IMG/VR virus record: IMGVR_UViG_3300028797_000097 | DNA from: a virus | Lineage: Duplodnaviria > Heunggongvirae > Uroviricota > Caudoviricetes | Direction: 5' to 3' (one strand) | DNA length: 42,647 nucleotides | Part shown: in pieces, positions 1 to 42,647 of the stretch | How the letters are laid out: each line of letters starts with the position of its first letter | Position numbering within the stretch: position 1 is the stretch's first letter | The notes under the pieces: generated by a model | The model's input: only the letters and a program-made list of their open reading frames with translations | The model's database searches: none | What the model was told of the DNA's origin: nothing | Position numbers and translations under genes: made by a program

Positions 1-1
1 A

Positions 2-283
2 GGTTATGGATATAGTTTTCCATTCCATGACCTGGATAAGGTGATTCTCTACCCCATCCTAGGTAAGAAACTAACCCATAAACTCCACCGGAACTGGTCT
101 AAACACCATTATAAGGATGGTGATATAAAGAATAAAGTGGAAGCGATGTTCGACTGGGAATGCGCCAGATTCACCAAACCGGATAAACCATTGGACGCGT
201 ACGATACGTGGAAGAAGTTCTATCCGGATGTGGACATGGCTCCGATTCTAAAACGATTCGGATTCTGGCACAATCAAAATTAA
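2..283 (+). CDS. 5'-truncated HD-like hypothetical protein (DUF5662-like)
   Basis: The frame is open from base 2: ...FPFHDLDK...HRNWSKHH...EAMFDWECAR, an HDxxK/HH/D pattern. Confidence 0.5.
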   Translation, partial: GYGYSFPFHDLDKVILYPILGKKLTHKLHRNWSKHHYKDGDIKNKVEAMFDWECARFTKPDKPLDAYDTWKKFYPDVDMAPILKRFGFWHNQN

Positions 284-303
284 GAGGCTAACTGCCTCTT
301 TTT
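282..303 (+). terminator. Intrinsic terminator
   Basis: aagaggc-taact-gcctctt followed by a T tract, at the stop codon. Confidence 0.7.
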
Positions 304-391
304 CATTCTGCTCGGGTAAAGTCAGTGATCATGATACTCACTGACTGTGACTACATCTGTCAGCTGAATGAAAGAATATACAGAATTATTA

Positions 392-420
392 TTGACAATT
401 CTAATTATTTTTTCTATCTT
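392..420 (+). promoter_or_regulatory. Early sigma70-like promoter
   Basis: TTGACA-N17-TATCTT upstream of GAGG RBS and ATG 441. Confidence 0.7.
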
Positions 421-440
421 TAGAGTATCGAGAGGTTATT

Positions 441-746
441 ATGTCATATACGAAAGAACAAAAAGAAAAAATGTTTCAGAAAATCAAGACGATGAAATCT
501 GGAACGATTGTAGATCTCAACAAGACTGACGTTTGTCCCATCAAGTGTGAATTTAAGTCGAACGACTACGGAATGTGGTTTAAATCGGTTGAAACTGGAA
601 CTGTGATCGTCTGTGCTCGTGGAGTTCCCGGTGATTCTCTGATTCGGTGGTTTGTGGAACGTATCGATAAGGCAATCGATGAATGGGATCTGGTAACGAA
701 ACAGTATTTTATAGATCTGGCACGGAAACAGGGTCTGGATCCGTAA
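441..746 (+). CDS. Hypothetical early protein
   Basis: ORF with GAGG RBS and its own promoter. Confidence 0.75.
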   Translation: MSYTKEQKEKMFQKIKTMKSGTIVDLNKTDVCPIKCEFKSNDYGMWFKSVETGTVIVCARGVPGDSLIRWFVERIDKAIDEWDLVTKQYFIDLARKQGLDP

Positions 747-764
747 TCCGAAACAAAACCATTT

Positions 765-811
765 AATTCCGGGGGTTGACAAGATTCCCGGAATTTTCTA
801 TCTTATAAATA
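765..811 (+). promoter_or_regulatory. Hairpin-embedded early promoter overlapping a late TATAAATA box
   Basis: aattccggg-(ggTTGACAagatt)-cccggaatt, -10 TATCTT at 799-804, TATAAATA at 804-811. Confidence 0.75.
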
Positions 812-829
812 TCTACAAGAGGATATAAT

Positions 830-1195
830 ATGAGTCGTTCTTATCGTAAGGTTGTCAAGTTCCCTGTCTGTTGTGTTGGTCATAAGGGAATCAAGAAGTG
901 GAAGGAAAACTCTCGTCGTGGACGTCGTGCTCGTGAAAAGGAACAGATGAACGGAATCGTGGTTGACGAAGAAGGTTACGACGAAGAAACATGTACTCCA
1001 ATCAAATACCAAAAGGACCGTAGTACCAATGACTGGACTGGTCCGCATGACGGATGGAATACGTATGGACCAAAGTCTGTTGAACGTAACATCGAGGAAT
1101 GGCATAATCTCCCCGAACATCTCAAGGATCTGGAACCTACTCCCGCCCAGATGGAAAAGATTGAAAGGACACGTTACCAGTACTTCCGTAAGTAA
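830..1195 (+). CDS. Hypothetical protein with basic N-terminus (MSRSYRK...)
   Basis: ORF with AGAGGA RBS. Confidence 0.7.
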   Translation: MSRSYRKVVKFPVCCVGHKGIKKWKENSRRGRRAREKEQMNGIVVDEEGYDEETCTPIKYQKDRSTNDWTGPHDGWNTYGPKSVERNIEEWHNLPEHLKDLEPTPAQMEKIERTRYQYFRK

Positions 1196-1219
1196 TTGTC
1201 AGAAAATAACCAAATAAAT

Positions 1220-1257
1220 ATAACCGGGTTTACACAATCCGGTTATTTTTCTATATT
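1220..1257 (+). promoter_or_regulatory. Hairpin-embedded early promoter/terminator
   Basis: ataaccgg-(gTTTACAcaat)-ccggttat-tttt, TATATT at 17-nt spacing. Confidence 0.75.
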
Positions 1258-1263
1258 ATGAAT

Positions 1264-1479
1264 ATGAACATCATCGAACATTACACACCTGAAGAGGAAG
1301 AGGATAAGAACATGAAGATCTATGAAGAGATCGTTCTTCCGTGGACAGTAATATGGTCTGTTGTGGTGTTTGTACTGTTCTGTACTATGGTTTCCGATCA
1401 GGGAAAGTATAACCAAACTCCATCCCATCCAGAATATGAATTACATATCCCATGTAGCGATATGTCTGTAGGTCAGTAA
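1264..1479 (+). CDS. Small membrane protein, probably leaderless
   Basis: One hydrophobic segment. The ATG at 1264 lies about 7 nt after the -10 box and has no RBS. Confidence 0.55.
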   Translation: MNIIEHYTPEEEEDKNMKIYEEIVLPWTVIWSVVVFVLFCTMVSDQGKYNQTPSHPEYELHIPCSDMSVGQ

Positions 1480-1526
1480 TCGGAACCATAATCGCGTTTT
1501 AAACGAGTTTTTAATCAAAGACATAT

Positions 1527-2651
1527 ATGAATCAGCAGGAACTAGAAAACAAGCTTAAACAAGCCCAGGATGCGTATTATAACGGTTCTGAACCAATCAT
1601 GTCAGACCTAGAATACGATGAACTCTGGGATGAACTTCAAACCAAATTCCCTACCTCCAATCTATTGTTTGGTGTAGGCGCGGACCATACCGATGGCTTT
1701 GCAAAAGTCAAGCACTCCATCATCATGGGTTCCCAAGCAAAAGCTAACACAGCAGAGGACATGACCGCGTACTTCCTCAAGAACGGAAAAGGGGTGTACC
1801 TAGCGCAGTACAAGCTGGATGGGTGTTCGATCGCGCTGAACTATGAGAATGGAAAGTTCGTGACTGGCGCTACCAGAGGTGACGGTACAGAAGGTGATGA
1901 CATTACCCGTAACGTTCTCAGGATGAATGGTCTGGTGAAGCAGCTTAAGGAAAGATTCACCGGTACAGTTCGTGGTGAGGTCCTCCTGGATAAGTCCGTC
2001 AAGGAAAAGTATTTCCCCGACATGAAGAACTGTCGTAACGCGGCATCAGGAATCATGAAACACCTGGACGGAAGCGATTGCGAGAAGCTCACCATCAGGG
2101 TATACGATGCGCAATACCTCGATAAGACCAAGTCGTTCGGAACGCAGGAATTCCTGCAGAGCTGGTTACGCGATAACGGATTCATTGTTGCCGAGTATGT
2201 ATGGTTTGATACCAGGAAGATGAAGGATCCCGGTCAGGAAGCGATTGATCTCATCAGATCGGAATTCAGCGAATACAACTCCAGTAACAGGGATTACGAC
2301 ATCGATGGTATCGTGTTCAAGAAGGATGAGATTGACATGCATGACATCCAGACGGAATACAGACCGAAGACCATGGTCGCGCTAAAGCCGAAGTTCACCC
2401 CGAAGGAATCCGTCCTGCGCGACATCGAATGGTGTGTGAAGAACGGAACGGTAACACCTGTTGCGATCTTTGACCCGGTTGAGATTGAAGGGTCCACAGT
2501 ACAGCGTGCCAGTCTGGGTAACATCTCCTTGATGGAATACCTGGGATTGGAGATTGGACACCGCATTACCGTAATCAAAGCTAACATGATCATCCCCAAG
2601 GTGATTCAGGATTTGGAAACTGGGAAGTTCATTACGGGGTATGAATTTTAA
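1527..2651 (+). CDS. ligA: NAD-dependent DNA ligase, N-terminal part (adenylation and OB domains)
   Basis: YY...SD.EYD domain Ia, KLDG active-site Lys, TRGDG..GDDIT, RGE, NCRNAASG, DGIVFK, OB-fold ending KANMIIPKV. Confidence 0.93.
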   Translation: MNQQELENKLKQAQDAYYNGSEPIMSDLEYDELWDELQTKFPTSNLLFGVGADHTDGFAKVKHSIIMGSQAKANTAEDMTAYFLKNGKGVYLAQYKLDGCSIALNYENGKFVTGATRGDGTEGDDITRNVLRMNGLVKQLKERFTGTVRGEVLLDKSVKEKYFPDMKNCRNAASGIMKHLDGSDCEKLTIRVYDAQYLDKTKSFGTQEFLQSWLRDNGFIVAEYVWFDTRKMKDPGQEAIDLIRSEFSEYNSSNRDYDIDGIVFKKDEIDMHDIQTEYRPKTMVALKPKFTPKESVLRDIEWCVKNGTVTPVAIFDPVEIEGSTVQRASLGNISLMEYLGLEIGHRITVIKANMIIPKVIQDLETGKFITGYEF

Positions 2652-2726
2652 TTACGTTTCTTTTTGTCATTTACGGACATGATGACATTTGTTATCTTAC
2701 AACCCGTAAAAACAAAAGGAAATAAT

Positions 2727-2843
2727 ATGGGAAAGATACTTATGATACCGGTTACATTCGCTATTATTGGCATTGCATTCTGCTGTATGGCATCACCGTT
2801 TCTGGTACTGGGTGGTTCGTTTCTCAAAGGATTTATTGGATGA
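2727..2843 (+). CDS. 38-aa hydrophobic peptide between the ligase halves
   Basis: AAAGGA RBS; MGKILMIPVTFAIIGIAFCCMASPFLVLGGSFLKGFIG; ATGA overlap with ORF 2840. Confidence 0.6.
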   Translation: MGKILMIPVTFAIIGIAFCCMASPFLVLGGSFLKGFIG

Positions 2844-3670
2844 GTACATTACAAGAATTAGCAACACAACATAACTGGAATCTCCCTACAGTATGTCCTG
2901 TATGTGGATCCGCACTGGAGCTTTCTCCGAATCACATGCACTTGACCTGTACCAACGAGTTCTGTTCTAGCAGGGCATCAGGTACGATTGCGAAGTGGTG
3001 TTCCACAATCGGAATCAAGGAATTGGGTCTGACCACGATTGAGAAGGTACAGGAGCAAGGATTCTTCTCCAGCATTGGCAAAGCTTATCAGGAACTTGAT
3101 GATACAGCTATTGATGCGTACATGATTCCGTTGCTGGGTAAGAACTGGGCCAACATCAGAAAGGAGTTTGGTGCACACAGAGAGATGTCCCTTGCCCAGT
3201 TCATTGCTGGTTATAACATTGCAGGGATTGGTGAGAAGCAGGTACAGAAGGTAATCGATTTCTACTCCATTAAGGAGTTTGAGGGATTCTTCTGGTCTGA
3301 TAGCTCACAACGATTCGTGTGTGATGGCATCGGTTCTGTATTAAGTCAGAAATTGAGTAAAGGTCTCGAAGTCAATAAAGCTGACATGGAAGAAACCATT
3401 AAGCATATTAGGATTATTAAGCAGGAATTAGCTACAGGTAGTTTGACGGGTAAGAGTTTCTGTTTCACTGGCGCTATGGAATACAAGCGTAAGGACTTGC
3501 AGGACATGGTTACAGCACAAGGAGGTACGAACCTCGATTCCGTTACGAAGAATCTAACCTACCTGGTCATCGCGGATCCTAATTCCACATCCGGCAAGGC
3601 AAAGAAGGCACGCGAACTTGGTATCACTCTGATTTCACCTGAACAGTTCTTGGAAATGATAAATGGGTAA
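2840..3670 (+). CDS. ligA: NAD-dependent DNA ligase, C-terminal part (Zn finger, HhH, BRCT)
   Basis: CPVCG...CTNEFC zinc finger, GIG-type HhH motifs, BRCT (FCFTG...SVTKNLTYLV...KAKKARELGI). Confidence 0.9.
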   Translation: MSTLQELATQHNWNLPTVCPVCGSALELSPNHMHLTCTNEFCSSRASGTIAKWCSTIGIKELGLTTIEKVQEQGFFSSIGKAYQELDDTAIDAYMIPLLGKNWANIRKEFGAHREMSLAQFIAGYNIAGIGEKQVQKVIDFYSIKEFEGFFWSDSSQRFVCDGIGSVLSQKLSKGLEVNKADMEETIKHIRIIKQELATGSLTGKSFCFTGAMEYKRKDLQDMVTAQGGTNLDSVTKNLTYLVIADPNSTSGKAKKARELGITLISPEQFLEMING

Positions 3671-3977
3671 GGGTGTACAGGTTAAGTATCATTCCTTTGA
3701 CGAGAATGGTATGGAAACGACATACGAAAGAACAGTCTGTCGCGTGTACGTTCTGACCATACCTACACCAAACGGTGATGATGATTATTTGGTCCTGGGT
3801 ACAGACCAGAAAACGGAGTATTTGGGTCACCAACCAGATCTAGCAGTTATGATTTCGCCAGATGAATTTAATTTTGTTGAATTTAATGGCAAGACATATC
3901 ACTTACGTAATATCAGTGACCTAAACATTTGCTGTAATGACATTCAAACGGAACTTGATTTGACTGAGATTGACTGA
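3663..3977 (+). CDS. Hypothetical protein
   Basis: ORF overlapping the ligase-C stop codon. Confidence 0.65.
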   Translation: MGKGVQVKYHSFDENGMETTYERTVCRVYVLTIPTPNGDDDYLVLGTDQKTEYLGHQPDLAVMISPDEFNFVEFNGKTYHLRNISDLNICCNDIQTELDLTEID

Positions 3978-3993
3978 ATAAGAAGAAATACAG

Positions 3994-4030
3994 AATCTAG
4001 GGTTACAAAAACTCTAGATTTTTCTATATT
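3994..4030 (+). promoter_or_regulatory. Hairpin-embedded early promoter/terminator
   Basis: aatctag-(gGTTACAaaaact)-ctagatt-ttt, TATATT at N17. Confidence 0.75.
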
Positions 4031-4053
4031 ATGAATATAATAGAGAGGTTATT

Positions 4054-4314
4054 ATGGCAGACACAGCAATGATGAGTGCAGAAGAAATTGAAAAGATTAA
4101 GAAGAGAACGGCAGGTTATCGTAAGTCGGCGATGACCGTTCAGGAATTGCACGACAAATTGGCAAAGTTCATTGAAGAAGGAAATGGCGATGCCATGATT
4201 GAAGTCGATGACGGTTTCGGCGGAGGAAATTGTATTTTCAAAGATGCCAAAGTGTATGTCGGCAGTGCAAATGAAGAACTGTATGGCAAGTGGTGTAACA
4301 TTGATTTCCAATAA
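4054..4314 (+). CDS. Hypothetical early protein
   Basis: GAGG RBS and promoter upstream. Confidence 0.7.
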   Translation: MADTAMMSAEEIEKIKKRTAGYRKSAMTVQELHDKLAKFIEEGNGDAMIEVDDGFGGGNCIFKDAKVYVGSANEELYGKWCNIDFQ

Positions 4315-4326
4315 GGAGAATTAAAT

Positions 4327-4494
4327 ATGGCAAAGAAGAAAATCACCATTGAACTTGACGAACGTGACATGGAAACCTTGCACATCATTGCGGACTATCT
4401 CAACGAAGGTGATTGGGAGAACTTTGAAAGTCCCAAGAAGATGGAACGTGACTGGAATCGGTTTGTTGACCACGTGCATGGAGTTTGGAAGTAA
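4327..4494 (+). CDS. 55-aa hypothetical protein (MAKKKITIELDERD...)
   Basis: AAGGAG RBS; too short for the ORF track. Confidence 0.65.
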   Translation: MAKKKITIELDERDMETLHIIADYLNEGDWENFESPKKMERDWNRFVDHVHGVWK

Positions 4495-4579
4495 TCTGAA
4501 TTTCTTTTTCACCAACCACAACATTTACAATTATATCGAATTTAACTATATTTGATATATCAACAACGGAGATTGAAAC

Positions 4580-4669
4580 ATGGGTATTAGTCAAGAAGAA
4601 TACGAAGAATTCACCAAACGTCTGGAAGAAGAATTGTTCGACGCCATCGATGGTACGGAGGAAAACTAA
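4580..4669 (+). CDS. 29-aa acidic peptide
   Basis: Upstream TTTACA-N17-TATATT promoter and GGAG RBS; MGISQEEYEEFTKRLEEELFDAIDGTEEN; TAATG overlap with the next gene. Confidence 0.55.
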   Translation: MGISQEEYEEFTKRLEEELFDAIDGTEEN

Positions 4670-4941
4670 TGAAGAAGGTTATGTTTATCCAAATCTGTTT
4701 GATTCTCTGCAGTTTTGCATTGATTTTCCAAGGGTGTAGTAGTCAAGATGATCCAATCGAAGCCATGACCAAAAACAAACCACATACCATTATCATTCCG
4801 AATGTGGTCGAATGTAAGGGTCATGTGGAACGAGAAGGATTCAAACCGTTGCCGAAGATGCTGGTGTGTGATGATGGTCGTGTGTTCCATAACATTACCA
4901 ACTACCAAGATGTGATCGAACTGAATCCTCTGCGACAGTAA
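4669..4941 (+). CDS. Putative lipoprotein
   Basis: MKK followed by a hydrophobic stretch and an FQGC lipobox-like motif. Confidence 0.6.
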   Translation: MKKVMFIQICLILCSFALIFQGCSSQDDPIEAMTKNKPHTIIIPNVVECKGHVEREGFKPLPKMLVCDDGRVFHNITNYQDVIELNPLRQ

Positions 4942-4943
4942 AG

Positions 4944-5035
4944 GTTTTTCCATAACCTCCTGATGATGATCGAGATGACTGGGTGAAATATCCCAGTCAT
5001 TTCTTATTTACAAATATTCAGAATTTAACTATATT
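4944..5035 (+). repeat. Intergenic cassette copy 1: 26-nt conserved motif, hairpin, early promoter
   Basis: gtttttccataacctcctgatgatga, then gagatgactggg/cccagtcatttc stem, then TTTACA-N17-TATATT. Confidence 0.85.
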
Positions 5036-5058
5036 TAAAGTATAAAGAAGAGGTTATT

Positions 5059-5361
5059 ATGGAAACCATTATTGAAAAAAGACGTAGTTCTAAGACCTTT
5101 GGTTATGTCGTTGACATGGAAAATGATACCATGATTCTCGATTTCAATTCGTTGGAACCGGCGAAGAAGATGGGATTCCATATTATCCATAATTATGGTT
5201 TCAGCGAATATTTGAAATATGAAGCATCATTGATTACCTGTCAGGTATGTGGAAAAAGAGTGTTCGTATCGTTCGGAGTCGATCGTGTACGTCAACATGT
5301 ACCGAAATATACCGAGGTGATTAAATATTTCGAACAGATATTTGAAACTTTTGTTTCTTAA
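5059..5361 (+). CDS. Hypothetical early protein
   Basis: GAGG RBS; contains CxxC. Confidence 0.7.
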   Translation: METIIEKRRSSKTFGYVVDMENDTMILDFNSLEPAKKMGFHIIHNYGFSEYLKYEASLITCQVCGKRVFVSFGVDRVRQHVPKYTEVIKYFEQIFETFVS

Positions 5362-5422
5362 TCCAACCATTTACAAAAGTCCAGAATTTAACTATATTTA
5401 AGACATAAAGAAGAGGTTAATC

Positions 5423-5566
5423 ATGGAAGACATGACTTGGAAAGAAATTCTGTTCGTCATCATCATTTCGATTGTTGGTGGCTATATGGCCTATAACTAT
5501 GCTGAAAACTATCATGAAGTAGTAGCTGCTGCTAAGGTGATTAACGCACAAAACCAAAACAAGTAG
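5423..5566 (+). CDS. 47-aa membrane peptide
   Basis: Own promoter at about 5370-5398, GAGG RBS, hydrophobic helix. Confidence 0.6.
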   Translation: MEDMTWKEILFVIIISIVGGYMAYNYAENYHEVVAAAKVINAQNQNK

Positions 5567-5575
5567 GACGGAAAC

Positions 5576-5737
5576 ATGTTAATTAAATCCCGTTATAATG
5601 AGACAATCATATCTGACCACATTGAAAGTTTCAAGCGTCCGTATGGTTTGTTTCCATATTATCAAGTGGTTATGAAGTCTGGTGCTAAGCACGTTGTCCA
5701 TCCGGATGAACTACGTAAAGCGTTCCCTGACCTTTAA
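5576..5737 (+). CDS. 53-aa hypothetical protein
   Basis: AGGA RBS; ORF MLIKSRYNE... Confidence 0.5.
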   Translation: MLIKSRYNETIISDHIESFKRPYGLFPYYQVVMKSGAKHVVHPDELRKAFPDL

Positions 5738-5830
5738 TTAGAATCTGAATCTTTTATTTCTTAATCCAACCATTTACAAAACCGCAGAAATAAGCTATAT
5801 TATAAGTGTAAATCAACAGGAGATTAAAAT

Positions 5831-6463
5831 ATGGCAACAATCATTTTTTCTAACATGGGCGACACTGACACTGCGGTTCTGAGAAATCTCTGGAATGGAA
5901 TGCCGGATGTTAAGGTCGTTGAAATCGGTAAGTTCACGAGAAACGCACGTCGTATGGTTGACGAAGCAATCGCTCAAGAAACTGAAATGCTCGTGATGTG
6001 TGGGCACGGAACTCCGGAAGGTTTGATTAATCCGAATTTTACTGACTATGACCGCTATCTGGTTGACAGTCGCAATAAGAATCTGATCAGAGCAAAGTCC
6101 ATTGTCGGCATCTGGTGTCATGCAAAGGATTTCGCGGAACGTTACGGTGTTCGTGGTTTCTGGTCCAGCATGTTCATCAGCAATTTGATGGAAGCTCACT
6201 ACAACCATATCTACAATACCGACGCCGGAACGATTACCCACGACGAAACTATGTTCTGTCTGTTCACGAACTATCTGATTCGTAACAACGTTCCGCAGGA
6301 AAACTGGATTGATGTTCTCTGCAAGTGTGTGGATTTCAACGATCCGGTCATTCGATTCAACTACAGCGGACTCGTTTACTACGCAGAAGCTCCGAAGCCC
6401 AAATACAACTATGACCGCTGGTATAGTGTAATGGGATTTGAAAACACTCGCTGGTGGGGCTAA
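5831..6463 (+). CDS. Hypothetical protein, possible caspase/gingipain-fold (clan CD) peptidase
   Basis: LVMCGHG and IVGIWCHA strand-His-Gly and strand-Cys pattern; own promoter and AGGAG RBS. Confidence 0.5.
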   Translation: MATIIFSNMGDTDTAVLRNLWNGMPDVKVVEIGKFTRNARRMVDEAIAQETEMLVMCGHGTPEGLINPNFTDYDRYLVDSRNKNLIRAKSIVGIWCHAKDFAERYGVRGFWSSMFISNLMEAHYNHIYNTDAGTITHDETMFCLFTNYLIRNNVPQENWIDVLCKCVDFNDPVIRFNYSGLVYYAEAPKPKYNYDRWYSVMGFENTRWWG

Positions 6464-6555
6464 GTTTTTCCATAACCTCCTGATGATGAATGAGATGACC
6501 GAGATTAATTTCTCGGTCATTTCATATTTACAAATCTTCGGAATTTAACTATATT
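6464..6555 (+). repeat. Intergenic cassette copy 2
   Basis: Identical 26-nt motif, stem gagatgaccgaga/tctcggtcatttc, promoter. Confidence 0.85.
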
Positions 6556-6586
6556 ATAGATGTAACGAATAACAAAAGAGGTTAAC

Positions 6587-6817
6587 ATGTCATTGAAGAC
6601 GACGATTGAATGGTATACAACTCAGGAAAAGATGCCTACCGATAAGAGCAACGTTATGTTCGTTATGAAGAACGGAAAGACTCATTGTGGTTATTTCTAC
6701 ATCGCATGTGATATTCCACATTTCTGCTATGTTGACCGTGAATGGAATAATGTTACGAGAGATTGTCATATTCTCGATATTAAACTATGGGCATACCAAC
6801 CGACTGTAACGTTTTAA
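6587..6817 (+). CDS. DUF551-like phage protein
   Basis: W...EKMP N-terminus and WAY near the C-terminus. Confidence 0.55.
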   Translation: MSLKTTIEWYTTQEKMPTDKSNVMFVMKNGKTHCGYFYIACDIPHFCYVDREWNNVTRDCHILDIKLWAYQPTVTF

Positions 6818-6828
6818 TAGAGGCTATT

Positions 6829-7035
6829 ATGTGTGCATATTGTGAAGGTCCAATGACTTTAGCTCTTATTGAACTCGGTGAAATTACAAAAAATAAACAT
6901 GAATATTCCTACATTAAGATTGAAAAGGGTAGGTTAGTTTTCCGTTCTGTCAATAGCAAAACAGGTACGCCAACTGATATTGGTACGAGAGCTAAATTCT
7001 GCATTGAATGCGGAAGAAAATTAACCGAAGATTAA
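6829..7035 (+). CDS. Small zinc-finger protein
   Basis: GAGG RBS before MCAYC...; C-terminal CIECG. Confidence 0.65.
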   Translation: MCAYCEGPMTLALIELGEITKNKHEYSYIKIEKGRLVFRSVNSKTGTPTDIGTRAKFCIECGRKLTED

Positions 7036-7087
7036 TCATTTACAAAAATACAGAATTTAACTATATTATAGACATAACGATGAGGTT

Positions 7088-7405
7088 ATGAATATGAATA
7101 CAACACATTTTGTCATCATGAATCAAATGAACACCACCAACATGATTAATCAAATGAACATGATGCATATAATGCACAACCACAATACACCGGGAACGGT
7201 GTGCACTCTCACTGGTATGGATGTGGTGATTATGATTGTTGGATTCATTCTGCTCCTCTGGGGTGGCATAAAGGTCACGGAATGGCTGCTCGAAAAGACC
7301 TATAAAATGAAGGATCCGATGGGCTCTATCGTGTTTGTCGTCGGAATGTTTGGCTACGTAATCGTCGGTGTCACGGTAATTAGCCTGTTTATGTATCTGA
7401 TTTAA
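7088..7405 (+). CDS. Membrane protein with Met/Asn/His-rich N-terminus
   Basis: Two hydrophobic helices, low-complexity MN repeats, own promoter. Confidence 0.65.
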   Translation: MNMNTTHFVIMNQMNTTNMINQMNMMHIMHNHNTPGTVCTLTGMDVVIMIVGFILLLWGGIKVTEWLLEKTYKMKDPMGSIVFVVGMFGYVIVGVTVISLFMYLI

Positions 7406-7410
7406 CGAAA

Positions 7411-7502
7411 GTTTTTCCATAACCTCCTGATGATGATAGAGGCACCTGGGTGAAATATCCCAGGTGTTTCTTATTTACAAAATATCCAAATTTTTCTATA
7501 TT
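7411..7502 (+). repeat. Intergenic cassette copy 3
   Basis: Identical 26-nt motif, stem gaggcacctggg/cccaggtgtttc, promoter. Confidence 0.85.
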
Positions 7503-7525
7503 ATAGATGTAACACGGAGGTTATC

Positions 7526-7756
7526 ATGTTTAAGAAGTTCATAGAAAGAATCAAAGCAGCATTCACGTTTAAACCGACTGCCATCAAACTCGACCCAAAG
7601 AATTTTACTCCATTTCAATGGAATTTGATTCAGAAGCATGAACGTTTCATTGGGGAAAAGAATCGTAACTATTTCCGTGACCATGCGGAAGATTGGGCTA
7701 AATGCTGGGATGAAGAATATTACCGAGCAAAAACTGCCACAGCAAGAGGTAAGTGA
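7526..7756 (+). CDS. Hypothetical early protein
   Basis: GGAGG RBS. Confidence 0.7.
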   Translation: MFKKFIERIKAAFTFKPTAIKLDPKNFTPFQWNLIQKHERFIGEKNRNYFRDHAEDWAKCWDEEYYRAKTATARGK

Positions 7757-7772
7757 TTAATTTAAAAACAAG

Positions 7773-7809
7773 AATTCAGGGTTACAAAACTCTGGATTTT
7801 TTCTATATT
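7773..7809 (+). promoter_or_regulatory. Hairpin-embedded early promoter/terminator
   Basis: aattcagg-GTTACAaaac-tctggatt-tttt, TATATT at N17. Confidence 0.7.
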
Positions 7810-7842
7810 ATAGATGTAACCAACAAATAAAAGGAAATTAAA

Positions 7843-8007
7843 ATGACACTCGTTTTCGCAATCATCGCAATCGTATGCATCTGTTTTGGGATTTGCCAAC
7901 TCTGTGGCGGCTATGCGGTGGGTTCTGGTTTCGCTGCTATTCTATTTGGTGTGGTATTGGCATTGCAGGAATGCGTTGGCGTCATCGATGTGATACCTAT
8001 GGTTTAA
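7843..8007 (+). CDS. 54-aa two-helix membrane peptide
   Basis: AAGGA RBS; almost entirely hydrophobic. Confidence 0.6.
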   Translation: MTLVFAIIAIVCICFGICQLCGGYAVGSGFAAILFGVVLALQECVGVIDVIPMV

Positions 8008-8023
8008 ATCAAAGGAGTCAAAC

Positions 8024-8215
8024 ATGAATTTTGAAGAATTCCGGAAAATGGTTGTATCTCGTGTCTATGACATGCGATATCCCCACGTGAGTGATGAAAA
8101 AGTGGACCAGATCATTGAAGCACATAGCGATATGATCAGCGATGAATTCGCCGATGATCCTACCGAAGATGGTGCCGACTGGGTTGCTCGTGAAATAGTA
8201 GCGTACTTCATGTAG
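8024..8215 (+). CDS. Small acidic hypothetical protein
   Basis: AAGGAG RBS. Confidence 0.65.
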   Translation: MNFEEFRKMVVSRVYDMRYPHVSDEKVDQIIEAHSDMISDEFADDPTEDGADWVAREIVAYFM

Positions 8216-8278
8216 TAACGTGGTCGGAACCACATTCGCGTTATAAGACCATGTTCTAATTACCCTATATATTTGACC

Positions 8279-8286
8279 TATAAATA
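8279..8286 (+). promoter_or_regulatory. T4-type late promoter
   Basis: TATAAATA upstream of the patatin gene. Confidence 0.7.
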
Positions 8287-8312
8287 TTAAAAACGGTATT
8301 TAAAGGTCATTT

Positions 8313-9182
8313 ATGGGTAAAAAACAATTATGTATAAGCGTTGAAGGTGGTGGTGCTTTAGGAATCGGTCCTTTAGCATTTATGTGTAGGATGGAGCAGG
8401 ATTTAGGGAAGAAAATATCAGATTTAACTTCCGCATTCACTGGTACGTCTACTGGAGCTATTATCGCTGCATGTTTGGCAGAGGGAATGAGTGCACATGA
8501 GGTGTTTGACCTATACAGGAACAATTTAAAGAAGATTTTTACCAAGTATTCCTGGTATAAGCGTCTCCAACCAAAATGCCCTACATACGACAATACGAAC
8601 CTTAAGAAGCTCCTTCAAGCTAATCTTAAGGGTAAGTGCAGCGATTGGAAAAAGCCTATCTACATCACCTCTACGTTCATGAATGGTGATTCTGTGGAGA
8701 AGGTTTGGGACTTAGGAGATAAAGAAACCGACAAATGGTTTGCGGTCCTTTCCAGTACAGCAGCGCCGACATACTTCGATGTATTGGAACGCAATGGTGA
8801 ATCATACTGCGATGGTGGTATGTGGGCAAATTGTCCGGCAGACATAGTAATTGCAGGTCAGTTTAAGCAGGGGAACAAGAATCTTAAGCTCCTCAACTTT
8901 AATACTGGTATGGACACACCAAATACGGAAAAGGGTAACAAGACATTACTTGGTTGGGCAGAATATATCTTCTCTGACTGGACAGCACGTTCTTCCAAAT
9001 CCCCAATCTACGAAGCAAAAGCTATTCTTGGTAACGATGCTGTGTTCGATGCCTCTCCGAAGCATAATAAGAAGATTAAGATGGATAAGGTAGATGATGA
9101 TACCATTAACCAGATTATCGATATTTGGCAAAAGTATTACGAATCCGTCAAACCAGACATAAAGGCATTCATGAATCGATAA
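8313..9182 (+). CDS. Patatin-like phospholipase
   Basis: EGGGALG oxyanion motif, GTSTG nucleophile elbow, SSTAAPTYF, DGG. Confidence 0.92.
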   Translation: MGKKQLCISVEGGGALGIGPLAFMCRMEQDLGKKISDLTSAFTGTSTGAIIAACLAEGMSAHEVFDLYRNNLKKIFTKYSWYKRLQPKCPTYDNTNLKKLLQANLKGKCSDWKKPIYITSTFMNGDSVEKVWDLGDKETDKWFAVLSSTAAPTYFDVLERNGESYCDGGMWANCPADIVIAGQFKQGNKNLKLLNFNTGMDTPNTEKGNKTLLGWAEYIFSDWTARSSKSPIYEAKAILGNDAVFDASPKHNKKIKMDKVDDDTINQIIDIWQKYYESVKPDIKAFMNR

Positions 9183-9192
9183 GGAGGCATCG

Positions 9193-9948
9193 ATGTTTAC
9201 GAACGACTATTGCCAATATGTCTATGATTACTTCAATAAGGATTTCTTCCAGAAAGAACTTGGAGTCAAGCTTGGAAAGTGTACGATCTTCACCAACAAG
9301 AAAGGTGATGCGAAGAAGATCTTTCCATCAAGCTTAAACGGGGATAAGGAGGATGATCCATTCGGCCTTTCCATAACTCTGTTAGGACATAACTACATCT
9401 GGATCAACCCGTTACTCCTCAACAGCAAGAAACTCCTAGTCAACACCATTCTCCATGAGATGATTCACCTGTATGTCAACGCTGTGGGTAACAACGGATC
9501 CAGACGTTACCGTCAAGGACATGGAAAGCTTTGGACCCAGACAGCGAAGTATGCCCAGTCGTTGTACGGTGAAGACCTCGGTAATATAGAACAATTCGCG
9601 ACCAAAGATGAGATGAAGAAGTATAACCATTATTACGGAATCAGAACAACTAAGTCTCTGGTCAATGCGTATTTGGTTAAGCTCACATCAGGTGATTTGG
9701 TTCCGTTGAAGGATTTAACTCCAGAACAGATTGTGGAACTCCAGGGGATGAATATCATTGGTATTTACCAGGTGAAACCAGGAATCCAGCAGGAACCGAG
9801 CAAGAGAGTAACAAAGTTCATCGATTGGGACACGCTTATCGATTGTATCGAAAACGGAATCGATTATGAAACAGAATCGGTCTGTGGTCATTTAAGGATT
9901 AAAATAGGTGAGGACACCGATACAGTTTGGCTTAGAAGACGCGGATAG
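9193..9948 (+). CDS. SprT-like zinc metalloprotease
   Basis: TILHEMIH followed by GHG..W; N-terminal Y..FN..FF. Confidence 0.8.
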   Translation: MFTNDYCQYVYDYFNKDFFQKELGVKLGKCTIFTNKKGDAKKIFPSSLNGDKEDDPFGLSITLLGHNYIWINPLLLNSKKLLVNTILHEMIHLYVNAVGNNGSRRYRQGHGKLWTQTAKYAQSLYGEDLGNIEQFATKDEMKKYNHYYGIRTTKSLVNAYLVKLTSGDLVPLKDLTPEQIVELQGMNIIGIYQVKPGIQQEPSKRVTKFIDWDTLIDCIENGIDYETESVCGHLRIKIGEDTDTVWLRRRG

Positions 9949-9974
9949 CTATAAATAAGTATAAGGAGATTAAA

Positions 9975-10442
9975 ATGAAACCAGAGGTTAAGAAAGCTTT
10001 ATATCTATTGGAAAACATTGGTTATACGGTAAAGCCAATGAATGAATCAGAACAGCAGGATTTAATTGATACCATCAAGTCCAAGTATGACGAATGGAAT
10101 GAATTGCGTAATACCCCGGAAGGTGATGACTTATGGGATGAAATGGCTGATGCTTATGGTAATGACCTTATTGATTTAGCTGTCGATGAATATGATAATC
10201 TTAAGAACGGAAAGCCTGTAGACATGACTGGTTACTTGGCCCACGCTGATGCTTTATACCCGGAATTCTTCGAGCTTATGCAGAAGGTCGGCGCTAAGGC
10301 ATTTAAGATTAACACTAAGGAAGCATTCGGCGGAAAAGCTTATTACCTCTATCAAGCTATTGCAGAGGGTAACATCCAGTTGCATCCGGAAGCTTATAAC
10401 TCCAGCGCTCCAGAATATGCTTTCTTCACCATAAAGGACTAA
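9975..10442 (+). CDS. Late hypothetical protein, possibly head-associated
   Basis: TATAAATA at 9950-9957, AAGGAG RBS, LLE/N and MNE/S putative cleavage sites. Confidence 0.65.
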   Translation: MKPEVKKALYLLENIGYTVKPMNESEQQDLIDTIKSKYDEWNELRNTPEGDDLWDEMADAYGNDLIDLAVDEYDNLKNGKPVDMTGYLAHADALYPEFFELMQKVGAKAFKINTKEAFGGKAYYLYQAIAEGNIQLHPEAYNSSAPEYAFFTIKD

Positions 10443-10477
10443 CTCCTCATTAGTTGCCAGAAACAAAGAATATACAG

Positions 10478-10516
10478 AAATCTAGGGTTGACAAAGCCCT
10501 AGGTTTTTATTATATT
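10478..10516 (+). promoter_or_regulatory. Hairpin-embedded early promoter/terminator
   Basis: aaatctaggg-TTGACAaag-ccctaggttt-tt, TATATT at N17. Confidence 0.78.
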
Positions 10517-10538
10517 ATGCGCATAAACAAGAGGATTT

Positions 10539-11309
10539 ATGACTCATTCTGATTTCATCGCAAACAAGATTAGCATGTCGGCACGATTGAAGGCCGATGT
10601 GGAACAACTCCAAAAGACAATCGATTACAAGGTCACGAGCGCAAACGCTATTGATGCGTATCTGGAAGCCGACGAACAGCGCGAAAAACATAAGAACACG
10701 GTCATGTGGCGTGTTAATATGCAGAAAGCTATCGCATTGGCTAAAACTGCGGTCGAATACGGTAAGAAGGTTTATGGCGACATGTTCTGTTGCCCAGTAT
10801 TCATCAACAATCTGATTCAATTTGAACCGAAATTGAACAGGATGATTCAAAAATATCCAGAAGAGTATTTGAGTCGCGAAGACCAGTTCCACTCTGCTGC
10901 AATCGGTCCTGGAAATGACCATGTGGTTGAAGTCGAAGATGAACATCAGGTCGAATCTATCGAAGCTCCGAACCGGAAAGAAAAGGCATCGAAACATGAC
11001 TGGACTCCCGAAGAAATTGGTCATTTGTTGCATGGTGACCATGACTATCTCCGCGAAAAGGTCGGTCTGACGTATGACCAGCTCGGTGGAAAAACTCGCG
11101 AACTCGGTTATGTTTTCCGTTACAACAGCCCGGTTAATAAGCCGAAGGTGTTTAACCGACTCGTGATTGGTTGTCACCCCGACTGGTTGGAGATGATTAA
11201 GAACGGAGACGTTGACGAGCTGATTGATGTCCAGAAAATCCGTCCGTCCGCTATTGCCAATGTCGCGAAGAAAAACGGATTCGATATTCCTGCCCGCTGT
11301 CTAGTATAG
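10539..11309 (+). CDS. Hypothetical early protein
   Basis: 256-aa ORF with GAGGA RBS. Confidence 0.75.
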   Translation: MTHSDFIANKISMSARLKADVEQLQKTIDYKVTSANAIDAYLEADEQREKHKNTVMWRVNMQKAIALAKTAVEYGKKVYGDMFCCPVFINNLIQFEPKLNRMIQKYPEEYLSREDQFHSAAIGPGNDHVVEVEDEHQVESIEAPNRKEKASKHDWTPEEIGHLLHGDHDYLREKVGLTYDQLGGKTRELGYVFRYNSPVNKPKVFNRLVIGCHPDWLEMIKNGDVDELIDVQKIRPSAIANVAKKNGFDIPARCLV

Positions 11310-11330
11310 CGTCTGATTAGAAGTAAAATT

Positions 11331-11369
11331 AAAGTCCGGGGTTACAAAACTCCGGATTTTTTCTATATT
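11331..11369 (+). promoter_or_regulatory. Hairpin-embedded early promoter/terminator
   Basis: aagtccggg-GTTACAaaac-tccggattt-ttt, TATATT at N17. Confidence 0.75.
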
Positions 11370-11393
11370 ATGAATATAACAGAGAGGTTAATT

Positions 11394-11519
11394 ATGGCAT
11401 ATCATCATTGCGGCGGAACGAATCCTATTGGTTTTGAACTGAATTATGAAACCATTGCTACTGCACTTATTATTATTGGTTTGATTGCATTTCCGTTCCT
11501 TATCTACTTTACAAAATAA
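11394..11519 (+). CDS. 41-aa membrane peptide
   Basis: GAGG RBS; C-terminal hydrophobic helix. Confidence 0.6.
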   Translation: MAYHHCGGTNPIGFELNYETIATALIIIGLIAFPFLIYFTK

Positions 11520-11550
11520 ATTGATACCTCCCCGTTCATATAAATAATAT

Positions 11551-11988
11551 ATGAATTGGAAGGATTACATCACAGAAGCTGAGGAGATTCTTGAACAGAA
11601 CCAACTTGACGAGAAACTGGTACGGAAATACCATGTCGAGAATGGTTTAAAGAAGGTAAAGGTAGTCTCCGATAAGCCTGGTTACAGAGTGGAATACGAC
11701 GATAATCACCAACCACATGAGGTGAAGATTACTAAGGCGGAAGAGATGCATCGTCGTATGGGCGCAAAGGTCGGTAAGTTAAAGCACAATAAGGCGCGAG
11801 AACAGGCATTGCGTAAAAAGTCTTTCCTTAAGCGTGCACGCGCTGGTCTGGATTACAATAAGGATGTTCCAGAGCTTAACACCAGGCGCGAACAAGGAGA
11901 AACTCTTAAATCTGACCAGAAAGGCTTGTTAAAACAGAAACTCCAGAATCTTAAAGACAAGCTGATGAAAGACATTGTTAAGGTATAA
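11551..11988 (+). CDS. Prohead core protein-like (T4 gp68 family)
   Basis: Late promoter at 11539; N-terminal YITE/A; basic region ending RKKSFLKRARAGL, resembling the gp68 C-terminus. Confidence 0.55.
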   Translation: MNWKDYITEAEEILEQNQLDEKLVRKYHVENGLKKVKVVSDKPGYRVEYDDNHQPHEVKITKAEEMHRRMGAKVGKLKHNKAREQALRKKSFLKRARAGLDYNKDVPELNTRREQGETLKSDQKGLLKQKLQNLKDKLMKDIVKV

Positions 11989-12019
11989 AAAAGAACCGGT
12001 TGTTATGACCGGTTTTCTT
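11989..12019. terminator. Bidirectional terminator between convergent units
   Basis: aaaagaaccggt-tgttatg-accggttttctt. Confidence 0.75.
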
Positions 12020-12422
12020 ATATCTCCTGTAACAGATCTTCCGTTCTGACCTGATCCAGCTCTATCTTAACCTCTGCGATATGGTTTAAGATCCACCATT
12101 CCGGATAAATAATACCATTTATGTCGATTATGTACCTGATATAATATACCTGACCTTTCTCATGTCCGCGATGATCCTCATGTAAGATTCTAGTCGGAAA
12201 ACGATAGTGTAGGAGTGGAACCCAGCTTTCGCATTTCCTGTACAGGGATGAAGCAGGAACAGGATAATCGCGCTGGCGAATTCTAGCATCACCCTCGCCC
12301 ACGATGTACCATATTCCGTCATGCTGGTGCAATCGGGGTTTGGACAGGTTAAAGGTACAATCCCATTCCCATACAGGATCATGGTATGATCCATAACTCC
12401 TTATCTCCTGTAACTTAATCAT
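12018..12422 (-). CDS. Array A paralog 11
   Basis: MIKL... to IDING...HIAEVKIELDQVRTEDLLQEI. Confidence 0.8.
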   Translation of the reverse strand: MIKLQEIRSYGSYHDPVWEWDCTFNLSKPRLHQHDGIWYIVGEGDARIRQRDYPVPASSLYRKCESWVPLLHYRFPTRILHEDHRGHEKGQVYYIRYIIDINGIIYPEWWILNHIAEVKIELDQVRTEDLLQEI

Positions 12423-12792
12423 CGATCTCCTGTATTACCTTTTCCGTGTGTATGTCCTCGATCAGCGCCTTAACCTCACTGAAATGATCCAGGAGGTATG
12501 TGTAATCATATACCTTACCATCAATCAGCAAGTCAATATCATGGGTACGCTTGGTGTAATCGATTTCCGCGTATTCGCCAATCCAGTCATGCGCGAAATG
12601 CCCGATGTACGCGAATGAGGTGTTCTTCTTCCGGTCGTACACCGATATATAAGTATCATCCTGTAAGTCTAGCTGGTTGAGGTTGGAAATAGGTGATACG
12701 ACCTTTTCTATTACTGGATCTATCGTATTTTCCAGATGCGTTTCTGTTCCGTGTGAATAATAGCTTGTAACTTTAAACTGTACCCTACTCAT
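12415..12792 (-). CDS. Array A paralog 10
   Basis: LLIDGKVY...HFSEVKALIEDIHTEKVIQEIDD. Confidence 0.8.
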   Translation of the reverse strand: MSRVQFKVTSYYSHGTETHLENTIDPVIEKVVSPISNLNQLDLQDDTYISVYDRKKNTSFAYIGHFAHDWIGEYAEIDYTKRTHDIDLLIDGKVYDYTYLLDHFSEVKALIEDIHTEKVIQEIDD

Positions 12793-13234
12793 CCATCCCC
12801 TTCAGATATAATTCCGTATTGTAATCGCTGATTTGGGACTGTAACCACGCGAAGTTCTCCTTAACCTCGTCATGCCAGTATTCCGTATCGTCTACGACCA
12901 GACAGAAGAAAGGTCCTGGATTCGTTTCTACTCCTGGTGGAGGCACATTCATACAGTCACTGGAATTAATGGTACAACCGTTAAACCAATCGCTATACCG
13001 TACTGTACCATCCTCCTCAATCTCTGATAGGTTGAATGTAACAGCGAGAACCTCACCAGTATGGATGTCACACCATTCCTGTCGATGTAACACCAGTGGT
13101 TTTGGGAGATCTATGTCCTCGCTGACCCATTCTGGATCCCCAAGCGTACCTCGAAGAGTAACATCCTTACCCTTTACCGTTCCGTGAATGTACATCCTGT
13201 TATGACCCTTGAAATATTTTCTCAATTTAATCAT
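12785..13234 (-). CDS. Array A paralog 9
   Basis: MIKLR... to LVVDDTEY...NTELYLKGMDE. Confidence 0.8.
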   Translation of the reverse strand: MIKLRKYFKGHNRMYIHGTVKGKDVTLRGTLGDPEWVSEDIDLPKPLVLHRQEWCDIHTGEVLAVTFNLSEIEEDGTVRYSDWFNGCTINSSDCMNVPPPGVETNPGPFFCLVVDDTEYWHDEVKENFAWLQSQISDYNTELYLKGMDE

Positions 13235-13592
13235 CTGTAATTTCCTCGATTAACTGTCTGGCAACAGCATCGCTTATAATCGCTCTCATTTCCGTTTCAT
13301 GGGAGTAAATGTCACTGTACCTGTACTCCTTACCATCTATCTCCAGATAGGTTTCATAGTTCAGGAACGTACCGATTTCGAACTGACAATGAGGAGTCTT
13401 AGGAAAACCACCATCCTCGCGTGGATCATAGAAATTGATTTCCAGTCTGTACTCACCTACTCCAGGATGGTAGTGTCGGGTTAATGGAGTAGGTTTGGTC
13501 TTGAGGAGAATAATCGGATACGATAAATCCGGAATATTCGTACTGTTTTGAGCTTTCTCGTTAAATGCTTTCGAAACTACTTTGATCATCAT
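13227..13592 (-). CDS. Array A paralog 8
   Basis: LEIDGKEYRYSDI..H..E...QLIEEITDD. Confidence 0.8.
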   Translation of the reverse strand: MMIKVVSKAFNEKAQNSTNIPDLSYPIILLKTKPTPLTRHYHPGVGEYRLEINFYDPREDGGFPKTPHCQFEIGTFLNYETYLEIDGKEYRYSDIYSHETEMRAIISDAVARQLIEEITDD

Positions 13593-13911
13593 CTATCTCC
13601 TGTAATAGCTTTTCCGTATATATACGATCGAATAACACCTTAAGTTCAGCGTAATGCTCCTTCACCTGTGCTTCATCGTACTCCTTATCATCTATCACCA
13701 GAATGGTACGGATTGTTCTGTACCCGTCCTTATCCAACTTCCATGTATCACCTATCCTGTCCCATGTATTCCACTCACTGGGAATCCCATCCCAACGATA
13801 GCTAATAGCTGGTACGGAACTCCTATCATCGAGGTGTACATCAAGGATGGTTTTGTCTTCTACCTTCTCCTCTGGTGTTCCAAGGTCGGTTATTGTACGT
13901 AGCTTAATCAT
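13561..13911 (-). CDS. Array A paralog 7
   Basis: LVIDDKEY...HYAELKVLFDRIYTEKLLQEIDD plus a short extension. Confidence 0.8.
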   Translation of the reverse strand: MIKLRTITDLGTPEEKVEDKTILDVHLDDRSSVPAISYRWDGIPSEWNTWDRIGDTWKLDKDGYRTIRTILVIDDKEYDEAQVKEHYAELKVLFDRIYTEKLLQEIDDDQSSFESI

Positions 13912-14215
13912 CTATCTCCTCTAAAAGCTTTTCCATACGCTCCTGGTCCAGTAACACCTTCACCTCAGCGTAATGCTTGCGAATCTTCTCTGCCCTGTAT
14001 TCCGTACCATTTATGACCAATGACGCGATAAAATCGACAAAACCTTCGCTATTCATGTATGTACCTAAAACGGAATAGTGTGATCCTGGGTACTCAGAAC
14101 TGCGGTCATAATGTACAGCGAGACCACACTTATCTTCTGATAGTACGACATTCCATATTTCTGCTTCTCGTACCTTAACTCTGGGGTAACAGTTCATGTA
14201 CCGTATCTTTACCAT
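13904..14215 (-). CDS. Array A paralog 6
   Basis: LVINGTEY...HYAEVKVLLDQERMEKLLEEIDD. Confidence 0.8.
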   Translation of the reverse strand: MVKIRYMNCYPRVKVREAEIWNVVLSEDKCGLAVHYDRSSEYPGSHYSVLGTYMNSEGFVDFIASLVINGTEYRAEKIRKHYAEVKVLLDQERMEKLLEEIDD

Positions 14216-14547
14216 TCTATCTCCTGCGTTATGGTTTCGATGTTTATCTCTGCTTCATAGTCTGACATTGCTGTCATAAGCTTTGCTGGTTCTTCCAGAA
14301 GTGAATAGGAGCGTACCCATTGCGAGGTAATTAGCTCCAGGAAGATACTGTCGGATTCGATCCAGTTCCGATTGATTCGCATACAGATTGGGGGTTGTCC
14401 CATGTCCTCCTGGATCCAATACTCCAGTTGAAACACTCCATCAAGGAGATAATACCTGTACCCATTGACCAGCTCATCAACTACTGGTTCTGGCGCTACG
14501 GAACGATCGTCACGCGGATTCTGTACTGTGTAATGAACCTTAATCAT
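14209..14547 (-). CDS. Array A paralog 5
   Basis: IFLELITSQW...LMTAMSDYE...TQEIEW; most similar to paralog 4. Confidence 0.8.
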   Translation of the reverse strand: MIKVHYTVQNPRDDRSVAPEPVVDELVNGYRYYLLDGVFQLEYWIQEDMGQPPICMRINRNWIESDSIFLELITSQWVRSYSLLEEPAKLMTAMSDYEAEINIETITQEIEW

Positions 14548-14842
14548 CTATCTCCTCTAAAAGCTTTTCCGTTTCATAGTCTGACATCGCGGCCATAAGT
14601 ACAGTGGGGGATTCAGCGAAGGAGTACTTCCTGGTCCAGCGTGGGGTTTCCAGTTCTAGGTAGATCCTGTCATAATGGAGATTCCACCCCTTACCGACAT
14701 GCATCGGTTCTGGGGGTTCATCTGGACCCATCCATTCCCTATAGAAGAATTCGAATTCACCATTATAGATCTGGTACTGGTATTCTCCAAATACCGGATC
14801 CACGATTACCGGATCCACGTTCTCATACCTGATCCGAATCAT
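14540..14842 (-). CDS. Array A paralog 4
   Basis: IYLELETPRW...LMAAMSDYETEKLLEEIDD. Confidence 0.8.
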   Translation of the reverse strand: MIRIRYENVDPVIVDPVFGEYQYQIYNGEFEFFYREWMGPDEPPEPMHVGKGWNLHYDRIYLELETPRWTRKYSFAESPTVLMAAMSDYETEKLLEEIDD

Positions 14843-15203
14843 CTATATCCTCCAACAGGTGTTCCGTCTCGTTTATGTCCAGTAACGACCGTACCTCTGC
14901 GATATGGGTTACAATCTCTGAGTAACGCCATTCCTTACCGTCTATCTCCAACCATGAGTCGTGATTGGTGAATCGACCCAGCCTGACCTTATGCATCTGA
15001 TGTACCTTCTCCGTATCGGTAAGGGAGTACCAATGAGGAGTATCGTAATACTGTATCTCCAAGTACTTGGTGTCGATCGCGTCTATTTGCCGTTCCATCT
15101 TATGCGGATCCACGTCCATGAGACGTAGCTGTACCAGGTGATACACCTCACTGGGATGAGGATCCTCGTTCAGGTCCGGAATATGGAGTAACACCTTAAC
15201 CAT
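14823..15203 (-). CDS. Array A paralog 3
   Basis: LEIDGKEWRYSEI..HIAEV...ETEHLLEDIDD. Confidence 0.8.
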   Translation of the reverse strand: MVKVLLHIPDLNEDPHPSEVYHLVQLRLMDVDPHKMERQIDAIDTKYLEIQYYDTPHWYSLTDTEKVHQMHKVRLGRFTNHDSWLEIDGKEWRYSEIVTHIAEVRSLLDINETEHLLEDIDDSDQV

Positions 15204-15672
15204 CTATCTCCTCCAGTAATGTATCAGTACGGATCTGGTCGAATAACACCTTCATGTCCATCATATGTTCCTTCAAGTACTCGAACGGGTATTCTTTCCA
15301 GTTGATGTACAGTATGGACTTACAGGGGTACAGGATGGTGTTGATCCCATGCGCGAATCTGGTTTTTCCAACACGGAGATTCTGTATCTCCTCCCTGTAC
15401 ATACTTGGAGGCGGTTCCAAGTACCGACCAATGTCTATCTTCACCCTATCTCCTACCTTACGAAGCGGATCATGCCCCTTCCATGACTGGACTCGACCCC
15501 GAATAACAATCGATTGGTTCGACATCTGTACCCGATAGTCCTTAAGATTATAGGTTTCCAGTTCTATCGTAACAGATTTAGGATCCAGGGTATGAGAGGA
15601 GAAATCCAGCTCCGGTTTTATTCCATCCCATTTACACTGATAGGAGTACATTTCTACTGTAACGTTATACAT
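15196..15672 (-). CDS. Array A paralog 2 (start reassigned to MYNVTV)
   Basis: GGAGGA RBS and overlap junction at 15672; LYINWKEY...HMMDMKVLFDQIRTDTLLEEIDG. Confidence 0.8.
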   Translation of the reverse strand: MYNVTVEMYSYQCKWDGIKPELDFSSHTLDPKSVTIELETYNLKDYRVQMSNQSIVIRGRVQSWKGHDPLRKVGDRVKIDIGRYLEPPPSMYREEIQNLRVGKTRFAHGINTILYPCKSILYINWKEYPFEYLKEHMMDMKVLFDQIRTDTLLEEIDG

Positions 15673-16123
15673 CCATGTCCTCCAGTAACATATCAGTACG
15701 GACTTGGTCCAGGAGAATGCGTAAGTCATTCAAATGATCTCGTACATACTGGTTATTATATTCCGTACCATCTATAATCAATGTACTGTGGCGCGTGATG
15801 TTTATATACTTAACCGTTGGACTTATCCGGAATTGTTTTGCATATCTAGCGCGTTCCACATCTGTTATCGCCCTGTCCTCATCCAGTGTGAATAGCCAGG
15901 ATTCTCCCTTTCTCCTTAATACCCAACTATCATCCACAACCTTTCCGTCCTGATCATGTAGTTCTGTAACAATAGCGTTAACCTTCATAATACTAGGATC
16001 CATAGCGAAATATCCCAGAGAAACGGAACAAGGATCCAACAGGAACTCGTGATACCACGATCCTGGAATGATTCCTTCCCTACTGTACTTATACCTGTAA
16101 TTCCGTACTAAAACACTATGCAT
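15665..16123 (-). CDS. Array A paralog 1
   Basis: LIIDGTEY...HLNDLRILLDQVRTDMLLEDMDV. Confidence 0.8.
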   Translation of the reverse strand: MHSVLVRNYRYKYSREGIIPGSWYHEFLLDPCSVSLGYFAMDPSIMKVNAIVTELHDQDGKVVDDSWVLRRKGESWLFTLDEDRAITDVERARYAKQFRISPTVKYINITRHSTLIIDGTEYNNQYVRDHLNDLRILLDQVRTDMLLEDMDV

Positions 16124-16149
16124 ACATCTCCAGTAATTTCATATCCCTA

Positions 16150-16178
16150 AATATAACAAATCTTTTACCATCTGTCAA
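16150..16178 (-). promoter_or_regulatory. Early promoter driving array A
   Basis: TTGACA-gatggtaaaagatttgt(17)-TATATT on the minus strand. Confidence 0.8.
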
Positions 16179-16253
16179 TACCCAAGTTATCTGAATAATA
16201 AAATATACAGAATTAGTATTTACATTTATTCCAAATTTTTCTATATTATGAAC

Positions 16254-16358
16254 ATGAACGAACGAATTGACAACATCAAACATTTCATTGGTCTCGGCAT
16301 CATTAACATTGTTTGCCGCATCTGTAAAATCCATTATCTGCACGTTATCAAGAGTTAA
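16254..16358 (+). CDS. 34-aa peptide, probably leaderless
   Basis: TTTACA(16219)-N17-TATATT(16242), then ATG near +1; MNERIDNIKHFIGLGIINIVCRICKIHYLHVIKS. Confidence 0.4.
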   Translation: MNERIDNIKHFIGLGIINIVCRICKIHYLHVIKS

Positions 16359-16458
16359 CTGCAAAAAAGAAAATCTAGAATTTAGGGTTTACAAATCAAT
16401 CAAAATTAACTATATTTAAATCATCGAAAACAACCAATCATCAAAAGGAAAAATCATC

Positions 16459-16836
16459 ATGGAACAGATTATCAACATGATTCTCGGTCAGTCCAACATC
16501 AATCTCCAGGCATTCGGTTTGAATGTTCAGAACCAGACAGCACAGCCGACCACTGTGGAAACCATCCAGGCAAAAATCAATCTCATCAAACAGCTCGATT
16601 CCATTCCGGCAGCACATCAGTTTGTTGAAGATTTCCAGATTGAAACTGTGAACCAGTTGGACAGTCTGATGAATATGGAATCTGTTATCGGTCTCAAGCC
16701 GACTGACGCTCAACTCTGGGCCATCAACAACAAGATCGATGCTATCATCAATGAACTCGAGACTGGTCTGAAGAACAAGATGCTCGCTCAGCTCAATGGT
16801 CTCGGACTCGGTGCTCTGAGTGGTCTGGTCCACTAG
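16459..16836 (+). CDS. Gln/Asn-rich helical hypothetical protein
   Basis: TTTACA-N17-TATATT promoter at about 16388-16416; AAAGGA RBS. Confidence 0.7.
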   Translation: MEQIINMILGQSNINLQAFGLNVQNQTAQPTTVETIQAKINLIKQLDSIPAAHQFVEDFQIETVNQLDSLMNMESVIGLKPTDAQLWAINNKIDAIINELETGLKNKMLAQLNGLGLGALSGLVH

Positions 16837-17275
16837 GGCTGACCTGGGGGGTGTCAGATTGTCTGACGCCCTTATATGACCTGCCTGACGTCAAGAGATC
16901 TGACGCCATATGGGCATAACGTCAAGGTTTACGACGTAGCCTACGACGCCCCGGGGGCCCCGGGGGGGGCGCCCCCCGTACTGACACCCCGGCGCAAAAC
17001 GGGAACGGGCTTGAAAAAAATGTGTCGAGGCCATATAGGGCTTTAAACCCCCTGGGGGAGGGGGGCCCGGGGCCTTATAGGTTTTGTTTTTCGTGTGTGT
17101 CTCTCTCTCCCAAAAAATAAAAAATTTTAAAAATTTTTGGTTATTTTCTGGTTATCAGGTTATTTCTGGTTCTCTGGTTATTCTGGATTTCAGGATAACC
17201 TTTTATTTTACCCCCGCCCGGGCTTGTTTTTGAAAAGGCTGTCTGCCAAAAAATTTTTTGAAAAATTTTTTTATA
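16837..17275. other. Non-coding GC-rich palindrome/repeat element (candidate replication origin or genome terminus)
   Basis: (T)GACG/CTGAC repeats, G/C homopolymer palindromes, TCTGGTTA-like repeats, A/T tracts, no ORF. Confidence 0.55.
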
Positions 17276-17281
17276 TCCGGG

Positions 17282-17310
17282 TTGAAAAAAGGGCTATTTT
17301 TTGATATATT
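17282..17310 (+). promoter_or_regulatory. Early promoter driving array B
   Basis: TTGAAA-N17-TATATT. Confidence 0.7.
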
Positions 17311-17319
17311 TGGTATATT

Positions 17320-17691
17320 ATGGATAATATGGATATGGAACCTTTATTGAAGTCGTATATTAGGTATGCGATGGGATTTGTGCCTAAGGAGCGGATGGCA
17401 TATGCTACTAATAATGGTAAATATGACCGTATTAAGATATTGGTTAATTCTAAGGGTAATATAATTGAAGAAAATACATATGCTATAACCTTTGAGTTAT
17501 ATAATGGTGAACAGCGTATTATTATAGGTAGTTTGTGGTTATCGGGAAGGAATCTTTATATAATAGAGACGGTATGTAATATCGTATTATATAGAAGACA
17601 TATACAGGAAATGATGGAATTTAATGAATTTTGTGAAAAGAATAATAATATTCCTAAGGGTATATTGAAGATTCCTACGAGGTTAGTATGA
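17320..17691 (+). CDS. Array B paralog 1
   Basis: LKSYIRYA... to IPKGILKIPTRLV. Confidence 0.8.
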   Translation: MDNMDMEPLLKSYIRYAMGFVPKERMAYATNNGKYDRIKILVNSKGNIIEENTYAITFELYNGEQRIIIGSLWLSGRNLYIIETVCNIVLYRRHIQEMMEFNEFCEKNNNIPKGILKIPTRLV

Positions 17692-18053
17692 CAGATTTTG
17701 ATAGTTTAAAATCATATATTGCGTATATTGTGAAAAATACAGGTTTTAAGGTTGAGCAGTGGCTATTACTGTCATTGGTAAATTTAAATAAGGAAAGTAT
17801 TAAGATAACGACTATATTGAATGATGGTAGTGCGTTATTCGATATATTGGATTATTTAGGGAATAATAAGATTATTGGTCGTATATGGTTTAATTGTAAC
17901 CATATAGTGCTTGTTAAAAATGAGGTTGAGCGTTCGCTGTTATATATTGGTTGGCCTGAAGATGTCGATTTATATAGTGTATTTGAGAAGAAAGTGATGT
18001 TACCTGTGGTTCCTTCTGGAATTTTGAAGATTCCTACTGATTTTAAGGTATGA
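17688..18053 (+). CDS. Array B paralog 2
   Basis: LKSYIAYI... to LPVVPSGILKIP. Confidence 0.8.
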   Translation: MTDFDSLKSYIAYIVKNTGFKVEQWLLLSLVNLNKESIKITTILNDGSALFDILDYLGNNKIIGRIWFNCNHIVLVKNEVERSLLYIGWPEDVDLYSVFEKKVMLPVVPSGILKIPTDFKV

Positions 18054-18054
18054 T

Positions 18055-18456
18055 ATGATAGATATTAGCGGAATAACTATGAAAGAATTGACAGAATATG
18101 CCGATTACTGTATGGGTAAGATACCTATAGAGGAGCGTTCTCGATTTCCTGGCGAGATGCGGGGAATAAGTAACGAGGTACGGTGTGACCGATATCATGG
18201 AGTTGAATCTGCTATAATAGATGCAAGCCCTGAGGATAAGAGTTTTATTATAGACATATATGATTCTAGTCGTAGGCAGGTTATGGCGGCTAGGATATGG
18301 TTGAACAACGGGCGTATTTATTTGATTGATTGGCTTGAGACTAGTTTATTATATGATAAGACGCCTGATGGGATTGAAACTTTTGAGGAGTTTAAGGCGA
18401 GGATAACGTTACCTAAGGTTCCTGCTGGGATATTGAAGATACCGGAGAGAATATGA
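18055..18456 (+). CDS. Array B paralog 3
   Basis: LTEYADYC... to LPKVPAGILKIPERI. Confidence 0.8.
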   Translation: MIDISGITMKELTEYADYCMGKIPIEERSRFPGEMRGISNEVRCDRYHGVESAIIDASPEDKSFIIDIYDSSRRQVMAARIWLNNGRIYLIDWLETSLLYDKTPDGIETFEEFKARITLPKVPAGILKIPERI

Positions 18457-18824
18457 GATATAGTGATTGGGAAATATTAATGTATGTAAGGTATTGTCTG
18501 GATAAGGTTTTATATTTTCAGGAAGGTGATCATATAAAAATGAGACATGATCATATAAAACTGAGACATGATTTTTGTAGTGATAGTATTATTATATATC
18601 CAGATAATACTGTTATGGCAGATATATTTTCTATGGGTGGAAGTCTTAAAACGACTGTCGCATTAAGTTTGGGTGAAGTTCATATTTATGCAGTGGATAT
18701 GATAGGTTATACGACATTATATGATGGAAGGCCTGCTACTGTAATGAATATTTCAGAATATATTGACAGTATAACGTTGCCTAAGGTTCCGAAAGGAATA
18801 TTGAAGATACCGGAGAAGTTATAA
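18453..18824 (+). CDS. Array B paralog 4
   Basis: LMYVRYC... to LPKVPKGILKIPEKL. Confidence 0.8.
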   Translation: MRYSDWEILMYVRYCLDKVLYFQEGDHIKMRHDHIKLRHDFCSDSIIIYPDNTVMADIFSMGGSLKTTVALSLGEVHIYAVDMIGYTTLYDGRPATVMNISEYIDSITLPKVPKGILKIPEKL

Positions 18825-19204
18825 TGTATATCGAGAATTATAAAGAAGAATTGATGGAATACATTAAGAGTTCTTTGGATAAGTTGCCATATAAGAGCGT
18901 ATTGTCGTCATTTGACCGGATTGAAATAACTGGGGAAGCGAATAATAATGGGGAATTTAAAGTAGAGTCTGGTATATTGTTTGATATGTGTAATGCAGAA
19001 AATGTAGTTATGTCGGGCTGTGTTTGGTATGATTATGGAACAATATACATTATAACAAAAAATGAAGATTATGAACATTATTATGCTTCAAATTGTTTAT
19101 ATTATGGACATCCTGATACATCTGTTGGTTTTGAAGAGTTTTTGAACAGTCAATTACCTAAGGTTCCAGTTGGTATTTTGAAACTTCCAGAGAGGGTTGC
19201 ATAA
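18824..19204 (+). CDS. Array B paralog 5
   Basis: LMEYIKSS... to LPKVPVGILKLPERVA. Confidence 0.8.
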   Translation: MYIENYKEELMEYIKSSLDKLPYKSVLSSFDRIEITGEANNNGEFKVESGILFDMCNAENVVMSGCVWYDYGTIYIITKNEDYEHYYASNCLYYGHPDTSVGFEEFLNSQLPKVPVGILKLPERVA

Positions 19205-19662
19205 TGACAAATTCTGAAATTGTTAAAGGATATGTATCGTATTGTATTTGTTATGTTCCTCGTGTTCATACAGCACGAGGTGAGATGCCGCTTGCGATAT
19301 TTAAGTTGGCTAATGTAAATATAGAACAGAATTCTAATGGAATTAACTACATTAATTTTGATTTGGTTGACGAATATGGGGTAATGTTTGCCGCGAATCA
19401 AAATTCATTTTATGAAAGAGCATTAAATCCTTATGGATTTTATAATGCTGGTTTAAACCATGTTGTTGTAAAAGGAAATATATCTATGAAGACTGGATAT
19501 ATTCAGTTAATAGATACATTTAATGGTCGGTGGTTTTACAGCGGGATTCCTGATAGTATTCGGACTTTTGACCAATATGTGGAAAATTTGGAAGAACGTG
19601 GACTTAAAGAGAAACCTAAGGGATTGTTGAAGATTCCTGCACATATGATGACAGCGGTATAG
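19204..19662 (+). CDS. Array B paralog 6
   Basis: VKGYVSYC... to KPKGLLKIPAH. Confidence 0.8.
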   Translation: MTNSEIVKGYVSYCICYVPRVHTARGEMPLAIFKLANVNIEQNSNGINYINFDLVDEYGVMFAANQNSFYERALNPYGFYNAGLNHVVVKGNISMKTGYIQLIDTFNGRWFYSGIPDSIRTFDQYVENLEERGLKEKPKGLLKIPAHMMTAV

Positions 19663-19663
19663 A

Positions 19664-20023
19664 ATGGCAGAAATTATAAGTAAAGAAACTGATGATGTGG
19701 AAACATTATATAAATATGTCCAATTCTGTCTTGAGAAAGCCAGAGTCGGGAAGTTATATAATTTGACTTTAGAAAAGCTGACAAAAACAGGAAATTTATA
19801 TTTTTATTATATGACGCAGAATTCTGGAACTCTTAGGATAATGTGTTATATTAATTTACATACATGTTATTATAATGCGTTTGAACCACGATGTCGTCGG
19901 TATATTCATCATAGTATAATAAAGGGAATACCTAATTATATTGATTTTGCAAGTAATAACGAACAAGGATTTGTAAGTGTTCCGAAGGGAATATTGAAGA
20001 TTCCGAAAAATTTAGGAGTATAA
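19664..20023 (+). CDS. Array B paralog 7
   Basis: LYKYVQFC... to VPKGILKIPKNL. Confidence 0.8.
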   Translation: MAEIISKETDDVETLYKYVQFCLEKARVGKLYNLTLEKLTKTGNLYFYYMTQNSGTLRIMCYINLHTCYYNAFEPRCRRYIHHSIIKGIPNYIDFASNNEQGFVSVPKGILKIPKNLGV

Positions 20024-20024
20024 T

Positions 20025-20405
20025 ATGCAACAATATACAGATTTTGAATTAACCAGGGTAAATAGTTATTTCAGGTTATGTATTGATTCGATTAAGGATA
20101 AGTTAGATCTTGAAACATATAACCTTGGTGTAATTTTACCTCATGGATCGGTTATTACATGTGTAGTTAAGTGTTATAAGAAGCCTCGTAATAAAATGGA
20201 TTTATATTCTGTTCTTTATAGGGATTATGCATTGCCTAAACAATATTATTGCATGATTGATGTTAAGCGAAATAATATAACGGTTAAGAACTTAGATGAT
20301 GGTGAAACATTATTTAGAGGAAAAACCGGAGTTAATACCACTTTTTCGGATTTTGTGTATGGTAAAGTTCGAAAAGGATTATTGAAAATTCCAGCAAAGT
20401 TATAA
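20025..20405 (+). CDS. Array B paralog 8
   Basis: VNSYFRLC... to KVRKGLLKIPAKL. Confidence 0.8.
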   Translation: MQQYTDFELTRVNSYFRLCIDSIKDKLDLETYNLGVILPHGSVITCVVKCYKKPRNKMDLYSVLYRDYALPKQYYCMIDVKRNNITVKNLDDGETLFRGKTGVNTTFSDFVYGKVRKGLLKIPAKL

Positions 20406-20408
20406 AGA

Positions 20409-20434
20409 AAAAGACCTGATTAACAGGTCTTTTT
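20409..20434 (+). terminator. Terminator ending array B
   Basis: aaaagacctg-attaa-caggtcttttt. Confidence 0.8.
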
Positions 20435-20455
20435 ATTTTACCCTATAAATAATGT

Positions 20456-21820
20456 ATGACGAAATTATCAGAAAGTGAGAAGTTTAATGACCTTGATATA
20501 AATCGATTGGCTAGACAGGTTAGACAGAATGACGGTCGTGCTAATCGAGGGATTGTATATCAGGACGATAAGCGATATAATGATTATCAGGGTGAGAAAT
20601 GGCTGGATGTAAGAAGTAAGGATAAGAAAACTCTTATTGCAGCTATCCTTGACGGTATGTCTGATGTTCAATATCATTATAAGGGAAAGTTATATAAAGA
20701 TATTAAGAACGAGGATGATTTAATGGCCTCATACGAAGCCAATAAGGCTGTTGTGGACTCGATTTTAAATTTCCTAAGTAAATATATGCATGGACATACA
20801 ACGGTCTACAGAGGCTTCGGATTTAGCTCTGATGAGTATCGTAGGATGAAGCACAAGAATAATATTACATTTGAACATCAGTTCTTGAAAATATTGAATA
20901 ATAGGGGTAAGAAATTTAATTCTTTTAGTGTTTCTCCATTTATAAGTAAGGATTTTGCAGAAGGTGGTGGTAATAAAGCCATTGTCATTGCCGCAGATGT
21001 AGAACCGAATGATATTGCTTTCGCATTTACTGCTTATTTGTTGGGAAGACATGGAAGTCCTGAAGAATTGGAATTGAATATCAATAACCTTAAGGATTTA
21101 AAGAATTTAAGAATTATTAAAGATATTGATGCTGAATGTGCACGATTTGTTAAATATACAGATACAGAAGAAGAATTACAGAAAAGATTGGATTCTGGCG
21201 AATCTATGGAATCTGTATTTAAGTATGTAAAGAAACTTAAGGTTTTTAGCGGAACAATTTATAAATGTGGAACATTATGTGGTGAGGTTATTGTCAAGGA
21301 TAATAAGATTGTTGTTCCTCGTAGTAGAGAAATACATTATATAAAAGACGGAATATTTGTTATTACTCCTATGGATGATCCTACTGAACATAATATATTG
21401 TATAACTTTAATAATGAAACTAAGAGCAAGTCATATGAAGGTATATTATTCTATGGTGCTGATAGCGATGATAAATTGATAATCGCATATAATGGTGATA
21501 ACAAGTATACATTATTGGATATGGAAACATGTGAATCGAAATTCAAGGGATATGCAAAGAAAATTTCACGCTTACCAGGAGTTACATGGTACGGGCAGAA
21601 AAATATTTGGCATACTGTTGAATTTTATTTAGTAACATTAATGGATAACACAGTTACAATTTTCAACAATACTGGTCATTGTGTATTCAGACGTGCCCCA
21701 TATACGTTTACTAAGATTGATTGCGACTCAGATAAATTGATAATGACTTGTCTGGAACAACCTGGTAAAAAACCTCGACGATTCTCAATCAAAAATAATT
21801 TAGCAATCGAAGAAATGTAA
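20456..21820 (+). CDS. Putative ADP-ribosyltransferase (R-S-E type) with C-terminal beta-repeat region; late gene
   Basis: TVYRG...FNSFSVS...EELEL motif order; TATAAATA at 20444. Confidence 0.55.
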   Translation: MTKLSESEKFNDLDINRLARQVRQNDGRANRGIVYQDDKRYNDYQGEKWLDVRSKDKKTLIAAILDGMSDVQYHYKGKLYKDIKNEDDLMASYEANKAVVDSILNFLSKYMHGHTTVYRGFGFSSDEYRRMKHKNNITFEHQFLKILNNRGKKFNSFSVSPFISKDFAEGGGNKAIVIAADVEPNDIAFAFTAYLLGRHGSPEELELNINNLKDLKNLRIIKDIDAECARFVKYTDTEEELQKRLDSGESMESVFKYVKKLKVFSGTIYKCGTLCGEVIVKDNKIVVPRSREIHYIKDGIFVITPMDDPTEHNILYNFNNETKSKSYEGILFYGADSDDKLIIAYNGDNKYTLLDMETCESKFKGYAKKISRLPGVTWYGQKNIWHTVEFYLVTLMDNTVTIFNNTGHCVFRRAPYTFTKIDCDSDKLIMTCLEQPGKKPRRFSIKNNLAIEEM

Positions 21821-21826
21821 AAAATA

Positions 21827-21855
21827 AAACCTAGGAATTAATCCTAGGTTTTTTT
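21827..21855. terminator. Bidirectional terminator
   Basis: aaaacctagga-attaa-tcctaggtttt between convergent genes. Confidence 0.8.
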
Positions 21856-21857
21856 AA

Positions 21858-24800
21858 TTAATAAAAGAATTCGTCTAATGCTGAATCTTCCAATATTAAT
21901 TCGTCGCCTTTTCTCATCCATTTTGAAATAATATACATGGATTCAAATAGGGCACAGAAAGATTTTCTAAACATTGTTTCATAGTCGATTGTAAACAATG
22001 AATCGAACTCCTTTGGCCAGCTATCCAAGAATGCGACAAAGTTAACTGGATTCAAACCTGACTTACCGACTTCCTTATACTTGAACTCATTATTTGGCAA
22101 TACATAAATGTATTTCATCTTTGTATTGTTGTTAATCGGGTTAAGTTTCAATCTCTTCTTTGCGACAACATAGTTATAAGTTAATGCTGCTTTTGCACCG
22201 AAAATAACTGAAGCATTATCACCCTTATCGAATTCAAGACCATTCTTTACATAGTAATCGATTGGTTCTGGAATGTATTTCTTATAATTAGAAATACCGA
22301 TAACTGCAGAAATTTCATTGACACTGGAATTACAATATTTTGTATACGTGTCCTTGATGAATCTATCTGCATGGTCCTTAGACATACCATTACAAATATC
22401 GAATGCTAACTTTTCAGCTGCAACTTTACAGAAGTCAGGCATTGTAGATTTCTTAATAGGAACACCCATGATCTTGTGTTTCGGTCCTTCTGGATGTTTC
22501 TGCATAGATTTCGGCAATGCTTTCCATTCTTCTTCAGTCATTGCAAACTTATCGATTTCACCCATTGGGAAGATAGAACCTTCGTTATCGATTACGTTAC
22601 CAATATAGAGTTTCTTTGCGAAACAGAACATGTTGGTAAAGATATTTTCTCTGTTGAACTTAATCAACTGTTCAGTCTTCTTTAGCTTAGCCTTATAAGC
22701 AAGAACTCCGTTATAGAAATCCTGGAACATCTTTTCTGCCTTTTCGAAGAATGCTCTATATTCATCTGCAACAGACTTGTTGTAATCCATGATTGCTCTA
22801 TTCTTCTTATGCATTTCTGCAAGCTGAGCATCAGTCATTCTATCTTCTGGATGTAACAATTCCTTGATTTGTCTACCAGAGAAATAACCTTCTTCGATAA
22901 GTCTTTGTTTGATTTCATGAATACACATATAACAAGAGTCAGTATCGTTATGGATAATGCAAGCTTCTCTATTAGTAATCTTTAACGACGCCTTGTTCTT
23001 TAATGTAATACCGAAATACTTTTCAATATCTCTGATACATTCTGGTGTTGTATAATAATTATTACAGCACTTAGACAACCAGTCTCTTAAAGTAACTCTT
23101 GCACATCTACAAATTGCTCTAGCACAGTCTGGGTTATAAAGATGGAAGGAACCAGCAAGGGAAACACCATAAACAGAGTTAATGATAAGCTTTTTCGTCA
23201 TCTGTCTATTGTGACAAAGATTTTCCATGTCCTTATCACCTGCAATCTTTGCTTCTTCTTCTTTCTGTTTCCAAATCTTTCTTTCAGCAAAAACTTTCTT
23301 AACAATATTCGGAAGAATTGCATCGTCAGTTCTTAAGAAACCAACTTCTGCAACGTCTGACAATATAACTTCACCAGATTCAATCTGTTCCTTAGTCGGA
23401 TGTCTAACGACAGTTTCTGGAGAAATATTGAACATCATAATGTGGTGAGGATAAGACGACGTAATATCGAATGACATACAATCGTCAAATCTACCAGGAT
23501 AGTCATAACAGTAACCTGCCTTAGTTGCAAACTTTTCAAATGGATGAGGCCATGCTTTAAACTTTTCCATGTCTTCAGAGAAAAGTTGTGCAGTTGACCT
23601 AAATACGCCTTTAACCTTTTTCGGTTTCCAGAACTTTGCAATATCACCACGATAAATTTCAATGCTTTCGCCCTTGTTGATCTTATCCTTGATTTGATAC
23701 TTTATAAATTCTGGATTATCATCTTCCCATTCAGTGTTCTGATAGTAGATGGAACCATCTTTTTGCTTAATCTTATAACATTCTTCTTCAGCCCACCAGT
23801 CTTCATGTTCTTTCTGTTTATCGAGAAGAACTTTACCGTGTTCATGTAAGAATCTAAGAATATAACCAGTCGTTGTAGGAACTTTATTTTGAACTTTATC
23901 AAGAGTAACAAGACAGTCGAAAGCATATTCAATAAGTAACGGAATGAGCTTGTTCTTTTCTTCCATTCTAACGATAAGCATAACGTCTTTTCGGTTATAC
24001 TGTGCGAACCTATCCCAATTATACTTATAGGTTTCGTTAATGGAACCATCATATTCGAGCTTACTATCTTCAAGTTCAAAATTAGCAACATAGTTAAGAG
24101 AATAAGAAGGCATTGGAGGATGGTTTCCAAAGACCTTATACAATTCCATATAGTCGATAGAATACAAGCCAGGAATATCATAAGACATGCCTAAATCAAC
24201 ATCTTCGAGCTTACGGTCAGTAATCTGTTTTGTTTCAGGCATTTTATTGAATGGAGATAACTTTCTTTCCCATTCAGTCCTAACATCTTTATTCTTTAAT
24301 CTTAACTTATTACATCTGTTTACAATATAAGGAACGTCATAAGAGACAGAGTTCCAACCAGAGATAATATCGAAATCCTGTTTCTGGAACCACTTAGTCC
24401 ACTTATCAATCAAATCAATTTCATTTTTACAAGGAATATAGTTTGGTAATTCTTGAACATCACCAAAATATGGTTTTAAGCCCCAAGTATAAGATTGTTT
24501 TGTTTTGGTCGAATAACACGTAATTAAGTTAATTGGCCATTCTGCTTTTTCTGGAGCTGGGAATTCATAAGTAACATAACATGAGTCTTCATACTTGACC
24601 CACATGTGTTGTTGTTCATCGAAAACTTCGTATTTAGATTTATCTTTACACTTTGTATCAAAAGCATATAATTCACATTGACCGAATTTCTTTCTATCGA
24701 TACTTCTGATTTCGATTATATGATCGTCATAGAATGGAGAAGAACCTGCAACTTCAATATCGAAGAAGCAAGTATTCCAATCACTAATGTCTACTGATAA

Positions 24801-25085
24801 TTCAGCTTTATCATAACGTTCATGCATGAATTTGACTTCTGGTTTTAAGTCTGATTCTGCAATGATTGCACCTGATGCTTTTAAAGCTGCGATTTCGTCT
24901 TTATTTGTATAATCATATCGTTTTAACGACCTCTTATACATATCTTTATATTCACCCTTATTTTCTGGGTCTGTAATATAACACCATGGTGAATATTTAA
25001 ATTTTTGCCAACCTGGAACGCCTTGTTCTTTCAGGTATATATTTTTCTTAAAGCTATCGAAATAGCAATTCTTAAATCCTGTCAT
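21858..25085 (-). CDS. Family B DNA polymerase (T4 gp43-like)
   Basis: ExoI FDIE, ExoII GWNS..YD, ExoIII YN..D; pol motifs FDITSSYP, K...NSVYG, DTDS, KKLY; C-terminal SALDEFF clamp-binding-like tail. Confidence 0.95.
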   Translation of the reverse strand: MTGFKNCYFDSFKKNIYLKEQGVPGWQKFKYSPWCYITDPENKGEYKDMYKRSLKRYDYTNKDEIAALKASGAIIAESDLKPEVKFMHERYDKAELSVDISDWNTCFFDIEVAGSSPFYDDHIIEIRSIDRKKFGQCELYAFDTKCKDKSKYEVFDEQQHMWVKYEDSCYVTYEFPAPEKAEWPINLITCYSTKTKQSYTWGLKPYFGDVQELPNYIPCKNEIDLIDKWTKWFQKQDFDIISGWNSVSYDVPYIVNRCNKLRLKNKDVRTEWERKLSPFNKMPETKQITDRKLEDVDLGMSYDIPGLYSIDYMELYKVFGNHPPMPSYSLNYVANFELEDSKLEYDGSINETYKYNWDRFAQYNRKDVMLIVRMEEKNKLIPLLIEYAFDCLVTLDKVQNKVPTTTGYILRFLHEHGKVLLDKQKEHEDWWAEEECYKIKQKDGSIYYQNTEWEDDNPEFIKYQIKDKINKGESIEIYRGDIAKFWKPKKVKGVFRSTAQLFSEDMEKFKAWPHPFEKFATKAGYCYDYPGRFDDCMSFDITSSYPHHIMMFNISPETVVRHPTKEQIESGEVILSDVAEVGFLRTDDAILPNIVKKVFAERKIWKQKEEEAKIAGDKDMENLCHNRQMTKKLIINSVYGVSLAGSFHLYNPDCARAICRCARVTLRDWLSKCCNNYYTTPECIRDIEKYFGITLKNKASLKITNREACIIHNDTDSCYMCIHEIKQRLIEEGYFSGRQIKELLHPEDRMTDAQLAEMHKKNRAIMDYNKSVADEYRAFFEKAEKMFQDFYNGVLAYKAKLKKTEQLIKFNRENIFTNMFCFAKKLYIGNVIDNEGSIFPMGEIDKFAMTEEEWKALPKSMQKHPEGPKHKIMGVPIKKSTMPDFCKVAAEKLAFDICNGMSKDHADRFIKDTYTKYCNSSVNEISAVIGISNYKKYIPEPIDYYVKNGLEFDKGDNASVIFGAKAALTYNYVVAKKRLKLNPINNNTKMKYIYVLPNNEFKYKEVGKSGLNPVNFVAFLDSWPKEFDSLFTIDYETMFRKSFCALFESMYIISKWMRKGDELILEDSALDEFFY

Positions 25086-25210
25086 TTAATTTTACCTTCA
25101 ACTCGCTGTATTATACGGTAATTTATATTATTTATTTTGTTTTACAAATATAATAAAATAATCCCAGAGGAACTTCCTCGTGGGATTTTTATTTAATATT
25201 TTTAAAAATA

Positions 25211-25417
25211 TTAAATGTTTAATGCCTTAACAAATGCGGCGAGATCACTGAAGGCCTGGACATAGCCAGCCTTGAATTCTTCCTTACCGGAAGGAACGTT
25301 AGTCTTCTTAACTTCATCCAAGCGAGCAGGAATAAACTGCTTAATTGCACGAATAGAATTTACGAGGACGTCCTCAGAGTCTACTGCATCGTTAAAGTTA
25401 TTACCGTTAGTCATCAT
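25211..25417 (-). CDS. Hypothetical protein
   Basis: GAGG RBS; terminator-like hairpin at about 25160-25190. Confidence 0.65.
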   Translation of the reverse strand: MMTNGNNFNDAVDSEDVLVNSIRAIKQFIPARLDEVKKTNVPSGKEEFKAGYVQAFSDLAAFVKALNI

Positions 25418-25440
25418 AGTATTTTACCTCATTAAATAAA

Positions 25441-25671
25441 TTATTGTTTTGTTAACCACATGTTATATATTCGTTCATCTTCTTTTTGATTACGAATATT
25501 CTCGGGAATCATTCCTTGATACTCAGCTGGAATGTCACTAAAATCCGGTTTTTGTTCAAACTCATCCCAAGTACTTTGTCTTGCGATTAATTCGGCCATT
25601 TCAGGCATGTTTTCCAGTGCATCCTGAACATTAAAACCGTGTTTTCTATCTCTTTTATACTCTGGTATCAT
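25441..25671 (-). CDS. Hypothetical protein
   Basis: ATGA overlap with infA. Confidence 0.6.
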
Positions 25672-25925
25672 ATTCTGTAGAGAATTCTCCCTTTTGTCAT
25701 ATCATAAATGGACAATCCTAATTGAACTCGATCACCTGGTAAAATTCGAATTCTGTTCATTCTTATCTTACCACAAATTGTACATAGAACTATTTGTTCA
25801 TTGTCCAGTTTCACATCGAACATAGCATTTGCACGGGCTTCTATAACTGTCCCTTCAACTACTACTTCGGACAAATTCTGTTTTTCACCTTTCTGAGATT
25901 TTTTATTTTCTTTATTCTTCTTCAT
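25668..25925 (-). CDS. infA: Translation initiation factor IF-1
   Basis: [18 protein letters not shown]...[16 protein letters not shown].....[11 protein letters not shown]. Confidence 0.92.
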
Positions 25926-26970
25926 TAGATGGAATATCGTTTATATCAGTTGTATTTGCAGTATGTTCATCGAGATTTGTTGGGGTTACGTCGTCATAAT
26001 TTTTTGCTTCCGCTACTGGATCATCAATTACGTCGTCATCGACAATATCAAATTCTTCTGGTTGAACATAATTTTCATCGACTTCTTCAGCCGGTTTTTC
26101 ATTCTTTTTATTCATAGATTTTTCAAGCATCATTGCGTTAGCTTGAACTTTTTTCATAGTTGATTCACCAATGCTTTCAGTTTGGGTGTTTTCTGTATTA
26201 GATGCGACAGCTGCAACTTGCGCAATATCAAGATTATTATTAATGTTTTCAAACGCTTGCTGTAGCTTTTCGCGACTCATTGGTGCTGTTGTTGTTTTCT
26301 TTGTAGTTGTTGTTTCTGTTATTGTAGTTGGTTTTTTTACAATCTTTTTCTTAGGCCTTGCAGGAGCTGCAGGCTTTTCTATATATTTAATTTCTGGAAC
26401 TGGTCGTGGATTTACGATGTCTTCAAAAACATCTTCCATGCATTCATTAATCTTTTCGAGACCTGCCATACCATAACGATAGAACATTGTTTCTATCTTC
26501 TTTTGCATTTCTTCCATCATGGAGAATGCTTCTTTTAAAGCTGGATTTGATGATTCTTCAATAGTTTGGATTCTTCTTTTTCTTGGAGCAGGAATGCTCG
26601 GAGCAGCTGGAACATCATCAAATGGATCTCTTACTGGAGCCTTTGGTCTTGGGGCTGGAGCAGGTACACCAAAATCATCTGGTTCTTCAGGAAGCGGTCT
26701 TGGTGCTGGACGAGGAGCTGGTGCTGGTCTCGGGACAGGTTGCGGAGCAGGTCTTGGAGCCGGCTGTGGCATACGAACAGGTTTCTTATAAATTCTATGA
26801 CCTTCCTGGAGAGAAATATCGTCGTCATCTTTATAAAAATCATCTTCTTCGTCAAGTTTATGTCTTTGTGCAGCAATAAGCTTGTGCTTCTTATGAAGTG
26901 CAAGCTGTTCTTCTTCTGTCATGGCTTTAGCCTGTTCTGTCTTTTTATAATAGTCTAAAAAATCACTCAT
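25912..26970 (-). CDS. Proline-rich, low-complexity late protein
   Basis: PAPRP repeats; two minus-strand TATAAATA boxes at 26991-27009. Confidence 0.7.
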
Positions 26971-27010
26971 AATTTTATAACCAGTTGTTTTATTTATACT
27001 TTATTTATAA

Positions 27011-27400
27011 TCATTTTTTTAATTTTATTACCAAAAAGTATGATTTCCGCAAATCTTCCGGATCTAATACAATAGTTTGGCTCATTTCTAACAAAGAACA
27101 TAACAAATTTAGCATTATATTTGCATAATGAATGACAGTATAATATTTTTCTGGATCTTCTTCTTTTAAATCAATTAAAGCCATAATATTCTCGGTTGTA
27201 TCAAAATAATCGAGAAAATCTGGATATTTACAGGTTATCTTTTCTTTGACTAATTCGATAACATCTGTAATTTCATCTTGATGTAAAAAGTTTACGATTG
27301 AATCAAACATCTCTGTAGATTTATCTTCTTGAACAGTTCCGTAAGATTCTAAGAAACGTAATAAACTTTGTGTAGGAGTAAGTTTTTTCATATTAGTCAA
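27011..27400 (-). CDS. Hypothetical protein
   Basis: ORF within a tightly packed operon. Confidence 0.65.
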   Translation of the reverse strand: MTNMKKLTPTQSLLRFLESYGTVQEDKSTEMFDSIVNFLHQDEITDVIELVKEKITCKYPDFLDYFDTTENIMALIDLKEEDPEKYYTVIHYANIMLNLLCSLLEMSQTIVLDPEDLRKSYFLVIKLKK

Positions 27401-27674
27401 GAACAGTATTTAGTTCATTTTCCACATTATCGATAGACTTGCTTATTAAAAATTCATCTATCTTTTCAAGCATTTGGTCTGTATTATTAAGAGAAGTATT
27501 CATAATATTTACATATAATGCATTAGCTAATTCTTTATCTATTTTGATAAATTTATAATAAGCCATAGATGAAATGAAAAGGGCGTAATAATCTTTTATC
27601 GCCCCTTCATCTAATCCTGTGAATACTTCAAATAAAAATTCAGTTGTATAAATTTTATTGAATAAATCTTCCAT
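27393..27674 (-). CDS. Hypothetical protein
   Basis: ORF within the operon. Confidence 0.6.
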   Translation of the reverse strand: MEDLFNKIYTTEFLFEVFTGLDEGAIKDYYALFISSMAYYKFIKIDKELANALYVNIMNTSLNNTDQMLEKIDEFLISKSIDNVENELNTVLD

Positions 27675-27675
27675 T

Positions 27676-28362
27676 TTAGATTAACTTAGTTTTTACTTTG
27701 TCAATTAAACCTAATTTCTTAGCTTCAGATGCAGACATGTAATTATCATAAGAAGTCAATGTCTTTAATTCATCGAGATCCTTACCAGTCTGTTTCTTAA
27801 AGATCTTATTCATATTATCAGTCCAAACTTGAAGTTCATGCTGAATAATATTAATATCATTTAATTTACCACCTGTTGCTTCGATACCTGCTTGATGAAT
27901 CATAATTCTCGAAGAAGGGAATGCATATCTGTGACCGATTGTTCCACTTGCAAGAATAACAGATGCCATAGAAGAGCAAGAACCAATACAAATTGTATGA
28001 ACTTCAATTTCTTTACGCTTCAATTCATTAATGCAGTCGATAATTGCAAAACCAGCATCGCATTCGCCACCAGGAGAAGAAATATAAATCGTTACAGGTT
28101 TCTTTGTTCCATCATCATAGAACGCAAGCTTCTGAATTACTCTAATGCCAATTTCCCATGTAATAGGACCGACAATAAACAGAACGCGGTTTGCTTCGAA
28201 ATAATTATTTCTAACAATATCAAAGTAATTCCCAAGCTCGCCAAGATTAACTTGTTGACCTTCACCTTCTTCAGGAGGTAAATCCTCTTCTGGATCAAGT
28301 GGTTCTACATTTGGATTTTCATTTTGCGGAAAGAGCGGAGATTTTGTGTCTTTTGAATACAT
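27676..28362 (-). CDS. clpP: ATP-dependent Clp protease proteolytic subunit
   Basis: YISSPGG, SMAS (catalytic Ser), RIMIHQ (His), DNYMSA.EA...GLID. Confidence 0.92.
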   Translation of the reverse strand: MYSKDTKSPLFPQNENPNVEPLDPEEDLPPEEGEGQQVNLGELGNYFDIVRNNYFEANRVLFIVGPITWEIGIRVIQKLAFYDDGTKKPVTIYISSPGGECDAGFAIIDCINELKRKEIEVHTICIGSCSSMASVILASGTIGHRYAFPSSRIMIHQAGIEATGGKLNDINIIQHELQVWTDNMNKIFKKQTGKDLDELKTLTSYDNYMSASEAKKLGLIDKVKTKLI

Positions 28363-28627
28363 CTATATACCTTTGATTATTATTATTTATTTTAACAACT
28401 TTAGCAACTTTAGGTGCATCAAATTCTTCATCATATGGTAACTTCTTTTCTGTTTGGAATAAGATTTCACCATATTGAACAACCGCCTCTGCACCACAAT
28501 ATTGTATGATTTTAAATTTTCTTGGAACTGCATTAAACTTAAAGATTCCAAATTCCTTATCACGAGATAACAAAGTATAAGTATTGCCTCGTTTATCCTT
28601 AAAGACTTGTCCAATTTCGAAATTCAT
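28319..28627 (-). CDS. Hypothetical protein
   Basis: ORF within the operon. Confidence 0.6.
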   Translation of the reverse strand: MNFEIGQVFKDKRGNTYTLLSRDKEFGIFKFNAVPRKFKIIQYCGAEAVVQYGEILFQTEKKLPYDEEFDAPKVAKVVKINNNNQRYIDVFKRHKISALSAK

Positions 28628-28629
28628 AA

Positions 28630-28854
28630 TTATACCAACTTATTCTTGCCTAAAAATGCATTGATTTTCTTATTAAGATCTTCATTCTTGGACGTAATGA
28701 CTTTCATTTCTTCTTCGTTATAGTCATTATAATCAGTTACATATACTTTTGCATAATCTTCAAAATGTTCGTAAACATCTTCAAGAACAGATGCGTAAAC
28801 AGTTTTAACCAATGTCAGTGGGGAGACTTCCTTCTTGTTCATCATTATATTCAT
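28630..28854 (-). CDS. Hypothetical protein
   Basis: ORF within the operon. Confidence 0.55.
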   Translation of the reverse strand: MNIMMNKKEVSPLTLVKTVYASVLEDVYEHFEDYAKVYVTDYNDYNEEEMKVITSKNEDLNKKINAFLGKNKLV

Positions 28855-29098
28855 ATACTAATGCCTCTAATTTTTCAGTGAATTCGTTTTTCTTTTCAAA
28901 GTTTGGGATTATAGTTGTGACGTAAGCTAACCATTCATGAAGAGTCTTTGGATTCTTCAAGTTGTTATTAACTTTTGCAGCTTGGTCAACTACGTCTTTT
29001 AATGCTTTAAGTTTTTTAGGATCATTTACAATTCCGTAAAAATCCTTTTCTTTTTTAAATAATGGCGGCATTTTAAAATTACTTTTGCCATGTGCCAT
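28805..29098 (-). CDS. Hypothetical protein
   Basis: ORF within the operon. Confidence 0.6.
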   Translation of the reverse strand: MAHGKSNFKMPPLFKKEKDFYGIVNDPKKLKALKDVVDQAAKVNNNLKNPKTLHEWLAYVTTIIPNFEKKNEFTEKLEALVYEYNDEQEGSLPTDIG

Positions 29099-29100
29099 TA

Positions 29101-29637
29101 TTAAGTTTCCTTATATACGCTGTTAACTTCTGCTAATCCATCTTTTTTCATTTGTTCAGCATAGAATTTTTTGCTAAGTTCTGGATTAAGATCTTGAGAA
29201 GTAACTTTATCAGAAACTTCTGCACTTTCACCTACAGCTTGAGCACAAATATCCATATTATTAGCTGCCATTCTTAATGCATGATTTTGAAAATTATGAT
29301 ACATTTCAGTAACAGATTCTTTAAGATAAGTATCAAAATTATTTAATGGATCATTTGGATCTGTTGCTTCAGATGTCTTTACAACTTCATCGTATGCTTT
29401 AAATAATGCATTTGTAATGAATATATTGAACGCTTGGGAAGTAGGTTGACAATAACATAAATCATGCTTATTAAATTCATTCTTAGGGAACTTAATAAAA
29501 CGCTTGTCATTGCGTTCATATAATTCAAGACCTGACAAGAGAAGCTGATGTTCAAGAACAACAAGTCCAACACCGACTGCTCCTGTTCTACTTTTGTTTT
29601 TGTAAGGATAAACCTTAACTTTAGTTATCTTCATCAT
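29101..29637 (-). CDS. SpoVG-like nucleic-acid-binding protein with C-terminal extension
   Basis: MKITKVKV...VVLE.....GL.L......FI.FP....D.C..P.......AY pattern. Confidence 0.6.
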   Translation of the reverse strand: MMKITKVKVYPYKNKSRTGAVGVGLVVLEHQLLLSGLELYERNDKRFIKFPKNEFNKHDLCYCQPTSQAFNIFITNALFKAYDEVVKTSEATDPNDPLNNFDTYLKESVTEMYHNFQNHALRMAANNMDICAQAVGESAEVSDKVTSQDLNPELSKKFYAEQMKKDGLAEVNSVYKET

Positions 29638-29648
29638 AATTGTATTCC

Positions 29649-30077
29649 TTAACCTTCAAGTGTTTCAGCAAACTGTTCTAATTCATGAACAGCAAATTCA
29701 TAATCGGTTGGCTTCAGAATACCATTCTGTGTGACAATCTGCAAAACCATATCGAGCATTTGCTTAATAACCTTATTAGGTTCTGCTTCGATAATTTTGC
29801 ACATCTTTTCAATAACATCTTCAGGGACTTTATGAATAAAAGTTGAGTCGTTATTATAATCAATAAAATACTTATGGAAATCGTTAATATACCAGAGAGC
29901 TTTCTTAAGGTCCTTCTTAGGAGTTCCTTTATCACGATAACGCATGCAATATTTCCAACAGTTTCCGAGGTCAAATTGCAACCAACGAGTTACTTCGATT
30001 GCTTCAATACCTGATTCATGAGATCTGTAATGCTTAGGTTCGTTTACTTCTTGTTCAAGAGTTTGTCCATTAATCAT
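29649..30077 (-). CDS. DUF3310 family protein
   Basis: VNEPKHY...GIEAIEV...F.LGN..KY..R...K....DLKKALWYI. Confidence 0.85.
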   Translation of the reverse strand: MINGQTLEQEVNEPKHYRSHESGIEAIEVTRWLQFDLGNCWKYCMRYRDKGTPKKDLKKALWYINDFHKYFIDYNNDSTFIHKVPEDVIEKMCKIIEAEPNKVIKQMLDMVLQIVTQNGILKPTDYEFAVHELEQFAETLEG

Positions 30078-30399
30078 ATAGTGTGTCCTCTTTATTTAAT
30101 ACGTTTAAGATGTTATTTTCTAGTTCTTTGCTTTTTAATGCATGGTCTTGTAATTTCTTATCGTTTTCAATATCTGCCTTAATCTGCTTATTTCTTTCAA
30201 TTGCTTGGAAAACACGGATTGGAACAAATATTGTTAAACCATAACCAACTACAATTCCAATTATAGGTAAAATGTTTTTGAAAAAATAGAACAATCCGTT
30301 TTGGACTGTCTGGCCAAAAACGCCGACTGTGGCGAGAATGACACTGTAGACCAAAACGCTGATTGCAATAATAATGATATTAGAACGATTCATTTTCAT
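30070..30399 (-). CDS. Two-TM membrane protein with coiled-coil tail
   Basis: Two hydrophobic segments. Confidence 0.65.
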   Translation of the reverse strand: MKMNRSNIIIIAISVLVYSVILATVGVFGQTVQNGLFYFFKNILPIIGIVVGYGLTIFVPIRVFQAIERNKQIKADIENDKKLQDHALKSKELENNILNVLNKEDTLYD

Positions 30400-31369
30400 C
30401 TAAAATTACCTCGATTTCAGATTCTGGAAGAATGAAACATTCTTCATTTGTAATCTTTCCATCTACACCTGCAATAGGTAATTTAAACTTCTTGTTATTG
30501 TCCTTTGCGTCGACATAGATGATTCTGTCACCAACTTTAACACCAGAGGTCAAGTTATCGCCAAGATAAATAACCTTTGCTTCGACCAAATGACCTTCCT
30601 TATCTTCATCTGGAAGATAAATACCAGTTGCGGTCTGCTTAATTCCAGTATCACGTTGGACTAAGATATGCTTTTCCTTAATTTTCTTTAATGCAGTCAT
30701 ATTTCCTTCTTTATCAGTGCTAATTAAAACGTCGAGTGCAGAATCGGGAACATCATAGAATGTTTCCTTAACAATATCACCCTTTTCATTTGTCATTGGA
30801 ATTGTAAGCTTAATGGCTTGCATTTCAATAAATGCAACCTTATCACCTGGTTGAGCAAAACAACCCTGACGCTGATCCTTCTGGGAATCATATTTTCCCG
30901 GACCAGTCATAACAACAGTACCAGTAATGTTATTGATTGTTCTATTTAATTCAACAATGTGAATTCCGCCGAGAGTAACCTTATCTGTCTTATCACGCTT
31001 AATTAATACGTAGTTTTCCTTGACAGACTTAATACCACAAATCTTACCATCGACTTCGTTAAGAACTAATATACATTCTTTTGCTTCAACTTTAAATACT
31101 GTTCGCTTAGAAATTTTACCATCTGCACCCTTAACATTGAGTTGGATAGTCTTTGCGATACCAGGATTGTAAACAACTAAGTCGCCAACTGCAATCTCTG
31201 GGGGTATCTGCTTGGAATGAAATTTATTAAAACGACCGGGGCCAACTTGAACTACACGTCCATAAGCCATAGGAATTGTGAAATTTTTTGCAAGAGTAAG
31301 TCCACCAATAGCAAGTTTATCGATAGATTCTTCATTTTCAATAAGAATATTGAAGTCTGTAACCTTCAT
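30380..31369 (-). CDS. groES: Co-chaperonin with three tandem GroES domains
   Basis: Three repeats of (V/I)L(I/V)...(G/T)G(I/L)...V...G(P)G...(V/P)GD.(V/I). Confidence 0.8.
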   Translation of the reverse strand: MKVTDFNILIENEESIDKLAIGGLTLAKNFTIPMAYGRVVQVGPGRFNKFHSKQIPPEIAVGDLVVYNPGIAKTIQLNVKGADGKISKRTVFKVEAKECILVLNEVDGKICGIKSVKENYVLIKRDKTDKVTLGGIHIVELNRTINNITGTVVMTGPGKYDSQKDQRQGCFAQPGDKVAFIEMQAIKLTIPMTNEKGDIVKETFYDVPDSALDVLISTDKEGNMTALKKIKEKHILVQRDTGIKQTATGIYLPDEDKEGHLVEAKVIYLGDNLTSGVKVGDRIIYVDAKDNNKKFKLPIAGVDGKITNEECFILPESEIEVILDENESF

Positions 31370-31381
31370 TATTACCTCTAA

Positions 31382-32038
31382 TTATAGTTTAAACAAAAAG
31401 TCGTGTTTTGAATATTTTGAATTTTTAACATGACAGCTATTCGTAATCAATAGCCTACCGTCGGATTCTTGAATTTCTTGAGTATTACCGCAACCATAGT
31501 GCCATATTTTTGAATTATTTATAATATCCATACTAGTTGGGTTGTAATAAGAAATCATAACATCGACAACTGGTGATTTATTTATAATCTTTTCGTAACG
31601 CTCTTTTTCAAAGGACATATATTCGTCTTTAGAGTCTGTCCACCAGTTCCATTGGGAAATATCTTCCCGCATGTCAAAACCCATAAATCCTGCAAGAGTA
31701 ATATCTTCTACATTAAAGACGTGACCATCTAATCTCTTGGGGATGCATTTATTTTTTTGTAAAGCACCAAAACCTTTGGAAATTCTTTCGAATTTAAAAT
31801 CTAGCGGTATATCGGATTTTAAATCACTACCACCATATACATAATAAACATTTGGATATCGTTGAGCTAATCTAATTAAAAATGTAATTTCAATATCCAA
31901 AAATTCCGATATACCGCCAGCAATACATACCATATCAGCTGGTAAGAAATATTCATCAATAAATCTGTCGTATAACTCAGCTTTACGTTTTCTATCGTTA
32001 TACGGAACATCGATATTATTAATGAAAAAACACTCCAT
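31382..32038 (-). CDS. Degenerate calcineurin-like metallophosphoesterase fold protein
   Basis: CIAGGIS (cf. AGD), YVYGGSD (cf. GNHD), WHYG; canonical metal ligands are mostly lost. Confidence 0.45.
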   Translation of the reverse strand: MECFFINNIDVPYNDRKRKAELYDRFIDEYFLPADMVCIAGGISEFLDIEITFLIRLAQRYPNVYYVYGGSDLKSDIPLDFKFERISKGFGALQKNKCIPKRLDGHVFNVEDITLAGFMGFDMREDISQWNWWTDSKDEYMSFEKERYEKIINKSPVVDVMISYYNPTSMDIINNSKIWHYGCGNTQEIQESDGRLLITNSCHVKNSKYSKHDFLFKL

Positions 32039-32039
32039 A

Positions 32040-32348
32040 TTAATCTACAATAGAATTACGGAGTGCACGGTACATGACCATTACTTGCTTTTCGAATGGT
32101 GTCTGCTTTTCCTTCCAACGGATAATACGTTCAGCTTCGCTACAGATAACTGCTGCAGGGAAAGAAAGCGGATGAAGATGGGATTCAGCAACACGGGTAA
32201 TTTCCGGATTTCTGATACCAGTTCCAACCAGTTCCCTACGGTTACGGGACTGAACTGTGCTTGTTGTGACCTTGTATGCCTTACCAGTCTTGGTATTCAT
32301 GACATACGAATTTTCTGTAATTTGATTCTTTTTCATGTTTATCTCCAT
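32040..32348 (-). CDS. Hypothetical early protein
   Basis: Own promoter; GGAG RBS favours a start at MKKNQ. Confidence 0.65.
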   Translation of the reverse strand: MEINMKKNQITENSYVMNTKTGKAYKVTTSTVQSRNRRELVGTGIRNPEITRVAESHLHPLSFPAAVICSEAERIIRWKEKQTPFEKQVMVMYRALRNSIVD

Positions 32349-32370
32349 TTATCGTTAAATGTTTGTTTAC

Positions 32371-32410
32371 AATATAGAAAAAAGTCACCTGCTTGTAAAC
32401 CCGGGTGACT
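32371..32410 (-). promoter_or_regulatory. Hairpin-embedded early promoter/terminator
   Basis: Minus strand: agtcacc-cgggTTTACAagca-ggtgact-ttttt-c-TATATT. Confidence 0.78.
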
Positions 32411-32429
32411 GAATTTTTATTTGTAAATT

Positions 32430-32729
32430 CTATTTATCGAAATCATTGGAAATTTCATGTCCGTAAATATCATGAAAAATTACAGAATAACCCTTAGTAG
32501 TTCTATAAATTCCGTCAATTATTAAACTATCGTCCGCTTTTATGCTATGTGGTCCAGACTTACATTCTGGGTGATAAATTAACCTATGATGAGTAGGACA
32601 GAACGTCAAAGTTACATTCTGATTAAGCCTTGGCCAAAGTTCTCTTGGAATAATATGATGGAATTCGATTTTATTTCGACTGGTCGTTGTATATTGACAA
32701 CCAGGATAATGACAAATATATAATTTCAC
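32430..32729 (-). CDS. HNH endonuclease-like protein
   Basis: C..PGC, HHIIP, N...FCPTHH...H. Confidence 0.7.
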   Translation of the reverse strand: MKLYICHYPGCQYTTTSRNKIEFHHIIPRELWPRLNQNVTLTFCPTHHRLIYHPECKSGPHSIKADDSLIIDGIYRTTKGYSVIFHDIYGHEISNDFDK

Positions 32730-32733
32730 ATGC

Positions 32734-32745
32734 TATTTATAAATA
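32734..32745. promoter_or_regulatory. Palindromic bidirectional late promoter
   Basis: TATTTATAAATA contains TATAAATA on both strands, between divergent genes. Confidence 0.7.
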
Positions 32746-33528
32746 ATGTATATGAATCTTAATGAATTTTTGGAAAATAATATTCCTGGCTATAAATTGC
32801 TCGATGTGCTATACAACAATGACGATATTATTGTTGATTATTACGATGTAGATGCAGAAGATCTACCTAAAAATAATGCTCCTTCTGATTTAATTCTTGA
32901 CAAGGAAACAGTCGTCAAAGCACTAAAAGCAAAGAACATAAAAATGTCAGAATTTGATAAGATTCTAAACAAATATGGCTGGTATATGTCAAAGGTCAAA
33001 GATGATTATATCCATATTTTGAAATTGAATAATATGGACAATGGTTATTATGACGATGAAGATAAAGCACTTAATGGTTTGTATTTACATATAACTTCTG
33101 TAAAACCGTCTATAATTTTGAATCAGGGACTAAAAGCTCTTGCTTCTACAGATGATGAATTGGATAAAACCAATACAATGAAACGTGGAATTATTTATCC
33201 AAATAAGAGAGTATATCTTTGGAAACTTGAAGATATTTGTAGTGCAAAGAAAGGTTCTGAAGATATAGGTAAAATTCTTGCAAAAAGTATTAAAACATTA
33301 TTTGATGAAATCGATGCAAGACACTATGGTAATTATGTATATCTTGTACAATTACCAGGAGGATTAAAAACCCATTTTGATAATGAATATGGAGAATTCT
33401 TACCAGCAAGATATATCACACAAAATGTTCCTCCAAGCTATTTGACATTTGTTGGAACCGTAGAGCAGATTTCTACAATTATAGAATATTCAGAGTTTAC
33501 AAGATTAAGAGAGATTTTCGGGGTATAA
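32746..33528 (+). CDS. Putative ART-fold protein (Tpt1/KptA-like signature)
   Basis: YLHITS...ILNQGLK...RVYLW...YITQNVPPSYL. Confidence 0.5.
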   Translation: MYMNLNEFLENNIPGYKLLDVLYNNDDIIVDYYDVDAEDLPKNNAPSDLILDKETVVKALKAKNIKMSEFDKILNKYGWYMSKVKDDYIHILKLNNMDNGYYDDEDKALNGLYLHITSVKPSIILNQGLKALASTDDELDKTNTMKRGIIYPNKRVYLWKLEDICSAKKGSEDIGKILAKSIKTLFDEIDARHYGNYVYLVQLPGGLKTHFDNEYGEFLPARYITQNVPPSYLTFVGTVEQISTIIEYSEFTRLREIFGV

Positions 33529-33535
33529 ATAATAT

Positions 33536-34564
33536 ATGGCTGATAACATTCAAATAGAAGATAATCCAATGCTTGATCATGACCCGATGCAACCGTTTGT
33601 TCCGCATCCAGGTGGAAGATCTCGCTTGAAACCTATTCCACCAGGACCTATACCTCCAGGACCAGAACCTGGACCAGGACCTGAGCCGGGACCACGTCCT
33701 CATCCACATCCATTTCCTGACCCTCCAGTAGGACCAGGACCTTGGACACATCCGACTCCGCATTATCCGCAACATCCGCAGAATAATTGTGACCCTGTTC
33801 TCGAAGGCACAATGATTCAAAACGTTGCACAGTTGAGAAACTATATCAAGTTGATGTTAGGAAGTCCTGTTATTTGTATCGAAATTTCTGATGAACAGTT
33901 GAACTATATTATTGGTGATACTATCAGATATATTCAGAGATATTATTTCAGACGTGGTAATTATCGTGATTATTTAATCATGGAATTACAACCAGGAAAG
34001 ACGCATTACAAGATTTGCCAAGAACTTGATACAATCGTTGATTTCCAGACAAGTAACTGGTTAGGTGATATTAATGAATTGTTTACTTTGCCTCATAATG
34101 CTTTATATGATTCTGTTATGAGTATGAACAGTTCTTCTATTTTCCGTGGTTCTTGTTATGGTAACAGTGCAGGTTATGGCGATATGCTTGGAAACTGGAA
34201 TGCTTCTTTAATGTGGCTCGAACAGGCTAAGTTAGATTTCGGTGAATCTTATCAGATTAGATTCAATGAAGCTGAAAAAGAACTTGCAATTTGGCCAACG
34301 CCAAGAAAACCAGTTCGTGGTATCATGGAAGTTTACAAGAAACAGACTTCAAGAAAGATATTTAATGATATTATGTTCAGAAAAATGGTCGTAGCAAGAG
34401 CAGGCATGGTTTGGACAAATTCTTTGAGAAAATACTCTTTGACCATTGCTGGTGGTGGTACATTGAATGCTGATTCTTTGTATTCCAGCTATAAAGAAGA
34501 ATATGATTATTGTCTTGAAAATATCAGACTCGAATCTCCTCCCGGAGAATTCTGGATGTCGTAA
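33536..34564 (+). CDS. Neck protein (T4 gp13-like) with Pro/His-rich N-terminal extension
   Basis: QLRNYIKLMLGSPVICIEISDEQL..II; C-terminal W...L.KY....GGGTLN. Confidence 0.8.
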   Translation: MADNIQIEDNPMLDHDPMQPFVPHPGGRSRLKPIPPGPIPPGPEPGPGPEPGPRPHPHPFPDPPVGPGPWTHPTPHYPQHPQNNCDPVLEGTMIQNVAQLRNYIKLMLGSPVICIEISDEQLNYIIGDTIRYIQRYYFRRGNYRDYLIMELQPGKTHYKICQELDTIVDFQTSNWLGDINELFTLPHNALYDSVMSMNSSSIFRGSCYGNSAGYGDMLGNWNASLMWLEQAKLDFGESYQIRFNEAEKELAIWPTPRKPVRGIMEVYKKQTSRKIFNDIMFRKMVVARAGMVWTNSLRKYSLTIAGGGTLNADSLYSSYKEEYDYCLENIRLESPPGEFWMS

Positions 34565-34570
34565 AATTAA

Positions 34571-34600
34571 AAAACCAGGAATTAATCCTGGTTTTCTTTT
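34571..34600. terminator. Bidirectional terminator
   Basis: aaaaccagga-attaa-tcctggtttt between convergent genes. Confidence 0.8.
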
Positions 34601-36042
34601 TATTCGAACTTCAACATTCTTGGTTTGTAGAAAACTTTTAATTTATCTAGTTCTCTTAATACAACCTTGTCAATATCGTTAATGTCTGCATCAAGGTCAG
34701 CAATATGCTTACGATAATCGTTAATATCTTTATTCATTTTATCTTGATCAATTTGCTGAATTGCTATAATTTTTAAGTCACAGATATATTTTGCTGCTTC
34801 AATAGCTCGCTTTGTTCCTTTAATTTGCGGCATATTTTCTGCAATATAATCTACTGGACTCTTTGATTTCAATGCTTCCATGATAATATTGATATGTTTA
34901 GAGGCAAGCAGTCTGAGATATGCATTCCAGCATTTATTTTCATATACTGTTTTTTCTGCAATACACATCTTTGTTTCGACTTCTCTTCGCCAGTCTAACC
35001 ATTTTTGCATGAGTTCAAGGACATTCGTAGAAATAATCTTTGTATCAATGTCTTTTTCTTCAGAAGTAGACTTTGTTCTTTCAACTGCATAATATCTGTA
35101 AGACTGAGACTTGATTAAATGCTTATGAATCTTAGATTCAAAATCTTCTTCATTCTTAAACATTACTTCAAGTTTACAAGTCTGGTCTTTTGTTGCAGAG
35201 TCATTGACATAAAGAACAACGCCATCATCAATCAGTTCCATCATTTTCTTAATGAATGTATCAGGACTAAATCCAGGGCAATAACCTGTAATTGTTAATA
35301 ACCAGTTACGTTTATCTTTCTGAATCGTATACTCACATTCATATCTGATAGAACCTTCACCATTTTCATAAAGTGCTTTAATTTCTTCAGGAGTAGAAAT
35401 AATCTTACCACCATAGCAATAATCAGGTCCTTTAATATATTTTACAACATCTTTAATTGTTGCATCTTTTCCTTTCTTAATTAATGCTTTAAGTGCACCA
35501 ACTACTTCTTCAAGATTATGTGACGGGATATTACAGCTAATACCAACAGCAATACCAGAACAAGAGTTTACAAAGAAATATGGGAATCTTGTTGGAATAA
35601 TAACTGGTTCTTTAAATTCACCAGTATAGTTCGGAACAAAATCAGCAACGTCCATACATTCAAGCATTTTCATACCAACATTGGAAATCTTTGCTTCTGT
35701 ATATCTTGAACTAGCTGCATCGTTTCTTAAGTCACCCCAGTTTCCTTGGCCAAAAATAGGAGCATATTCTGTATTAACCATTGTAACCAATGCACCATAG
35801 GAATCAGCATGTGGTGAATATCTACCCATACAGTCACCAGTAATTCTGGCAGACTTAATTGTCTTGGTATTTGCGTATGCATGAAGGTCATCAGCAGTTC
35901 TGAGAAGTCTTCTTTGAACTGGTTTCAAACCATCACGGTAATCTGGAATTGCTCTATCTTCAATAACAGAAATACCGTATTCATACATGTTTTTAGAAGT
36001 TAATTCTGTAGCATTTAATTCTTTTGCTTCAATAGTCTTCAT
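34600..36042 (-). CDS. Type IIA topoisomerase subunit A (GyrA/ParC-like, no C-terminal pinwheel)
   Basis: RAIPD.RDGLKPVQRR, KSAR, PH.D, GQGNWG, RYTE catalytic Tyr, GIAVG. Confidence 0.93.
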   Translation of the reverse strand: MKTIEAKELNATELTSKNMYEYGISVIEDRAIPDYRDGLKPVQRRLLRTADDLHAYANTKTIKSARITGDCMGRYSPHADSYGALVTMVNTEYAPIFGQGNWGDLRNDAASSRYTEAKISNVGMKMLECMDVADFVPNYTGEFKEPVIIPTRFPYFFVNSCSGIAVGISCNIPSHNLEEVVGALKALIKKGKDATIKDVVKYIKGPDYCYGGKIISTPEEIKALYENGEGSIRYECEYTIQKDKRNWLLTITGYCPGFSPDTFIKKMMELIDDGVVLYVNDSATKDQTCKLEVMFKNEEDFESKIHKHLIKSQSYRYYAVERTKSTSEEKDIDTKIISTNVLELMQKWLDWRREVETKMCIAEKTVYENKCWNAYLRLLASKHINIIMEALKSKSPVDYIAENMPQIKGTKRAIEAAKYICDLKIIAIQQIDQDKMNKDINDYRKHIADLDADINDIDKVVLRELDKLKVFYKPRMLKFE

Positions 36043-36043
36043 A

Positions 36044-37930
36044 TTAATTAATACCTAATAATTCCTTTCTAAACGTAGATTCTGCACCCATAATCTTATT
36101 GATAACTTCTGGAAGATTATCAGTCCATTTTAACTGCATAAGATGTCTGGATTCTGGATTGAGACAAAGTTCATTTAACTGTTCTGGATTTGTTTCTCCC
36201 CATCCCTTCATACGTAATAATGTATAATCTTTAGTACCAAGTTTCTTCATCTTAGAATCAACTTCTGCTCTTGTCATTCCGTAAACTTTATTTTTTGCAG
36301 AAGATGCAATGAACAATGGTGCATCAATAATATACAAGTGACCATTCTTAATCAAATCTGGCATATAGTTAACAAAGAATGAAAGAACAAGGCACTGAAT
36401 ATGAGATCCGTCAACATCAGAGTCAGCAAGAATAATTACTTTACCAAATCTAAGGTTATATTCATTATAATTCTCTTGAACACCACAACCTAATGCAGCA
36501 ACAAGGTCCTTAATTTCTCTGTTACCAGTCTGTTCTTTTTCACCTTTCTTAACTTTCTTACCAAACAAATCTTCATTAGAAGCTTTTTCTGCATTAATAA
36601 TTTTACCTCTAATCTTAAGACATGCTTGGTTACTTAAACGTGCTTTAGGGAAGTGACCACCTGCTGAATCACCTTCAACGATGAACAATTCACAGTCTAA
36701 AGGATTCTTGAACTTTCTTCTATCAGCATCAAGGAACTTGTCAGAAATCTTGTGTGCGGCTTTGTTTAAGGCATTTAATCCTTTAGCCATATCTTTATCA
36801 GCCTTTGCTCTTTCTCGCTGTGCAAGGCGTGTTTCTGCGTAATCTACGATAGTCTTAAGAAGTTCCTTATTCTTTTTAAAGAATTTTTCAAAAGCAGGAG
36901 TTAACTTATCGATAATTTCACCTTCAACAGAAGTATTAGTCAATTCATTCTTGGTTTGACCTTGATACTGAGGTTCTGCCATTTTGTGGTGAATAGCTCC
37001 GACAATTCCTTCCATAATGTCATCAGGAAGAATCTTTTTCTTAGAATTAGCCTTGACGAAATTACAGAGTGCTTTCTTCAAACCATTAAGATGCGTACCA
37101 CCTTGATCAGTATAGCAAACGTTTACGAACGATTTAAAGCTATAACCATCCCGTTTTGTGAAGTTAAGAACAACATCTGTATAATCGTCTTGGAAACTAA
37201 ATATTGTATCATGTTCGAGGTCCTTGGAAACAAGTTCTACAAGGCCATTCTGAGAGAAATAAGTAGTTTCTACATCATCAATAATCAAATGGATTTCAAG
37301 ATTTGGACAGAGATATTGAATATCGCTAAGTTCATGCTTAAGTCTATGAATATCAAGGTCAGTGCCATCTGTAAATATTGTTCCATCAGGAATCCAGGAA
37401 ACAATTGTTCCAGTTTTCTTGATTAATCCAGTATACTTTTCAGGAAGTTTTGTCTTTTCAACTTCTGAAGTAATCTTACCTTTTTCAAAAGTCTGTGTAT
37501 GCCATTTCTTATCTTTTGCATTATTTGACCAGACTTGAAGTTTTGTGCTCAATGCTGCGATTGCTTTCTGACCAATACCGTTAAGACCAGAAGATGTAGC
37601 ATAGTTTTGCTTGTCAAACTTACCACCAGCATGTAATTGAGTAAAAACGAGGGTCAAAGAGTCTTGTTGGGCTTTTTCGTTCCAACCTACTGGAATTCCT
37701 CTACCATTATCCAAAACTGTGGTTTCTTTAGTTTTTGTATTATAAAAAATATACAAAACGTTGTTGAATCCAGCCAGATATTCGTCGATTGCATTATCTG
37801 CAGCTTCTCTTAATAATCTGTATAAACCTTGAGAAGGATTTCCAGAAACTGCACCAATATACATGGTCGGACGCTTTCTAACTGTTTCCAAACCTTTTAA
37901 AAAATCAATACTATTTGCTGAATATTCCAT
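36044..37930 (-). CDS. Type IIA topoisomerase subunit B (GyrB/ParE-like)
   Basis: VRKRPTMYIG, E..DNAIDE, DNGRGIP, LHAGGKF, EGDSA, DSDVDG TOPRIM motif. Confidence 0.95.
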   Translation of the reverse strand: MEYSANSIDFLKGLETVRKRPTMYIGAVSGNPSQGLYRLLREAADNAIDEYLAGFNNVLYIFYNTKTKETTVLDNGRGIPVGWNEKAQQDSLTLVFTQLHAGGKFDKQNYATSSGLNGIGQKAIAALSTKLQVWSNNAKDKKWHTQTFEKGKITSEVEKTKLPEKYTGLIKKTGTIVSWIPDGTIFTDGTDLDIHRLKHELSDIQYLCPNLEIHLIIDDVETTYFSQNGLVELVSKDLEHDTIFSFQDDYTDVVLNFTKRDGYSFKSFVNVCYTDQGGTHLNGLKKALCNFVKANSKKKILPDDIMEGIVGAIHHKMAEPQYQGQTKNELTNTSVEGEIIDKLTPAFEKFFKKNKELLKTIVDYAETRLAQRERAKADKDMAKGLNALNKAAHKISDKFLDADRRKFKNPLDCELFIVEGDSAGGHFPKARLSNQACLKIRGKIINAEKASNEDLFGKKVKKGEKEQTGNREIKDLVAALGCGVQENYNEYNLRFGKVIILADSDVDGSHIQCLVLSFFVNYMPDLIKNGHLYIIDAPLFIASSAKNKVYGMTRAEVDSKMKKLGTKDYTLLRMKGWGETNPEQLNELCLNPESRHLMQLKWTDNLPEVINKIMGAESTFRKELLGIN

Positions 37931-38030
37931 AATTTTTAACCGTTTTCTACAAATATAGTAAAAAATAACGTCTTATTTATGTAAATTGTAAAAAATTTTG
38001 AACATTATTATGAAAAACTATAAATAATGT

Positions 38031-38852
38031 ATGAAATCCATTTGGAATAATACCTTTTATAATACCCAACCAGCTCTTGCTTGGACATTTGAACTTTCAT
38101 TTGATGAATATTATGAAGGCGATAATAATGAAAATGCTGCAGGATTAAACAGATTTGCCCAAGCAGCAGTTGATATATCTGTAGGTAAACGTGAAAGTGA
38201 ATATGTTAGCGTTTATTATGGCGGTGTTGAATTTAAGAAATTAACTCGTGCGCAAAATACTGGAACTTTTACAATAAAATTTAACGAAGATAAATTTTAT
38301 ACAATTACTGGTATTCTTGAAAATATTTACAATAATGATAATTTAAATCAAAACTATTTTGATGCAGGAACGCATGTATATAATTGGCCTACTATAGGAA
38401 CAAGAAAAATTGTAGTTAAGATGTATGACCCAAATACAATGCATGTAGATCCAAATCCTGTAGTTTCTTATGAATTTTATAATTGTCATATTATGAGTAT
38501 TGACGATGCAAGTTTATCATATGAAAGCAGTGATACTATAACAAGATCTGTAACATTTGTATATGACTATATGAAATATAGAGATTTCAGAGCTGAAGCT
38601 GCTAAAGAACAAAGAAAGAAAGAAGCAGAAGAGCAAGCTAAGAAATCTGCGGAGAAGAAGGCAGAATTAGCAGCAACACGTCAGGATAGAGTTAAAGAAA
38701 TGGGTGTTTTGGGTATGATTGCTGCAAATGAACAAAATTGGAATAATGCTACAGCATTAGCTGATGAAGAATTAGATAGAGATATTCAAAATCAAAAAGC
38801 ATATACTAATATGCAGGCAAGTCGTGGCGGTTATCGTGGAGGACATAGATAA
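38031..38852 (+). CDS. Tail tube-like protein (T4 gp19/gp54 fold) with helical C-terminal extension
   Basis: Late promoter at 38019; YYGG....GTFTIKF...YEFYNC...LSYE......VTF.YD. Confidence 0.65.
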   Translation: MKSIWNNTFYNTQPALAWTFELSFDEYYEGDNNENAAGLNRFAQAAVDISVGKRESEYVSVYYGGVEFKKLTRAQNTGTFTIKFNEDKFYTITGILENIYNNDNLNQNYFDAGTHVYNWPTIGTRKIVVKMYDPNTMHVDPNPVVSYEFYNCHIMSIDDASLSYESSDTITRSVTFVYDYMKYRDFRAEAAKEQRKKEAEEQAKKSAEKKAELAATRQDRVKEMGVLGMIAANEQNWNNATALADEELDRDIQNQKAYTNMQASRGGYRGGHR

Positions 38853-39451
38853 TGGAAAGCATATTTCAAAATAGTAATTTTTATAATTTATCTGACCCAC
38901 AATCAACATGGCTTTATGATGTAGCTTTTTATAGTGTAAAAAATAATTCAAGTAATGCATATTTTATTGATTGGTGTAATAAGAATATTATAATTACAAA
39001 TATTGGATTACCATCATATCGTACTGAAATAGTTACCAAAAAATATTTCGGTTCTGAAAAATCATATCCAGTAGTTAGAACTTATGGCGGTGAATGCACA
39101 ATGCAATTTGATGTAAGAACTGAGGTTAGTGATATGGTTGGTATTGAAAAAGTAGCACAAATAGATTCTTTATATCATGTTACTGGCCAAGATTACTTAT
39201 TATATCACCCAGAATTGCAAATTGTAAATAATTCTGTATCATTTGAAAAGATTATTGTAAGATTGATAAATAAAACTGCTAGTTCAAAGGCAGAAAACGC
39301 AATTCAGTCTGAATATGAGTATAATAATTGTATTATAACAGACTTTGGTTTTAATGAAGAACTTAGTTATAACAGTGAATCTAAGTTAACTGGCAAATTA
39401 ACATTCCATTATGATATGTGGCACAAGAGAAAAGGTATAAATGGAGTATAA
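38852..39451 (+). CDS. Second tail tube-like protein
   Basis: LPSY.....KYFG....P....YGG...F; YEYNNC.I.......LSY......LTF.YD. Confidence 0.6.
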   Translation: MESIFQNSNFYNLSDPQSTWLYDVAFYSVKNNSSNAYFIDWCNKNIIITNIGLPSYRTEIVTKKYFGSEKSYPVVRTYGGECTMQFDVRTEVSDMVGIEKVAQIDSLYHVTGQDYLLYHPELQIVNNSVSFEKIIVRLINKTASSKAENAIQSEYEYNNCIITDFGFNEELSYNSESKLTGKLTFHYDMWHKRKGINGV

Positions 39452-39461
39452 TAAATAATAT

Positions 39462-39944
39462 ATGGATTATTACAATATTAATAACTATTTTAATAATTAT
39501 GGAACAGAAGATTCTGTTGACCAAGGTGCATATAACATTGGCCTTGATAAACTAGTATGTCCATGTTGCGGTAAGAAGTTACATCTTATTGATTCTATGA
39601 AAAAGGAATATGAAGGTGACGATTTGATCAAGGTTAACGAATCTGTTTTGACCGAAAATAAGCTTTCTGACTATCTTCTTGGAATTATTGAAGATGAAGC
39701 TAGAGCAATTTATGAGGACGAACTAGAAACAAACGAACCAGAAACCGATGAAATGGGAAATATTGTCGGTGAATATGGTGAAAGATTTTTATACGTTAAT
39801 AAAGACTTGAAAAAAATAGTTAAAATGAAGGCAAACGCAATTTCTAACATGGTAAAACATCAAGGAATTGAAGTTTCTCCATTTTATGTTGAAAATGAGC
39901 TTTTTCAGATGCTAAAATGCTATGGTTATACTGGAGAACGCTAA
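39462..39944 (+). CDS. Late acidic hypothetical protein with CPCCG motif
   Basis: AATAAATA-N4-ATG; CPCCG. Confidence 0.65.
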   Translation: MDYYNINNYFNNYGTEDSVDQGAYNIGLDKLVCPCCGKKLHLIDSMKKEYEGDDLIKVNESVLTENKLSDYLLGIIEDEARAIYEDELETNEPETDEMGNIVGEYGERFLYVNKDLKKIVKMKANAISNMVKHQGIEVSPFYVENELFQMLKCYGYTGER

Positions 39945-39995
39945 AAAATTCAAATTTTAATTATAAATAATATAAAATAACTAAAGGATTTTACT

Positions 39996-40625
39996 ATGAA
40001 AAACAGATTTGACACATTTAAAACCGCAGGTTGGTTGCTCGATGAGTCATATGACCCTATGAATTATATGACTGAAGCAGAAGAAGACGAAGAAACTGTT
40101 GCCGAAGAAGAGGAAGAAGATCTCGATACTGAAGATGAAGATTTAGATCTTGATGACGACACCGATGCAGGTGACGAAGATTTAGACCTTGATAATGATA
40201 CTGAAGTTGAAGAGGAAGAGGAAGATTCTGACCTTGATCCGACTGACATCGCTGGTCGTCTTGATGCAATCGAAGATAAGCTCGACGATATTGCTGACAA
40301 GAATGAACCTGATGAAGATGAAACATTTGACCTTGACCTTGCTAATCCAGTTTGTCCATGCTGTGGTGCTCGTTTAAATATATTGAACACTATCGCTGAT
40401 ACTGAAGAAATCGCAGCTGAAGGTGGTGACGAAGACGAAGAAAATACAGAAGATGAAGATATTTCTGCACTTCTCGCTGGCGAAACTCCTGAAGAAGACG
40501 TTGAAGGCGAAGGTGAAGATATTTCCACAATGGATGACAGTCTTGACGATGTTGACGGTTTAGGCTATGACGACAGCGAATATGTTTCGCTCGACGACGA
40601 AGCAGAAGACGAAGACGAAGACTAA
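39996..40625 (+). CDS. Extremely acidic late protein with CPCCG motif
   Basis: TATAAATA at 39962, AAGGA RBS, D/E-rich; terminator at about 40646-40675. Confidence 0.75.
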   Translation: MKNRFDTFKTAGWLLDESYDPMNYMTEAEEDEETVAEEEEEDLDTEDEDLDLDDDTDAGDEDLDLDNDTEVEEEEEDSDLDPTDIAGRLDAIEDKLDDIADKNEPDEDETFDLDLANPVCPCCGARLNILNTIADTEEIAAEGGDEDEENTEDEDISALLAGETPEEDVEGEGEDISTMDDSLDDVDGLGYDDSEYVSLDDEAEDEDED

Positions 40626-40718
40626 TTCTAATCGAAATTTTAAGAAATAACCAGAGTAATTCTGGTTATTTTTTTATTTTTTATGATATTAACATCAATT
40701 TAAAACTATAAATAATAC

Positions 40719-41186
40719 ATGAATAATATTATCGTTAATGGTGAGGACAATAAGCAGCTTGCATTGTATATTGGTAATAAAATTAGGAATTTTAAGACCA
40801 GTTATCCAATGAAAAGAGACTATTGTGGAGACATTAATGATGAACTTCGTGAAGAATTGTCATATGATGGTATCAGATGTAAACGAATTTATGGATTGTA
40901 TAAAGTAAATACGTTTATTGGTTGGCTTGATGAGGAAGATTTTACCGAAGAAGAGTTAGATGAGATTACCAAAAAATATGGCGGAACATATCGAGAAGAT
41001 TTAGAGGAATACGTAAAGAATTTACCAGAAGAAAAACAAAAAGAACATCTTTATATTCCACATGTTTTCTTGCAATGTAAGGAACTTATACTTGATGCCG
41101 CTTCAGATATGTTTAATGGATTTGGCACACATTCTAAATATAGATATTACTATGACAACTATTCACCTGTTATTGGAGTTAGATAA
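40719..41186 (+). CDS. Late hypothetical protein, possible transglutaminase/papain-like C-H-D triad
   Basis: YCG...HVFL...ILDA spacing; TATAAATA at 40707. Confidence 0.45.
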   Translation: MNNIIVNGEDNKQLALYIGNKIRNFKTSYPMKRDYCGDINDELREELSYDGIRCKRIYGLYKVNTFIGWLDEEDFTEEELDEITKKYGGTYREDLEEYVKNLPEEKQKEHLYIPHVFLQCKELILDAASDMFNGFGTHSKYRYYYDNYSPVIGVR

Positions 41187-42647
41187 ATGAGATTCTTAGA
41201 TTTATACGAAAGTGACAAGCCTAAGCAGAATGCTTCTGCAGAAAAGACGGATGATAATCAGAAGAAACAGGAAGCACCTGCTGAAACTATTACTATGGAC
41301 ACTATTATGAAAGACCTCGAGGGCTTTCATACTAATGTAGATAAACGAGTCGCATTTTTAAATAAGATTCACAAACCAGGACAGCAAAGTGACCGTGCAT
41401 TTACTTATGGTGGTGATGGTTCTGGTAGAGGAACAGGTGGTAAGTCTATTAGTTATACCGCTGATAGATTATCTAAACAGCCTTCTGAAGAATTTAGAAA
41501 AATCATGGATGTTATTAAGAGTCAGAGTGACTGGAAAGACAAGATAACATCATGTATTGACCGTGTTGAAAATTCTCAACAACAGCAGTATATTAAGGGT
41601 TATTTTATTCCTAAGTTGGAAGACCCAGGTATTAGATTAAATACCACAGCAAACCAGAAAGACTATCGTGTTCCTGGTGTTGAACAGTATGAACAATTTG
41701 GTAAAGCACTTGTTTTCTATTGCGGTAAGTGCGTAAGTAAATTAACAGATGCTGATGTAAAGATTGGTCCTGAAAAATTCAAACTTATTATGCAAGGTTG
41801 CTTTGGTGCTGCACCAGACCAAAACCGTGAAGATGATGATTTCTTAACACAGTTTAAAAATCTTGAAGCAAAATTAAAGATTGACGCTGCTAAGAATGTT
41901 ATTAACTCTATTCATGCCGCTGGTACTAAAGATATTCAGGGTATAAAGAATCCAAATGATATAGAAGCAGAATCATACTATACTGGTATGAGCTTCCTTG
42001 TTAAGAATAGATTGTTTGAAGCAGAAGAAGGTCAAGAATCATCTGGTGAAGAATCATCTGGTGAAGTTGAATGTCCTAAGGTTATTGATGACTTTAGTGC
42101 TGATGCTGCTACTGCATTAAAACAGGCAAAGGCAGTTTCTATAAAATATCCAAAACAGTATAAGCTTTGGTATGAAAAGTTACGTGGTGCTTTTGATAAG
42201 GGTGTTAAGGATTATCAAGAGAAGGAACGTTCTAAAGATTTGATGAAGAACGGCATTGAAAACCCAATTACTCATGAAATTGAATATAGAAATGGTAAGG
42301 CTTGGGGTGCTGGTGGTCCTAATGCATTCATTAGAAATAATCCAGACTTAGACGCTATTGTTAAAAAGATTAAACAAGGAACACCTGGATGCGAAGGTGT
42401 AAATGGTTGGGATATTTTCAACTGCGGGCCAAAACTTATTCTTACAATGTTTGATGCTTTGGAAAAAGGCGGTGAAATTTATCAGAAACTCTGTGATGAT
42501 TTAGCAGAAGGATCTAAGTTGATTGCACGTTCTCTTAATAAGACCAGACCTGAAGAATTTGATAAGCTTATTAAGCAATATGCAGAAAAGAAACAACACA
42601 ATAAGGCAATGGAAATTGCTATTAGTGGTGTTATGTTATCTTTGACT
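41187..42647 (+). CDS. Large hypothetical protein, probably virion-associated, 3'-truncated
   Basis: ATG at 41187 (MRFLDLYESDK...) appears open to the window end; absent from the ORF track, consistent with no stop codon in the window. Confidence 0.7.
   Translation, partial: MRFLDLYESDKPKQNASAEKTDDNQKKQEAPAETITMDTIMKDLEGFHTNVDKRVAFLNKIHKPGQQSDRAFTYGGDGSGRGTGGKSISYTADRLSKQPSEEFRKIMDVIKSQSDWKDKITSCIDRVENSQQQQYIKGYFIPKLEDPGIRLNTTANQKDYRVPGVEQYEQFGKALVFYCGKCVSKLTDADVKIGPEKFKLIMQGCFGAAPDQNREDDDFLTQFKNLEAKLKIDAAKNVINSIHAAGTKDIQGIKNPNDIEAESYYTGMSFLVKNRLFEAEEGQESSGEESSGEVECPKVIDDFSADAATALKQAKAVSIKYPKQYKLWYEKLRGAFDKGVKDYQEKERSKDLMKNGIENPITHEIEYRNGKAWGAGGPNAFIRNNPDLDAIVKKIKQGTPGCEGVNGWDIFNCGPKLILTMFDALEKGGEIYQKLCDDLAEGSKLIARSLNKTRPEEFDKLIKQYAEKKQHNKAMEIAISGVMLSLT

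Follow-up and report, generated by a model that had tools for sequence, protein, structure and literature searches.

A repeated 3'UTR box complementary to early translation-initiation regions at the gene-shuffling junctions of a distant T4-like rumen phage: a possible mRNA-closing module

Comparison among related phages shows that they exchange gene modules at a thrice-repeated intergenic cassette, which occurs in a viral DNA stretch of 42,647 nucleotides (the window). Each cassette opens behind a stop codon with a linear box complementary to the Shine-Dalgarno (SD) sequences of the early genes. The window comes from a very distant, uncultured T4-like jumbo phage of the ruminant gut (rumen). 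We propose, at a probability of roughly 0.42, that the box is both the left module of a cassette of the promoter-early stem-loop (PeSL) type and a 3'-end sequence directed against translation-initiation regions (anti-TIR), which would close its own mRNA by fold-back. Each copy would then supply the 3'UTR and terminator, the left module of an intergenic cassette of PeSL type, within the phage's hyperplastic early region. In the proposed layout, the stop codon is followed after 6-14 nt by an unpaired box with core UAACCUCC, next by an intrinsic-terminator hairpin and a sigma-70-type early promoter, and finally by the SD and the start of the next small gene.

The three cassettes of the window

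The phage carries a T4-type polB, a split topo II and late TATAAATA boxes, 4 nt past which its late genes begin. Its genome size is roughly 420 kb, a complete relative has 424 kb, and its polB is 26-29% identical to those of cultured T4-like phages. Since megablast and blastn of positions 4600-7800 against GenBank phages gave no match, relatives were located via pattern scans rather than nucleotide search, and copies beyond the window were counted in these relatives. The ORFs flanking the three window cassettes are small ORFans, with no Pfam match for any of the ten flanking ORFs, and Rfam covariance models applied to both strands of 4400-7900 gave no match at E <= 1.

As the original prediction stated, the 26-mer GTTTTTCCATAACCTCCTGATGATGA is exactly repeated at 4944-4969, 6464-6489 and 7411-7436. 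All three copies lie on the + strand, which is the coding strand, and in 3'UTRs, where they begin 2, 0 and 5 nt past the stop codons of ORFs 4669-4941, 5831-6463 and 7088-7405, respectively. The 26-mer had 0 matches in 100 dinucleotide shuffles (chance expectation 0), and the window holds no fourth copy with up to 3 mismatches. Its 8-nt core, TAACCTCC, occupies 4953-4960, 6473-6480 and 7420-7427, and in local folds of the three copies the box is unpaired. Immediately 3' of every box stands a strong terminator-like hairpin on the same strand (folding energies -22 to -26 kcal/mol, z-scores -2.9 to -5.0) with a U-rich tail, at which termination is predicted. The first hairpin (4972-5003) has a 12-bp stem and the loop UGAAAUAU and is followed by UUAUUU; the second (6490-6525) has a 15-bp stem and a differing loop, AUUAAU; the third (7438-7471) has a 13-bp stem with compensatory changes and again the loop UGAAAUAU. 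Covariation across 26 distinct copies bears out the compensatory changes that had been noticed: 97.7% of cells are paired, both sides have changed in 7 of 12 pairs, and the score was reached by 0 of 500 shuffles.

The early promoter expected behind the stem was likewise recovered as a predicted sigma-70-type element, TTTACA-N17-TATATT, which matches 10 of 12 consensus positions in each of its + strand occurrences (5007-5035, 6527-6555 and 7474-7502). These are followed by the TIRs of ORFs 5059-5361 (GAGGTTATTATG, 5050-5061), 6587-6817 (GAGGTTAACATG, 6578-6589) and 7526-7756 (GGAGGTTATCATG, 7516-7528), all on the + strand. Other PeSL classes occur in the window at 765, 1220, 3992, 7770, 10476 and 11331.

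Several other readings of the element were rejected. Stop codons in all three frames do not explain the box, which itself closes just two frames. A k-turn or C/D-box reading of CUGAUGAUGA fails on the absence of a partner CUGA/UGA strand and of the motif from the short form of the box found in a relative. Mimicry of the 16S rRNA 3' end is contradicted by the order of hairpin and anti-SD (aSD), which is reversed relative to 16S rRNA. A boxA/boxB nut-like reading was also considered; the hairpin bears a terminator U-tail.

Copies in relatives and conservation of the core

The copy count called for by the original prediction reached 54 distinct cassette copies in related metagenome contigs, located behind at least 31 different upstream gene tails and representing 47 distinct combinations of upstream gene, hairpin and downstream gene. 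In one case, the same upstream gene occurs with 6 different downstream genes and with 3 hairpin types, and the differences in gene content between close relatives fall at these box cassettes, as is expected of PeSLs. In most copies, the core sits 6-14 nt past the stop codon. The TAA of the box serves as the stop codon of the upstream gene in some relatives. The proposal that the repeats are recombination handles for cassette shuffling thus finds strong comparative backing and matches the published PeSLs of T4-type phages, which mediate modular shuffling (Arbiol et al. 2010, PMC2839356; Comeau et al. 2014, PMC4122927).

The box had been described as an invariant anti-SD and anti-start sequence. 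Across copies the invariant part is the 8-nt core; in relatives, the anti-start CAT and the TGATGATGA tail are variable or absent. Among about 34 family hairpins ascertained by the hairpin, the core is exact in 29, nearly matched in 2 and absent in 3, and it was present in 5/5 matches of a hairpin-only scan of IMG/VR. One copy has the core mutated to TAACCCTC. Many pattern matches in metagenomes and genomes were true ribosome-binding sites (RBSs) on the opposite strand, unrelated to the element, and were filtered out. Because the patterns that yielded most copies fix the core, its conservation is partly ascertained; a scan with the core replaced by N returned unrelated sequences only. With copies thus partly ascertained, the core is more conserved than its flanks in about 50 further copies and in a second subfamily, the opposite of what the original prediction had named as its refutation. 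The left flank of the box is U-rich in most copies, yet variable. In the 424-kb relative, we found 9 copies of a short form, TTTCATGT-TAACCTCC, which has lost the TGATGATGA part and is arranged as TAACCTCC-N3-12-terminator between differing flanks. No promoter or gene start lies behind 4 of these 9 copies, and one copy precedes a late promoter and a leaderless late gene.

These copies bear directly on whether the box has any role beyond exchange. It might be a recombination handle only, that is, a fossil inverted TIR (a relic, for example, of an inversion or of a divergent gene start that once lay there) within a PeSL cassette, kept identical by homologous exchange or gene conversion and without a role as RNA; within one genome, gene conversion alone could maintain its identity. 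Within the junction, the longest stretch of identity is the 26-mer, around which upstream genes, hairpin types and downstream genes recombine freely. Recombination of the T4 type makes use of short patches of homology, PeSLs have been proposed as exchange sites (PMC2839356), and the PeSLs of RB49, in which the box is absent across 50 kb, function without it. The box also shows no specificity for its own TIR. However, the core persists in the second subfamily between differing flanks (CATGT-TAACCTCC-N3-5), where the long homology block is gone, and it is kept at the promoterless terminators, hence not tied to the whole cassette. It has also stayed exact while the neighbouring hairpin diverged by compensatory change. 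An exposed aSD 8-mer is, moreover, expected to be costly to expression and is depleted in bacterial genes (PMC12697547), which makes its neutral persistence unlikely. Taking both sides together, we regard exchange as the sole role of the box as somewhat unlikely.

The homologues also bear on the minus strand, where AGGAGGTTATG could be a true RBS and start codon of antisense genes (ORFs 4953-4666, 6473-6357 and 7420-7061). These ORFs, which run for 95, 38 and 119 codons from the ATG of the box, are in two cases co-extensive with the sense genes, and the + strand -10 region, read as its reverse complement, gives TATAAT. The sense ORFs, however, are intact in every case, whereas several homologues have antisense ORFs cut down to 7-34 codons or without the ATG, and the ATG is missing from many copies. 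Variable sites are most frequent at position 3 of the sense codons (53, 117 and 49, versus 16, 38 and 20 at position 2), and the SD-ATG spacing is just 2 nt in the window form. We therefore rejected a minus-strand gene start at the box and consider this function scarcely credible.

Predicted pairing with translation-initiation regions

The core is the complement of the early-gene SD, GGAGGTTA. As the original prediction held, the box matches the RBSs of its region: in the window, 10 + strand genes have GAGGTTA ahead of their start codons, and all three boxes, when read on the minus strand, are its exact complement. Resemblance extends beyond the SD core, as the 26-mer, taken as its reverse complement, scores as a complete TIR (p = 0.005 versus flank shuffles). 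At the RNA level, we infer that the box would act as a universal anti-TIR, the reverse complement of the consensus early TIR of the phage.

Thermodynamic prediction gives pairing of the box with the SD of its own transcript at P 0.6-1.0 in 3/3 window units and at a mean P of 0.78 over 15 units, in which the predicted probability of an unpaired SD falls from 0.45 to 0.13 upon adding the 3'UTR. In the full-length transcript of the first unit, the predicted partner of box 1 is the 5'-proximal TIR at 4560-4582 (+ strand; SD GGAG 4568-4571, ATG 4580) of a 29-codon ORF. Box 2 is predicted to pair over about 650 nt with the + strand TIR of ORF 5831-6463 (AUCAACAGGAG...AUG, 5812-5833) at P about 1.0, and box 3 with that of ORF 7088/7094-7405 (GAGGUUAUGAAUAUG, 7082-7096, + strand) at P about 0.99. 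Fold-back in cis, as originally suggested, is thus thermodynamically well supported by these models. CCUCC beside SD-led genes gives predicted pairing almost automatically. One box-terminated unit appears to be leaderless. The TIRs of box-terminated genes pair with the box no better than other early TIRs do (p = 0.08), so the box carries no covariation evidence for a specific partner.

In the mechanism that we favour, the box would be made last and, on completion of the mRNA, would pair across several hundred nucleotides with its own SD. Closure of the SD would largely confine translation to the co-transcriptional period and probably speed mRNA decay. A ribosome that terminates at the stop codon would have the box inside its footprint, so the mRNA could stay open for as long as it is being translated and would close when ribosome traffic ceases. 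In those transcripts that run past the terminator, the box might instead pair with the TIR of the next gene, which would then be translated solely from transcripts of its own promoter.

Read-through insulation of this kind could also be the main role of the box, with the next TIR sequestered and the next gene translated only from the promoter between the two arms. In 3/3 read-through RNAs, the MFE and the centroid structure both have the box paired to the downstream TIR, with the terminator hairpin enclosed between them, and in the three window copies the promoter is located between the box arm and the TIR that it would mask. Downstream GAGGTTA is enriched in box-bearing cassettes (27/45 versus 67/192, p = 0.002; the copies are non-independent). 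A precedent exists in T4, where TIR sequestration silences upstream-initiated transcripts of genes e, soc, 49 and I-TevI (review PMC3014915). The gene e type shares the layout of the window cassettes, in that the 5' arm of the inhibitory helix lies 5' of the promoter, such that only transcripts from that promoter are translated. The T4 device, however, separates early from late expression of single genes with a sequence of its own in each case, whereas the box is one generic arm placed at many early-early junctions and at gene-less terminators. A maskable SD-led TIR does not stand behind every copy: 8/45 copies precede genes that lack an SD and have leaderless starts directly past the -10 box, and the short-form copies of the 424-kb relative include those with no gene start behind them and the one before a leaderless late gene. 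Both neighbouring genes are early, which leaves insulation without a clear benefit. As the main role, it is distinctly unlikely.

The box might alternatively act in trans, terminator-protected 3' fragments (box, hairpin and U-tail) serving as sibling small RNAs whose CCUCC seed masks phage early or host SDs. Small RNAs derived from 3'UTRs usually carry an unpaired seed directly 5' of an intrinsic terminator, which is the architecture seen here. The element is multicopy, almost every early TIR is complementary to the box (median duplex energy -11.4 kcal/mol), and the late genes would be immune owing to their starts 4 nt past TATAAATA. Against this, no conserved internal promoter was found 5' of the box among the copies, nor a conserved processing site, and the left flank differs between copies. 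Rfam offers no match, and intramolecular pairing is kinetically favoured over pairing in trans. We consider action in trans quite improbable. An even broader effect, which we judge to be very improbable, would arise if the 3' ends of abundant early mRNAs (box plus terminator) persisted as an anti-SD sponge that masks early phage and host SDs and releases ribosomes to the late, SD-free mRNAs; were this the case, the phage would have an RNA-based early-to-late translational switch, a part taken by the RegB nuclease in T4.

Relation to known systems and meaning

Like PeSLs, the window cassettes begin at the stop codon of an upstream gene and end at the SD and start codon of a small ORFan, with a stem-loop and then a sigma-70-like early promoter in between, and both occur in many copies in hyperplastic regions, with the gene content of relatives differing exactly at the junctions. 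One PeSL subclass has the stem-loop 5' of the -35 box, the same arrangement as here. However, no conserved linear box between stop codon and stem-loop is described in the PeSL papers (PMC2839356, PMC4122927), the window stems are not of the G(n)-loop-C(n) type, and the carrier of the box is a roughly 420-kb rumen phage whose polB is just 26-29% identical to those of cultured T4-like phages.

Closure of an mRNA from its 3' end, the role we favour for the box, has bacterial parallels. In the icaR mRNA of Staphylococcus aureus, the 3'UTR motif UCCCCUG pairs with its own SD and blocks initiation (PMC3868564). Both icaR and the box place a pyrimidine-rich anti-SD motif in the 3'UTR, pairing being so far only predicted in the case of the box; icaR is, however, a single bacterial gene with a long 3'UTR, whereas the box is a short, repeated and portable module right past the stop codon and fused to a terminator. 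In B. subtilis, aSD-like 8-mers located as far as >500 nt from an RBS were shown to pair with it in vivo, with faster decay and a block of translation as the outcome (Gill et al. 2025 preprint, PMC12697547). Such sequences are depleted from natural genes (PMC12697547), whereas the phage conserves a perfect one at mRNA 3' ends. If real, fold-back of the box would also resemble that of hok-type mRNAs, in which a 3'-end element pairs with the 5' translation-activating region. The wider analogy to type I toxin mRNAs that had been drawn did not hold up: the box units have no antisense RNA partner, and the genes before the box are of diverse kinds, with no enrichment of small hydrophobic proteins (membrane proteins make up 2/10 box-terminated genes versus 33/141), which also led us to reject a link to membrane or toxic proteins.

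PeSL cassettes are a proposed engine of gene shuffling in T4-type phages and have so far been described as a promoter plus a stem-loop only. Should the box be a recombination patch and nothing more, the cassettes would represent an ordinary PeSL variant. The rumen jumbo-phage lineage adds a third portable part, a generic anti-RBS sequence at the mRNA 3' end. If fold-back is true, this part would be a natural and modular use of the long-range anti-SD effect that experiments recently demonstrated in B. subtilis and against which genes are otherwise under selection, and it would offer a compact, transferable means of tuning expression in synthetic constructs. For the phages themselves, fold-back would mean that a shuffled gene brings along its own promoter, its own terminator and its own limiter of translation or mRNA life.

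Cassettes and the phage lineage that carries them

The 26-mer GTTTTTCCATAACCTCCTGATGATGA, hereafter the box, occurs exactly three times in the window, at 4944, 6464 and 7411, always on the plus strand; no further copy with up to three mismatches was found in the window, and 100 shuffles gave no match. Plus-strand ORFs (4669-4941, 5831-6463 and 7088-7405) end 2, 0 and 5 nt before the respective copies, and behind each box come a strong hairpin ending in a U-rich stretch, a putative early promoter (TTTACA-N17-TATATT) and the start of the next gene (GAGGTTA-N2-3-ATG). The entire cassette forms a 121-nt repeat family of 76-79% identity, of which only the 26-mer is exact. The small ORFs between cassettes had no match in Pfam, and membrane proteins were not enriched among box-terminated genes. 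A 29-codon ORF (4580-4669) overlaps by TAATG the start of the 90-aa protein encoded at 4669-4941, whose N-terminus (MKK...LCSLALIFQGCS) resembles a signal peptide of the lipoprotein type, including a lipobox cysteine.

The hairpin covaries, as had been proposed: across 26 distinct copies 97.7% of cells are paired and 7 of 12 pairs have changed on both sides, a score reached by none of 500 shuffles, while slid controls drop to 36-57% pairing. The loop UGAAAUAU (4984-4991 and 7451-7458 in the window) is near-invariant in most copies while the stem covaries. Plain terminators do not usually show this pattern, and the loop could be a protein-binding site.

Promoter-early stem-loops (PeSLs) were defined in T4-type phages by Arbiol et al. 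(PMC2839356) and Comeau et al. (PMC4122927) as repeated intergenic composites of an upstream stop codon, a stem-loop, a sigma-70-like promoter and the Shine-Dalgarno sequence (SD) and start of an ORFan. Hyperplastic regions are rich in these elements, which mediate modular shuffling. Judged by their layout, the three box cassettes are PeSLs, with the stem-loop upstream of the -35 box. The window also holds the other class, with the stem-loop around the -35 box (765-795, 1220-1246, 3992-4022, 7770-7801, 10476-10508 and 11331-11360); here the -35 box (GTTACA/TTGACA) lies in or beside the hairpin loop and the -10 box directly after, as in the commonest class described for RB49/phi1. Among 54 distinct box copies in related contigs we counted at least 31 different upstream gene tails, and upstream gene, hairpin type and downstream gene come together in 47 different ways. 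Homologues of ORF 5831-6463 alone occur with three types of hairpin and with six different genes downstream, and in some contigs the TAA within the box now serves as the stop codon of an ORF 6587-6817 homologue. The suggestion that the box is a recombination handle is therefore well supported, and the phenomenon already has a name; a purely recombinational box is a serious rival to any regulatory role.

Among the products encoded in the window are a family B DNA polymerase, both topoisomerase II subunits and an NAD ligase. Its polymerase shares only 26-29% identity with gp43 of cultured T4-like phages, and nucleotide searches with 4600-7800 matched no GenBank phage; the related sequences are contigs of uncultured phages, in many cases from ruminant gut, and one of them, G003, is a complete genome of 424 kb that has terminal repeats. 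Late TATAAATA boxes (20444-20458, 38019-38033 and 40707-40721) sit exactly 4 nt upstream of the start codon in ORFs 20456, 38031 and 40719, which points to leaderless late mRNAs, whereas early genes are strongly SD-led. In this lineage some of the early genes look leaderless too, since downstream of several early promoters in relatives (L004:1010-1045; L021, about 1560-1600; L083, about 10120-10150) the ATG stands only 6-7 nt past the -10 box, without an SD. Two short contigs with this phage's cassettes, L157 and L172, were binned in metagenome-assembled genomes of Methanobrevibacter sp. (goat ileum) and Faecalimonas sp.; these placements are probably binning errors, of no use for host inference.

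Conserved and variable parts of the box

The box had been described as both anti-SD and anti-start, and only the former holds across copies. The left part, GTTTTTCCA, which contains the anti-start CAT, is swapped in many copies (gaaa, ttga, tgat, ttag, ctgt, acgt etc.), and the right part, TGATGATGA, is absent from a short form, TGT-TAACCTCC-N3-5-hairpin. Copies ascertained by their hairpin retain the exact core TAACCTCC in 29 of about 34 cases (one has AAACCTCC, one TAACCCTC and three none), and a hairpin-only scan of IMG/VR found it in 5/5 matches. The 8-nt anti-SD core is thus the most conserved linear part of the box, its conservation being partly ascertained because most loci were retrieved with patterns that fix the core. 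It also moves with the terminator rather than the promoter. The whole of G003 has only 16 occurrences of TAACCTCC or its complement. Nine are the short form (stop codon, usually TTTCATGT, TAACCTCC, 3-12 nt, terminator), all within 282-317 kb; four of these nine are not followed by a promoter, and one stands ahead of a late TATAAATA.

The minus-strand reading of the box, AGGAGGTTATG, opens ORFs of 95, 38 and 119 codons; long antisense ORFs span the same stretches as the sense genes (4666-4953, 5813-6520 and 7061-7420). Minus-strand genes were rejected: antisense ORFs of homologues are shortened to 7-34 codons or lack an ATG while every sense ORF stays intact, variable sites are most frequent at the third position of sense codons, many box copies have no ATG, and the window form has an SD-ATG spacing of only 2 nt. 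The long antisense frames appear to be in-register codon-usage artefacts, and would mislead an ORF caller.

Predicted pairing with translation-initiation regions

Early-gene start codons are preceded by GAGGTTA, and a profile built from 158 promoter-proximal translation-initiation regions (TIRs) gives the reverse complement of the whole 26-mer 16.6 bits, compared with 4.2 +/- 4.9 bits for flank-shuffled versions with the GGAGG core fixed (p = 0.005); that of the G003 box, GGAGGTTAACATGAAA, is a textbook TIR. Local folds leave the box unpaired ahead of the hairpin. Within all three predicted primary transcripts, it is modelled to pair with the 5'-proximal SD: 6477-6487 with 5812-5822 (P about 1.0, spanning 650 nt), 7418-7426 with 7082-7090 (P about 0.99) and 4957-4969 with 4560-4571 (P 0.6-0.75). 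Over 15 monocistronic units of the clade the mean predicted probability of SD-box pairing is 0.78, and the 3'UTR lowers that of an unpaired SD from 0.45 to 0.13. The box pairs about equally with any early TIR (own TIRs -14.3, any early TIR median -11.4 kcal/mol; p = 0.08), so it is predicted to be a generic arm rather than partner-specific.

That the box is kept at terminators without a following gene and ahead of leaderless genes (8/45 copies) argues for a fold-back device whose primary partner would sit in the upstream mRNA. The core lies 6-14 nt past the stop codon in most copies, hence within the stretch that a terminating ribosome would cover, so that ribosome traffic may keep the mRNA open. 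In read-through RNAs the box is predicted, in both MFE and centroid structures, to pair with the TIR of the next gene, and GAGGTTA is enriched downstream of the box (p = 0.002, copies being non-independent); wherever an SD follows, the box would secondarily mask the downstream TIR. For a trans-acting small RNA made from the box, also part of the original prediction, we found no positive evidence: neither a conserved promoter nor a processing site was found, and Rfam gave no match (E <= 1, 4400-7900, both strands).

Precedents and novelty

The predicted pairing has precedents. In B. subtilis, anti-SD-like 8-mers that sit 467 nt into a transcript base-pair in vivo with the SD, half-life falls from 11.2 to 1.7 min, translation is lowered even at >500 nt, and such 8-mers are depleted from natural genes (PMC12697547). 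The 3'UTR of icaR has a motif, UCCCCUG, which pairs with the SD of that mRNA (PMC3868564), and in T4 sequestration of the TIR silences e, soc, 49 and I-TevI in upstream-initiated transcripts (PMC3014915). According to the latter review, no trans-acting small RNA has been characterised in T4. In RB49 (L207, NC_005066), the type PeSL phage, a hairpin in an early 5'UTR (CCTCC-N13-GGAGG, around 9400-9455 on the minus strand) includes the SD of that 5'UTR immediately upstream of the ATG; here an SD is masked locally inside a PeSL, a form that differs from the predicted long-range pairing of the box.

The box is absent from the first 50 kb of RB49, where only five sense-strand CCTCC occur, none in a 3'UTR-terminator context, and the PeSL papers (PMC2839356, PMC4122927) mention no inverted or complementary element. 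The three box cassettes are therefore PeSLs with an added conserved anti-TIR module; the PeSL itself is known, and this variant is what is new, so far limited to one lineage of rumen jumbo phages.

Follow-up and report, generated by a model that had tools for sequence, protein, structure and literature searches.

An array of eleven old, diverged paralogs in an uncultured phage: candidates for a set of early host-directed binders

Why should a phage hold a row of small proteins that can barely be aligned with each other, and yet have nearly the same ending? The locus considered here, array A, consists of 11 minus-strand ORFs packed end to end, running from 16123 down to 12018 in a 42.6-kb window, which is the whole stretch of viral DNA that was analysed. 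A preliminary description had proposed 11 tandem paralogs of 100-158 aa between a single promoter and a single terminator. The ORFs, the promoter at 16150-16178 and the hairpin at 11992-12016 are confirmed, and the size range is correct for all 11. In the direction of transcription, the features are:

16150..16178, minus strand: sigma-70-like putative early promoter (TTGACA, 17-nt spacer, TATATT; TG one base upstream of the -10 box)
16116..16142, minus strand: junction-like leader, with a predicted 8-codon mini-ORF MKLLEMYA read from the sequence
15665..16123, minus strand: gene 1, 152 aa; orthologues 64-76% identical
15196..15672, minus strand: gene 2, 158 aa; sister of gene 1
14823..15203, minus strand: gene 3, 126 aa; orthologues 59-94% identical
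14540..14842, minus strand: gene 4, 100 aa; variant C-terminal module
14209..14547, minus strand: gene 5, 112 aa; variant module with tail ...ETITQEIEW; orthologues 81-96% identical
13904..14215, minus strand: gene 6, 103 aa; shortest canonical member
13561..13911, minus strand: gene 7, 116 aa; extended tail DDDQSSFESI
13227..13592, minus strand: gene 8, 121 aa
12785..13234, minus strand: gene 9, 149 aa; most divergent canonical member; orthologues 53-78% identical
12415..12792, minus strand: gene 10, 125 aa
12018..12422, minus strand: gene 11, 134 aa; last gene of the array, with the C-terminal end ...LLQEI lacking DD
11992..12016, both strands: bidirectional hairpin terminator, closing the array and a convergent 145-aa gene

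The promoter agrees with the consensus at 11 of 12 positions and is the top match within 11400-17400, while a scan for promoters and terminators found no strong internal signals inside the array. The terminator hairpin has an 11-bp stem on the plus strand, and on the minus strand a 7-bp stem followed by CTTTTTTATA. From the match of the promoter to the consensus we infer that the array is probably expressed early. The array adjoins replication and repair genes (ligase, SprT-like, PolB, topoisomerase II), and close before the start of a neighbouring 454-aa gene there is a late promoter motif.

Timing bears on the idea that the proteins travel in the phage head and enter the cell with the DNA, in the manner of the polymorphic internal proteins of T-even phages. 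The internal proteins of T4 are a diverse anti-restriction set sharing a short targeting part (PMC3012670), and the late motif of the 454-aa gene would fit with this. However, the T4-type late motif TATAAATA, which is enriched across the window (16 seen against 5.8 expected), is absent upstream of the array, with none on the array (minus) strand in 12000-16400, and the sole strong signal is the sigma-70-like promoter. The part that is conserved is C-terminal and structural, not a cleavable N-terminal peptide. Moreover, all members are acidic (pI 4.2-6.4) and hydrophilic, and acidic proteins are ill-suited to packing with DNA. Packaging is considered very unlikely.

The junctions between the genes are highly standardised. 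Eight of the 10 junctions have overlaps of 7-8 nt, and the other two of 20 and 32 nt, the longest being where the gene 7 tail runs into gene 8. The true start of gene 2 is the ATG at 15672, which overlaps the gene 1 stop (ATGTATAA). GGAGGAG sits 5 nt before the ATG of the next gene, and the last five codons (E-E-I-D-D-stop) together with the M-I-K of the next gene are a dual-coding junction. As read from the sequence, GGAGGAG is a predicted Shine-Dalgarno sequence, ATGATTAA contains start and stop together, and the junction is predicted to couple translation along the operon. Nine of the 11 genes start with M-[IVSM]-[KR]. Gene 1 is the sole member without an MIK-type start because no upstream gene overlaps it, and gene 11 lacks DD because no downstream start overlaps it; both are expected if the overlap imposes those residues. 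It is worth adding that the stop of the leader mini-ORF overlaps codons 2-3 of gene 1 and that the mini-ORF gives GGAG upstream of the gene 1 ATG, so that the leader looks like a relic of the C-terminus of an upstream family member.

At DNA level the junctions form a repeat, D1, with 8 copies. The final 30 nt or so are near-identical at several junctions, and 13903-13934 and 14539-14570 are identical over 32 nt. This, and the dual coding of the EEIDD and MIK residues, would be explained if the shared tail were an artefact of the DNA, from overlap of the ribosome binding site and start or from gene conversion, with the genes otherwise unrelated. The data contradict such an explanation. The shared module is about 40 residues long, with the motif L.IDG.EY....I..H.AEV..LLD..RTE.LLEEIDD; the preliminary description was right both about this motif and about a variant in genes 4 and 5, where the His, the DG turn and much else of the polar pattern are replaced. 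The overlap fails to explain the tail fully, since its reach is only some 5 codons at the end of one gene and 3 at the start of the next, whereas conservation reaches 31 codons further. In these 31 codons upstream of the junction, paralogs have an amino-acid identity of 0.34 and nucleotide identities of 0.47/0.64/0.42 at codon positions 1/2/3, that is, third positions are only 42% identical, and pS is 0.67 against a pN of 0.45. Outside the overlap it is selection on the protein that keeps the module conserved. Two paralogs from one genome are no more alike in their module DNA (nucleotide identity 0.532) than two from different genomes (0.533), against 0.853 for orthologues, and there is therefore no gene conversion. 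Finally, profile matches between members run full length and include the N-terminal parts, and the two structural models described below share one architecture. A DNA-level artefact is scarcely credible.

To what family, then, do these proteins belong? The preliminary description recognised none, and this is borne out by scans of the 11 members against Pfam, PHROGs, NCBIfam and PADLOC (0 matches in each of the last three). A Pfam match to DUF7369 (E 1.3e-3) and another to SET_TTL (E 0.039), from one member each, are noise for 11 x 24,736 tests. Pfam bPH_1 to bPH_6 gave nothing at E <= 0.1 in the 11 members, and no PH model matched either. Nor was there a family match among PDB sequences, PDB folds, BFVD and 50,697 phages in GenBank. 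When 1.84 billion proteins were searched exhaustively with a profile, 48 clusters were obtained, two of which are low-complexity false matches, and the remainder are small proteins; the four clusters whose surroundings were examined all lie in syntenic arrays from one metagenomic phage clade. The resemblance is more than chance: when the ORFs of the window that reach 50 aa are compared with the family profile, which was built mostly from members in other phages, the only ones to match are array members, 10 of the 11, at E 1e-11 to 1e-26. Gene 4 matches an independent family profile at E 7.8e-11, and gene 6 has 38 homologues at 50-97% identity, for the most part orthologues. The array proteins are a previously undescribed, clade-restricted and old family of small, acidic, single-domain proteins, predicted to be soluble.

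The paralogs are 15-41% identical to one another, the 41% being between genes 4 and 5, which are sisters (support 100/99), and all 11 orthogroups form single clades; every orthogroup is older than the split of these related phages. The N-terminal parts had been described as hypervariable, and this holds between paralogs, where they are barely alignable, but not within orthogroups, where they are conserved: pooling 23 orthologue pairs gives an omega of 0.27 for the N-terminal parts (1936 codons) and 0.24 for the module (759 codons). The N-terminal value indicates purifying selection, and these parts are therefore not hypervariable. Orthologue omega is well below 1, with no sign of the diversifying selection that one might expect from an arms race still in progress, although pairwise gene-wide values may mask selection at specific sites.

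Comparison of array content between related phages, which had been suggested as a check, shows that it differs: there are 5, 7, 9, 9, 9, 10 and 11 members, in a conserved gene order. Genes 2, 4, 6 and 7 are each missing in some close relative. Gene 2 is missing in five (L016, L021, L022, L013 and L023) and gene 4 is found only in the window and L010, while gene 5 is kept in all seven close relatives examined and gene 11 has a second subtype in L010 and L016. The pan-repertoire is larger than the content of any one phage, with at least 15 orthogroups in the close relatives and more in distant arrays. There are two independent chimeric genes, with breakpoints in the shared module or the junction. 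L010 has no separate gene 7, and its gene 6 consists of a gene-6 body with the gene 7 tail; in L016, L021 and L022, gene 1 is a gene-1 body with the gene 2 tail. The chimeras show the loss of whole cassettes by crossover within the module or junction, and related phages carry different subsets of genes because crossing-over in the shared C-terminal part loses cassettes.

These results bear on whether the proteins have host targets at all, or instead serve processes of the phage itself, such as transcription timing, replication or superinfection exclusion. Purifying selection without evident diversification would suit such a role, as would the adjoining ligase, SprT-like, PolB and topoisomerase II genes; but the free loss of genes 2, 4, 6 and 7 among close relatives is typical of accessory and not core functions, and the proteins are acidic and match no known family, DNA-binding or otherwise. 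We regard a role in the phage's own processes as improbable.

Structures were predicted for two members using AlphaFold. The model of gene 6 (m7a3cbcd3e924; pLDDT 91.6, pTM 0.79) has strands at residues 2-8, 14-28, 31-38, 44-49, 51-54, 60-68 and 71-73, and C-terminal helices at 75-80 and 82-102. That of gene 1 (m0770a832b5d8; pLDDT 91.0, pTM 0.82) has the same order of elements, plus two inserted helices. Both members are predicted to be one compact domain, with an N-terminal antiparallel β-sheet region, a final β-hairpin and a long amphipathic C-terminal helix. In these models the constant module is the last β-hairpin (L.IDG.EY) and the amphipathic capping helix of this single domain, and not, as the preliminary description had it, a separate helix for docking or oligomerisation.

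The predicted model of gene 6 has the PH-like order of seven antiparallel strands followed by a C-terminal amphipathic capping helix. For both models the top solved structure is 1h10_A (Akt PH), aligned end to end, with Z 4.2 for gene 6 (76 aligned, rmsd 4.3) and Z 4.4 for gene 1 (84 aligned, rmsd 4.9). PH, PTB, RanBD and FERM-C entries dominate both lists, with Z below the background of 7-8 for this tool. Since a Z below 5 is under that usual background, assignment to a PH-like fold is tentative. The ESM Atlas gave shape matches to bPH_3 and DUF2244 at TM 0.46-0.48, the sole bPH signal being a bPH_3/SHOCT cluster at TM 0.46, and Foldseek against the PDB gave no match at E below 0.3. The proteins are tentatively described as weakly PH-like, this being a resemblance of arrangement, and possibly have a new small fold.

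The models also bear on an adaptor role, in which the N-terminal part would be a variable domain for target binding, joined to a constant helix that docks to a common partner or oligomerises the paralogs. Two compact domains with pTM 0.79 and 0.82 speak against it, as does the helix itself, whose hydrophobic residues are spaced in the a/d pattern of amphipathic helices that are buried; it aligns with the PH-like capping helix. The tails after EEI (DD, DV, DG, DDSDQV, DDDQSSFESI, TDD, DE, or nothing) differ in length and sequence, and there is therefore no conserved docking motif at the free end. A membership of 5-11 argues against a fixed hetero-complex, and genes 4 and 5 have exchanged much of the polar pattern. 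On the other hand, the predicted translational coupling would give near-equimolar synthesis, and 40-odd clusters have in common about 10 conserved polar positions in the module (D, E, H, E, D, R, T, E, E, E), which is more than a pure scaffold needs and so leaves room for a common surface or shared interface. An adaptor role is unlikely on balance.

The proposal that we prefer is that the array proteins would be made early, as a set of specific binders, each binding a different host protein (or one of a competing element) so as to serve takeover of the host or counter-defence. Specificity would reside in the variable sheet and loops, on a scaffold formed by the conserved hairpin-helix. The functional half of this proposal, drawn from context and analogy, is the more conditional. 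The joint reading, of array A as a single early operon in an uncultured T4-like jumbo phage that branches deeply and of its products as host-directed binders, has in our judgement about an even chance of being right.

A bolder extension is that the array is a standardised cassette system of self-contained binder domains, a plug-and-play counter-defence library with specificities that can be swapped against host defences. The 3' end of each cassette would be at once the core of the fold, the ribosome binding site and start for the next cassette, and a patch of homology for in-register unequal crossover, and a population could exchange, lose or gain specificities with reading frames and expression left intact. 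This extension is speculative, and we would not bet on it.

If the proteins are host-directed binders, they would be an untapped set of more than 15 small inhibitor or adaptor specificities, predicted to fold well, from a clade with no cultured member and with a fold that has no confident structural neighbour. The junction would be a clean natural example of how a multigene repertoire is kept both expressible and recombinable, one short stretch combining protein core, Shine-Dalgarno sequence, start and stop codons and recombination patch. If the role is instead housekeeping, the finding shrinks to an ordinary lineage-specific expansion.

Several known systems resemble parts of this picture. 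The PH-like superfold (eukaryotic PH, PTB and RanBD, and bacterial bPH) has seven β-strands and then a C-terminal amphipathic helix, as in the gene 6 model, although the strands and helix in the array models exceed those of PH domains in length, and extra helices are present in gene 1. Bacillus phage G carries about 35 zinc-ribbon copies, a lineage-specific expansion of a small protein in a jumbo phage (PMC7824862). Like array A, this is an expansion, confined to one clade, of a single small domain in a large phage genome. Array A differs in that all its copies lie together in an operon with coupled translation and standardised dual-coding junctions, and in that its domain falls into no recognisable family.

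T4 has counter-defence factors that are diverse accessory proteins with a single short part conserved among them, and at least one T-even internal protein, IPI*, is dedicated to inhibiting a restriction enzyme of the host (PMC3012670). The T-even internal protein loci (IPI, IPII, IPIII and polymorphic relatives) resemble array A in being a variable set of small diverse proteins with one short conserved part, the content of which varies between related phages. However, the conserved part of the internal proteins is an N-terminal capsid-targeting peptide and they are packaged in the head, whereas in array A it is the C-terminal third of the fold. No such N-terminal targeting sequence is found in the array, whose members share only M-I/V-K there, imposed by the overlap. 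Array A further differs in that its only strong promoter is of early type with no late motif, its proteins are acidic, and there is no match in sequence or fold.

T4 counter-defence genes are also amplified and lost through recombination, as in the tifA 'accordion' (PMC9391042). As in array A, this is a change in the tandem copy number of an accessory gene via short homologous stretches in a T4-type genome. Compensating losses are part of the resemblance, and in array A crossovers in the module or junction remove whole cassettes. The tifA copies are recent and near-identical, while the paralogs of array A are strongly diverged and each is an old orthogroup; array A is therefore better seen as a long-maintained, diversified repertoire than as a transient amplification.

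Array A consists of 11 minus-strand ORFs of 100-158 aa, running from 16123 to 12018. The genes overlap by 7-8 nt, except for two longer overlaps (20 and 32 nt); gene 2, for instance, starts at 15672, with an ATG overlapping the stop of the promoter-proximal gene 1. The anatomy in the preliminary description (11 genes of up to 158 aa, between one promoter and one terminator) is correct, the ORFs, the promoter and the hairpin all having been found. The features around the genes are as follows.

16178-16150, minus strand: array A promoter (TTGACA, 17 nt, TATATT, with TG before), the best sigma-70-like match of the region
16116-16142, minus strand: mini-ORF MKLLEMYA, 8 codons, directly after the promoter
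11992-12016, bidirectional: terminator hairpin downstream of array A

The mini-ORF mimics an array junction (the overlap of one gene's end with the next start), having a KLLE-like end, a GGAG, and a stop that overlaps codons 2 and 3 of gene 1. It resembles the remnant of an upstream cassette that has been lost. The ATG of the mini-ORF would be located at, or a few bases from, the predicted transcript start.

The array A proteins, encoded in a neatly built operon, are a genuine, previously undescribed and clade-restricted protein family. Searches of Pfam, PHROGs, NCBIfam and PADLOC gave no match for any member, and a profile search of PDB sequences gave no match (best E 0.51), so that the original claim of no known family holds. 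Neither blastn with the array nor tblastn with gene 6 produced a match in 50,697 GenBank phage genomes. In metagenome assemblies, gene 6 homologues are found on hundreds of contigs. An exhaustive search, in which a profile built from 20 members was run against the full set of 1.84 billion representatives (E <= 1e-3), identified 48 clusters. Proteins of 73-162 aa make up 46 of these, and those aligned carry the same C-terminal module; two long matches, P0073 (877 aa) and P0078 (400 aa), were rejected as low-complexity false positives. In every context examined, family members are found in the same kind of tandem array, with the same neighbours (SprT-like, patatin and 145-aa genes) in each case in which the flanking DNA was recovered. 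In a 191-kb relative, all family matches lie inside the one array. An IMG/VR search with the flanking 145-aa protein returned one locus, which lies on the contig that also carries one of the related arrays (L013).

The module spans the last ~40 residues of all eleven proteins, where the alignment gives the consensus L.IDG.EY....I..H.AEV..LLD..RTE.LLEEIDD, with a recognisable variant in genes 4 and 5; the family alignments contain no stretch of 7-10 columns that is conserved. A metal site or an enzyme was considered as a reading of the conserved D...E...H..E pattern and then set aside, as the His and the DG turn are both missing from genes 4 and 5. At the DNA level, the junction reads ...YTR GAG GAG ATA GAT GAT TAA, with the ATG ATT AAG of the next gene nested within it. 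The E-E-I-D-D-stop therefore also spells the start codon of the next gene and, 5 nt ahead of it, a GGAGGAG Shine-Dalgarno sequence, and the M-I-K gene starts are the other reading of the preceding gene's D-D-stop. The ends of the array provide natural controls: gene 1, with nothing overlapping upstream, starts MHS, and gene 11, with nothing downstream, ends ...LLQEI without the DD.

This arrangement raises the question, already put in the preliminary description, of whether the overlapping RBS and start fully explain the conserved tail. The overlap accounts for only about 5 codons of the conservation. In the 31 module codons upstream of it, paralogs have a protein identity of 34%, with 42% identity at third positions compared with 64% at second positions, and a pS of 0.67 compared with a pN of 0.45. 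Module DNA identity between paralogs is 0.532 within one genome and 0.533 between genomes (0.853 for orthologues). The codon-position and pS/pN pattern, together with the equal paralog identity within and between genomes, leads to the conclusion that the module is conserved by selection on the protein. With 31 codons beyond the overlap conserved in this way, the RBS overlap is rejected as the full cause, and a shared tail that is simply a DNA artefact is excluded; gene conversion is rejected by the matching within- and between-genome values.

Array content was compared between related phages, which have 5, 7, 9, 9, 9, 10 and 11 members. Gene order is conserved throughout, and the arrays differ only by whole cassettes, as listed here (L numbers denote array loci in related metagenomic phages).

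Genes 2 and 4: present only in the window and L010
Gene 6: absent from L016
Gene 7: absent from L010, L013 and L023
Gene 11: two subtypes, both in L016

Two chimeric genes show how cassettes are lost. In L010, the 111-aa 'gene 6' follows the gene-6 sequence to ...EKLLEEI and then has the distinctive tail of gene 7 and gene 7's overlap with gene 8. In L016, L021 and L022, gene 1 turns into the sequence of gene 2 within GACCAGATCCGTAC...CTGGAGGAG and continues directly into gene 3. Both result from in-register crossover inside the shared module, and each event has removed exactly one cassette, leaving frame, RBS and start unbroken. The homology for crossover comes from the junction DNA repeat, which is present in 8 copies with up to 32 identical bases. 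The chimeras provide direct evidence that crossover within the shared module leads to the loss of cassettes, and confirm that the junctions serve as sites of shuffling. In more distant phages the arrays comprise between 5 and at least 10 members, which belong to other orthogroups. One such phage (L017:693-1382 and L018:220-909) has a 229-aa gene with two family domains in tandem and two module matches, apparently two cassettes that fused once the stop at the junction had been lost.

A maximum-likelihood tree of 51 family members from six phages places each of the eleven orthogroups in a single clade, with strong support for most. Genes 4 and 5 (support 100/99) and genes 1 and 2 (94/94) are sister pairs; genes 6, 7 and 11 group more loosely. 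For 23 orthologue pairs, pooled from the window and three related arrays, omega is 0.27 in the N-terminal parts (1936 codons) and 0.24 in the module (759 codons), and these pairwise values give no sign of diversifying selection on the N-terminal parts. The low omega and the single-clade orthogroups imply that the paralogs are old and that each is individually maintained. The N-termini were originally called hypervariable, which is true between paralogs but, with an orthologue omega of 0.27, does not describe their ongoing evolution.

AlphaFold2 was used with family alignments to model genes 6 and 1. Both are predicted to be single domains (pLDDT 91.6 and pTM 0.79 for gene 6; 91.0 and 0.82 for gene 1). 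The gene 6 model (103 aa) has seven strands followed by helices at 75-80 and 82-102, and the gene 1 model has the same order of elements, with longer hairpins and two inserted helices. In these models the module is made up of the final hairpin and the long amphipathic helix. They argue against the earlier proposal of a variable domain on a constant docking or oligomerisation helix, in that the helix belongs to the single domain. The main rival to the interpretation given below is that the conserved polar residues of the module contact a shared partner. The residues after EEI vary in length and content, and hence there is no C-terminal peptide motif.

The predicted fold has no confident structural neighbour. 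Foldseek gave no match in PDB or BFVD at E <= 0.001. In an exhaustive VIA-align search, the top-ranking entry for each model is the Akt PH domain, with an end-to-end alignment (Z 4.2 and 4.4, below the usual background), and PH, PTB, Ran-binding and FERM-C domains make up much of both lists. An ESM Atlas shape search gave bPH_3 and DUF2244 (TM 0.46-0.48); the Atlas feature search yielded no usable result for gene 6 and, for gene 1, only scores in the noise range (all <0.8). The arrangement may tentatively be described as PH-like, and only tentatively, because the scores fall below the usual background of the tool.

The window belongs to the large genome of a T4-type phage. Among the proteins that the window encodes are a split NAD-dependent ligase, a family-B DNA polymerase and the two subunits of topoisomerase II, together with a patatin, a SprT-like protein and a GroES-like fusion. 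The polymerase is at most 26-29% identical to gp43 of GenBank phages, and the close relatives are metagenomic contigs only, of up to 191 and 236 kb. One near-complete relative (L016, a 191,090-bp contig, G001:C83) was binned in a 3.0-Mb, 92%-complete prokaryotic assembly, which may be a lead to the host or an artefact of binning.

Across the intergenic region from array A is array B (17320-20405, plus strand), a set of eight tandem paralogs with a common C-terminal PKGILKIP motif. Homology of the two arrays was rejected (hhalign probability 0.05%). Relatives also differ in the number of array B paralogs: L010 has 8, L013 about 6 and L023 about 5. Array A and the genes on its left side (ligase, patatin, SprT-like) have a GC3 of 0.49-0.50, compared with 0.27-0.28 for array B and the genes on its right side (PolB, topoisomerase II). 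There are thus two codon-usage domains (1-17000 and 17000-42647), with their border in the 1.1-kb intergenic region between the arrays. The switch is not an assembly chimera, since the related contig L010 shows the same one. It is worth adding that, in relatives, insertions vary at the spot beside a 454-aa gene that neighbours PolB and array B.

L023:170-1597: IS605 OrfB/TnpB-like gene, on the far side of the spot
L010:3044-3580: putative acetyltransferase
L013:4993-5790, and L014: 265-aa ORF

The T4-type late motif TATAAATA occurs 16 times in the window (for example at 8279, 9950, 11539, 20444, 33524, 38019, 39962 and 40707), compared with 5.8 expected; a count of 16 was not reached in any of 100 shuffles. 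The motif is often 4-30 nt before a start codon, including that of the 454-aa gene adjoining array B. On the array A strand there is no TATAAATA between 12000 and 16400. This, together with the strong sigma-70-like promoter, points to early transcription of array A by the host polymerase.

With pI values of 4.2-6.4 the proteins are acidic, and they are hydrophilic as well. Being probably early, small, soluble, dispensable singly between close relatives and conserved where present, they have the profile of phage accessory proteins that bind particular proteins of the host or of rival elements. Given this profile and the parallels in T4 and jumbo phages described below, we favour, as a tentative proposal that is somewhat short of an even chance, that array A is a collection of specific binders that serve host takeover or counter-defence. 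A phage-internal role for these proteins is possible; that they are packaged and injected, as a likeness to the T4 internal proteins might suggest, is unlikely. The structural and evolutionary description is held with high confidence. Confirmation of either the binder library or a new fold would raise the significance of array A.

The nearest parallels are the T4 internal proteins, a diverse anti-restriction set with only a short conserved part in common (PMC3012670), and the T4 counter-defence gene tifA, which is amplified and lost through recombination (PMC9391042). Lineage-specific expansions of small domains are found in jumbo phages (PMC7824862). Diversified arrays of accessory genes are known from large phages, and array A is a variant of these.

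Follow-up and report, generated by a model that had tools for sequence, protein, structure and literature searches.

Multigene families of large DNA viruses can behave as genomic accordions, as in the amplification of K3L in poxviruses and in the MGF families of ASFV. In T4, the internal proteins IPI, IPII, and IPIII carry an N-terminal capsid-targeting sequence that is cleaved by the prohead protease; they travel as virion cargo, and IPI* has an anti-defence activity. Iteron-type replication origins include lambda ori and plasmid origins. Genomes of the T4 type also contain hyperplastic regions (HPRs), which carry PeSL promoter/terminator cassettes (Arbiol et al., 2010, PMC2839356; Comeau et al., 2014, PMC4122927). 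The locus analyzed here belongs to the genome of a very large T4-related phage from ruminant guts, a source whose phage genomes of 190–425 kb are almost entirely unannotated. On balance, we favor reading it as a hyperplastic accessory-gene slot beside the DNA polymerase gene in a jumbo or mega phage of the T4 superfamily, holding expandable genes that would probably act early in host takeover or counter-defence. As in HPRs, a variable block lies between core genes and differs by insertions and deletions between close relatives.

The phage genome has no nucleotide matches among cultured phages. Judged by sequence, it is a member of the T4 superfamily, though a distant one: its PolB is 26–29% identical to cyanophage gp43 across 70–80% of the length, and the late-promoter motif TATAAATA occurs at 16 sites where 5.8 would be expected, in many cases with a start codon 4 nt further on. 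A gyrase-type topoisomerase II and GroES are also encoded, and a phage ClpP-like protein encoded near the arrays scores as a head-maturation protease. T4-type late genes, with TATAAATA directly before them, flank both arrays (Table 1), and the motif is absent at the starts of arrays A and B. Parts of the locus are covered by RNA-library contigs, which are uninformative on strand, ends, and level.

Table 1. Features of the locus and its flanks, in coordinates of the window (the whole stretch of 42,647 nucleotides that was analyzed).
Feature	Position	Strand	Evidence or remark
Late-type promoter TATAAATA-N4-ATG and 145-aa gene (gene 11551–11988)	11539–11988	+	Convergent with array A; homolog in outgroup L026
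Bidirectional terminator hairpin	11994–12014	.	Predicted on both strands; folding z-score −3.3; terminates array A and the convergent late gene
Array A, 11 tandem paralogs, 100–158 aa	12018–16123	−	Profile E 4e-21 to 2e-36, alignments
Divergent promoter hub (335 bp)	16124–16458	.	Promoter matches 11/12 and 10/12
Gene X, 125 aa, predicted helical	16459–16836	+	ORF; dN/dS 0.27–0.30 against orthologs
GC-rich block	16837–17000	.	Repeated CTGACG, ACGTCAAG, and TACGACG motifs; TGACGTCA palindrome; G/C-run palindromes
Long GC-rich hairpin followed by T-run, terminator-like	17026–17090	+	−33.5 kcal/mol, z −1.95
A/T tract followed by 18-bp tandem repeat, iteron-like	17106–17200	.	TRF 17139–17194, period 18, 3.1 copies
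Conserved leader block with candidate array-B promoter	17201–17319	+	Almost invariant in 7 strains
Array B, 8 tandem paralogs, 119–152 aa	17320–20405	+	Profile E 4e-25 to 2e-42, alignment
Terminator hairpin ending array B	20403–20440	+	−14.5 kcal/mol, z −5.6, then U-run
Late-type promoter TATAAATA-N4-ATG and 454-aa gene	20444–21820	+	45% identical homolog in outgroup L026
PolB	21858–25085	−	With the 454-aa gene, conserved anchors right of array B

Family profiles bear out the proposal of the first-pass annotation that the arrays are two genuine, diversified paralog families. Its picture of a variable body joined to a constant tail holds for A, in which the N-terminal β-rich part varies and the C-terminal ~45 aa are conserved as a strand (L.IDG.EY) and a long helix ending in ..TE.LLEEIDD. 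It does not hold for B, a single α+β domain with conserved positions along the whole length, which ends in an invariant G-[IL]-L-K-[IL]-P motif (GILKIP) and 3–7 further residues. The AF2 model of A (pLDDT 81.4) shows a β-barrel and a helix at 80–109, and that of B (pLDDT 81.5) a helix, eight strands, a helix, and a low-confidence tail, with the GILKIP stretch predicted to be disordered. The tails are oppositely charged as described earlier, the last 15 residues having a net charge of −3 to −7 in A and +1 to +5 in B; B tails are no more than weakly basic, and the pI of B bodies ranges from 4.5 to 9.3.

Each array looks like one operon: a sigma70-type promoter precedes genes that overlap or lie tightly end to end, and a terminator hairpin follows them. 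Adjacent genes overlap by 7–32 nt (mostly 8) in A and abut or overlap by 1–4 nt in B, an arrangement in which translation is probably coupled. The tenth A gene in fact begins at an internal MYNVTV, which gives the regular 8-nt overlap. The acidic end of the A proteins (EEIDD-stop) is dual-coded, as the following gene has its Shine-Dalgarno sequence and ATG there, and the final A gene lacks the DD. An ORF at 16116–16364 was rejected as a member of family A; it is probably not a gene, and it overlaps the array-A promoter. The claim of a single promoter per array stands in that one strong sigma70-type match precedes each, TTGACA-17-TATATT with an extended TG for A (16178–16150, minus strand) and TTGAAA-17-TATATT with an extended TG for B (17282–17310, 10 nt before the first ATG), although such calls match a consensus in DNA that is rich in AT (58 observed vs 40 expected in the scanned region). 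The early timing that was claimed with it is what promoters of this type would suggest for both arrays.

Both families are under relaxed purifying selection and consist of real, fast-evolving genes. The dN/dS against orthologs is 0.22–0.27 in A; in B it is 0.37–0.62 overall and 0.11–0.42 in the tail, compared with 0.04–0.06 for PolB (0.22–0.62 for array genes together). Since codons within the GILKIP motif vary synonymously, selection on it appears to act at the level of the peptide. Copy number differs across close strains (5, 9, or 11 in A and 5 to 9 in B, with A/B pairs of 11/8, 9/5, and 5/6), which fits the expandable arsenal first proposed, and the order of ortholog groups is kept between strains. 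Identity to strain G001 is 73–92% with gaps inside the arrays, whereas it is 95–98% from 20.5 kb rightwards. In G001, B4–B6 are deleted, leaving a B3 body with a B6-type tail and thus a breakpoint in tail-coding DNA. The arrays would expand and contract when the conserved 3′ ends of adjacent paralogs, which encode the tails, undergo unequal homologous recombination.

Five or more independent assemblies contain the A–B junction (two MAGs from goat and IMG contigs of several samples), and an assembly chimera is therefore refuted. Profile searches found no further A or B members in the rest of the window, and none were found elsewhere in the 191-kb contig of a sister strain or in the rest of its MAG. 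The arrays occur together in every genome that shows both sides, but these genomes form one narrow clade, and their co-occurrence has the trivial explanation of shared ancestry. PolB relatives of 40–70% identity lack A and B within 10 kb. By sequence, A and B are clade-restricted orphan families, with no matches in Pfam, PHROG, or cultured phages; in a set of 1.84 billion proteins, family B accounts for no more than 23 clusters at 50% identity. In fold searches, no match exceeded background, either for B (best Z 5.6, rmsd 3.5, 91 aligned) or for A (best Z 4.6, rmsd 2.2, 52 aligned), and neither family was linked by Pfam, PHROG, or fold searches to known anti-defence or takeover proteins. In the closest outgroup, L026, the same slot holds an unrelated 13-gene family C on both strands; its array lies behind a late-type promoter (TATAAATA-N4-ATG), and its proteins share an invariant DYIELDDIVL terminus. 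This end loosely resembles the C-terminal ..ALDEFFY of PolB, which we take to be a T4-type clamp-binding-like tail; the likeness would make the sliding clamp or a similar hub a tentative candidate partner of family C.

The region between the arms is not simply a center from which both arrays diverge. The arrays do point away from its noncoding part, but array A starts at a promoter hub, and gene X, which has no Pfam or PHROG matches, separates it from the GC-rich element. Two further candidate promoters in the hub (16219–16247 and 16388–16416, plus strand) lead to gene X. The hub is 97% identical to G001, is conserved only in patches in L011, and contains a short repeat also found at 3983–4032 and 10444–10518. 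The structured element itself is real: the noncoding DNA at 16.84–17.32 kb is single-copy in the window and in 191 kb of the sister strain and is strongly conserved (~95% identical to G001 vs 73–92% for the flanking arrays). It reads as a composite of terminator-like hairpins after gene X, a GC-rich block, iteron-like repeats next to an A/T tract, and the promoter of array B. The GC-rich block is nearly invariant in 7 strains (folding z-score −3.4), and its motifs are candidate protein-binding sites. The hairpin 3′ of gene X is not significant by itself, given its z-score; all related contigs keep its invariant 21-nt core (17054–17074). GC falls from 0.43 to 0.32 at about 17.05 kb, and the region coincides with a compositional mosaic boundary. 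With local sequence features as the sole basis, it would most plausibly be a cis-acting site, such as a replication origin. The 18-bp repeat adjoins the A/T tract and has a 9-bp sub-period (GGTTATT/CTGG); its units are few and short and vary in number between strains by indels, and they could have arisen by chance. GC skew tracks gene orientation and is uninformative on an origin, and no initiator protein was recognized among the neighboring genes. The conserved single-copy element offers a concrete candidate origin or cis-acting site in an uncultured phage lineage.

The hyperplastic-slot reading starts from features observed directly, namely the anatomy of the locus, its clade restriction, the selection regime of its genes, and the recombination breakpoints. 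In this reading, the small soluble proteins of two independent families, both restricted to the lineage and each encoded in one operon, would serve as diversified effectors of host takeover or counter-defence. Their variable surfaces may address different targets, and the conserved C-termini (the terminal helix of A and the disordered GILKIP of B) could serve as a shared handle for a common partner. A and B would then be neighbors at a plastic site and not two halves of one machine. With confident predicted folds, a clear operon anatomy, and a visible birth-and-death mechanism, these two new orphan families (three with the sister clade) lend themselves to study as candidate new proteins of host takeover or counter-defence. 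A more specific version, which we advance only tentatively, is that the site beside the polymerase holds tagged effectors: C-terminal address tags (GILKIP in B, the acidic helix end in A, and DYIELDDIVL in family C) would deliver interchangeable small domains to a common phage or host hub, and whole families with new tags would be swapped over evolution. The recurrence of unrelated families with different invariant C-terminal peptides in one syntenic slot suggests that short terminal docking motifs may generally organize the expandable effector sets of large phages.

Other explanations fare less well. It is improbable that the GC-rich element represents the termini of a linear genome, joined in the assemblies, with the arrays as terminal, first-entering blocks. 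The element is unique, contains homopolymer runs, and sits at a sharp compositional boundary with divergent transcription, and one 173-kb MAG contig begins 390 nt left of the core; however, among the assembled contigs that the analysis covered, at least five assemblies read straight across it, contigs tend to break within the repetitive arrays and not at the element, and T4-type headful packaging works without fixed ends. Packaging of the proteins into the capsid is quite unlikely. The constant C-termini would then be packaging or targeting tags, and the proteins would be ejected with the DNA like the T4 internal proteins or phiKZ inner-body proteins. Such a role would suit a polymorphic locus whose proteins join variable bodies to a short constant peptide, the nearby gene for a ClpP-like head-maturation protease, and the late-type promoter of the analogous family C array. 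It is at odds with the sigma70-type promoters of A and B and their starts without the late motif, with the tags of known systems, which are N-terminal and cleaved, and with the tails, to which no protease-site pattern is common. Neutral or selfish expansion, in which duplication at a recombination-prone site would have produced the arrays as by-products without a specific function, is very unlikely. Frequent gain and loss and the lack of detected homologs or a known fold agree with it, but open frames and coupled starts are kept in all copies, both families have dN/dS values far below 1, with even lower ones in the B tail, and ortholog-group order is conserved.

The least likely explanation is the one proposed first, a combinatorial system at one functional locus around the central element, in which the acidic tails of A would pair with the basic ones of B, or both would bind a single machine: the opposite charges, the joint presence of the arrays, and the equivalent region of L026, where one family with one tail lies on both strands and hints that two arms can serve one purpose, are outweighed by the unmatched, non-co-varying copy numbers, by the sharp contrast in GC3 (0.49 in A vs 0.27 in B) and the twofold gap in synonymous divergence from G001 (0.40 vs 0.20), which place the arms in different mosaic segments with separate histories, by the gene and terminator-like hairpins between them, by the A tail end being encoded by the ribosome-binding site and start codon of the next gene, by the weak basicity of the B tail and wide pI range of B bodies, and by co-occurrence limited to very close relatives.

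Compared with known systems, the central element shares with iteron-type origins direct repeats of ~9/18-bp spacing beside an A/T tract, extra motifs and palindromes, and a single-copy conserved noncoding site. It differs in that the repeats are few and variable in number, an initiator gene was not found among the neighbors, and part of its structure consists of ordinary terminator hairpins. The T4 internal proteins likewise combine unrelated or diverged bodies with one short constant peptide at a locus that is polymorphic between related phages, whereas in A and B the constant segment sits at the C-terminus and the promoters resemble early ones. With poxvirus K3L and the ASFV MGF families, the arrays share tandem paralogs, recombination-driven copy number, evolution faster than that of the core, and presumed host antagonism. 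The host targets of those viral families have been demonstrated, while the arrays are known from sequence, are phage-borne and operonic, and carry invariant C-terminal motifs. The T4 HPRs are likewise made of small, variable, mostly orphan genes between conserved core genes of a T4-superfamily genome, with early sigma70-type promoters and indels between close relatives through homologous recombination at short conserved sequences; a PeSL-like hairpin and promoter also lie near the arrays (11331–11369). PeSL-like motifs occur only outside the arrays, and none lie between array genes, which leave no room for such cassettes because they overlap or abut. Unlike in T4 HPRs, each block here is a set of tandem paralogs in one coupled operon with a single promoter, and the recombination sites are the conserved 3′ coding ends rather than promoter/terminator cassettes.

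The window holds two diversified paralog arrays, as the first-pass annotation had claimed, and both are upheld by the ORF listing, alignment and profile searches. The 11 genes of family A share a C-terminal module that the ORF listing and alignment show to be conserved among all members, and each of the 8 genes of family B terminates in G-[IL]-L-K-[IL]-P (the GILKIP motif) followed by a few residues. The profile of each family retrieves exactly the members of its own array in the window (E values 4e-21 to 2e-42). In a sister strain from a goat-gut MAG, neither family occurs outside the same two arrays, whether the 191-kb phage contig or the full 3-Mb MAG is considered; besides A and B, the phage contig has no sizeable paralog group except one dispersed 10-member family. 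The fourth B gene contains a 21-bp tandem repeat (18527–18572; 2.2 copies, 96% match) that duplicates the peptide DHIK(M/L)RHD.

To judge from database comparisons, families A and B are orphans. Neither has a match in Pfam, PHROG or cultured phages, and the locus itself had no megablast match among cultured phages. At 90% identity, the relatives form about 300 clusters for A and about 230 for B, all of them unnamed metagenomic proteins; at 50% identity, B forms only 23 clusters among 1.84 billion proteins. Structural searches with Foldseek (PDB and BFVD) and VIA-align found nothing exceeding background for either family. A cystatin/NTF2-like fold for B and a chromo/PH-like one for A were weighed but not accepted. 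ESM Atlas look-alikes of the third B protein (B3) reached scores of at most 0.84, which is the chance range.

Ortholog comparison gave dN/dS values of 0.22–0.27 for A and 0.37–0.62 for B (lower within the B tail), with 0.04–0.06 for PolB. The A and B genes are thus real and under relaxed purifying selection, and the same values give no evidence of gene-wide positive selection in A or B. Copy number varies, which fits the expandable arsenal that had been proposed: strains carry 5, 9 or 11 A genes and 5, 5, 6, 7, 8, 8 or 9 B genes, and ortholog groups keep their order while whole members are gained or lost. In the goat-gut MAG G001, a deletion of B4–B6 has both endpoints inside tail-coding DNA and leaves the B3 body with a B6-type end, which shows unequal recombination between conserved 3' ends.

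A variable body with a constant tail had been described for both arrays. Family A fits this design better; family B does not follow it because conservation spans its entire length. Almost all junctions in array A read ..GAG GAG ATA GAT GAT TAA, in which GGAGGAG serves as Shine-Dalgarno sequence and the ATG within GAT-GAT-TAA opens the next gene (M-I-K..); the final gene lacks the DD, and the tenth starts at an internal MYNVTV. The extreme acidic end of A appears to be constrained by translational coupling, because it holds the Shine-Dalgarno sequence and ATG of the following gene. Upstream of this end, a conserved strand and a helix of roughly 25 residues form a true feature of the protein. 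The synonymous variation among the GILKIP codons of array B shows that selection acts at the peptide level; the residues downstream of GILKIP encode the ribosome-binding site of the next B gene. In AF2 predictions, the B tail falls beyond the folded domain and has low confidence, as would be expected of a short linear motif. Cleavage motifs of the T4 gp21 type (L/I-x-E) were considered for the tails and dropped, since they are not common to all members and the encoded protease is ClpP-like.

The single promoter proposed for each array is supported by a sigma70-type match ahead of array A and a predicted promoter ahead of array B (see table). Array A does not abut the GC-rich element from which both arrays had been proposed to diverge: a promoter hub and gene X intervene. 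In several runs, numerous DNA and RNA contigs share with 16384–16430 only a promoter/leader segment of ~30–45 nt before continuing into unrelated sequence; the phage group thus has copies of this motif at other loci. A phmmer search with gene X over the related loci gave no match, even at loci with an ortholog found by blast, probably because of composition filtering.

Features of the two arrays and the region between them (window coordinates)
Feature	Position	Strand	Remark
Late-type start	11539		TATAAATA-N4-ATG, gene flanking array A
Array A terminator hairpin	11994–12014		
Array A	12018–16123	minus	
Array A promoter	16178–16150	minus	near-consensus sigma70-type
Promoter hub			335 bp, between array A and GC-rich element
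Gene X	16459–16836	plus	between array A and GC-rich element
Array B promoter	17282–17310	plus	
Array B	17320–20405	plus	
Array B terminator	20403–20440		
Late-type start	20444		TATAAATA-N4-ATG, gene flanking array B

The central region is a composite of four kinds of component. One is a GC-rich block in which CTGACG, ACGTCAAG and TACGACG motifs recur alongside G/C palindromes, and another is a long hairpin followed by a T-run. The third is an A/T tract accompanied by an 18-bp tandem repeat of strain-variable copy number, and the last comprises the array B promoter and its conserved leader. The noncoding element is ~95% identical to that of G001, compared with 73–92% for the flanking arrays, and is almost invariant across seven strains except at two indel-prone spots. 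The GC-rich block is found once in the window and once in 191 kb of the sister strain, and GC content falls from ~0.43 to 0.32 near 17.05 kb. Searches for tRNAs and Rfam families in and around the element gave no hit, and cumulative GC skew along the 191-kb sister contig follows gene orientation without singling the element out. The second GC-rich spot of the window lies at 26705–26765, inside a 352-aa ORF (25912–26970), and the surrounding kilobase has a strong AT skew (-0.28).

The order array A, gene X, noncoding element, array B, 454-aa gene and PolB is shared by several independent assemblies: contig C83 of G001, a second MAG (G018), the related IMG/VR contig L011 and additional metagenome contigs from other samples. 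With the same order recurring in this way, the junction is not an assembly chimera. A and B always occur together, but this holds only inside one narrow clade; PolB relatives at 40–70% identity carry neither family within 10 kb of the PolB gene.

The idea that the arrays form one functional locus was not sustained. GC3 differs between A (0.49) and B (0.27), and lies at 0.43–0.60 for all genes left of the element and 0.23–0.32 for those to its right. On the left side, synonymous divergence from G001 reaches 0.40 (A) and 0.47 (an SprT-like gene, 9193–9948); on the right it is 0.20 (B) and 0.14 (PolB). From these shifts, the element is therefore a mosaic boundary between arms with different histories, and the copy numbers of A and B do not match. 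Both observations speak against a model in which A and B pair, which has a low probability; a virion-cargo role for the arrays and a physical terminus at the locus are also improbable.

On the polymerase side, the closest outgroup phage (L026, IMGVR_UViG_3300032038_000606; PolB identity 70%) is collinear with the window, and it retains homologs of the 454-aa, SprT-like and 145-aa genes. Where the window has array B, and a second time farther along on the other strand, it carries the 13 small acidic paralogs of family C (L026:13064–21597; pI 4.0–4.7), arranged in three sub-arrays on both strands. The bodies fall into three groups, and all members end in an invariant DYIELDDIVL, which is not dual-coded and shows synonymous variation. 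Profile comparison of family C with A or B found no relation (probability below 1%), and the first sub-array is preceded by a late-type TATAAATA-N4-ATG. This slot is therefore a recurrent site for arrays of small proteins that share an invariant C-terminal peptide, with the family and probable timing differing.

The carrier can be assigned to the uncultured T4-superfamily jumbo or mega phages because of its PolB (a distant gp43 homolog, 26–29% identical to cyanophage enzymes), its gene content (gyrase-type topoisomerase II, split NAD-dependent ligase, GroES repeats, ClpP-like head protease and tail tube protein), the enrichment of TATAAATA (16 sites versus 5.8 expected, often 4 nt ahead of a start codon) and related PolB genes on contigs up to 424 kb. 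PolB relatives L027 and L047 (56–67% identity) lie on IMG/VR contigs of 424163 and 411059 bases, and the protein cluster identical to the B3 of the window is assigned to a contig of 415750 bases. Megaphages are probably part of this lineage. The PolB C-terminus, ..ALDEFFY (window 25040–25085 region), resembles a T4-type clamp-binding tail, and in the more distant relatives L033 and L034 several small genes adjacent to pol, on its downstream side, finish in similar ..L.(D/E)FF. peptides. Window 1–9180, with the ligase at 1527–2651 and 2840–3670 and a patatin-like gene at 8313–9182, lacks a counterpart in the G001 contig, which opens with a 1-kb gene (GC 0.29) from the dispersed 10-member family.

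All runs containing the locus are ruminant gut samples. Three goat-gut Methanobrevibacter MAGs bin phage contigs of 173–191 kb and, according to a protein source, one of 419 kb (G001:C83, G018:C134 and L021, JAFRFB010000097.1), and one protein is labelled Bacteroidaceae. This binning is probably compositional mis-binning; promoters of the bacterial sigma70 type and of the T4 type, together with GroES and the NAD-dependent ligase, argue against an archaeal host and point to a bacterial one.

The locus is best read as a hyperplastic accessory slot, which would hold two independent early operons encoding diversified effectors. The A and B proteins may act in host takeover or counter-defence, and the element could be a replication origin. 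Among known systems, the nearest parallels are the hyperplastic regions of T4-type phages (PMC2839356, PMC4122927) and the multigene families found in large DNA viruses, although the recombination sites are tail-coding repeats here and promoter/stem-loop (PeSL) cassettes in the T4 case.

Follow-up and report, generated by a model that had tools for sequence, protein, structure and literature searches.

A question raised by the locus considered here is what function is served by a gene-free stretch in which short repeats, palindromes, G runs and A/T tracts are crowded together at a change in base composition. The locus lies in a viral DNA of 42,647 nucleotides (the whole of which is called the window below), where a stretch of about 480 bases without any gene separates early gene blocks of opposite reading direction. 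A sequence-only reading had proposed that this stretch (the element) is a bidirectional replication origin or a packaging or terminal site, and that the neighbouring 125-aa gene, P0001, could encode the protein that binds to it.

The source of the DNA is an uncultured T4-like phage of about 420 kb from ruminant guts, the runs that contain it being bovine and goat gut metagenomes. Among the genes of the window are those for a family-B DNA polymerase (polB), a two-subunit type II topoisomerase, an NAD-dependent ligase and a GroES-like protein, with the polB, topoisomerase II and ligase genes not far from the element. A colinear relative contig of 191 kb (G001:C83, hereafter C83) encodes a T4-type Gp23 capsid protein. 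By alignment with polB, a complete relative was found in IMG/VR (G315), which has 424,163 bp, assembles as a circle with an end overlap of 127 nt, and has a polB that is 67% identical to that of the window. Two GTDB records with this DNA are labelled as Methanobrevibacter MAGs; based on the T4-type capsid, the sigma-70-type promoters and the intrinsic terminators, the host is likelier bacterial and the label likelier a case of mis-binning. No match was found by blastn in the phage GenBank collection, or in IMG/VR queried with P0001 and with a 24-mer of the element; the back-translated GILKIP pattern and the tandem 9-mer pattern matched only unrelated contigs, and in relatives with a polB of 51-63% identity, no counterpart of the element lies within 10 kb of that gene.

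We consider first the features of the stretch itself. It is non-coding, having only short ORFs and, among relatives, indels of 1 nt. All of the repeats, palindromes, G runs and A/T tracts that had been listed from the letters are present, no more than 1-2 nt off the positions given, and they are far denser than expected by chance. On the left, a cluster of short TGAC/GTCA/CGACG repeats, direct and inverted and assigned to no strand, extends over 16839-16990, with CTGAC occurring five times, GTCAG once, TGACG three times, CGTCA twice and CGACG twice. Nine TGAC/GTCA cores are found in 164 nt where 1.1 are expected, and none of 5000 shuffles reached nine. The cluster is framed by an inverted pair, 16848-16857 and 16981-16990 (the first arm having been placed at 16847 before), that is complementary at 10 of 10 positions. 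It also holds a direct repeat TACGACG-N5-TACGACG with a period of 12 nt (16930-16948) and, adjacent to it, a tract of 29 nt made of G and C only (16949-16977), in which a perfect palindrome of 14 nt begins at 16964. Among relatives the boundaries of the runs in this tract shift, but the first three runs keep a length of 13 nt. The G runs lie at 17038-17040, 17054-17058, 17060-17065 and 17069-17072. On the right, GGTTAT occurs at 17139, 17150, 17158 and 17176, GGTTCT at 17168 and the inverted ATAACC at 17195. These form an array (17139-17200) in which Tandem Repeats Finder gives a period of 18 with 3.1 copies over 17139-17194, and five GGTTAT/ATAACC units are found in 75 nt where 0.06 are expected. 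The two A/T-only tracts are at 17112-17138 and 17246-17272. Both the TGAC/GTCA and the GGTTAT clusters are the densest of their kind in the window, and the GC-rich non-coding island, with 64% G+C in a genome of 32% G+C, is unique both in the window and in the 191 kb of C83.

A part of this stretch can be read as signals that act in RNA. The promoter of P0001 (plus strand, 16388-16416) is of the early type, with TTTACA and TATATT separated by a 17-nt spacer, and a core of 33 nt (16384-16416) is found again, in different surroundings, on contigs from four RNA libraries; it also occurs at four other sites in G315. The gene, on the plus strand at 16459-16836, is followed 11 nt past its stop codon by the plus-strand hairpin H1 (16847-16873), with 12 bp and a 3-nt loop, that has a folding energy of -19.0 kcal/mol on the plus strand vs -13.3 kcal/mol on the minus strand and a z-score of -5.7. 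Further downstream, T1 (17013-17092, plus strand) consists of an A tract, a long G+C-rich hairpin that contains the four G runs, and a U tract (-35.2 vs -25.1 kcal/mol). T2 (17176-17209, plus strand) consists of a hairpin formed by the last direct and the inverted GGTTAT unit and then a U tract (-12.8 vs -9.1 kcal/mol, z-score -4.4). Thus, H1, T1 and T2 are all more stable on the plus strand, by 3.7-10 kcal/mol. T1 and T2 were marked as terminator-like by the pattern scan, and in both of them a G+C-rich hairpin followed by a U tract lies downstream of a gene on the same strand, as in an intrinsic terminator. It is noted that in RNA libraries the region is represented here and there by contigs of low depth, which may be DNA carry-over; they cover P0001 and continue to about 17043.

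The right end of the element reads as a strong sigma-70-type early promoter with A/T tracts upstream, which would drive an array of eight paralogous genes. It was found by consensus scan on the plus strand at 17282-17310 and has TTGAAA, a 17-nt spacer and a TG-extended TATATT. It is kept together with the start codon in all relatives including G315, where it reads TTTACC-17-TATATT. As the promoter ends 9 nt before the conserved ATG at 17320, the mRNA of the array would have almost no leader. The eight paralogs themselves give an alignment that is too diverged for scanning.

Comparison with close relatives shows how the various parts are kept. The element is present in eight further loci, always in the same order of P0001, element and first gene of the paralog array. 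In L039, the most diverged of these close relatives, the coding sequence of P0001 is 64% identical, vs 79-95% for the blocks of the element (79% over 16837-16995, 95% over 17015-17100, 85% for T2 and 86% over 17210-17319). Two patches vary freely, the one at 16996-17014, with indels and replacement among close relatives, and the GGTTAT array, where units are deleted, duplicated and re-phased, so that period and copy number differ between relatives: two units are deleted in C83, L032 has a unit of 20 nt, and in L029 and L034 the first part of the array is deleted. In H1, one-sided changes among relatives keep the pairing. T1 and T2 are kept with changes that leave the pairing possible, A-U pairs becoming G-U and G-U pairs becoming A-U or G-C. 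Of these, the latter occur in T1, where in addition a bulged A is deleted in three relatives; in T2 the changes are wobble-only, and the top of the stem, CUG/CAG, becomes CAG/CUG in L039.

Two other structures that had been suggested by the letters fare less well in this comparison. The framing inverted repeat and H1 compete for one arm, and in L039 the framing repeat is not kept, the changes there breaking the long-range pairing while improving the local hairpin H1. A canonical G-quadruplex is defined by four runs of at least 3 G on one strand with loops of 1-7 nt. The four G runs, however, leave a first loop of 13 nt, they pair with C runs within T1, and G315 does not have this segment. A further candidate, a hairpin at 16935-16945, was rejected; one compensatory change seemed to support it, but G315 keeps there two direct TACGACG units and not the pairing.

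Based on sequence, folding and comparison, in the P0001 lineage the early gene P0001 reads into the element, and the predicted transcript end is composed of the stop-proximal hairpin, T1 and T2. The covariation among eight sequences is at the level of the shuffle control, with one compensatory pair in 58 pairs, and therefore the support for the hairpins and terminators is thermodynamic and positional rather than statistical. About one third of the flagged stretch is ordinary terminator and promoter signal that is specific to this lineage.

Could the whole G+C-rich part then be an RNA in its own right? It might be supposed that the 250 nt after P0001 (16837-17092) form a stable or 3'-UTR-derived regulatory RNA. 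This would be in line with the position of the 64% G+C island between a stop codon and a terminator, with the plus-strand preference of the hairpins, with a conservation exceeding that of the coding sequence, and with the RNA-library contigs mentioned above, if these do not come from carried-over DNA. However, at a permissive threshold no Rfam 15 family matches (the best E-value being 1.4, far below the gathering scores), ARAGORN finds no tRNA or tmRNA, and by eye there is no likeness to rnaC or rnaD of T4. The fold of the whole region has a z-score of only -2.8 on either strand, and the covariation is at the shuffle level as described. Moreover, G315 keeps the blocks while losing H1, H4, T1 and T2, and it has neither an upstream gene nor a clear promoter from which such an RNA could arise. 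A structured RNA thus appears to us to be an improbable explanation.

G315 in fact reveals what lies beneath the RNA signals. In that genome the element has a sole counterpart at 275.5-276.1 kb (locus L197), with the synteny kept, the higher-G+C cassette region being on one side and polB and the A/T-rich replication genes on the other, while the immediately neighbouring genes on both sides differ from those of the window. No P0001 homologue is present, and the pattern scan found no terminator-like site in the gap of 585 nt. Hairpins H1 and H4, T1, T2 and the hairpin 16935-16945 are missing, with A/T-rich sequence in the place of T1 and with the direct repeats around 16935-16945 remaining. Since G315 has neither P0001 nor a terminator-like site, we assign the hairpins and terminators to the lineage with P0001. 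A first reading of the element, as a structured 3' UTR plus terminators only, was revised, because G315 has the core without the gene or the terminators.

Nine blocks are kept in G315 in the same order and with 80-90% identity. From the left, these are a part of the TGAC/GTCA cluster; the two TACGACG units with their 12-nt period, of which the 5-nt spacer differs (Tandem Repeats Finder gives period 12 with 2.1 copies in L197); the G/C-only tract, in G315 of 28 nt, which is alike in character though not in sequence; the block 16982-16998, identical at 15 of 17 positions; an A7-TGTG block; the (GT)n(CT)n run, in the window (GT)4(CT)5 at 17093-17109, with the A/T-only tract that follows it, the block 17102-17138 being identical at 30 of 37 positions; the tandem array, of 22 nt with 3.2 copies; the GC box with T5GA4 (17211-17238), identical at 24 of 28 positions and invariant in all close relatives; and finally the A/T tracts, A6T6-G-A5T7 at 17246-17272 with 21 of 23 positions conserved over 17249-17271, together with the promoter. 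None of these blocks, except for the promoter, is assigned to a strand. All close relatives and G315 have both repeat families at the syntenic position. Apart from the run of 28 nt, no G/C-only run in the 424 kb of G315 reaches 18 nt, the combined TGAC/GTCA/CGAC/GTCG cluster at the element is the densest of that genome (16 cores per 200 nt), and the element is present there in a single copy. In G315 the module fills the gap between divergent early promoters (L197, 2062-2090 on the plus strand and 1549-1521 on the minus strand), and the ancestral module would thus fill a gap of about 0.5 kb between two such promoters.

The element is therefore a real, single-copy DNA module that is conserved across distant relatives. 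As the core is kept as sequence motifs and without an evident transcript, we infer that beneath the RNA signals there is an older single-copy module that would work as DNA rather than as RNA.

The same comparison bears on the protein that was supposed to bind the element. P0001 is a real, lineage-specific gene, with 271 homologues that are under purifying selection and that lie on contigs of 415-435 kb. Its product is a helical orphan protein, for which the structure model is all-helical with low confidence (pLDDT 66). Searches against Pfam, PHROG, fold and PDB collections gave no match, and thus no DNA-binding family, and the ESM Atlas gave no usable match. With its absence from G315, which bears the core, the gene would be dispensable for keeping the core and is apparently not a fixed partner of the element, contrary to what had been proposed.

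We now turn to the proposal of a packaging or terminal site. In this proposal, short repeats would bind the terminase and palindromes would mark the cut. Some pac sites are built of repeated hexamers, and the element's cluster of short repeats in two orientations over about 150 bp recalls them; also, four metagenome contigs end within the element, at 16858, 16881, 16964 and 17095, and the element bounds the higher-G+C early cassette region. By contrast, at least seven independent assemblies run through the element, and two of these circularise or carry the element internally, so that nothing points to a genome end here; in the circular G315 the element is internal, at 275.5-276.1 kb. The contig breaks lie at G/C homopolymer runs and beside strain-variable patches, which are usual causes of assembly breaks. 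In addition, T4-type phages package by the headful from permuted concatemers (PMC3016281), which also argues against a physical end at this place. We thus consider a pac site or genome end to be very improbable.

For the proposal of a replication origin, the base composition is the natural evidence. The claimed switch of composition is borne out, the plus-strand GC skew changing at the element from about -0.13/-0.20 to +0.38/+0.45 and the GC content from about 43% to about 32%. It should be noted that in the window, and likewise in C83 and G315, plain GC skew tracks the coding strand. When the cumulative skew is calculated over the whole of G315, the minimum is located at 340-345 kb, about 65-70 kb off the element, and the maximum near 130 kb. 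When plus-strand and minus-strand genes are compared bin by bin, the component that is independent of orientation flips near 110-130 kb and near 320-340 kb, and not at the element (275.8 kb), from which the second flip and the minimum are 45-70 kb away. A regression with two equal arms puts the best origin of G315 at 285-290 kb with third positions and at 345 kb with all positions. Since the global minimum and the orientation-corrected flip lie elsewhere (about 320-345 kb), the whole-genome skew test does not single out the element.

On the local scale the result is different. The sharpest switch from C-rich to G-rich in the whole of G315 occurs at the element, with D of 0.44 for flanks of 3 kb and 0.42 for flanks of 5 kb, the next best values being 0.30 and 0.27. 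The element remains the top switch in G315 when only third codon positions are used, and in C83 it is likewise the sharpest with 3-kb flanks. In the left flank of G315, the plus strand is C-rich in genes of either orientation (-0.31 and -0.20). The coding-strand skew there is negative in three genes that point toward the element and strongly positive in those that point away; in the right flank the few genes on the opposite strand deviate, so that there the bias is not independent of orientation. Of the 68 genes in the window, only 2 have negative coding-strand skew, and one of them is P0001, which points toward the element. The paralog array points away from it, and has third-position skew of +0.5 to +0.86 that fades with distance from the promoter, with C at 0.04 and G at 0.20 of four-fold sites, compared with 0.09-0.10 and 0.03-0.04 in core genes. 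The local switch would fit either forks leaving an origin one way or heavy divergent early transcription including antisense read-through, the two being inseparable on these data.

An alternative that has to be weighed here is that the element serves purely transcriptional control, its blocks being sites for regulators of the host or the phage together with bending or UP-type tracts that set the strength, timing and insulation of the divergent early promoters, with the skew switch a by-product of heavy transcription. Promoters and terminators are indeed the only functions that can be read directly from the sequence, and the A/T tracts and the GC box, which do not vary among close relatives, are found no more than about 110 nt upstream of the array promoter. 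The strand bias at synonymous sites of the array, fading from the promoter, is what would be expected from transcription-linked deamination of the non-template strand, and the genome-wide cumulative skew does not pick out the element. On the other hand, the repeat cluster and the G/C tract lie 300-450 nt from the array promoter, which is far for an operator or an UP element, and two families of repeats together with pure A/T and a unique G/C tract exceed the usual needs of a promoter pair. The core persists while the regulated genes on both sides are replaced, and long antisense read-through would be required to account for the reverse bias of those G315 genes that point toward the element. 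We consider purely transcriptional control to be the main rival explanation, somewhat less probable than the reading preferred below and more plausible than a structured RNA.

The reading that we prefer, and that we hold as a serious possibility still short of a probable one, is that the core is a T4-style, transcription-linked origin or control module. In favour of the origin proposal, the core is single-copy, is kept at 67% polB identity whichever genes flank it, has divergent early promoters on its two sides with the replication genes close by, and marks the strongest local switch; the cumulative skew over the whole genome, of which the minimum is elsewhere, does not add to it. In a more specific form, which we put forward with somewhat greater reserve, the core may be the main early replication origin of a clade of about 420-kb T4-like ruminant-gut phages and may have a build that was previously undescribed, with a TGAC/CGACG cluster and a G/C-only clamp on one side of an A/T tract, a GGTTAT-type array on the other side, and divergent early promoters framing them. 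The bias over about 5 kb, independent of orientation, would then be the footprint of one-way forks. Under this mechanism, proteins would bind the repeats of the core, transcription from a flanking early promoter would help to open the A/T tract, and forks would depart both ways from the core. Later replication by recombination would leave the strand bias strong only within about 5 kb of the element.

Several observations stand against an origin. The GGTTAT units are short and unevenly spaced by 7-11 nt, with a period of 18, 20 or 22 nt and a number that varies among close relatives. No gene for an initiator accompanies the element. The core of the MotA box, TGCTTnA, which in a middle-mode promoter lies near -30, is absent from both strands over 14258-19083, where only early-type promoters are present. 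In the lineage of the window, T1 is located between the P0001 promoter and the 27-nt A/T-only tract (17112-17138) and would halt the P0001 transcript just before this tract. Finally, strong divergent early transcription alone could create the local skew switch.

The element is real and conserved, and its older module is a reasonable candidate for a replication origin. To our knowledge, replication origins have been poorly characterised in T4-type and jumbo phages, and for uncultured huge phages we know of none. The element offers a candidate of about 0.5 kb that is precisely bounded, single-copy and deeply conserved, with named blocks that can be tested, and G315 provides a natural control, having the core without the inserted gene and terminators. 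Should it not be an origin, the element would still be the master control region lying between a pair of early gene arrays that evolve fast, and it would mark where the higher-G+C cassette region gives way to the A/T-rich replication module. In addition, the extreme strand bias of synonymous sites beside it is a measurable signature that could help to find similar sites in other phage genomes.

It remains to compare the element with known systems. The PeSL cassettes of T4-type phages (PMC4122927, PMC2839356) resemble it in that a terminator and an early promoter persist while neighbouring small genes are swapped, and in lying at the edge of a hyperplastic region. However, the PeSLs are small and multi-copy, whereas the element, of about 0.5 kb, is single-copy in 191 kb and in 424 kb and consists mostly of neither terminator nor promoter. 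Iteron-type theta origins, such as lambda ori and those of plasmids like R6K gamma, have three or more direct repeats of about 17-22 bp beside an A/T-rich tract. The element recalls them in that about 3 tandem copies of a repeat spanning roughly two helical turns (18-22 nt) are found beside an A/T-rich tract and a G+C-rich palindrome, the arrays beside the A/T tract having a period of 18 with 3.1 copies in the window and of 22 with 3.2 copies in G315. It differs from them in having no adjacent cognate initiator gene, in the repeat core of only 6 nt, and in the inconstant copy number and period, unit and number varying even among close relatives.

The closest comparison is with the origins of T4 itself, which have no motif in common (PMC3016281). 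Its oriF and oriG combine a middle promoter with an A+T-rich unwinding element and are primed by an R-loop (PMC3016281). Like these, the element is compact (about 0.1-0.5 kb), with a promoter no more than a few hundred nt away from a tract of pure A/T; unlike these, it has no MotA-type middle promoter, and in the P0001 lineage the upstream promoter is separated from this tract by a terminator. In G315, a possible internal promoter upstream of the tract was read from the sequence directly, though the consensus scan did not list it. The oriE of T4 has a cluster of evenly spaced 12-nt repeats that is also present in relatives, and depends on an early promoter, the role of its iterons being unproven (PMC3016281). 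There is no sequence likeness between oriE and the element, which lacks genes like repEA and repEB and has only two TACGACG units with a 12-nt period and an uneven GGTTAT array (18-22 nt), in contrast to the even 12 nt of the T4 repeats. What the two share is a T4-type genome, a non-coding cluster of direct repeats that is syntenic in relatives, a place at a divergence of transcription and a shift in composition, and early-type promoters that are adjacent. As oriE, oriF and oriG are all located at points of transcriptional divergence and base-composition shift (PMC3016281), the element, while falling outside each named origin type, would by analogy resemble the class of T4 origins in its position and its build.

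The synonymous sites of the eight GILKIP paralogs, the early array lying immediately to the right of the element (the candidate origin, a non-coding stretch of about 480 nt at 16837-17319), are nearly devoid of C (17320-20405 and 20456-21820). At the four-fold sites the fraction of C is 0.04 in the paralogs versus 0.09-0.10 in the core genes, while that of G is 0.20 versus 0.03-0.04, and at the two-fold sites C/(C+T) is 0.10 as compared with 0.24-0.30. The third-position GC skew of the paralogs is from +0.5 to +0.86 and declines away from their promoter. A synonymous bias of this type was not seen in any other gene group within the window.

It is noted that the promoter of P0001, the 125-aa orphan protein encoded immediately to the left of the element, has a core of 33 nt (16384-16416) that recurs in contigs from each of the four RNA libraries examined, where its flanks differ and its word depth reaches up to 20x, and that is also present at four other sites in G315, the complete 424-kb relative. 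The core is a reused early-promoter cassette. Directly upstream of another early-type promoter, a second intergenic stretch (320-370) carries GTCAG/CTGAC inverted repeats with 9-bp arms, the pentamer being the one that dominates the element. The NAD-dependent DNA ligase is encoded in two pieces, by ORFs separated by about 190 nt, with the adenylation part in the first (1527-2651) and the zinc-finger and BRCT parts in the second (2840-3670).

Among the nine JGI metagenome contigs carrying P0001, four (L030, L031, L033 and L035) terminate within the element, at positions 16858, 16881, 16964 and 17095, two of them being 11 and 28 kb long. These breaks occur at G/C homopolymer runs or immediately before strain-variable patches. 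In GTDB, the DNA of this phage is present in only two species genomes (L026, JAFQXD010000042.1; L027, JAFRFB010000097.1), both goat-gut MAGs under the Methanobrevibacter label. Because a gene for a T4-type capsid protein, together with promoters and terminators of bacterial type, is present on their contigs, which are 191 and 173 kb long, this binning is probably wrong.

A long stretch of elevated G+C content (275-360 kb in G315; 1-17000 in the window), with 38-44% G+C versus 30-36%, is built from small early-type gene cassettes and has the element as one of its boundaries. The first 9.2 kb of the window lack a counterpart in the 191-kb colinear relative contig C83. In G315 (L200-L221), a second switch of the third-position skew, independent of gene orientation, is located at about 347 kb, in the region of about 340-347 kb, and coincides with the global minimum of the cumulative skew. 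This position is another origin-like place, located within the higher-G+C cassette region.

Follow-up and report, generated by a model that had tools for sequence, protein, structure and literature searches.

Why would eight small phage proteins that have diverged to 15–37% pairwise identity all close with the same short peptide? The question is raised by array B, a row of eight back-to-back open reading frames (ORFs) on the + strand at positions 17320–20405 of a 42,647-nucleotide stretch of DNA, here called the window, from an uncultured ruminant-gut phage of roughly 420 kb. An earlier note on this DNA described eight tandem genes of 119–152 aa with a shared C-terminal peptide, and the ORF listing, the alignment and a six-frame scan agree with that description. 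The features of the array are as follows.

17282..17310, + strand: sigma-70-type early promoter directly 5' of gene 1 (TTGAAA, 17 nt, TG-TATATT)
17320..17691, + strand: paralog 1, 123 aa; tail core at 17659-17676
17688..18053, + strand: paralog 2, 121 aa; tail core at 18018-18035
18055..18456, + strand: paralog 3, 133 aa; tail core at 18427-18444; left crossover point of the 5-copy variant
18453..18824, + strand: paralog 4, 123 aa; tail core at 18795-18812; the member modelled with AlphaFold2
18824..19204, + strand: paralog 5, 126 aa; tail core at 19172-19189 (GILKLP)
19204..19662, + strand: paralog 6, 152 aa; tail core at 19621-19638 (GLLKIP); right crossover point of the 5-copy variant
19664..20023, + strand: paralog 7, 119 aa; tail core at 19988-20005
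20025..20405, + strand: paralog 8, 126 aa; tail core at 20376-20393 (R-K-GLLKIP)
20409..20439, + strand: intrinsic-terminator-like hairpin and T run at the operon end, read from the sequence

Neighbouring genes abut or overlap by 1–4 nt, and the pI values of their products range from 4.5 to 9.3. The promoter was located by a consensus scan (10/12 matches plus the extended -10 TG). All eight genes were checked for a preceding late box, TATAAATA, and none has one; the sole such box inside array B, at 19709, falls within coding sequence, and the next gene after the array has its late box at 20444, past the terminator-like hairpin. As read from these signals, array B is one early operon with its own putative sigma-70-type promoter and terminator and without a late box.

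The array B family is private to a clade of ~415–427-kb phages from ruminant guts. Array sequence is present in bovine gut samples, on short contigs from four DNA runs that break within the array; no RNA run is recorded as containing the stretch. In a scan of 185,579 species genomes, the exact peptide occurs near a C-terminus only on contigs of the phage lineage, except for one locus (L224). This single near-C-terminal match outside the lineage was judged to be due to chance, and mimicry of a cellular C-terminus was rejected as an explanation. In a literature search, 'GILKIP' was found in no paper.

Every array B protein closes with P-x-G-[IL]-L-K-[IL]-P (array B tail as a peptide, LPKVPKGILKIPEKL), located 3–7 residues ahead of the stop codon, and the motif does not overlap the next start codon, as had been noted earlier. 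The ribosome-binding site of the following gene (GAGG/GGAG) sits in the codons 3' of the motif. The invariant positions of the alignment are Y13, which is the tyrosine of L..Y..YC, and the G, L, K and P of the tail; the consensus also includes G.IWL...IY.I, LY.G.P, F.EF and LPKVPKGILKIP, in which the previously described L..Y..YC, G.IW...IY/LY and F..F features are recognizable. A six-frame regular-expression scan of the window for G[ILVM]L[KRSTQ][ILVM]P returned the eight array B C-termini and one weaker site in an antisense frame.

Several comparisons bear on the level at which this motif is conserved. The core GILKIP is conserved in all but two of ~120 metagenome homologues. Among 91 distinct DNA copies, the invariant tail glycine is encoded by 4 codons, the leucine (conserved in 87/91) by 5 and the proline by 4, and pairwise codon differences within the tail core are mainly synonymous (11488 versus 4258 non-synonymous, the latter mostly I/L/V swaps). 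Among orthologues, the tail core is the most conserved segment, with a mean column entropy of 0.05 bit compared with 0.38–0.77 for the bodies and 1.1–2.2 for the residues after the tail. In matches from the lineage, the tail always lies 0–8 residues from a stop, whereas exact motif DNA matches outside the lineage show no fixed position relative to ORFs and stops (100/118 metagenome loci, ~80/91 genome loci). Codon comparison, with synonymous codons varying freely and residues fixed, shows that the tail is selected as amino acids, supporting the protein-level conservation suggested in the earlier note. A role of the motif as a Shine-Dalgarno sequence or promoter was rejected because the motif is not at a constant distance from the next start, TTGAAG and TATAAT are inconsistently spaced and the ribosome-binding site is found 3' of the motif.

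The tail is present on four families of the lineage: array B and three families unrelated to it by profile comparison. The alignment of array B by hhalign is limited to the last 27 columns with family A2 and to the last 15 columns with family A3; the third further carrier is a 190-aa family. Across the families, the full pattern is (L)P-x-V-P-x-G-[IL]-L-[KRS]-[ILV](P), about 8–12 residues. The A2 proteins often terminate exactly at ...GILK[ILV], indicating that the final proline and the residues beyond it are dispensable. Homologous A3/A5 bodies align up to S[GE]FF and then continue with either LPxVPKGLLxIP or an acidic ...GIEFMDI or ...EFEDI. Sequence alignment thus shows that a second, acidic tail can take the place of this tail on homologous bodies. 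Array B and family A2 may have very distantly related bodies, and a helix before the tail is common to both. Judging from co-binning and the 415–427 kb contigs, all four families would reside in one genome, in which 13–18 proteins probably bear the tail; the four families make up about 4% of genes. One of the tail-bearing arrays has a rhomboid gene located inside it.

Structural models also place the tail outside the folded body. In the AlphaFold2 model of paralog 4 (pLDDT 82.7), a helix, five strands and a helix are followed by coil, and the tail (residues 109–123) is coil at pLDDT 53–56. In the model of one member of a second tail-bearing family, the body is all-alpha and the tail is again coil, at pLDDT 51–54. 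The alignments behind both models are shallow (32 and 15 rows), and such low pLDDT values do not amount to proof of disorder. The tail is thus predicted to be flexible and disordered, hanging off a folded body, and these models show it to be modular across two different predicted folds. Free codons, coil at pLDDT about 52–56 in two folds and modularity together agree with a short linear motif, as the earlier note had proposed, on a flexible tail. A co-fold of paralog 4 as a homodimer (two copies, alignment A4) scored 0.00 against a mark of 0.42 in a run without controls, and is evidence neither way.

In the family and fold searches made, no match to the bodies stood above noise. Searches of the eight array B proteins against Pfam, PHROG and NCBIfam gave sub-threshold noise and no family match. 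The array B model remained under the noise mark against the PDB by Foldseek (best E 0.02) and against PDB representatives by VIA-align (best Z 5.4), where cystatin-like, NTF2-like and immunity-protein-like rows tie at Z 4–5. Neither BFVD (best E 0.013) nor the ESM Atlas (best TM 0.48) gave a match above noise, scores in an ESM Atlas feature search were <=0.84, and the fold search with the all-alpha family reached a best Z of 4.7. Judging from their divergence, the bodies would be diversified recognition domains, as the earlier note suggested.

A property of the tail that the earlier note overlooked is that its codons double as crossover points altering copy number. Array B has 5, 6 or 8 copies in different relatives. 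In the 5-copy close relative, the paralog-3 body is fused to paralog-6 downstream sequence (window 18440 to 19615), and the switch occurs within the tail codons. Bodies and post-tail residues are combined independently in metagenomic homologues; a paralog-1 body, for instance, may be followed by a paralog-2-, paralog-3- or paralog-4-type ending. As tail DNA acts as a crossover site, gene conversion could explain part of the uniformity within the array.

These exchanges would also be expected if the stretch were kept mainly as DNA, namely as a cassette junction with homology for shuffling, deleting or duplicating genes, the peptide being a passenger; the chimera, the uncoupled post-tail residues and the varying copy number are all in its favor. 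However, third codon positions are free where amino acids are fixed, making identity from copy to copy too patchy to be a selected feature; moreover, the three other families encode the same peptide with different codons, and in some of them the distance from tail to next gene differs. This explanation is distinctly unlikely. Selection on the peptide could instead act during its synthesis, if the tail paused the ribosome as a nascent chain close to the stop codon and so adjusted translational coupling with the following gene. In favor of this, stop and start codons overlap in these tightly coupled genes, the next ribosome-binding site comes right behind the tail, and C-terminal peptides containing proline and glycine, such as SecM-type arrest peptides, can slow elongation or termination. 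Yet the tail-to-stop distance ranges from 0 to 8 codons, which leaves no fixed geometry for pausing, and the last gene of the operon retains the tail though a terminator, not a gene, comes next; pausing is highly improbable.

It is quite improbable, too, that the tail is a structural strand, either completing its own fold or contributed to a neighboring subunit, with the paralogs forming homo- or hetero-oligomers. Judged from sequence, GILKI between prolines would be typical of a short beta strand adding to a sheet edge, and the array B body is beta-rich; but an all-alpha body bears the tail as well, and a fold-completing role is hard to reconcile with homologous bodies that carry a wholly different acidic tail. 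As the tail is low-confidence coil in two folds, the monomer AlphaFold2 models do not contain the buried strand that the earlier note had named as contrary to its proposal. A degron or timing device, by which a protease would clear early proteins after the early phase, is a special case of docking in which the bodies would act independently of the tail. Consistent with this, array B is an early-only operon, the tail is at, or <=8 residues from, the C-terminus and exposed in models, and the last C-terminal residues of tail-bearing proteins are nearly all non-polar, as in known C-terminal degrons such as ssrA-type tags. But known C-terminal degrons are short and tolerant, whereas the 10–12-residue pattern punctuated by proline and glycine is invariant and looks more like a specific peptide-domain contact; in addition, the non-polar last residues are partly imposed by overlapping start and stop codons. 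A degron is unlikely, though less so than the three alternatives above.

The same peptide on array B and on three unrelated families is most likely a shared address or docking tag. The tail would probably be a portable, protein-level address tag that links small, diverging early proteins to one common receptor. In the proposed mechanism, the flexible C-terminal tail would plug unrelated, fast-diverging small early proteins into this receptor, so that tails dock on a single hub while specificity lies in the variable bodies; as a by-product, the tail codons would provide short homology for deleting, duplicating and shuffling genes. The leading guess, of low confidence on its own, is that the hub would be a protein-turnover or remodelling machine of host or phage, namely an AAA+ unfoldase or protease contacted at its N-domain. 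The tail-bearing proteins would then either bring bound host targets to it as adaptors or be removed on schedule themselves. A broader reading is a two-letter address code of 20–30 early proteins and two hubs, in which at least two interchangeable tags on fast-evolving proteins of several folds, the basic-hydrophobic PxGILKIP and the acidic ...EEIDD / ...EFMDI, would each lead to a different hub; this is doubtful.

No gene for an unfoldase, RNA polymerase or clamp partner was found on the phage DNA read, and the T4-type clamp (PF09116) had no match in a related assembly. In the receptor search, matches to the Clp/Hsp100-type ATPase (PF07724) were confined to non-phage contigs, and the two matches to Cpn60 (PF00118) were both on non-phage contigs of an apparently archaeal bin. 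Among known peptide ligands, the GroES mobile loop, the FtsZ C-terminal peptide, encapsulin cargo-loading peptides, MIM2 proline motifs, the beta-clamp QLxLF motif, PDZ class II ligands and the DnaK-binding pattern were compared with the tail, and none fits all of its conserved positions.

Known systems resemble array B in part. The internal proteins of T4-type phages (IPI, IPII, IPIII and Alt) are a diverse set whose sole common feature, a short terminal peptide, routes all of them, and their genes lie in a hyperplastic part of the genome (PMC3012670). The likeness is that diverse small phage proteins are united by one short conserved terminal peptide. However, the T4 capsid targeting sequence is N-terminal, is cleaved by the prohead protease and acts late, in head assembly, whereas the array B tag is C-terminal and unrelated in sequence, and its operon has an early promoter without a late box. 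A conserved N-terminal targeting peptide is absent from array B, in which the N-termini have a loose helix pattern and one invariant tyrosine. T4 internal proteins are produced, by late or early-plus-late transcription, while proheads assemble and are found in the virion; for array B, the only promoter recognized in front of the genes is of the sigma-70 type.

In architecture, array B is closer to SspB-type adaptors, in which a flexible linker connects a folded binding domain to a short hydrophobic/basic C-terminal peptide serving as the tether to a hub; SspB is reported to tether itself to ClpX (PMC9963277). The likeness is in architecture: the SspB substrate-binding domain has no Pfam, PHROG or NCBIfam match in the eight array B proteins, and the motif differs. 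The SspB tail sequence, which binds the ClpX N-domain, is LRVVK. The likeness to Clp adaptor tails drawn in the earlier note is only an analogy.

The clamp-binding tails of gp43, gp33 and gp55, which serve replication and late transcription in T4-type phages, are likewise short C-terminal peptides by which several proteins reach one hub. The tails of T4 and RB69 gp43 are acidic-hydrophobic, and the DNA polymerase of the phage itself, which ends in ...ALDEFFY, has the expected shape (...LDEFFY). This ending shares no pattern with ...PKGILKIPxxx of array B, whose tail, unlike that of the polymerase, is basic-hydrophobic and rich in proline and glycine; a closer match to the polymerase tail is seen in the acidic tails of array A and some A3/A5 members. 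In sortase-type sorting signals, a transmembrane helix and a basic cluster come after the signature motif. The tail does not resemble such sortase, exosortase or rhombosortase signals (LPXTG, PEP-CTERM, GlyGly-CTERM), as only 0–8 residues follow the motif, without a hydrophobic segment.

Poxvirus ankyrin/PRANC (F-box-like) and BTB-Kelch proteins form large private paralog families in which variable target-binding parts are joined to a constant C-terminal dock for a host degradation machine. Array B shares with them the combination of virus-private paralogs, a variable part and a constant C-terminal element; PRANC-type elements, however, are folded domains of ~40 residues in eukaryotic viruses, whereas the array B element is a ~10-residue phage peptide for which docking on a degradation machine is only a guess. 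Between early genes of T4-type phages, mobile regulatory cassettes (promoter-early stem-loops; Arbiol et al. 2010) reportedly act as recombination points that shuffle small genes. These cassettes and array B, with its crossover in tail codons, both have short repeats at gene borders of hyperplastic early regions, but the T4-type cassettes are non-coding and conserved as DNA, whereas the array B repeat is coding and conserved as protein, with synonymous change free.

Giant phages spend many genes on private families of small early proteins. For the orphan proteins described here, the problem is reduced to one tractable question, namely which partner binds the peptide; once the hub is named, each variable body can be treated as a candidate for binding a separate host target. 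Tail swapping on homologous bodies suggests that phages re-route proteins through the exchange of short tags, and the tag codons drive fast gene gain and loss. The peptide could also serve as a small cargo-directing tag in this phage-host system. If the two-tag code is true, the PxGILKIP receptor would be a peptide-docking hub new for bacteria or phages, and the arrays would be the phage counterpart of viral F-box-type adaptors, bringing varied host proteins, for example those of defence, to one machine.

Array B comprises eight ORFs on the + strand within 17320-20405, encoding proteins of, in order, 123, 121, 133, 123, 126, 152, 119 and 126 aa (paralogs 1-8) and packed end to end, with neighbouring stop and start codons overlapping or 1-2 nt apart. 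Aligned paralogs are 15-37% identical pairwise and share, from N- to C-terminus, a helix containing an invariant Tyr, a middle region rich in beta structure, a short F.EF helix and a terminal peptide, (L)PxVPxG[IL]LK[IL]P (the tail), in which G, L, K and the final P are invariant in all eight. In a six-frame regular-expression scan of the 42.6 kb, the tail core occurs at these eight C-termini only, besides one weaker antisense match. The coordinates, gene number, sizes and motif of the earlier note are thereby reproduced by ORF listing, alignment and scan.

Consensus matches to a promoter, a terminator-like hairpin and late boxes suggest that array B is a single early operon:

17282-17310: sigma-70-type promoter (TTGAAA, 17 nt, TG-TATATT), consensus match, just 5' of gene 1
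about 20409-20439: hairpin and T run, 3' of gene 8
20444: TATAAATA box, own box of the gene following array B

No late box precedes the array B genes, and the sole one inside the array (19709) falls within coding sequence. Visual inspection of the 454-aa product of the late gene directly 3' of array B (20456-21820) picks out R ... S-x-S ... E-x-E (YRG, SVSP, ELE), an arrangement that recalls ADP-ribosyltransferases; neither Pfam nor PDB sequence searches returned a significant match for it.

Tail codons in the window differ at third positions (CCT/CCG/CCA, GGT/GGA/GGG, ATA/ATT, AAG/AAA). Taken together, the loci fetched contain 91 distinct DNA copies of the tail; in these the invariant Gly is encoded by four different codons, the Leu (kept in 87 of 91) by five and the Pro by four, and pairwise codon differences in the tail core are 11488 synonymous versus 4258 non-synonymous, mostly I/L/V exchanges. 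In orthologues of paralogs 1 and 3, variability is lowest in the tail core (0.05 bit), compared with 0.38-0.77 in the bodies and 1.1-2.2, the highest, in the post-tail residues, which encode the ribosome-binding site of the next gene (GAGG/GGAG). With codons free and residues fixed in the least variable segment, purifying selection therefore acts on the tail as a peptide; protein-level conservation, as the earlier note supposed, is borne out by the excess of synonymous change.

The array itself is dynamic. Five copies are present in a 191-kb relative and six in other relatives, as against eight in the window. The third gene of the five-copy array follows paralog 3 as far as the tail and paralog 6 beyond it, the switch lying inside the tail codons (window 18440 to 19615). 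In metagenomic homologues the post-tail ending is not tied to body type: paralog-1 bodies carry paralog-2-, -3- or -4-type endings and paralog-3 bodies paralog-6- or -7-type endings. This switch and these uncoupled endings show the common tail codons serving as crossover points. A cassette junction acting at the DNA level might explain the tail in the same terms; as synonymous change is free, however, the crossover role is regarded as a consequence of tail conservation and not its cause, and such a junction is an improbable explanation.

An AlphaFold2 model of paralog 4 (32-row alignment; mean pLDDT 82.7) contains a helix at 5-19, five strands within 35-92 and a helix at 100-108, whereas residues 109-123, the tail, are coil at pLDDT 53-56. 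The buried structural strand that the earlier note had named as fatal to a docking signal is thus absent from the model, and a structural or oligomerisation strand is considered very unlikely. Sequence-family and structure searches found no significant match for the array B body.

Three further families with the same tail are encoded on a 22-kb contig binned with the 191-kb relative (C24 of the related assembly G001) and at 18 metagenome loci:

family A2: about 140 aa, in tandem arrays of five to six members, a large share of them stopping exactly after ...PVPKGILK[ILV]
family A3/A5: 110-160 aa, predicted all-alpha, with two alternative tails (alignment A5: L052:1165-3166; L012:9380-11221; L061; L075)
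third family: 190 aa, tail-bearing

In profile-profile comparison, array B matches A2 over the last 27 columns only and A3 over the last 15 only. An A3/A5 member is predicted to be all-alpha (AlphaFold2, pLDDT 78; tail coil at 51-54), whereas the array B model is of alpha+beta type; one peptide thus terminates two different predicted folds. The A3/A5 bodies are homologous and align as far as S[GE]FF, after which they bear either LPxVPKGLLxIP or an acidic ...GIEFMDI / ...EFEDI tail, the latter resembling the ...LLEEIDD ends of the array A proteins next to array B. Contigs with C24-type proteins reach 417,694 bp, the size class of array B contigs, suggesting that all four families very probably belong to one genome.

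Acidic-hydrophobic C-termini recur in the window and may be another tag common to several proteins, possibly directed to the sliding clamp:

12018-16123 (-): array A (...LLEEIDD)
3663-3977: 104-aa protein (...ELDLTEID)
21858-25085: DNA polymerase, related form (...ALDEFFY)

A rhomboid-family intramembrane protease gene (181 aa; PF01694, E 6e-12), unusual in a phage, lies inside the tandem A2 array (L012:13684-14229 (-) on C24; also L032-L037), its position kept in all six independent contigs fetched. C24 also carries a thymidylate synthase ORF of 559 aa, about twice the usual size (L012:6019-7698), which suggests a large insertion.

Among 241 million metagenome records, exact VPKGILKI DNA matches occur at 118 loci; 100 are not at an ORF end, and the 18 C-terminal ones all belong to this phage lineage. 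In 185,579 species genomes, PKGILKIP matches exactly at 91 loci and is C-terminal only on contigs of this phage, barring one hit judged chance. IMG/VR contains two true contigs only, and a HMMER search of 1.84 billion representatives yielded 23 clusters only. On these searches, the array B family and its tag are private to one phage clade. No paper mentioning the peptide was found in the literature, and tail-tagged paralog arrays are, as far as found, undescribed.

The source of the window is a giant T4-related phage. The window encodes a family B polymerase (1075 aa; 26-29% identity to cyanophage gp43), topoisomerase II subunits, NAD-dependent ligase, a GroES-like protein, a ClpP/S49-type prohead protease and tail tube genes, and array-protein homologues lie on contigs measuring 415,750, 418,880 and 427,410 bp. 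The ligase occupies two ORFs (1527-2651 and 2840-3670) about 190 bp apart, which match a single PHROG profile at positions 8-383 (N-terminal half) and 382-654 (C-terminal half); this could be a split gene or reflect an intervening element. The head maturation protease (27676-28362 (-); phrog_94, E 5e-35) is ClpP/S49-like and not of the T4 gp21 kind, in contrast to the T4-like replication and late-promoter features of the same phage. The stretch is present in bovine gut metagenomes from several studies. The nearest of the assemblies covered, G001, whose 191-kb contig is 87-97% identical to the window, is recorded as a goat-gut 'Methanobrevibacter' MAG, and the same phage occurs in two more Methanobrevibacter MAGs and one Bacilli MAG:

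lineage contigs filed in 'Methanobrevibacter sp.' / 'Bacilli' goat-gut MAGs: G001 C83 and C24; L168, L183, L210, L222, L227, L181

Non-phage contigs of G001 look archaeal (aIF5A; two Cpn60/thermosome-like genes). As LigA, GroES, Shine-Dalgarno sites and early promoters of the bacterial sigma-70 type are present in the phage, the binning is taken as an artefact and the host looks like some bacterium.

The best-supported reading, held with moderate confidence, is that the tail would serve diversified early proteins as a portable tag at the C-terminus, for docking or as an address. A self-degron, itself a special case of docking, is rather unlikely, and a nascent-chain pausing element most unlikely of all. 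By analogy with SspB-type adaptors, the leading guess for the hub, a tentative one, is a protein-turnover or remodelling machine. The clamp as docking partner is disfavoured by the polymerase's own ...LDEFFY tail, and capsid targeting like that of T4 internal proteins by the predicted early timing of array B. The T4 internal-protein system is the nearest concept to a portable docking tag, differing in that the T4 tag is N-terminal, cleaved and late-acting. The question posed by the tail is directly open to test with one peptide.
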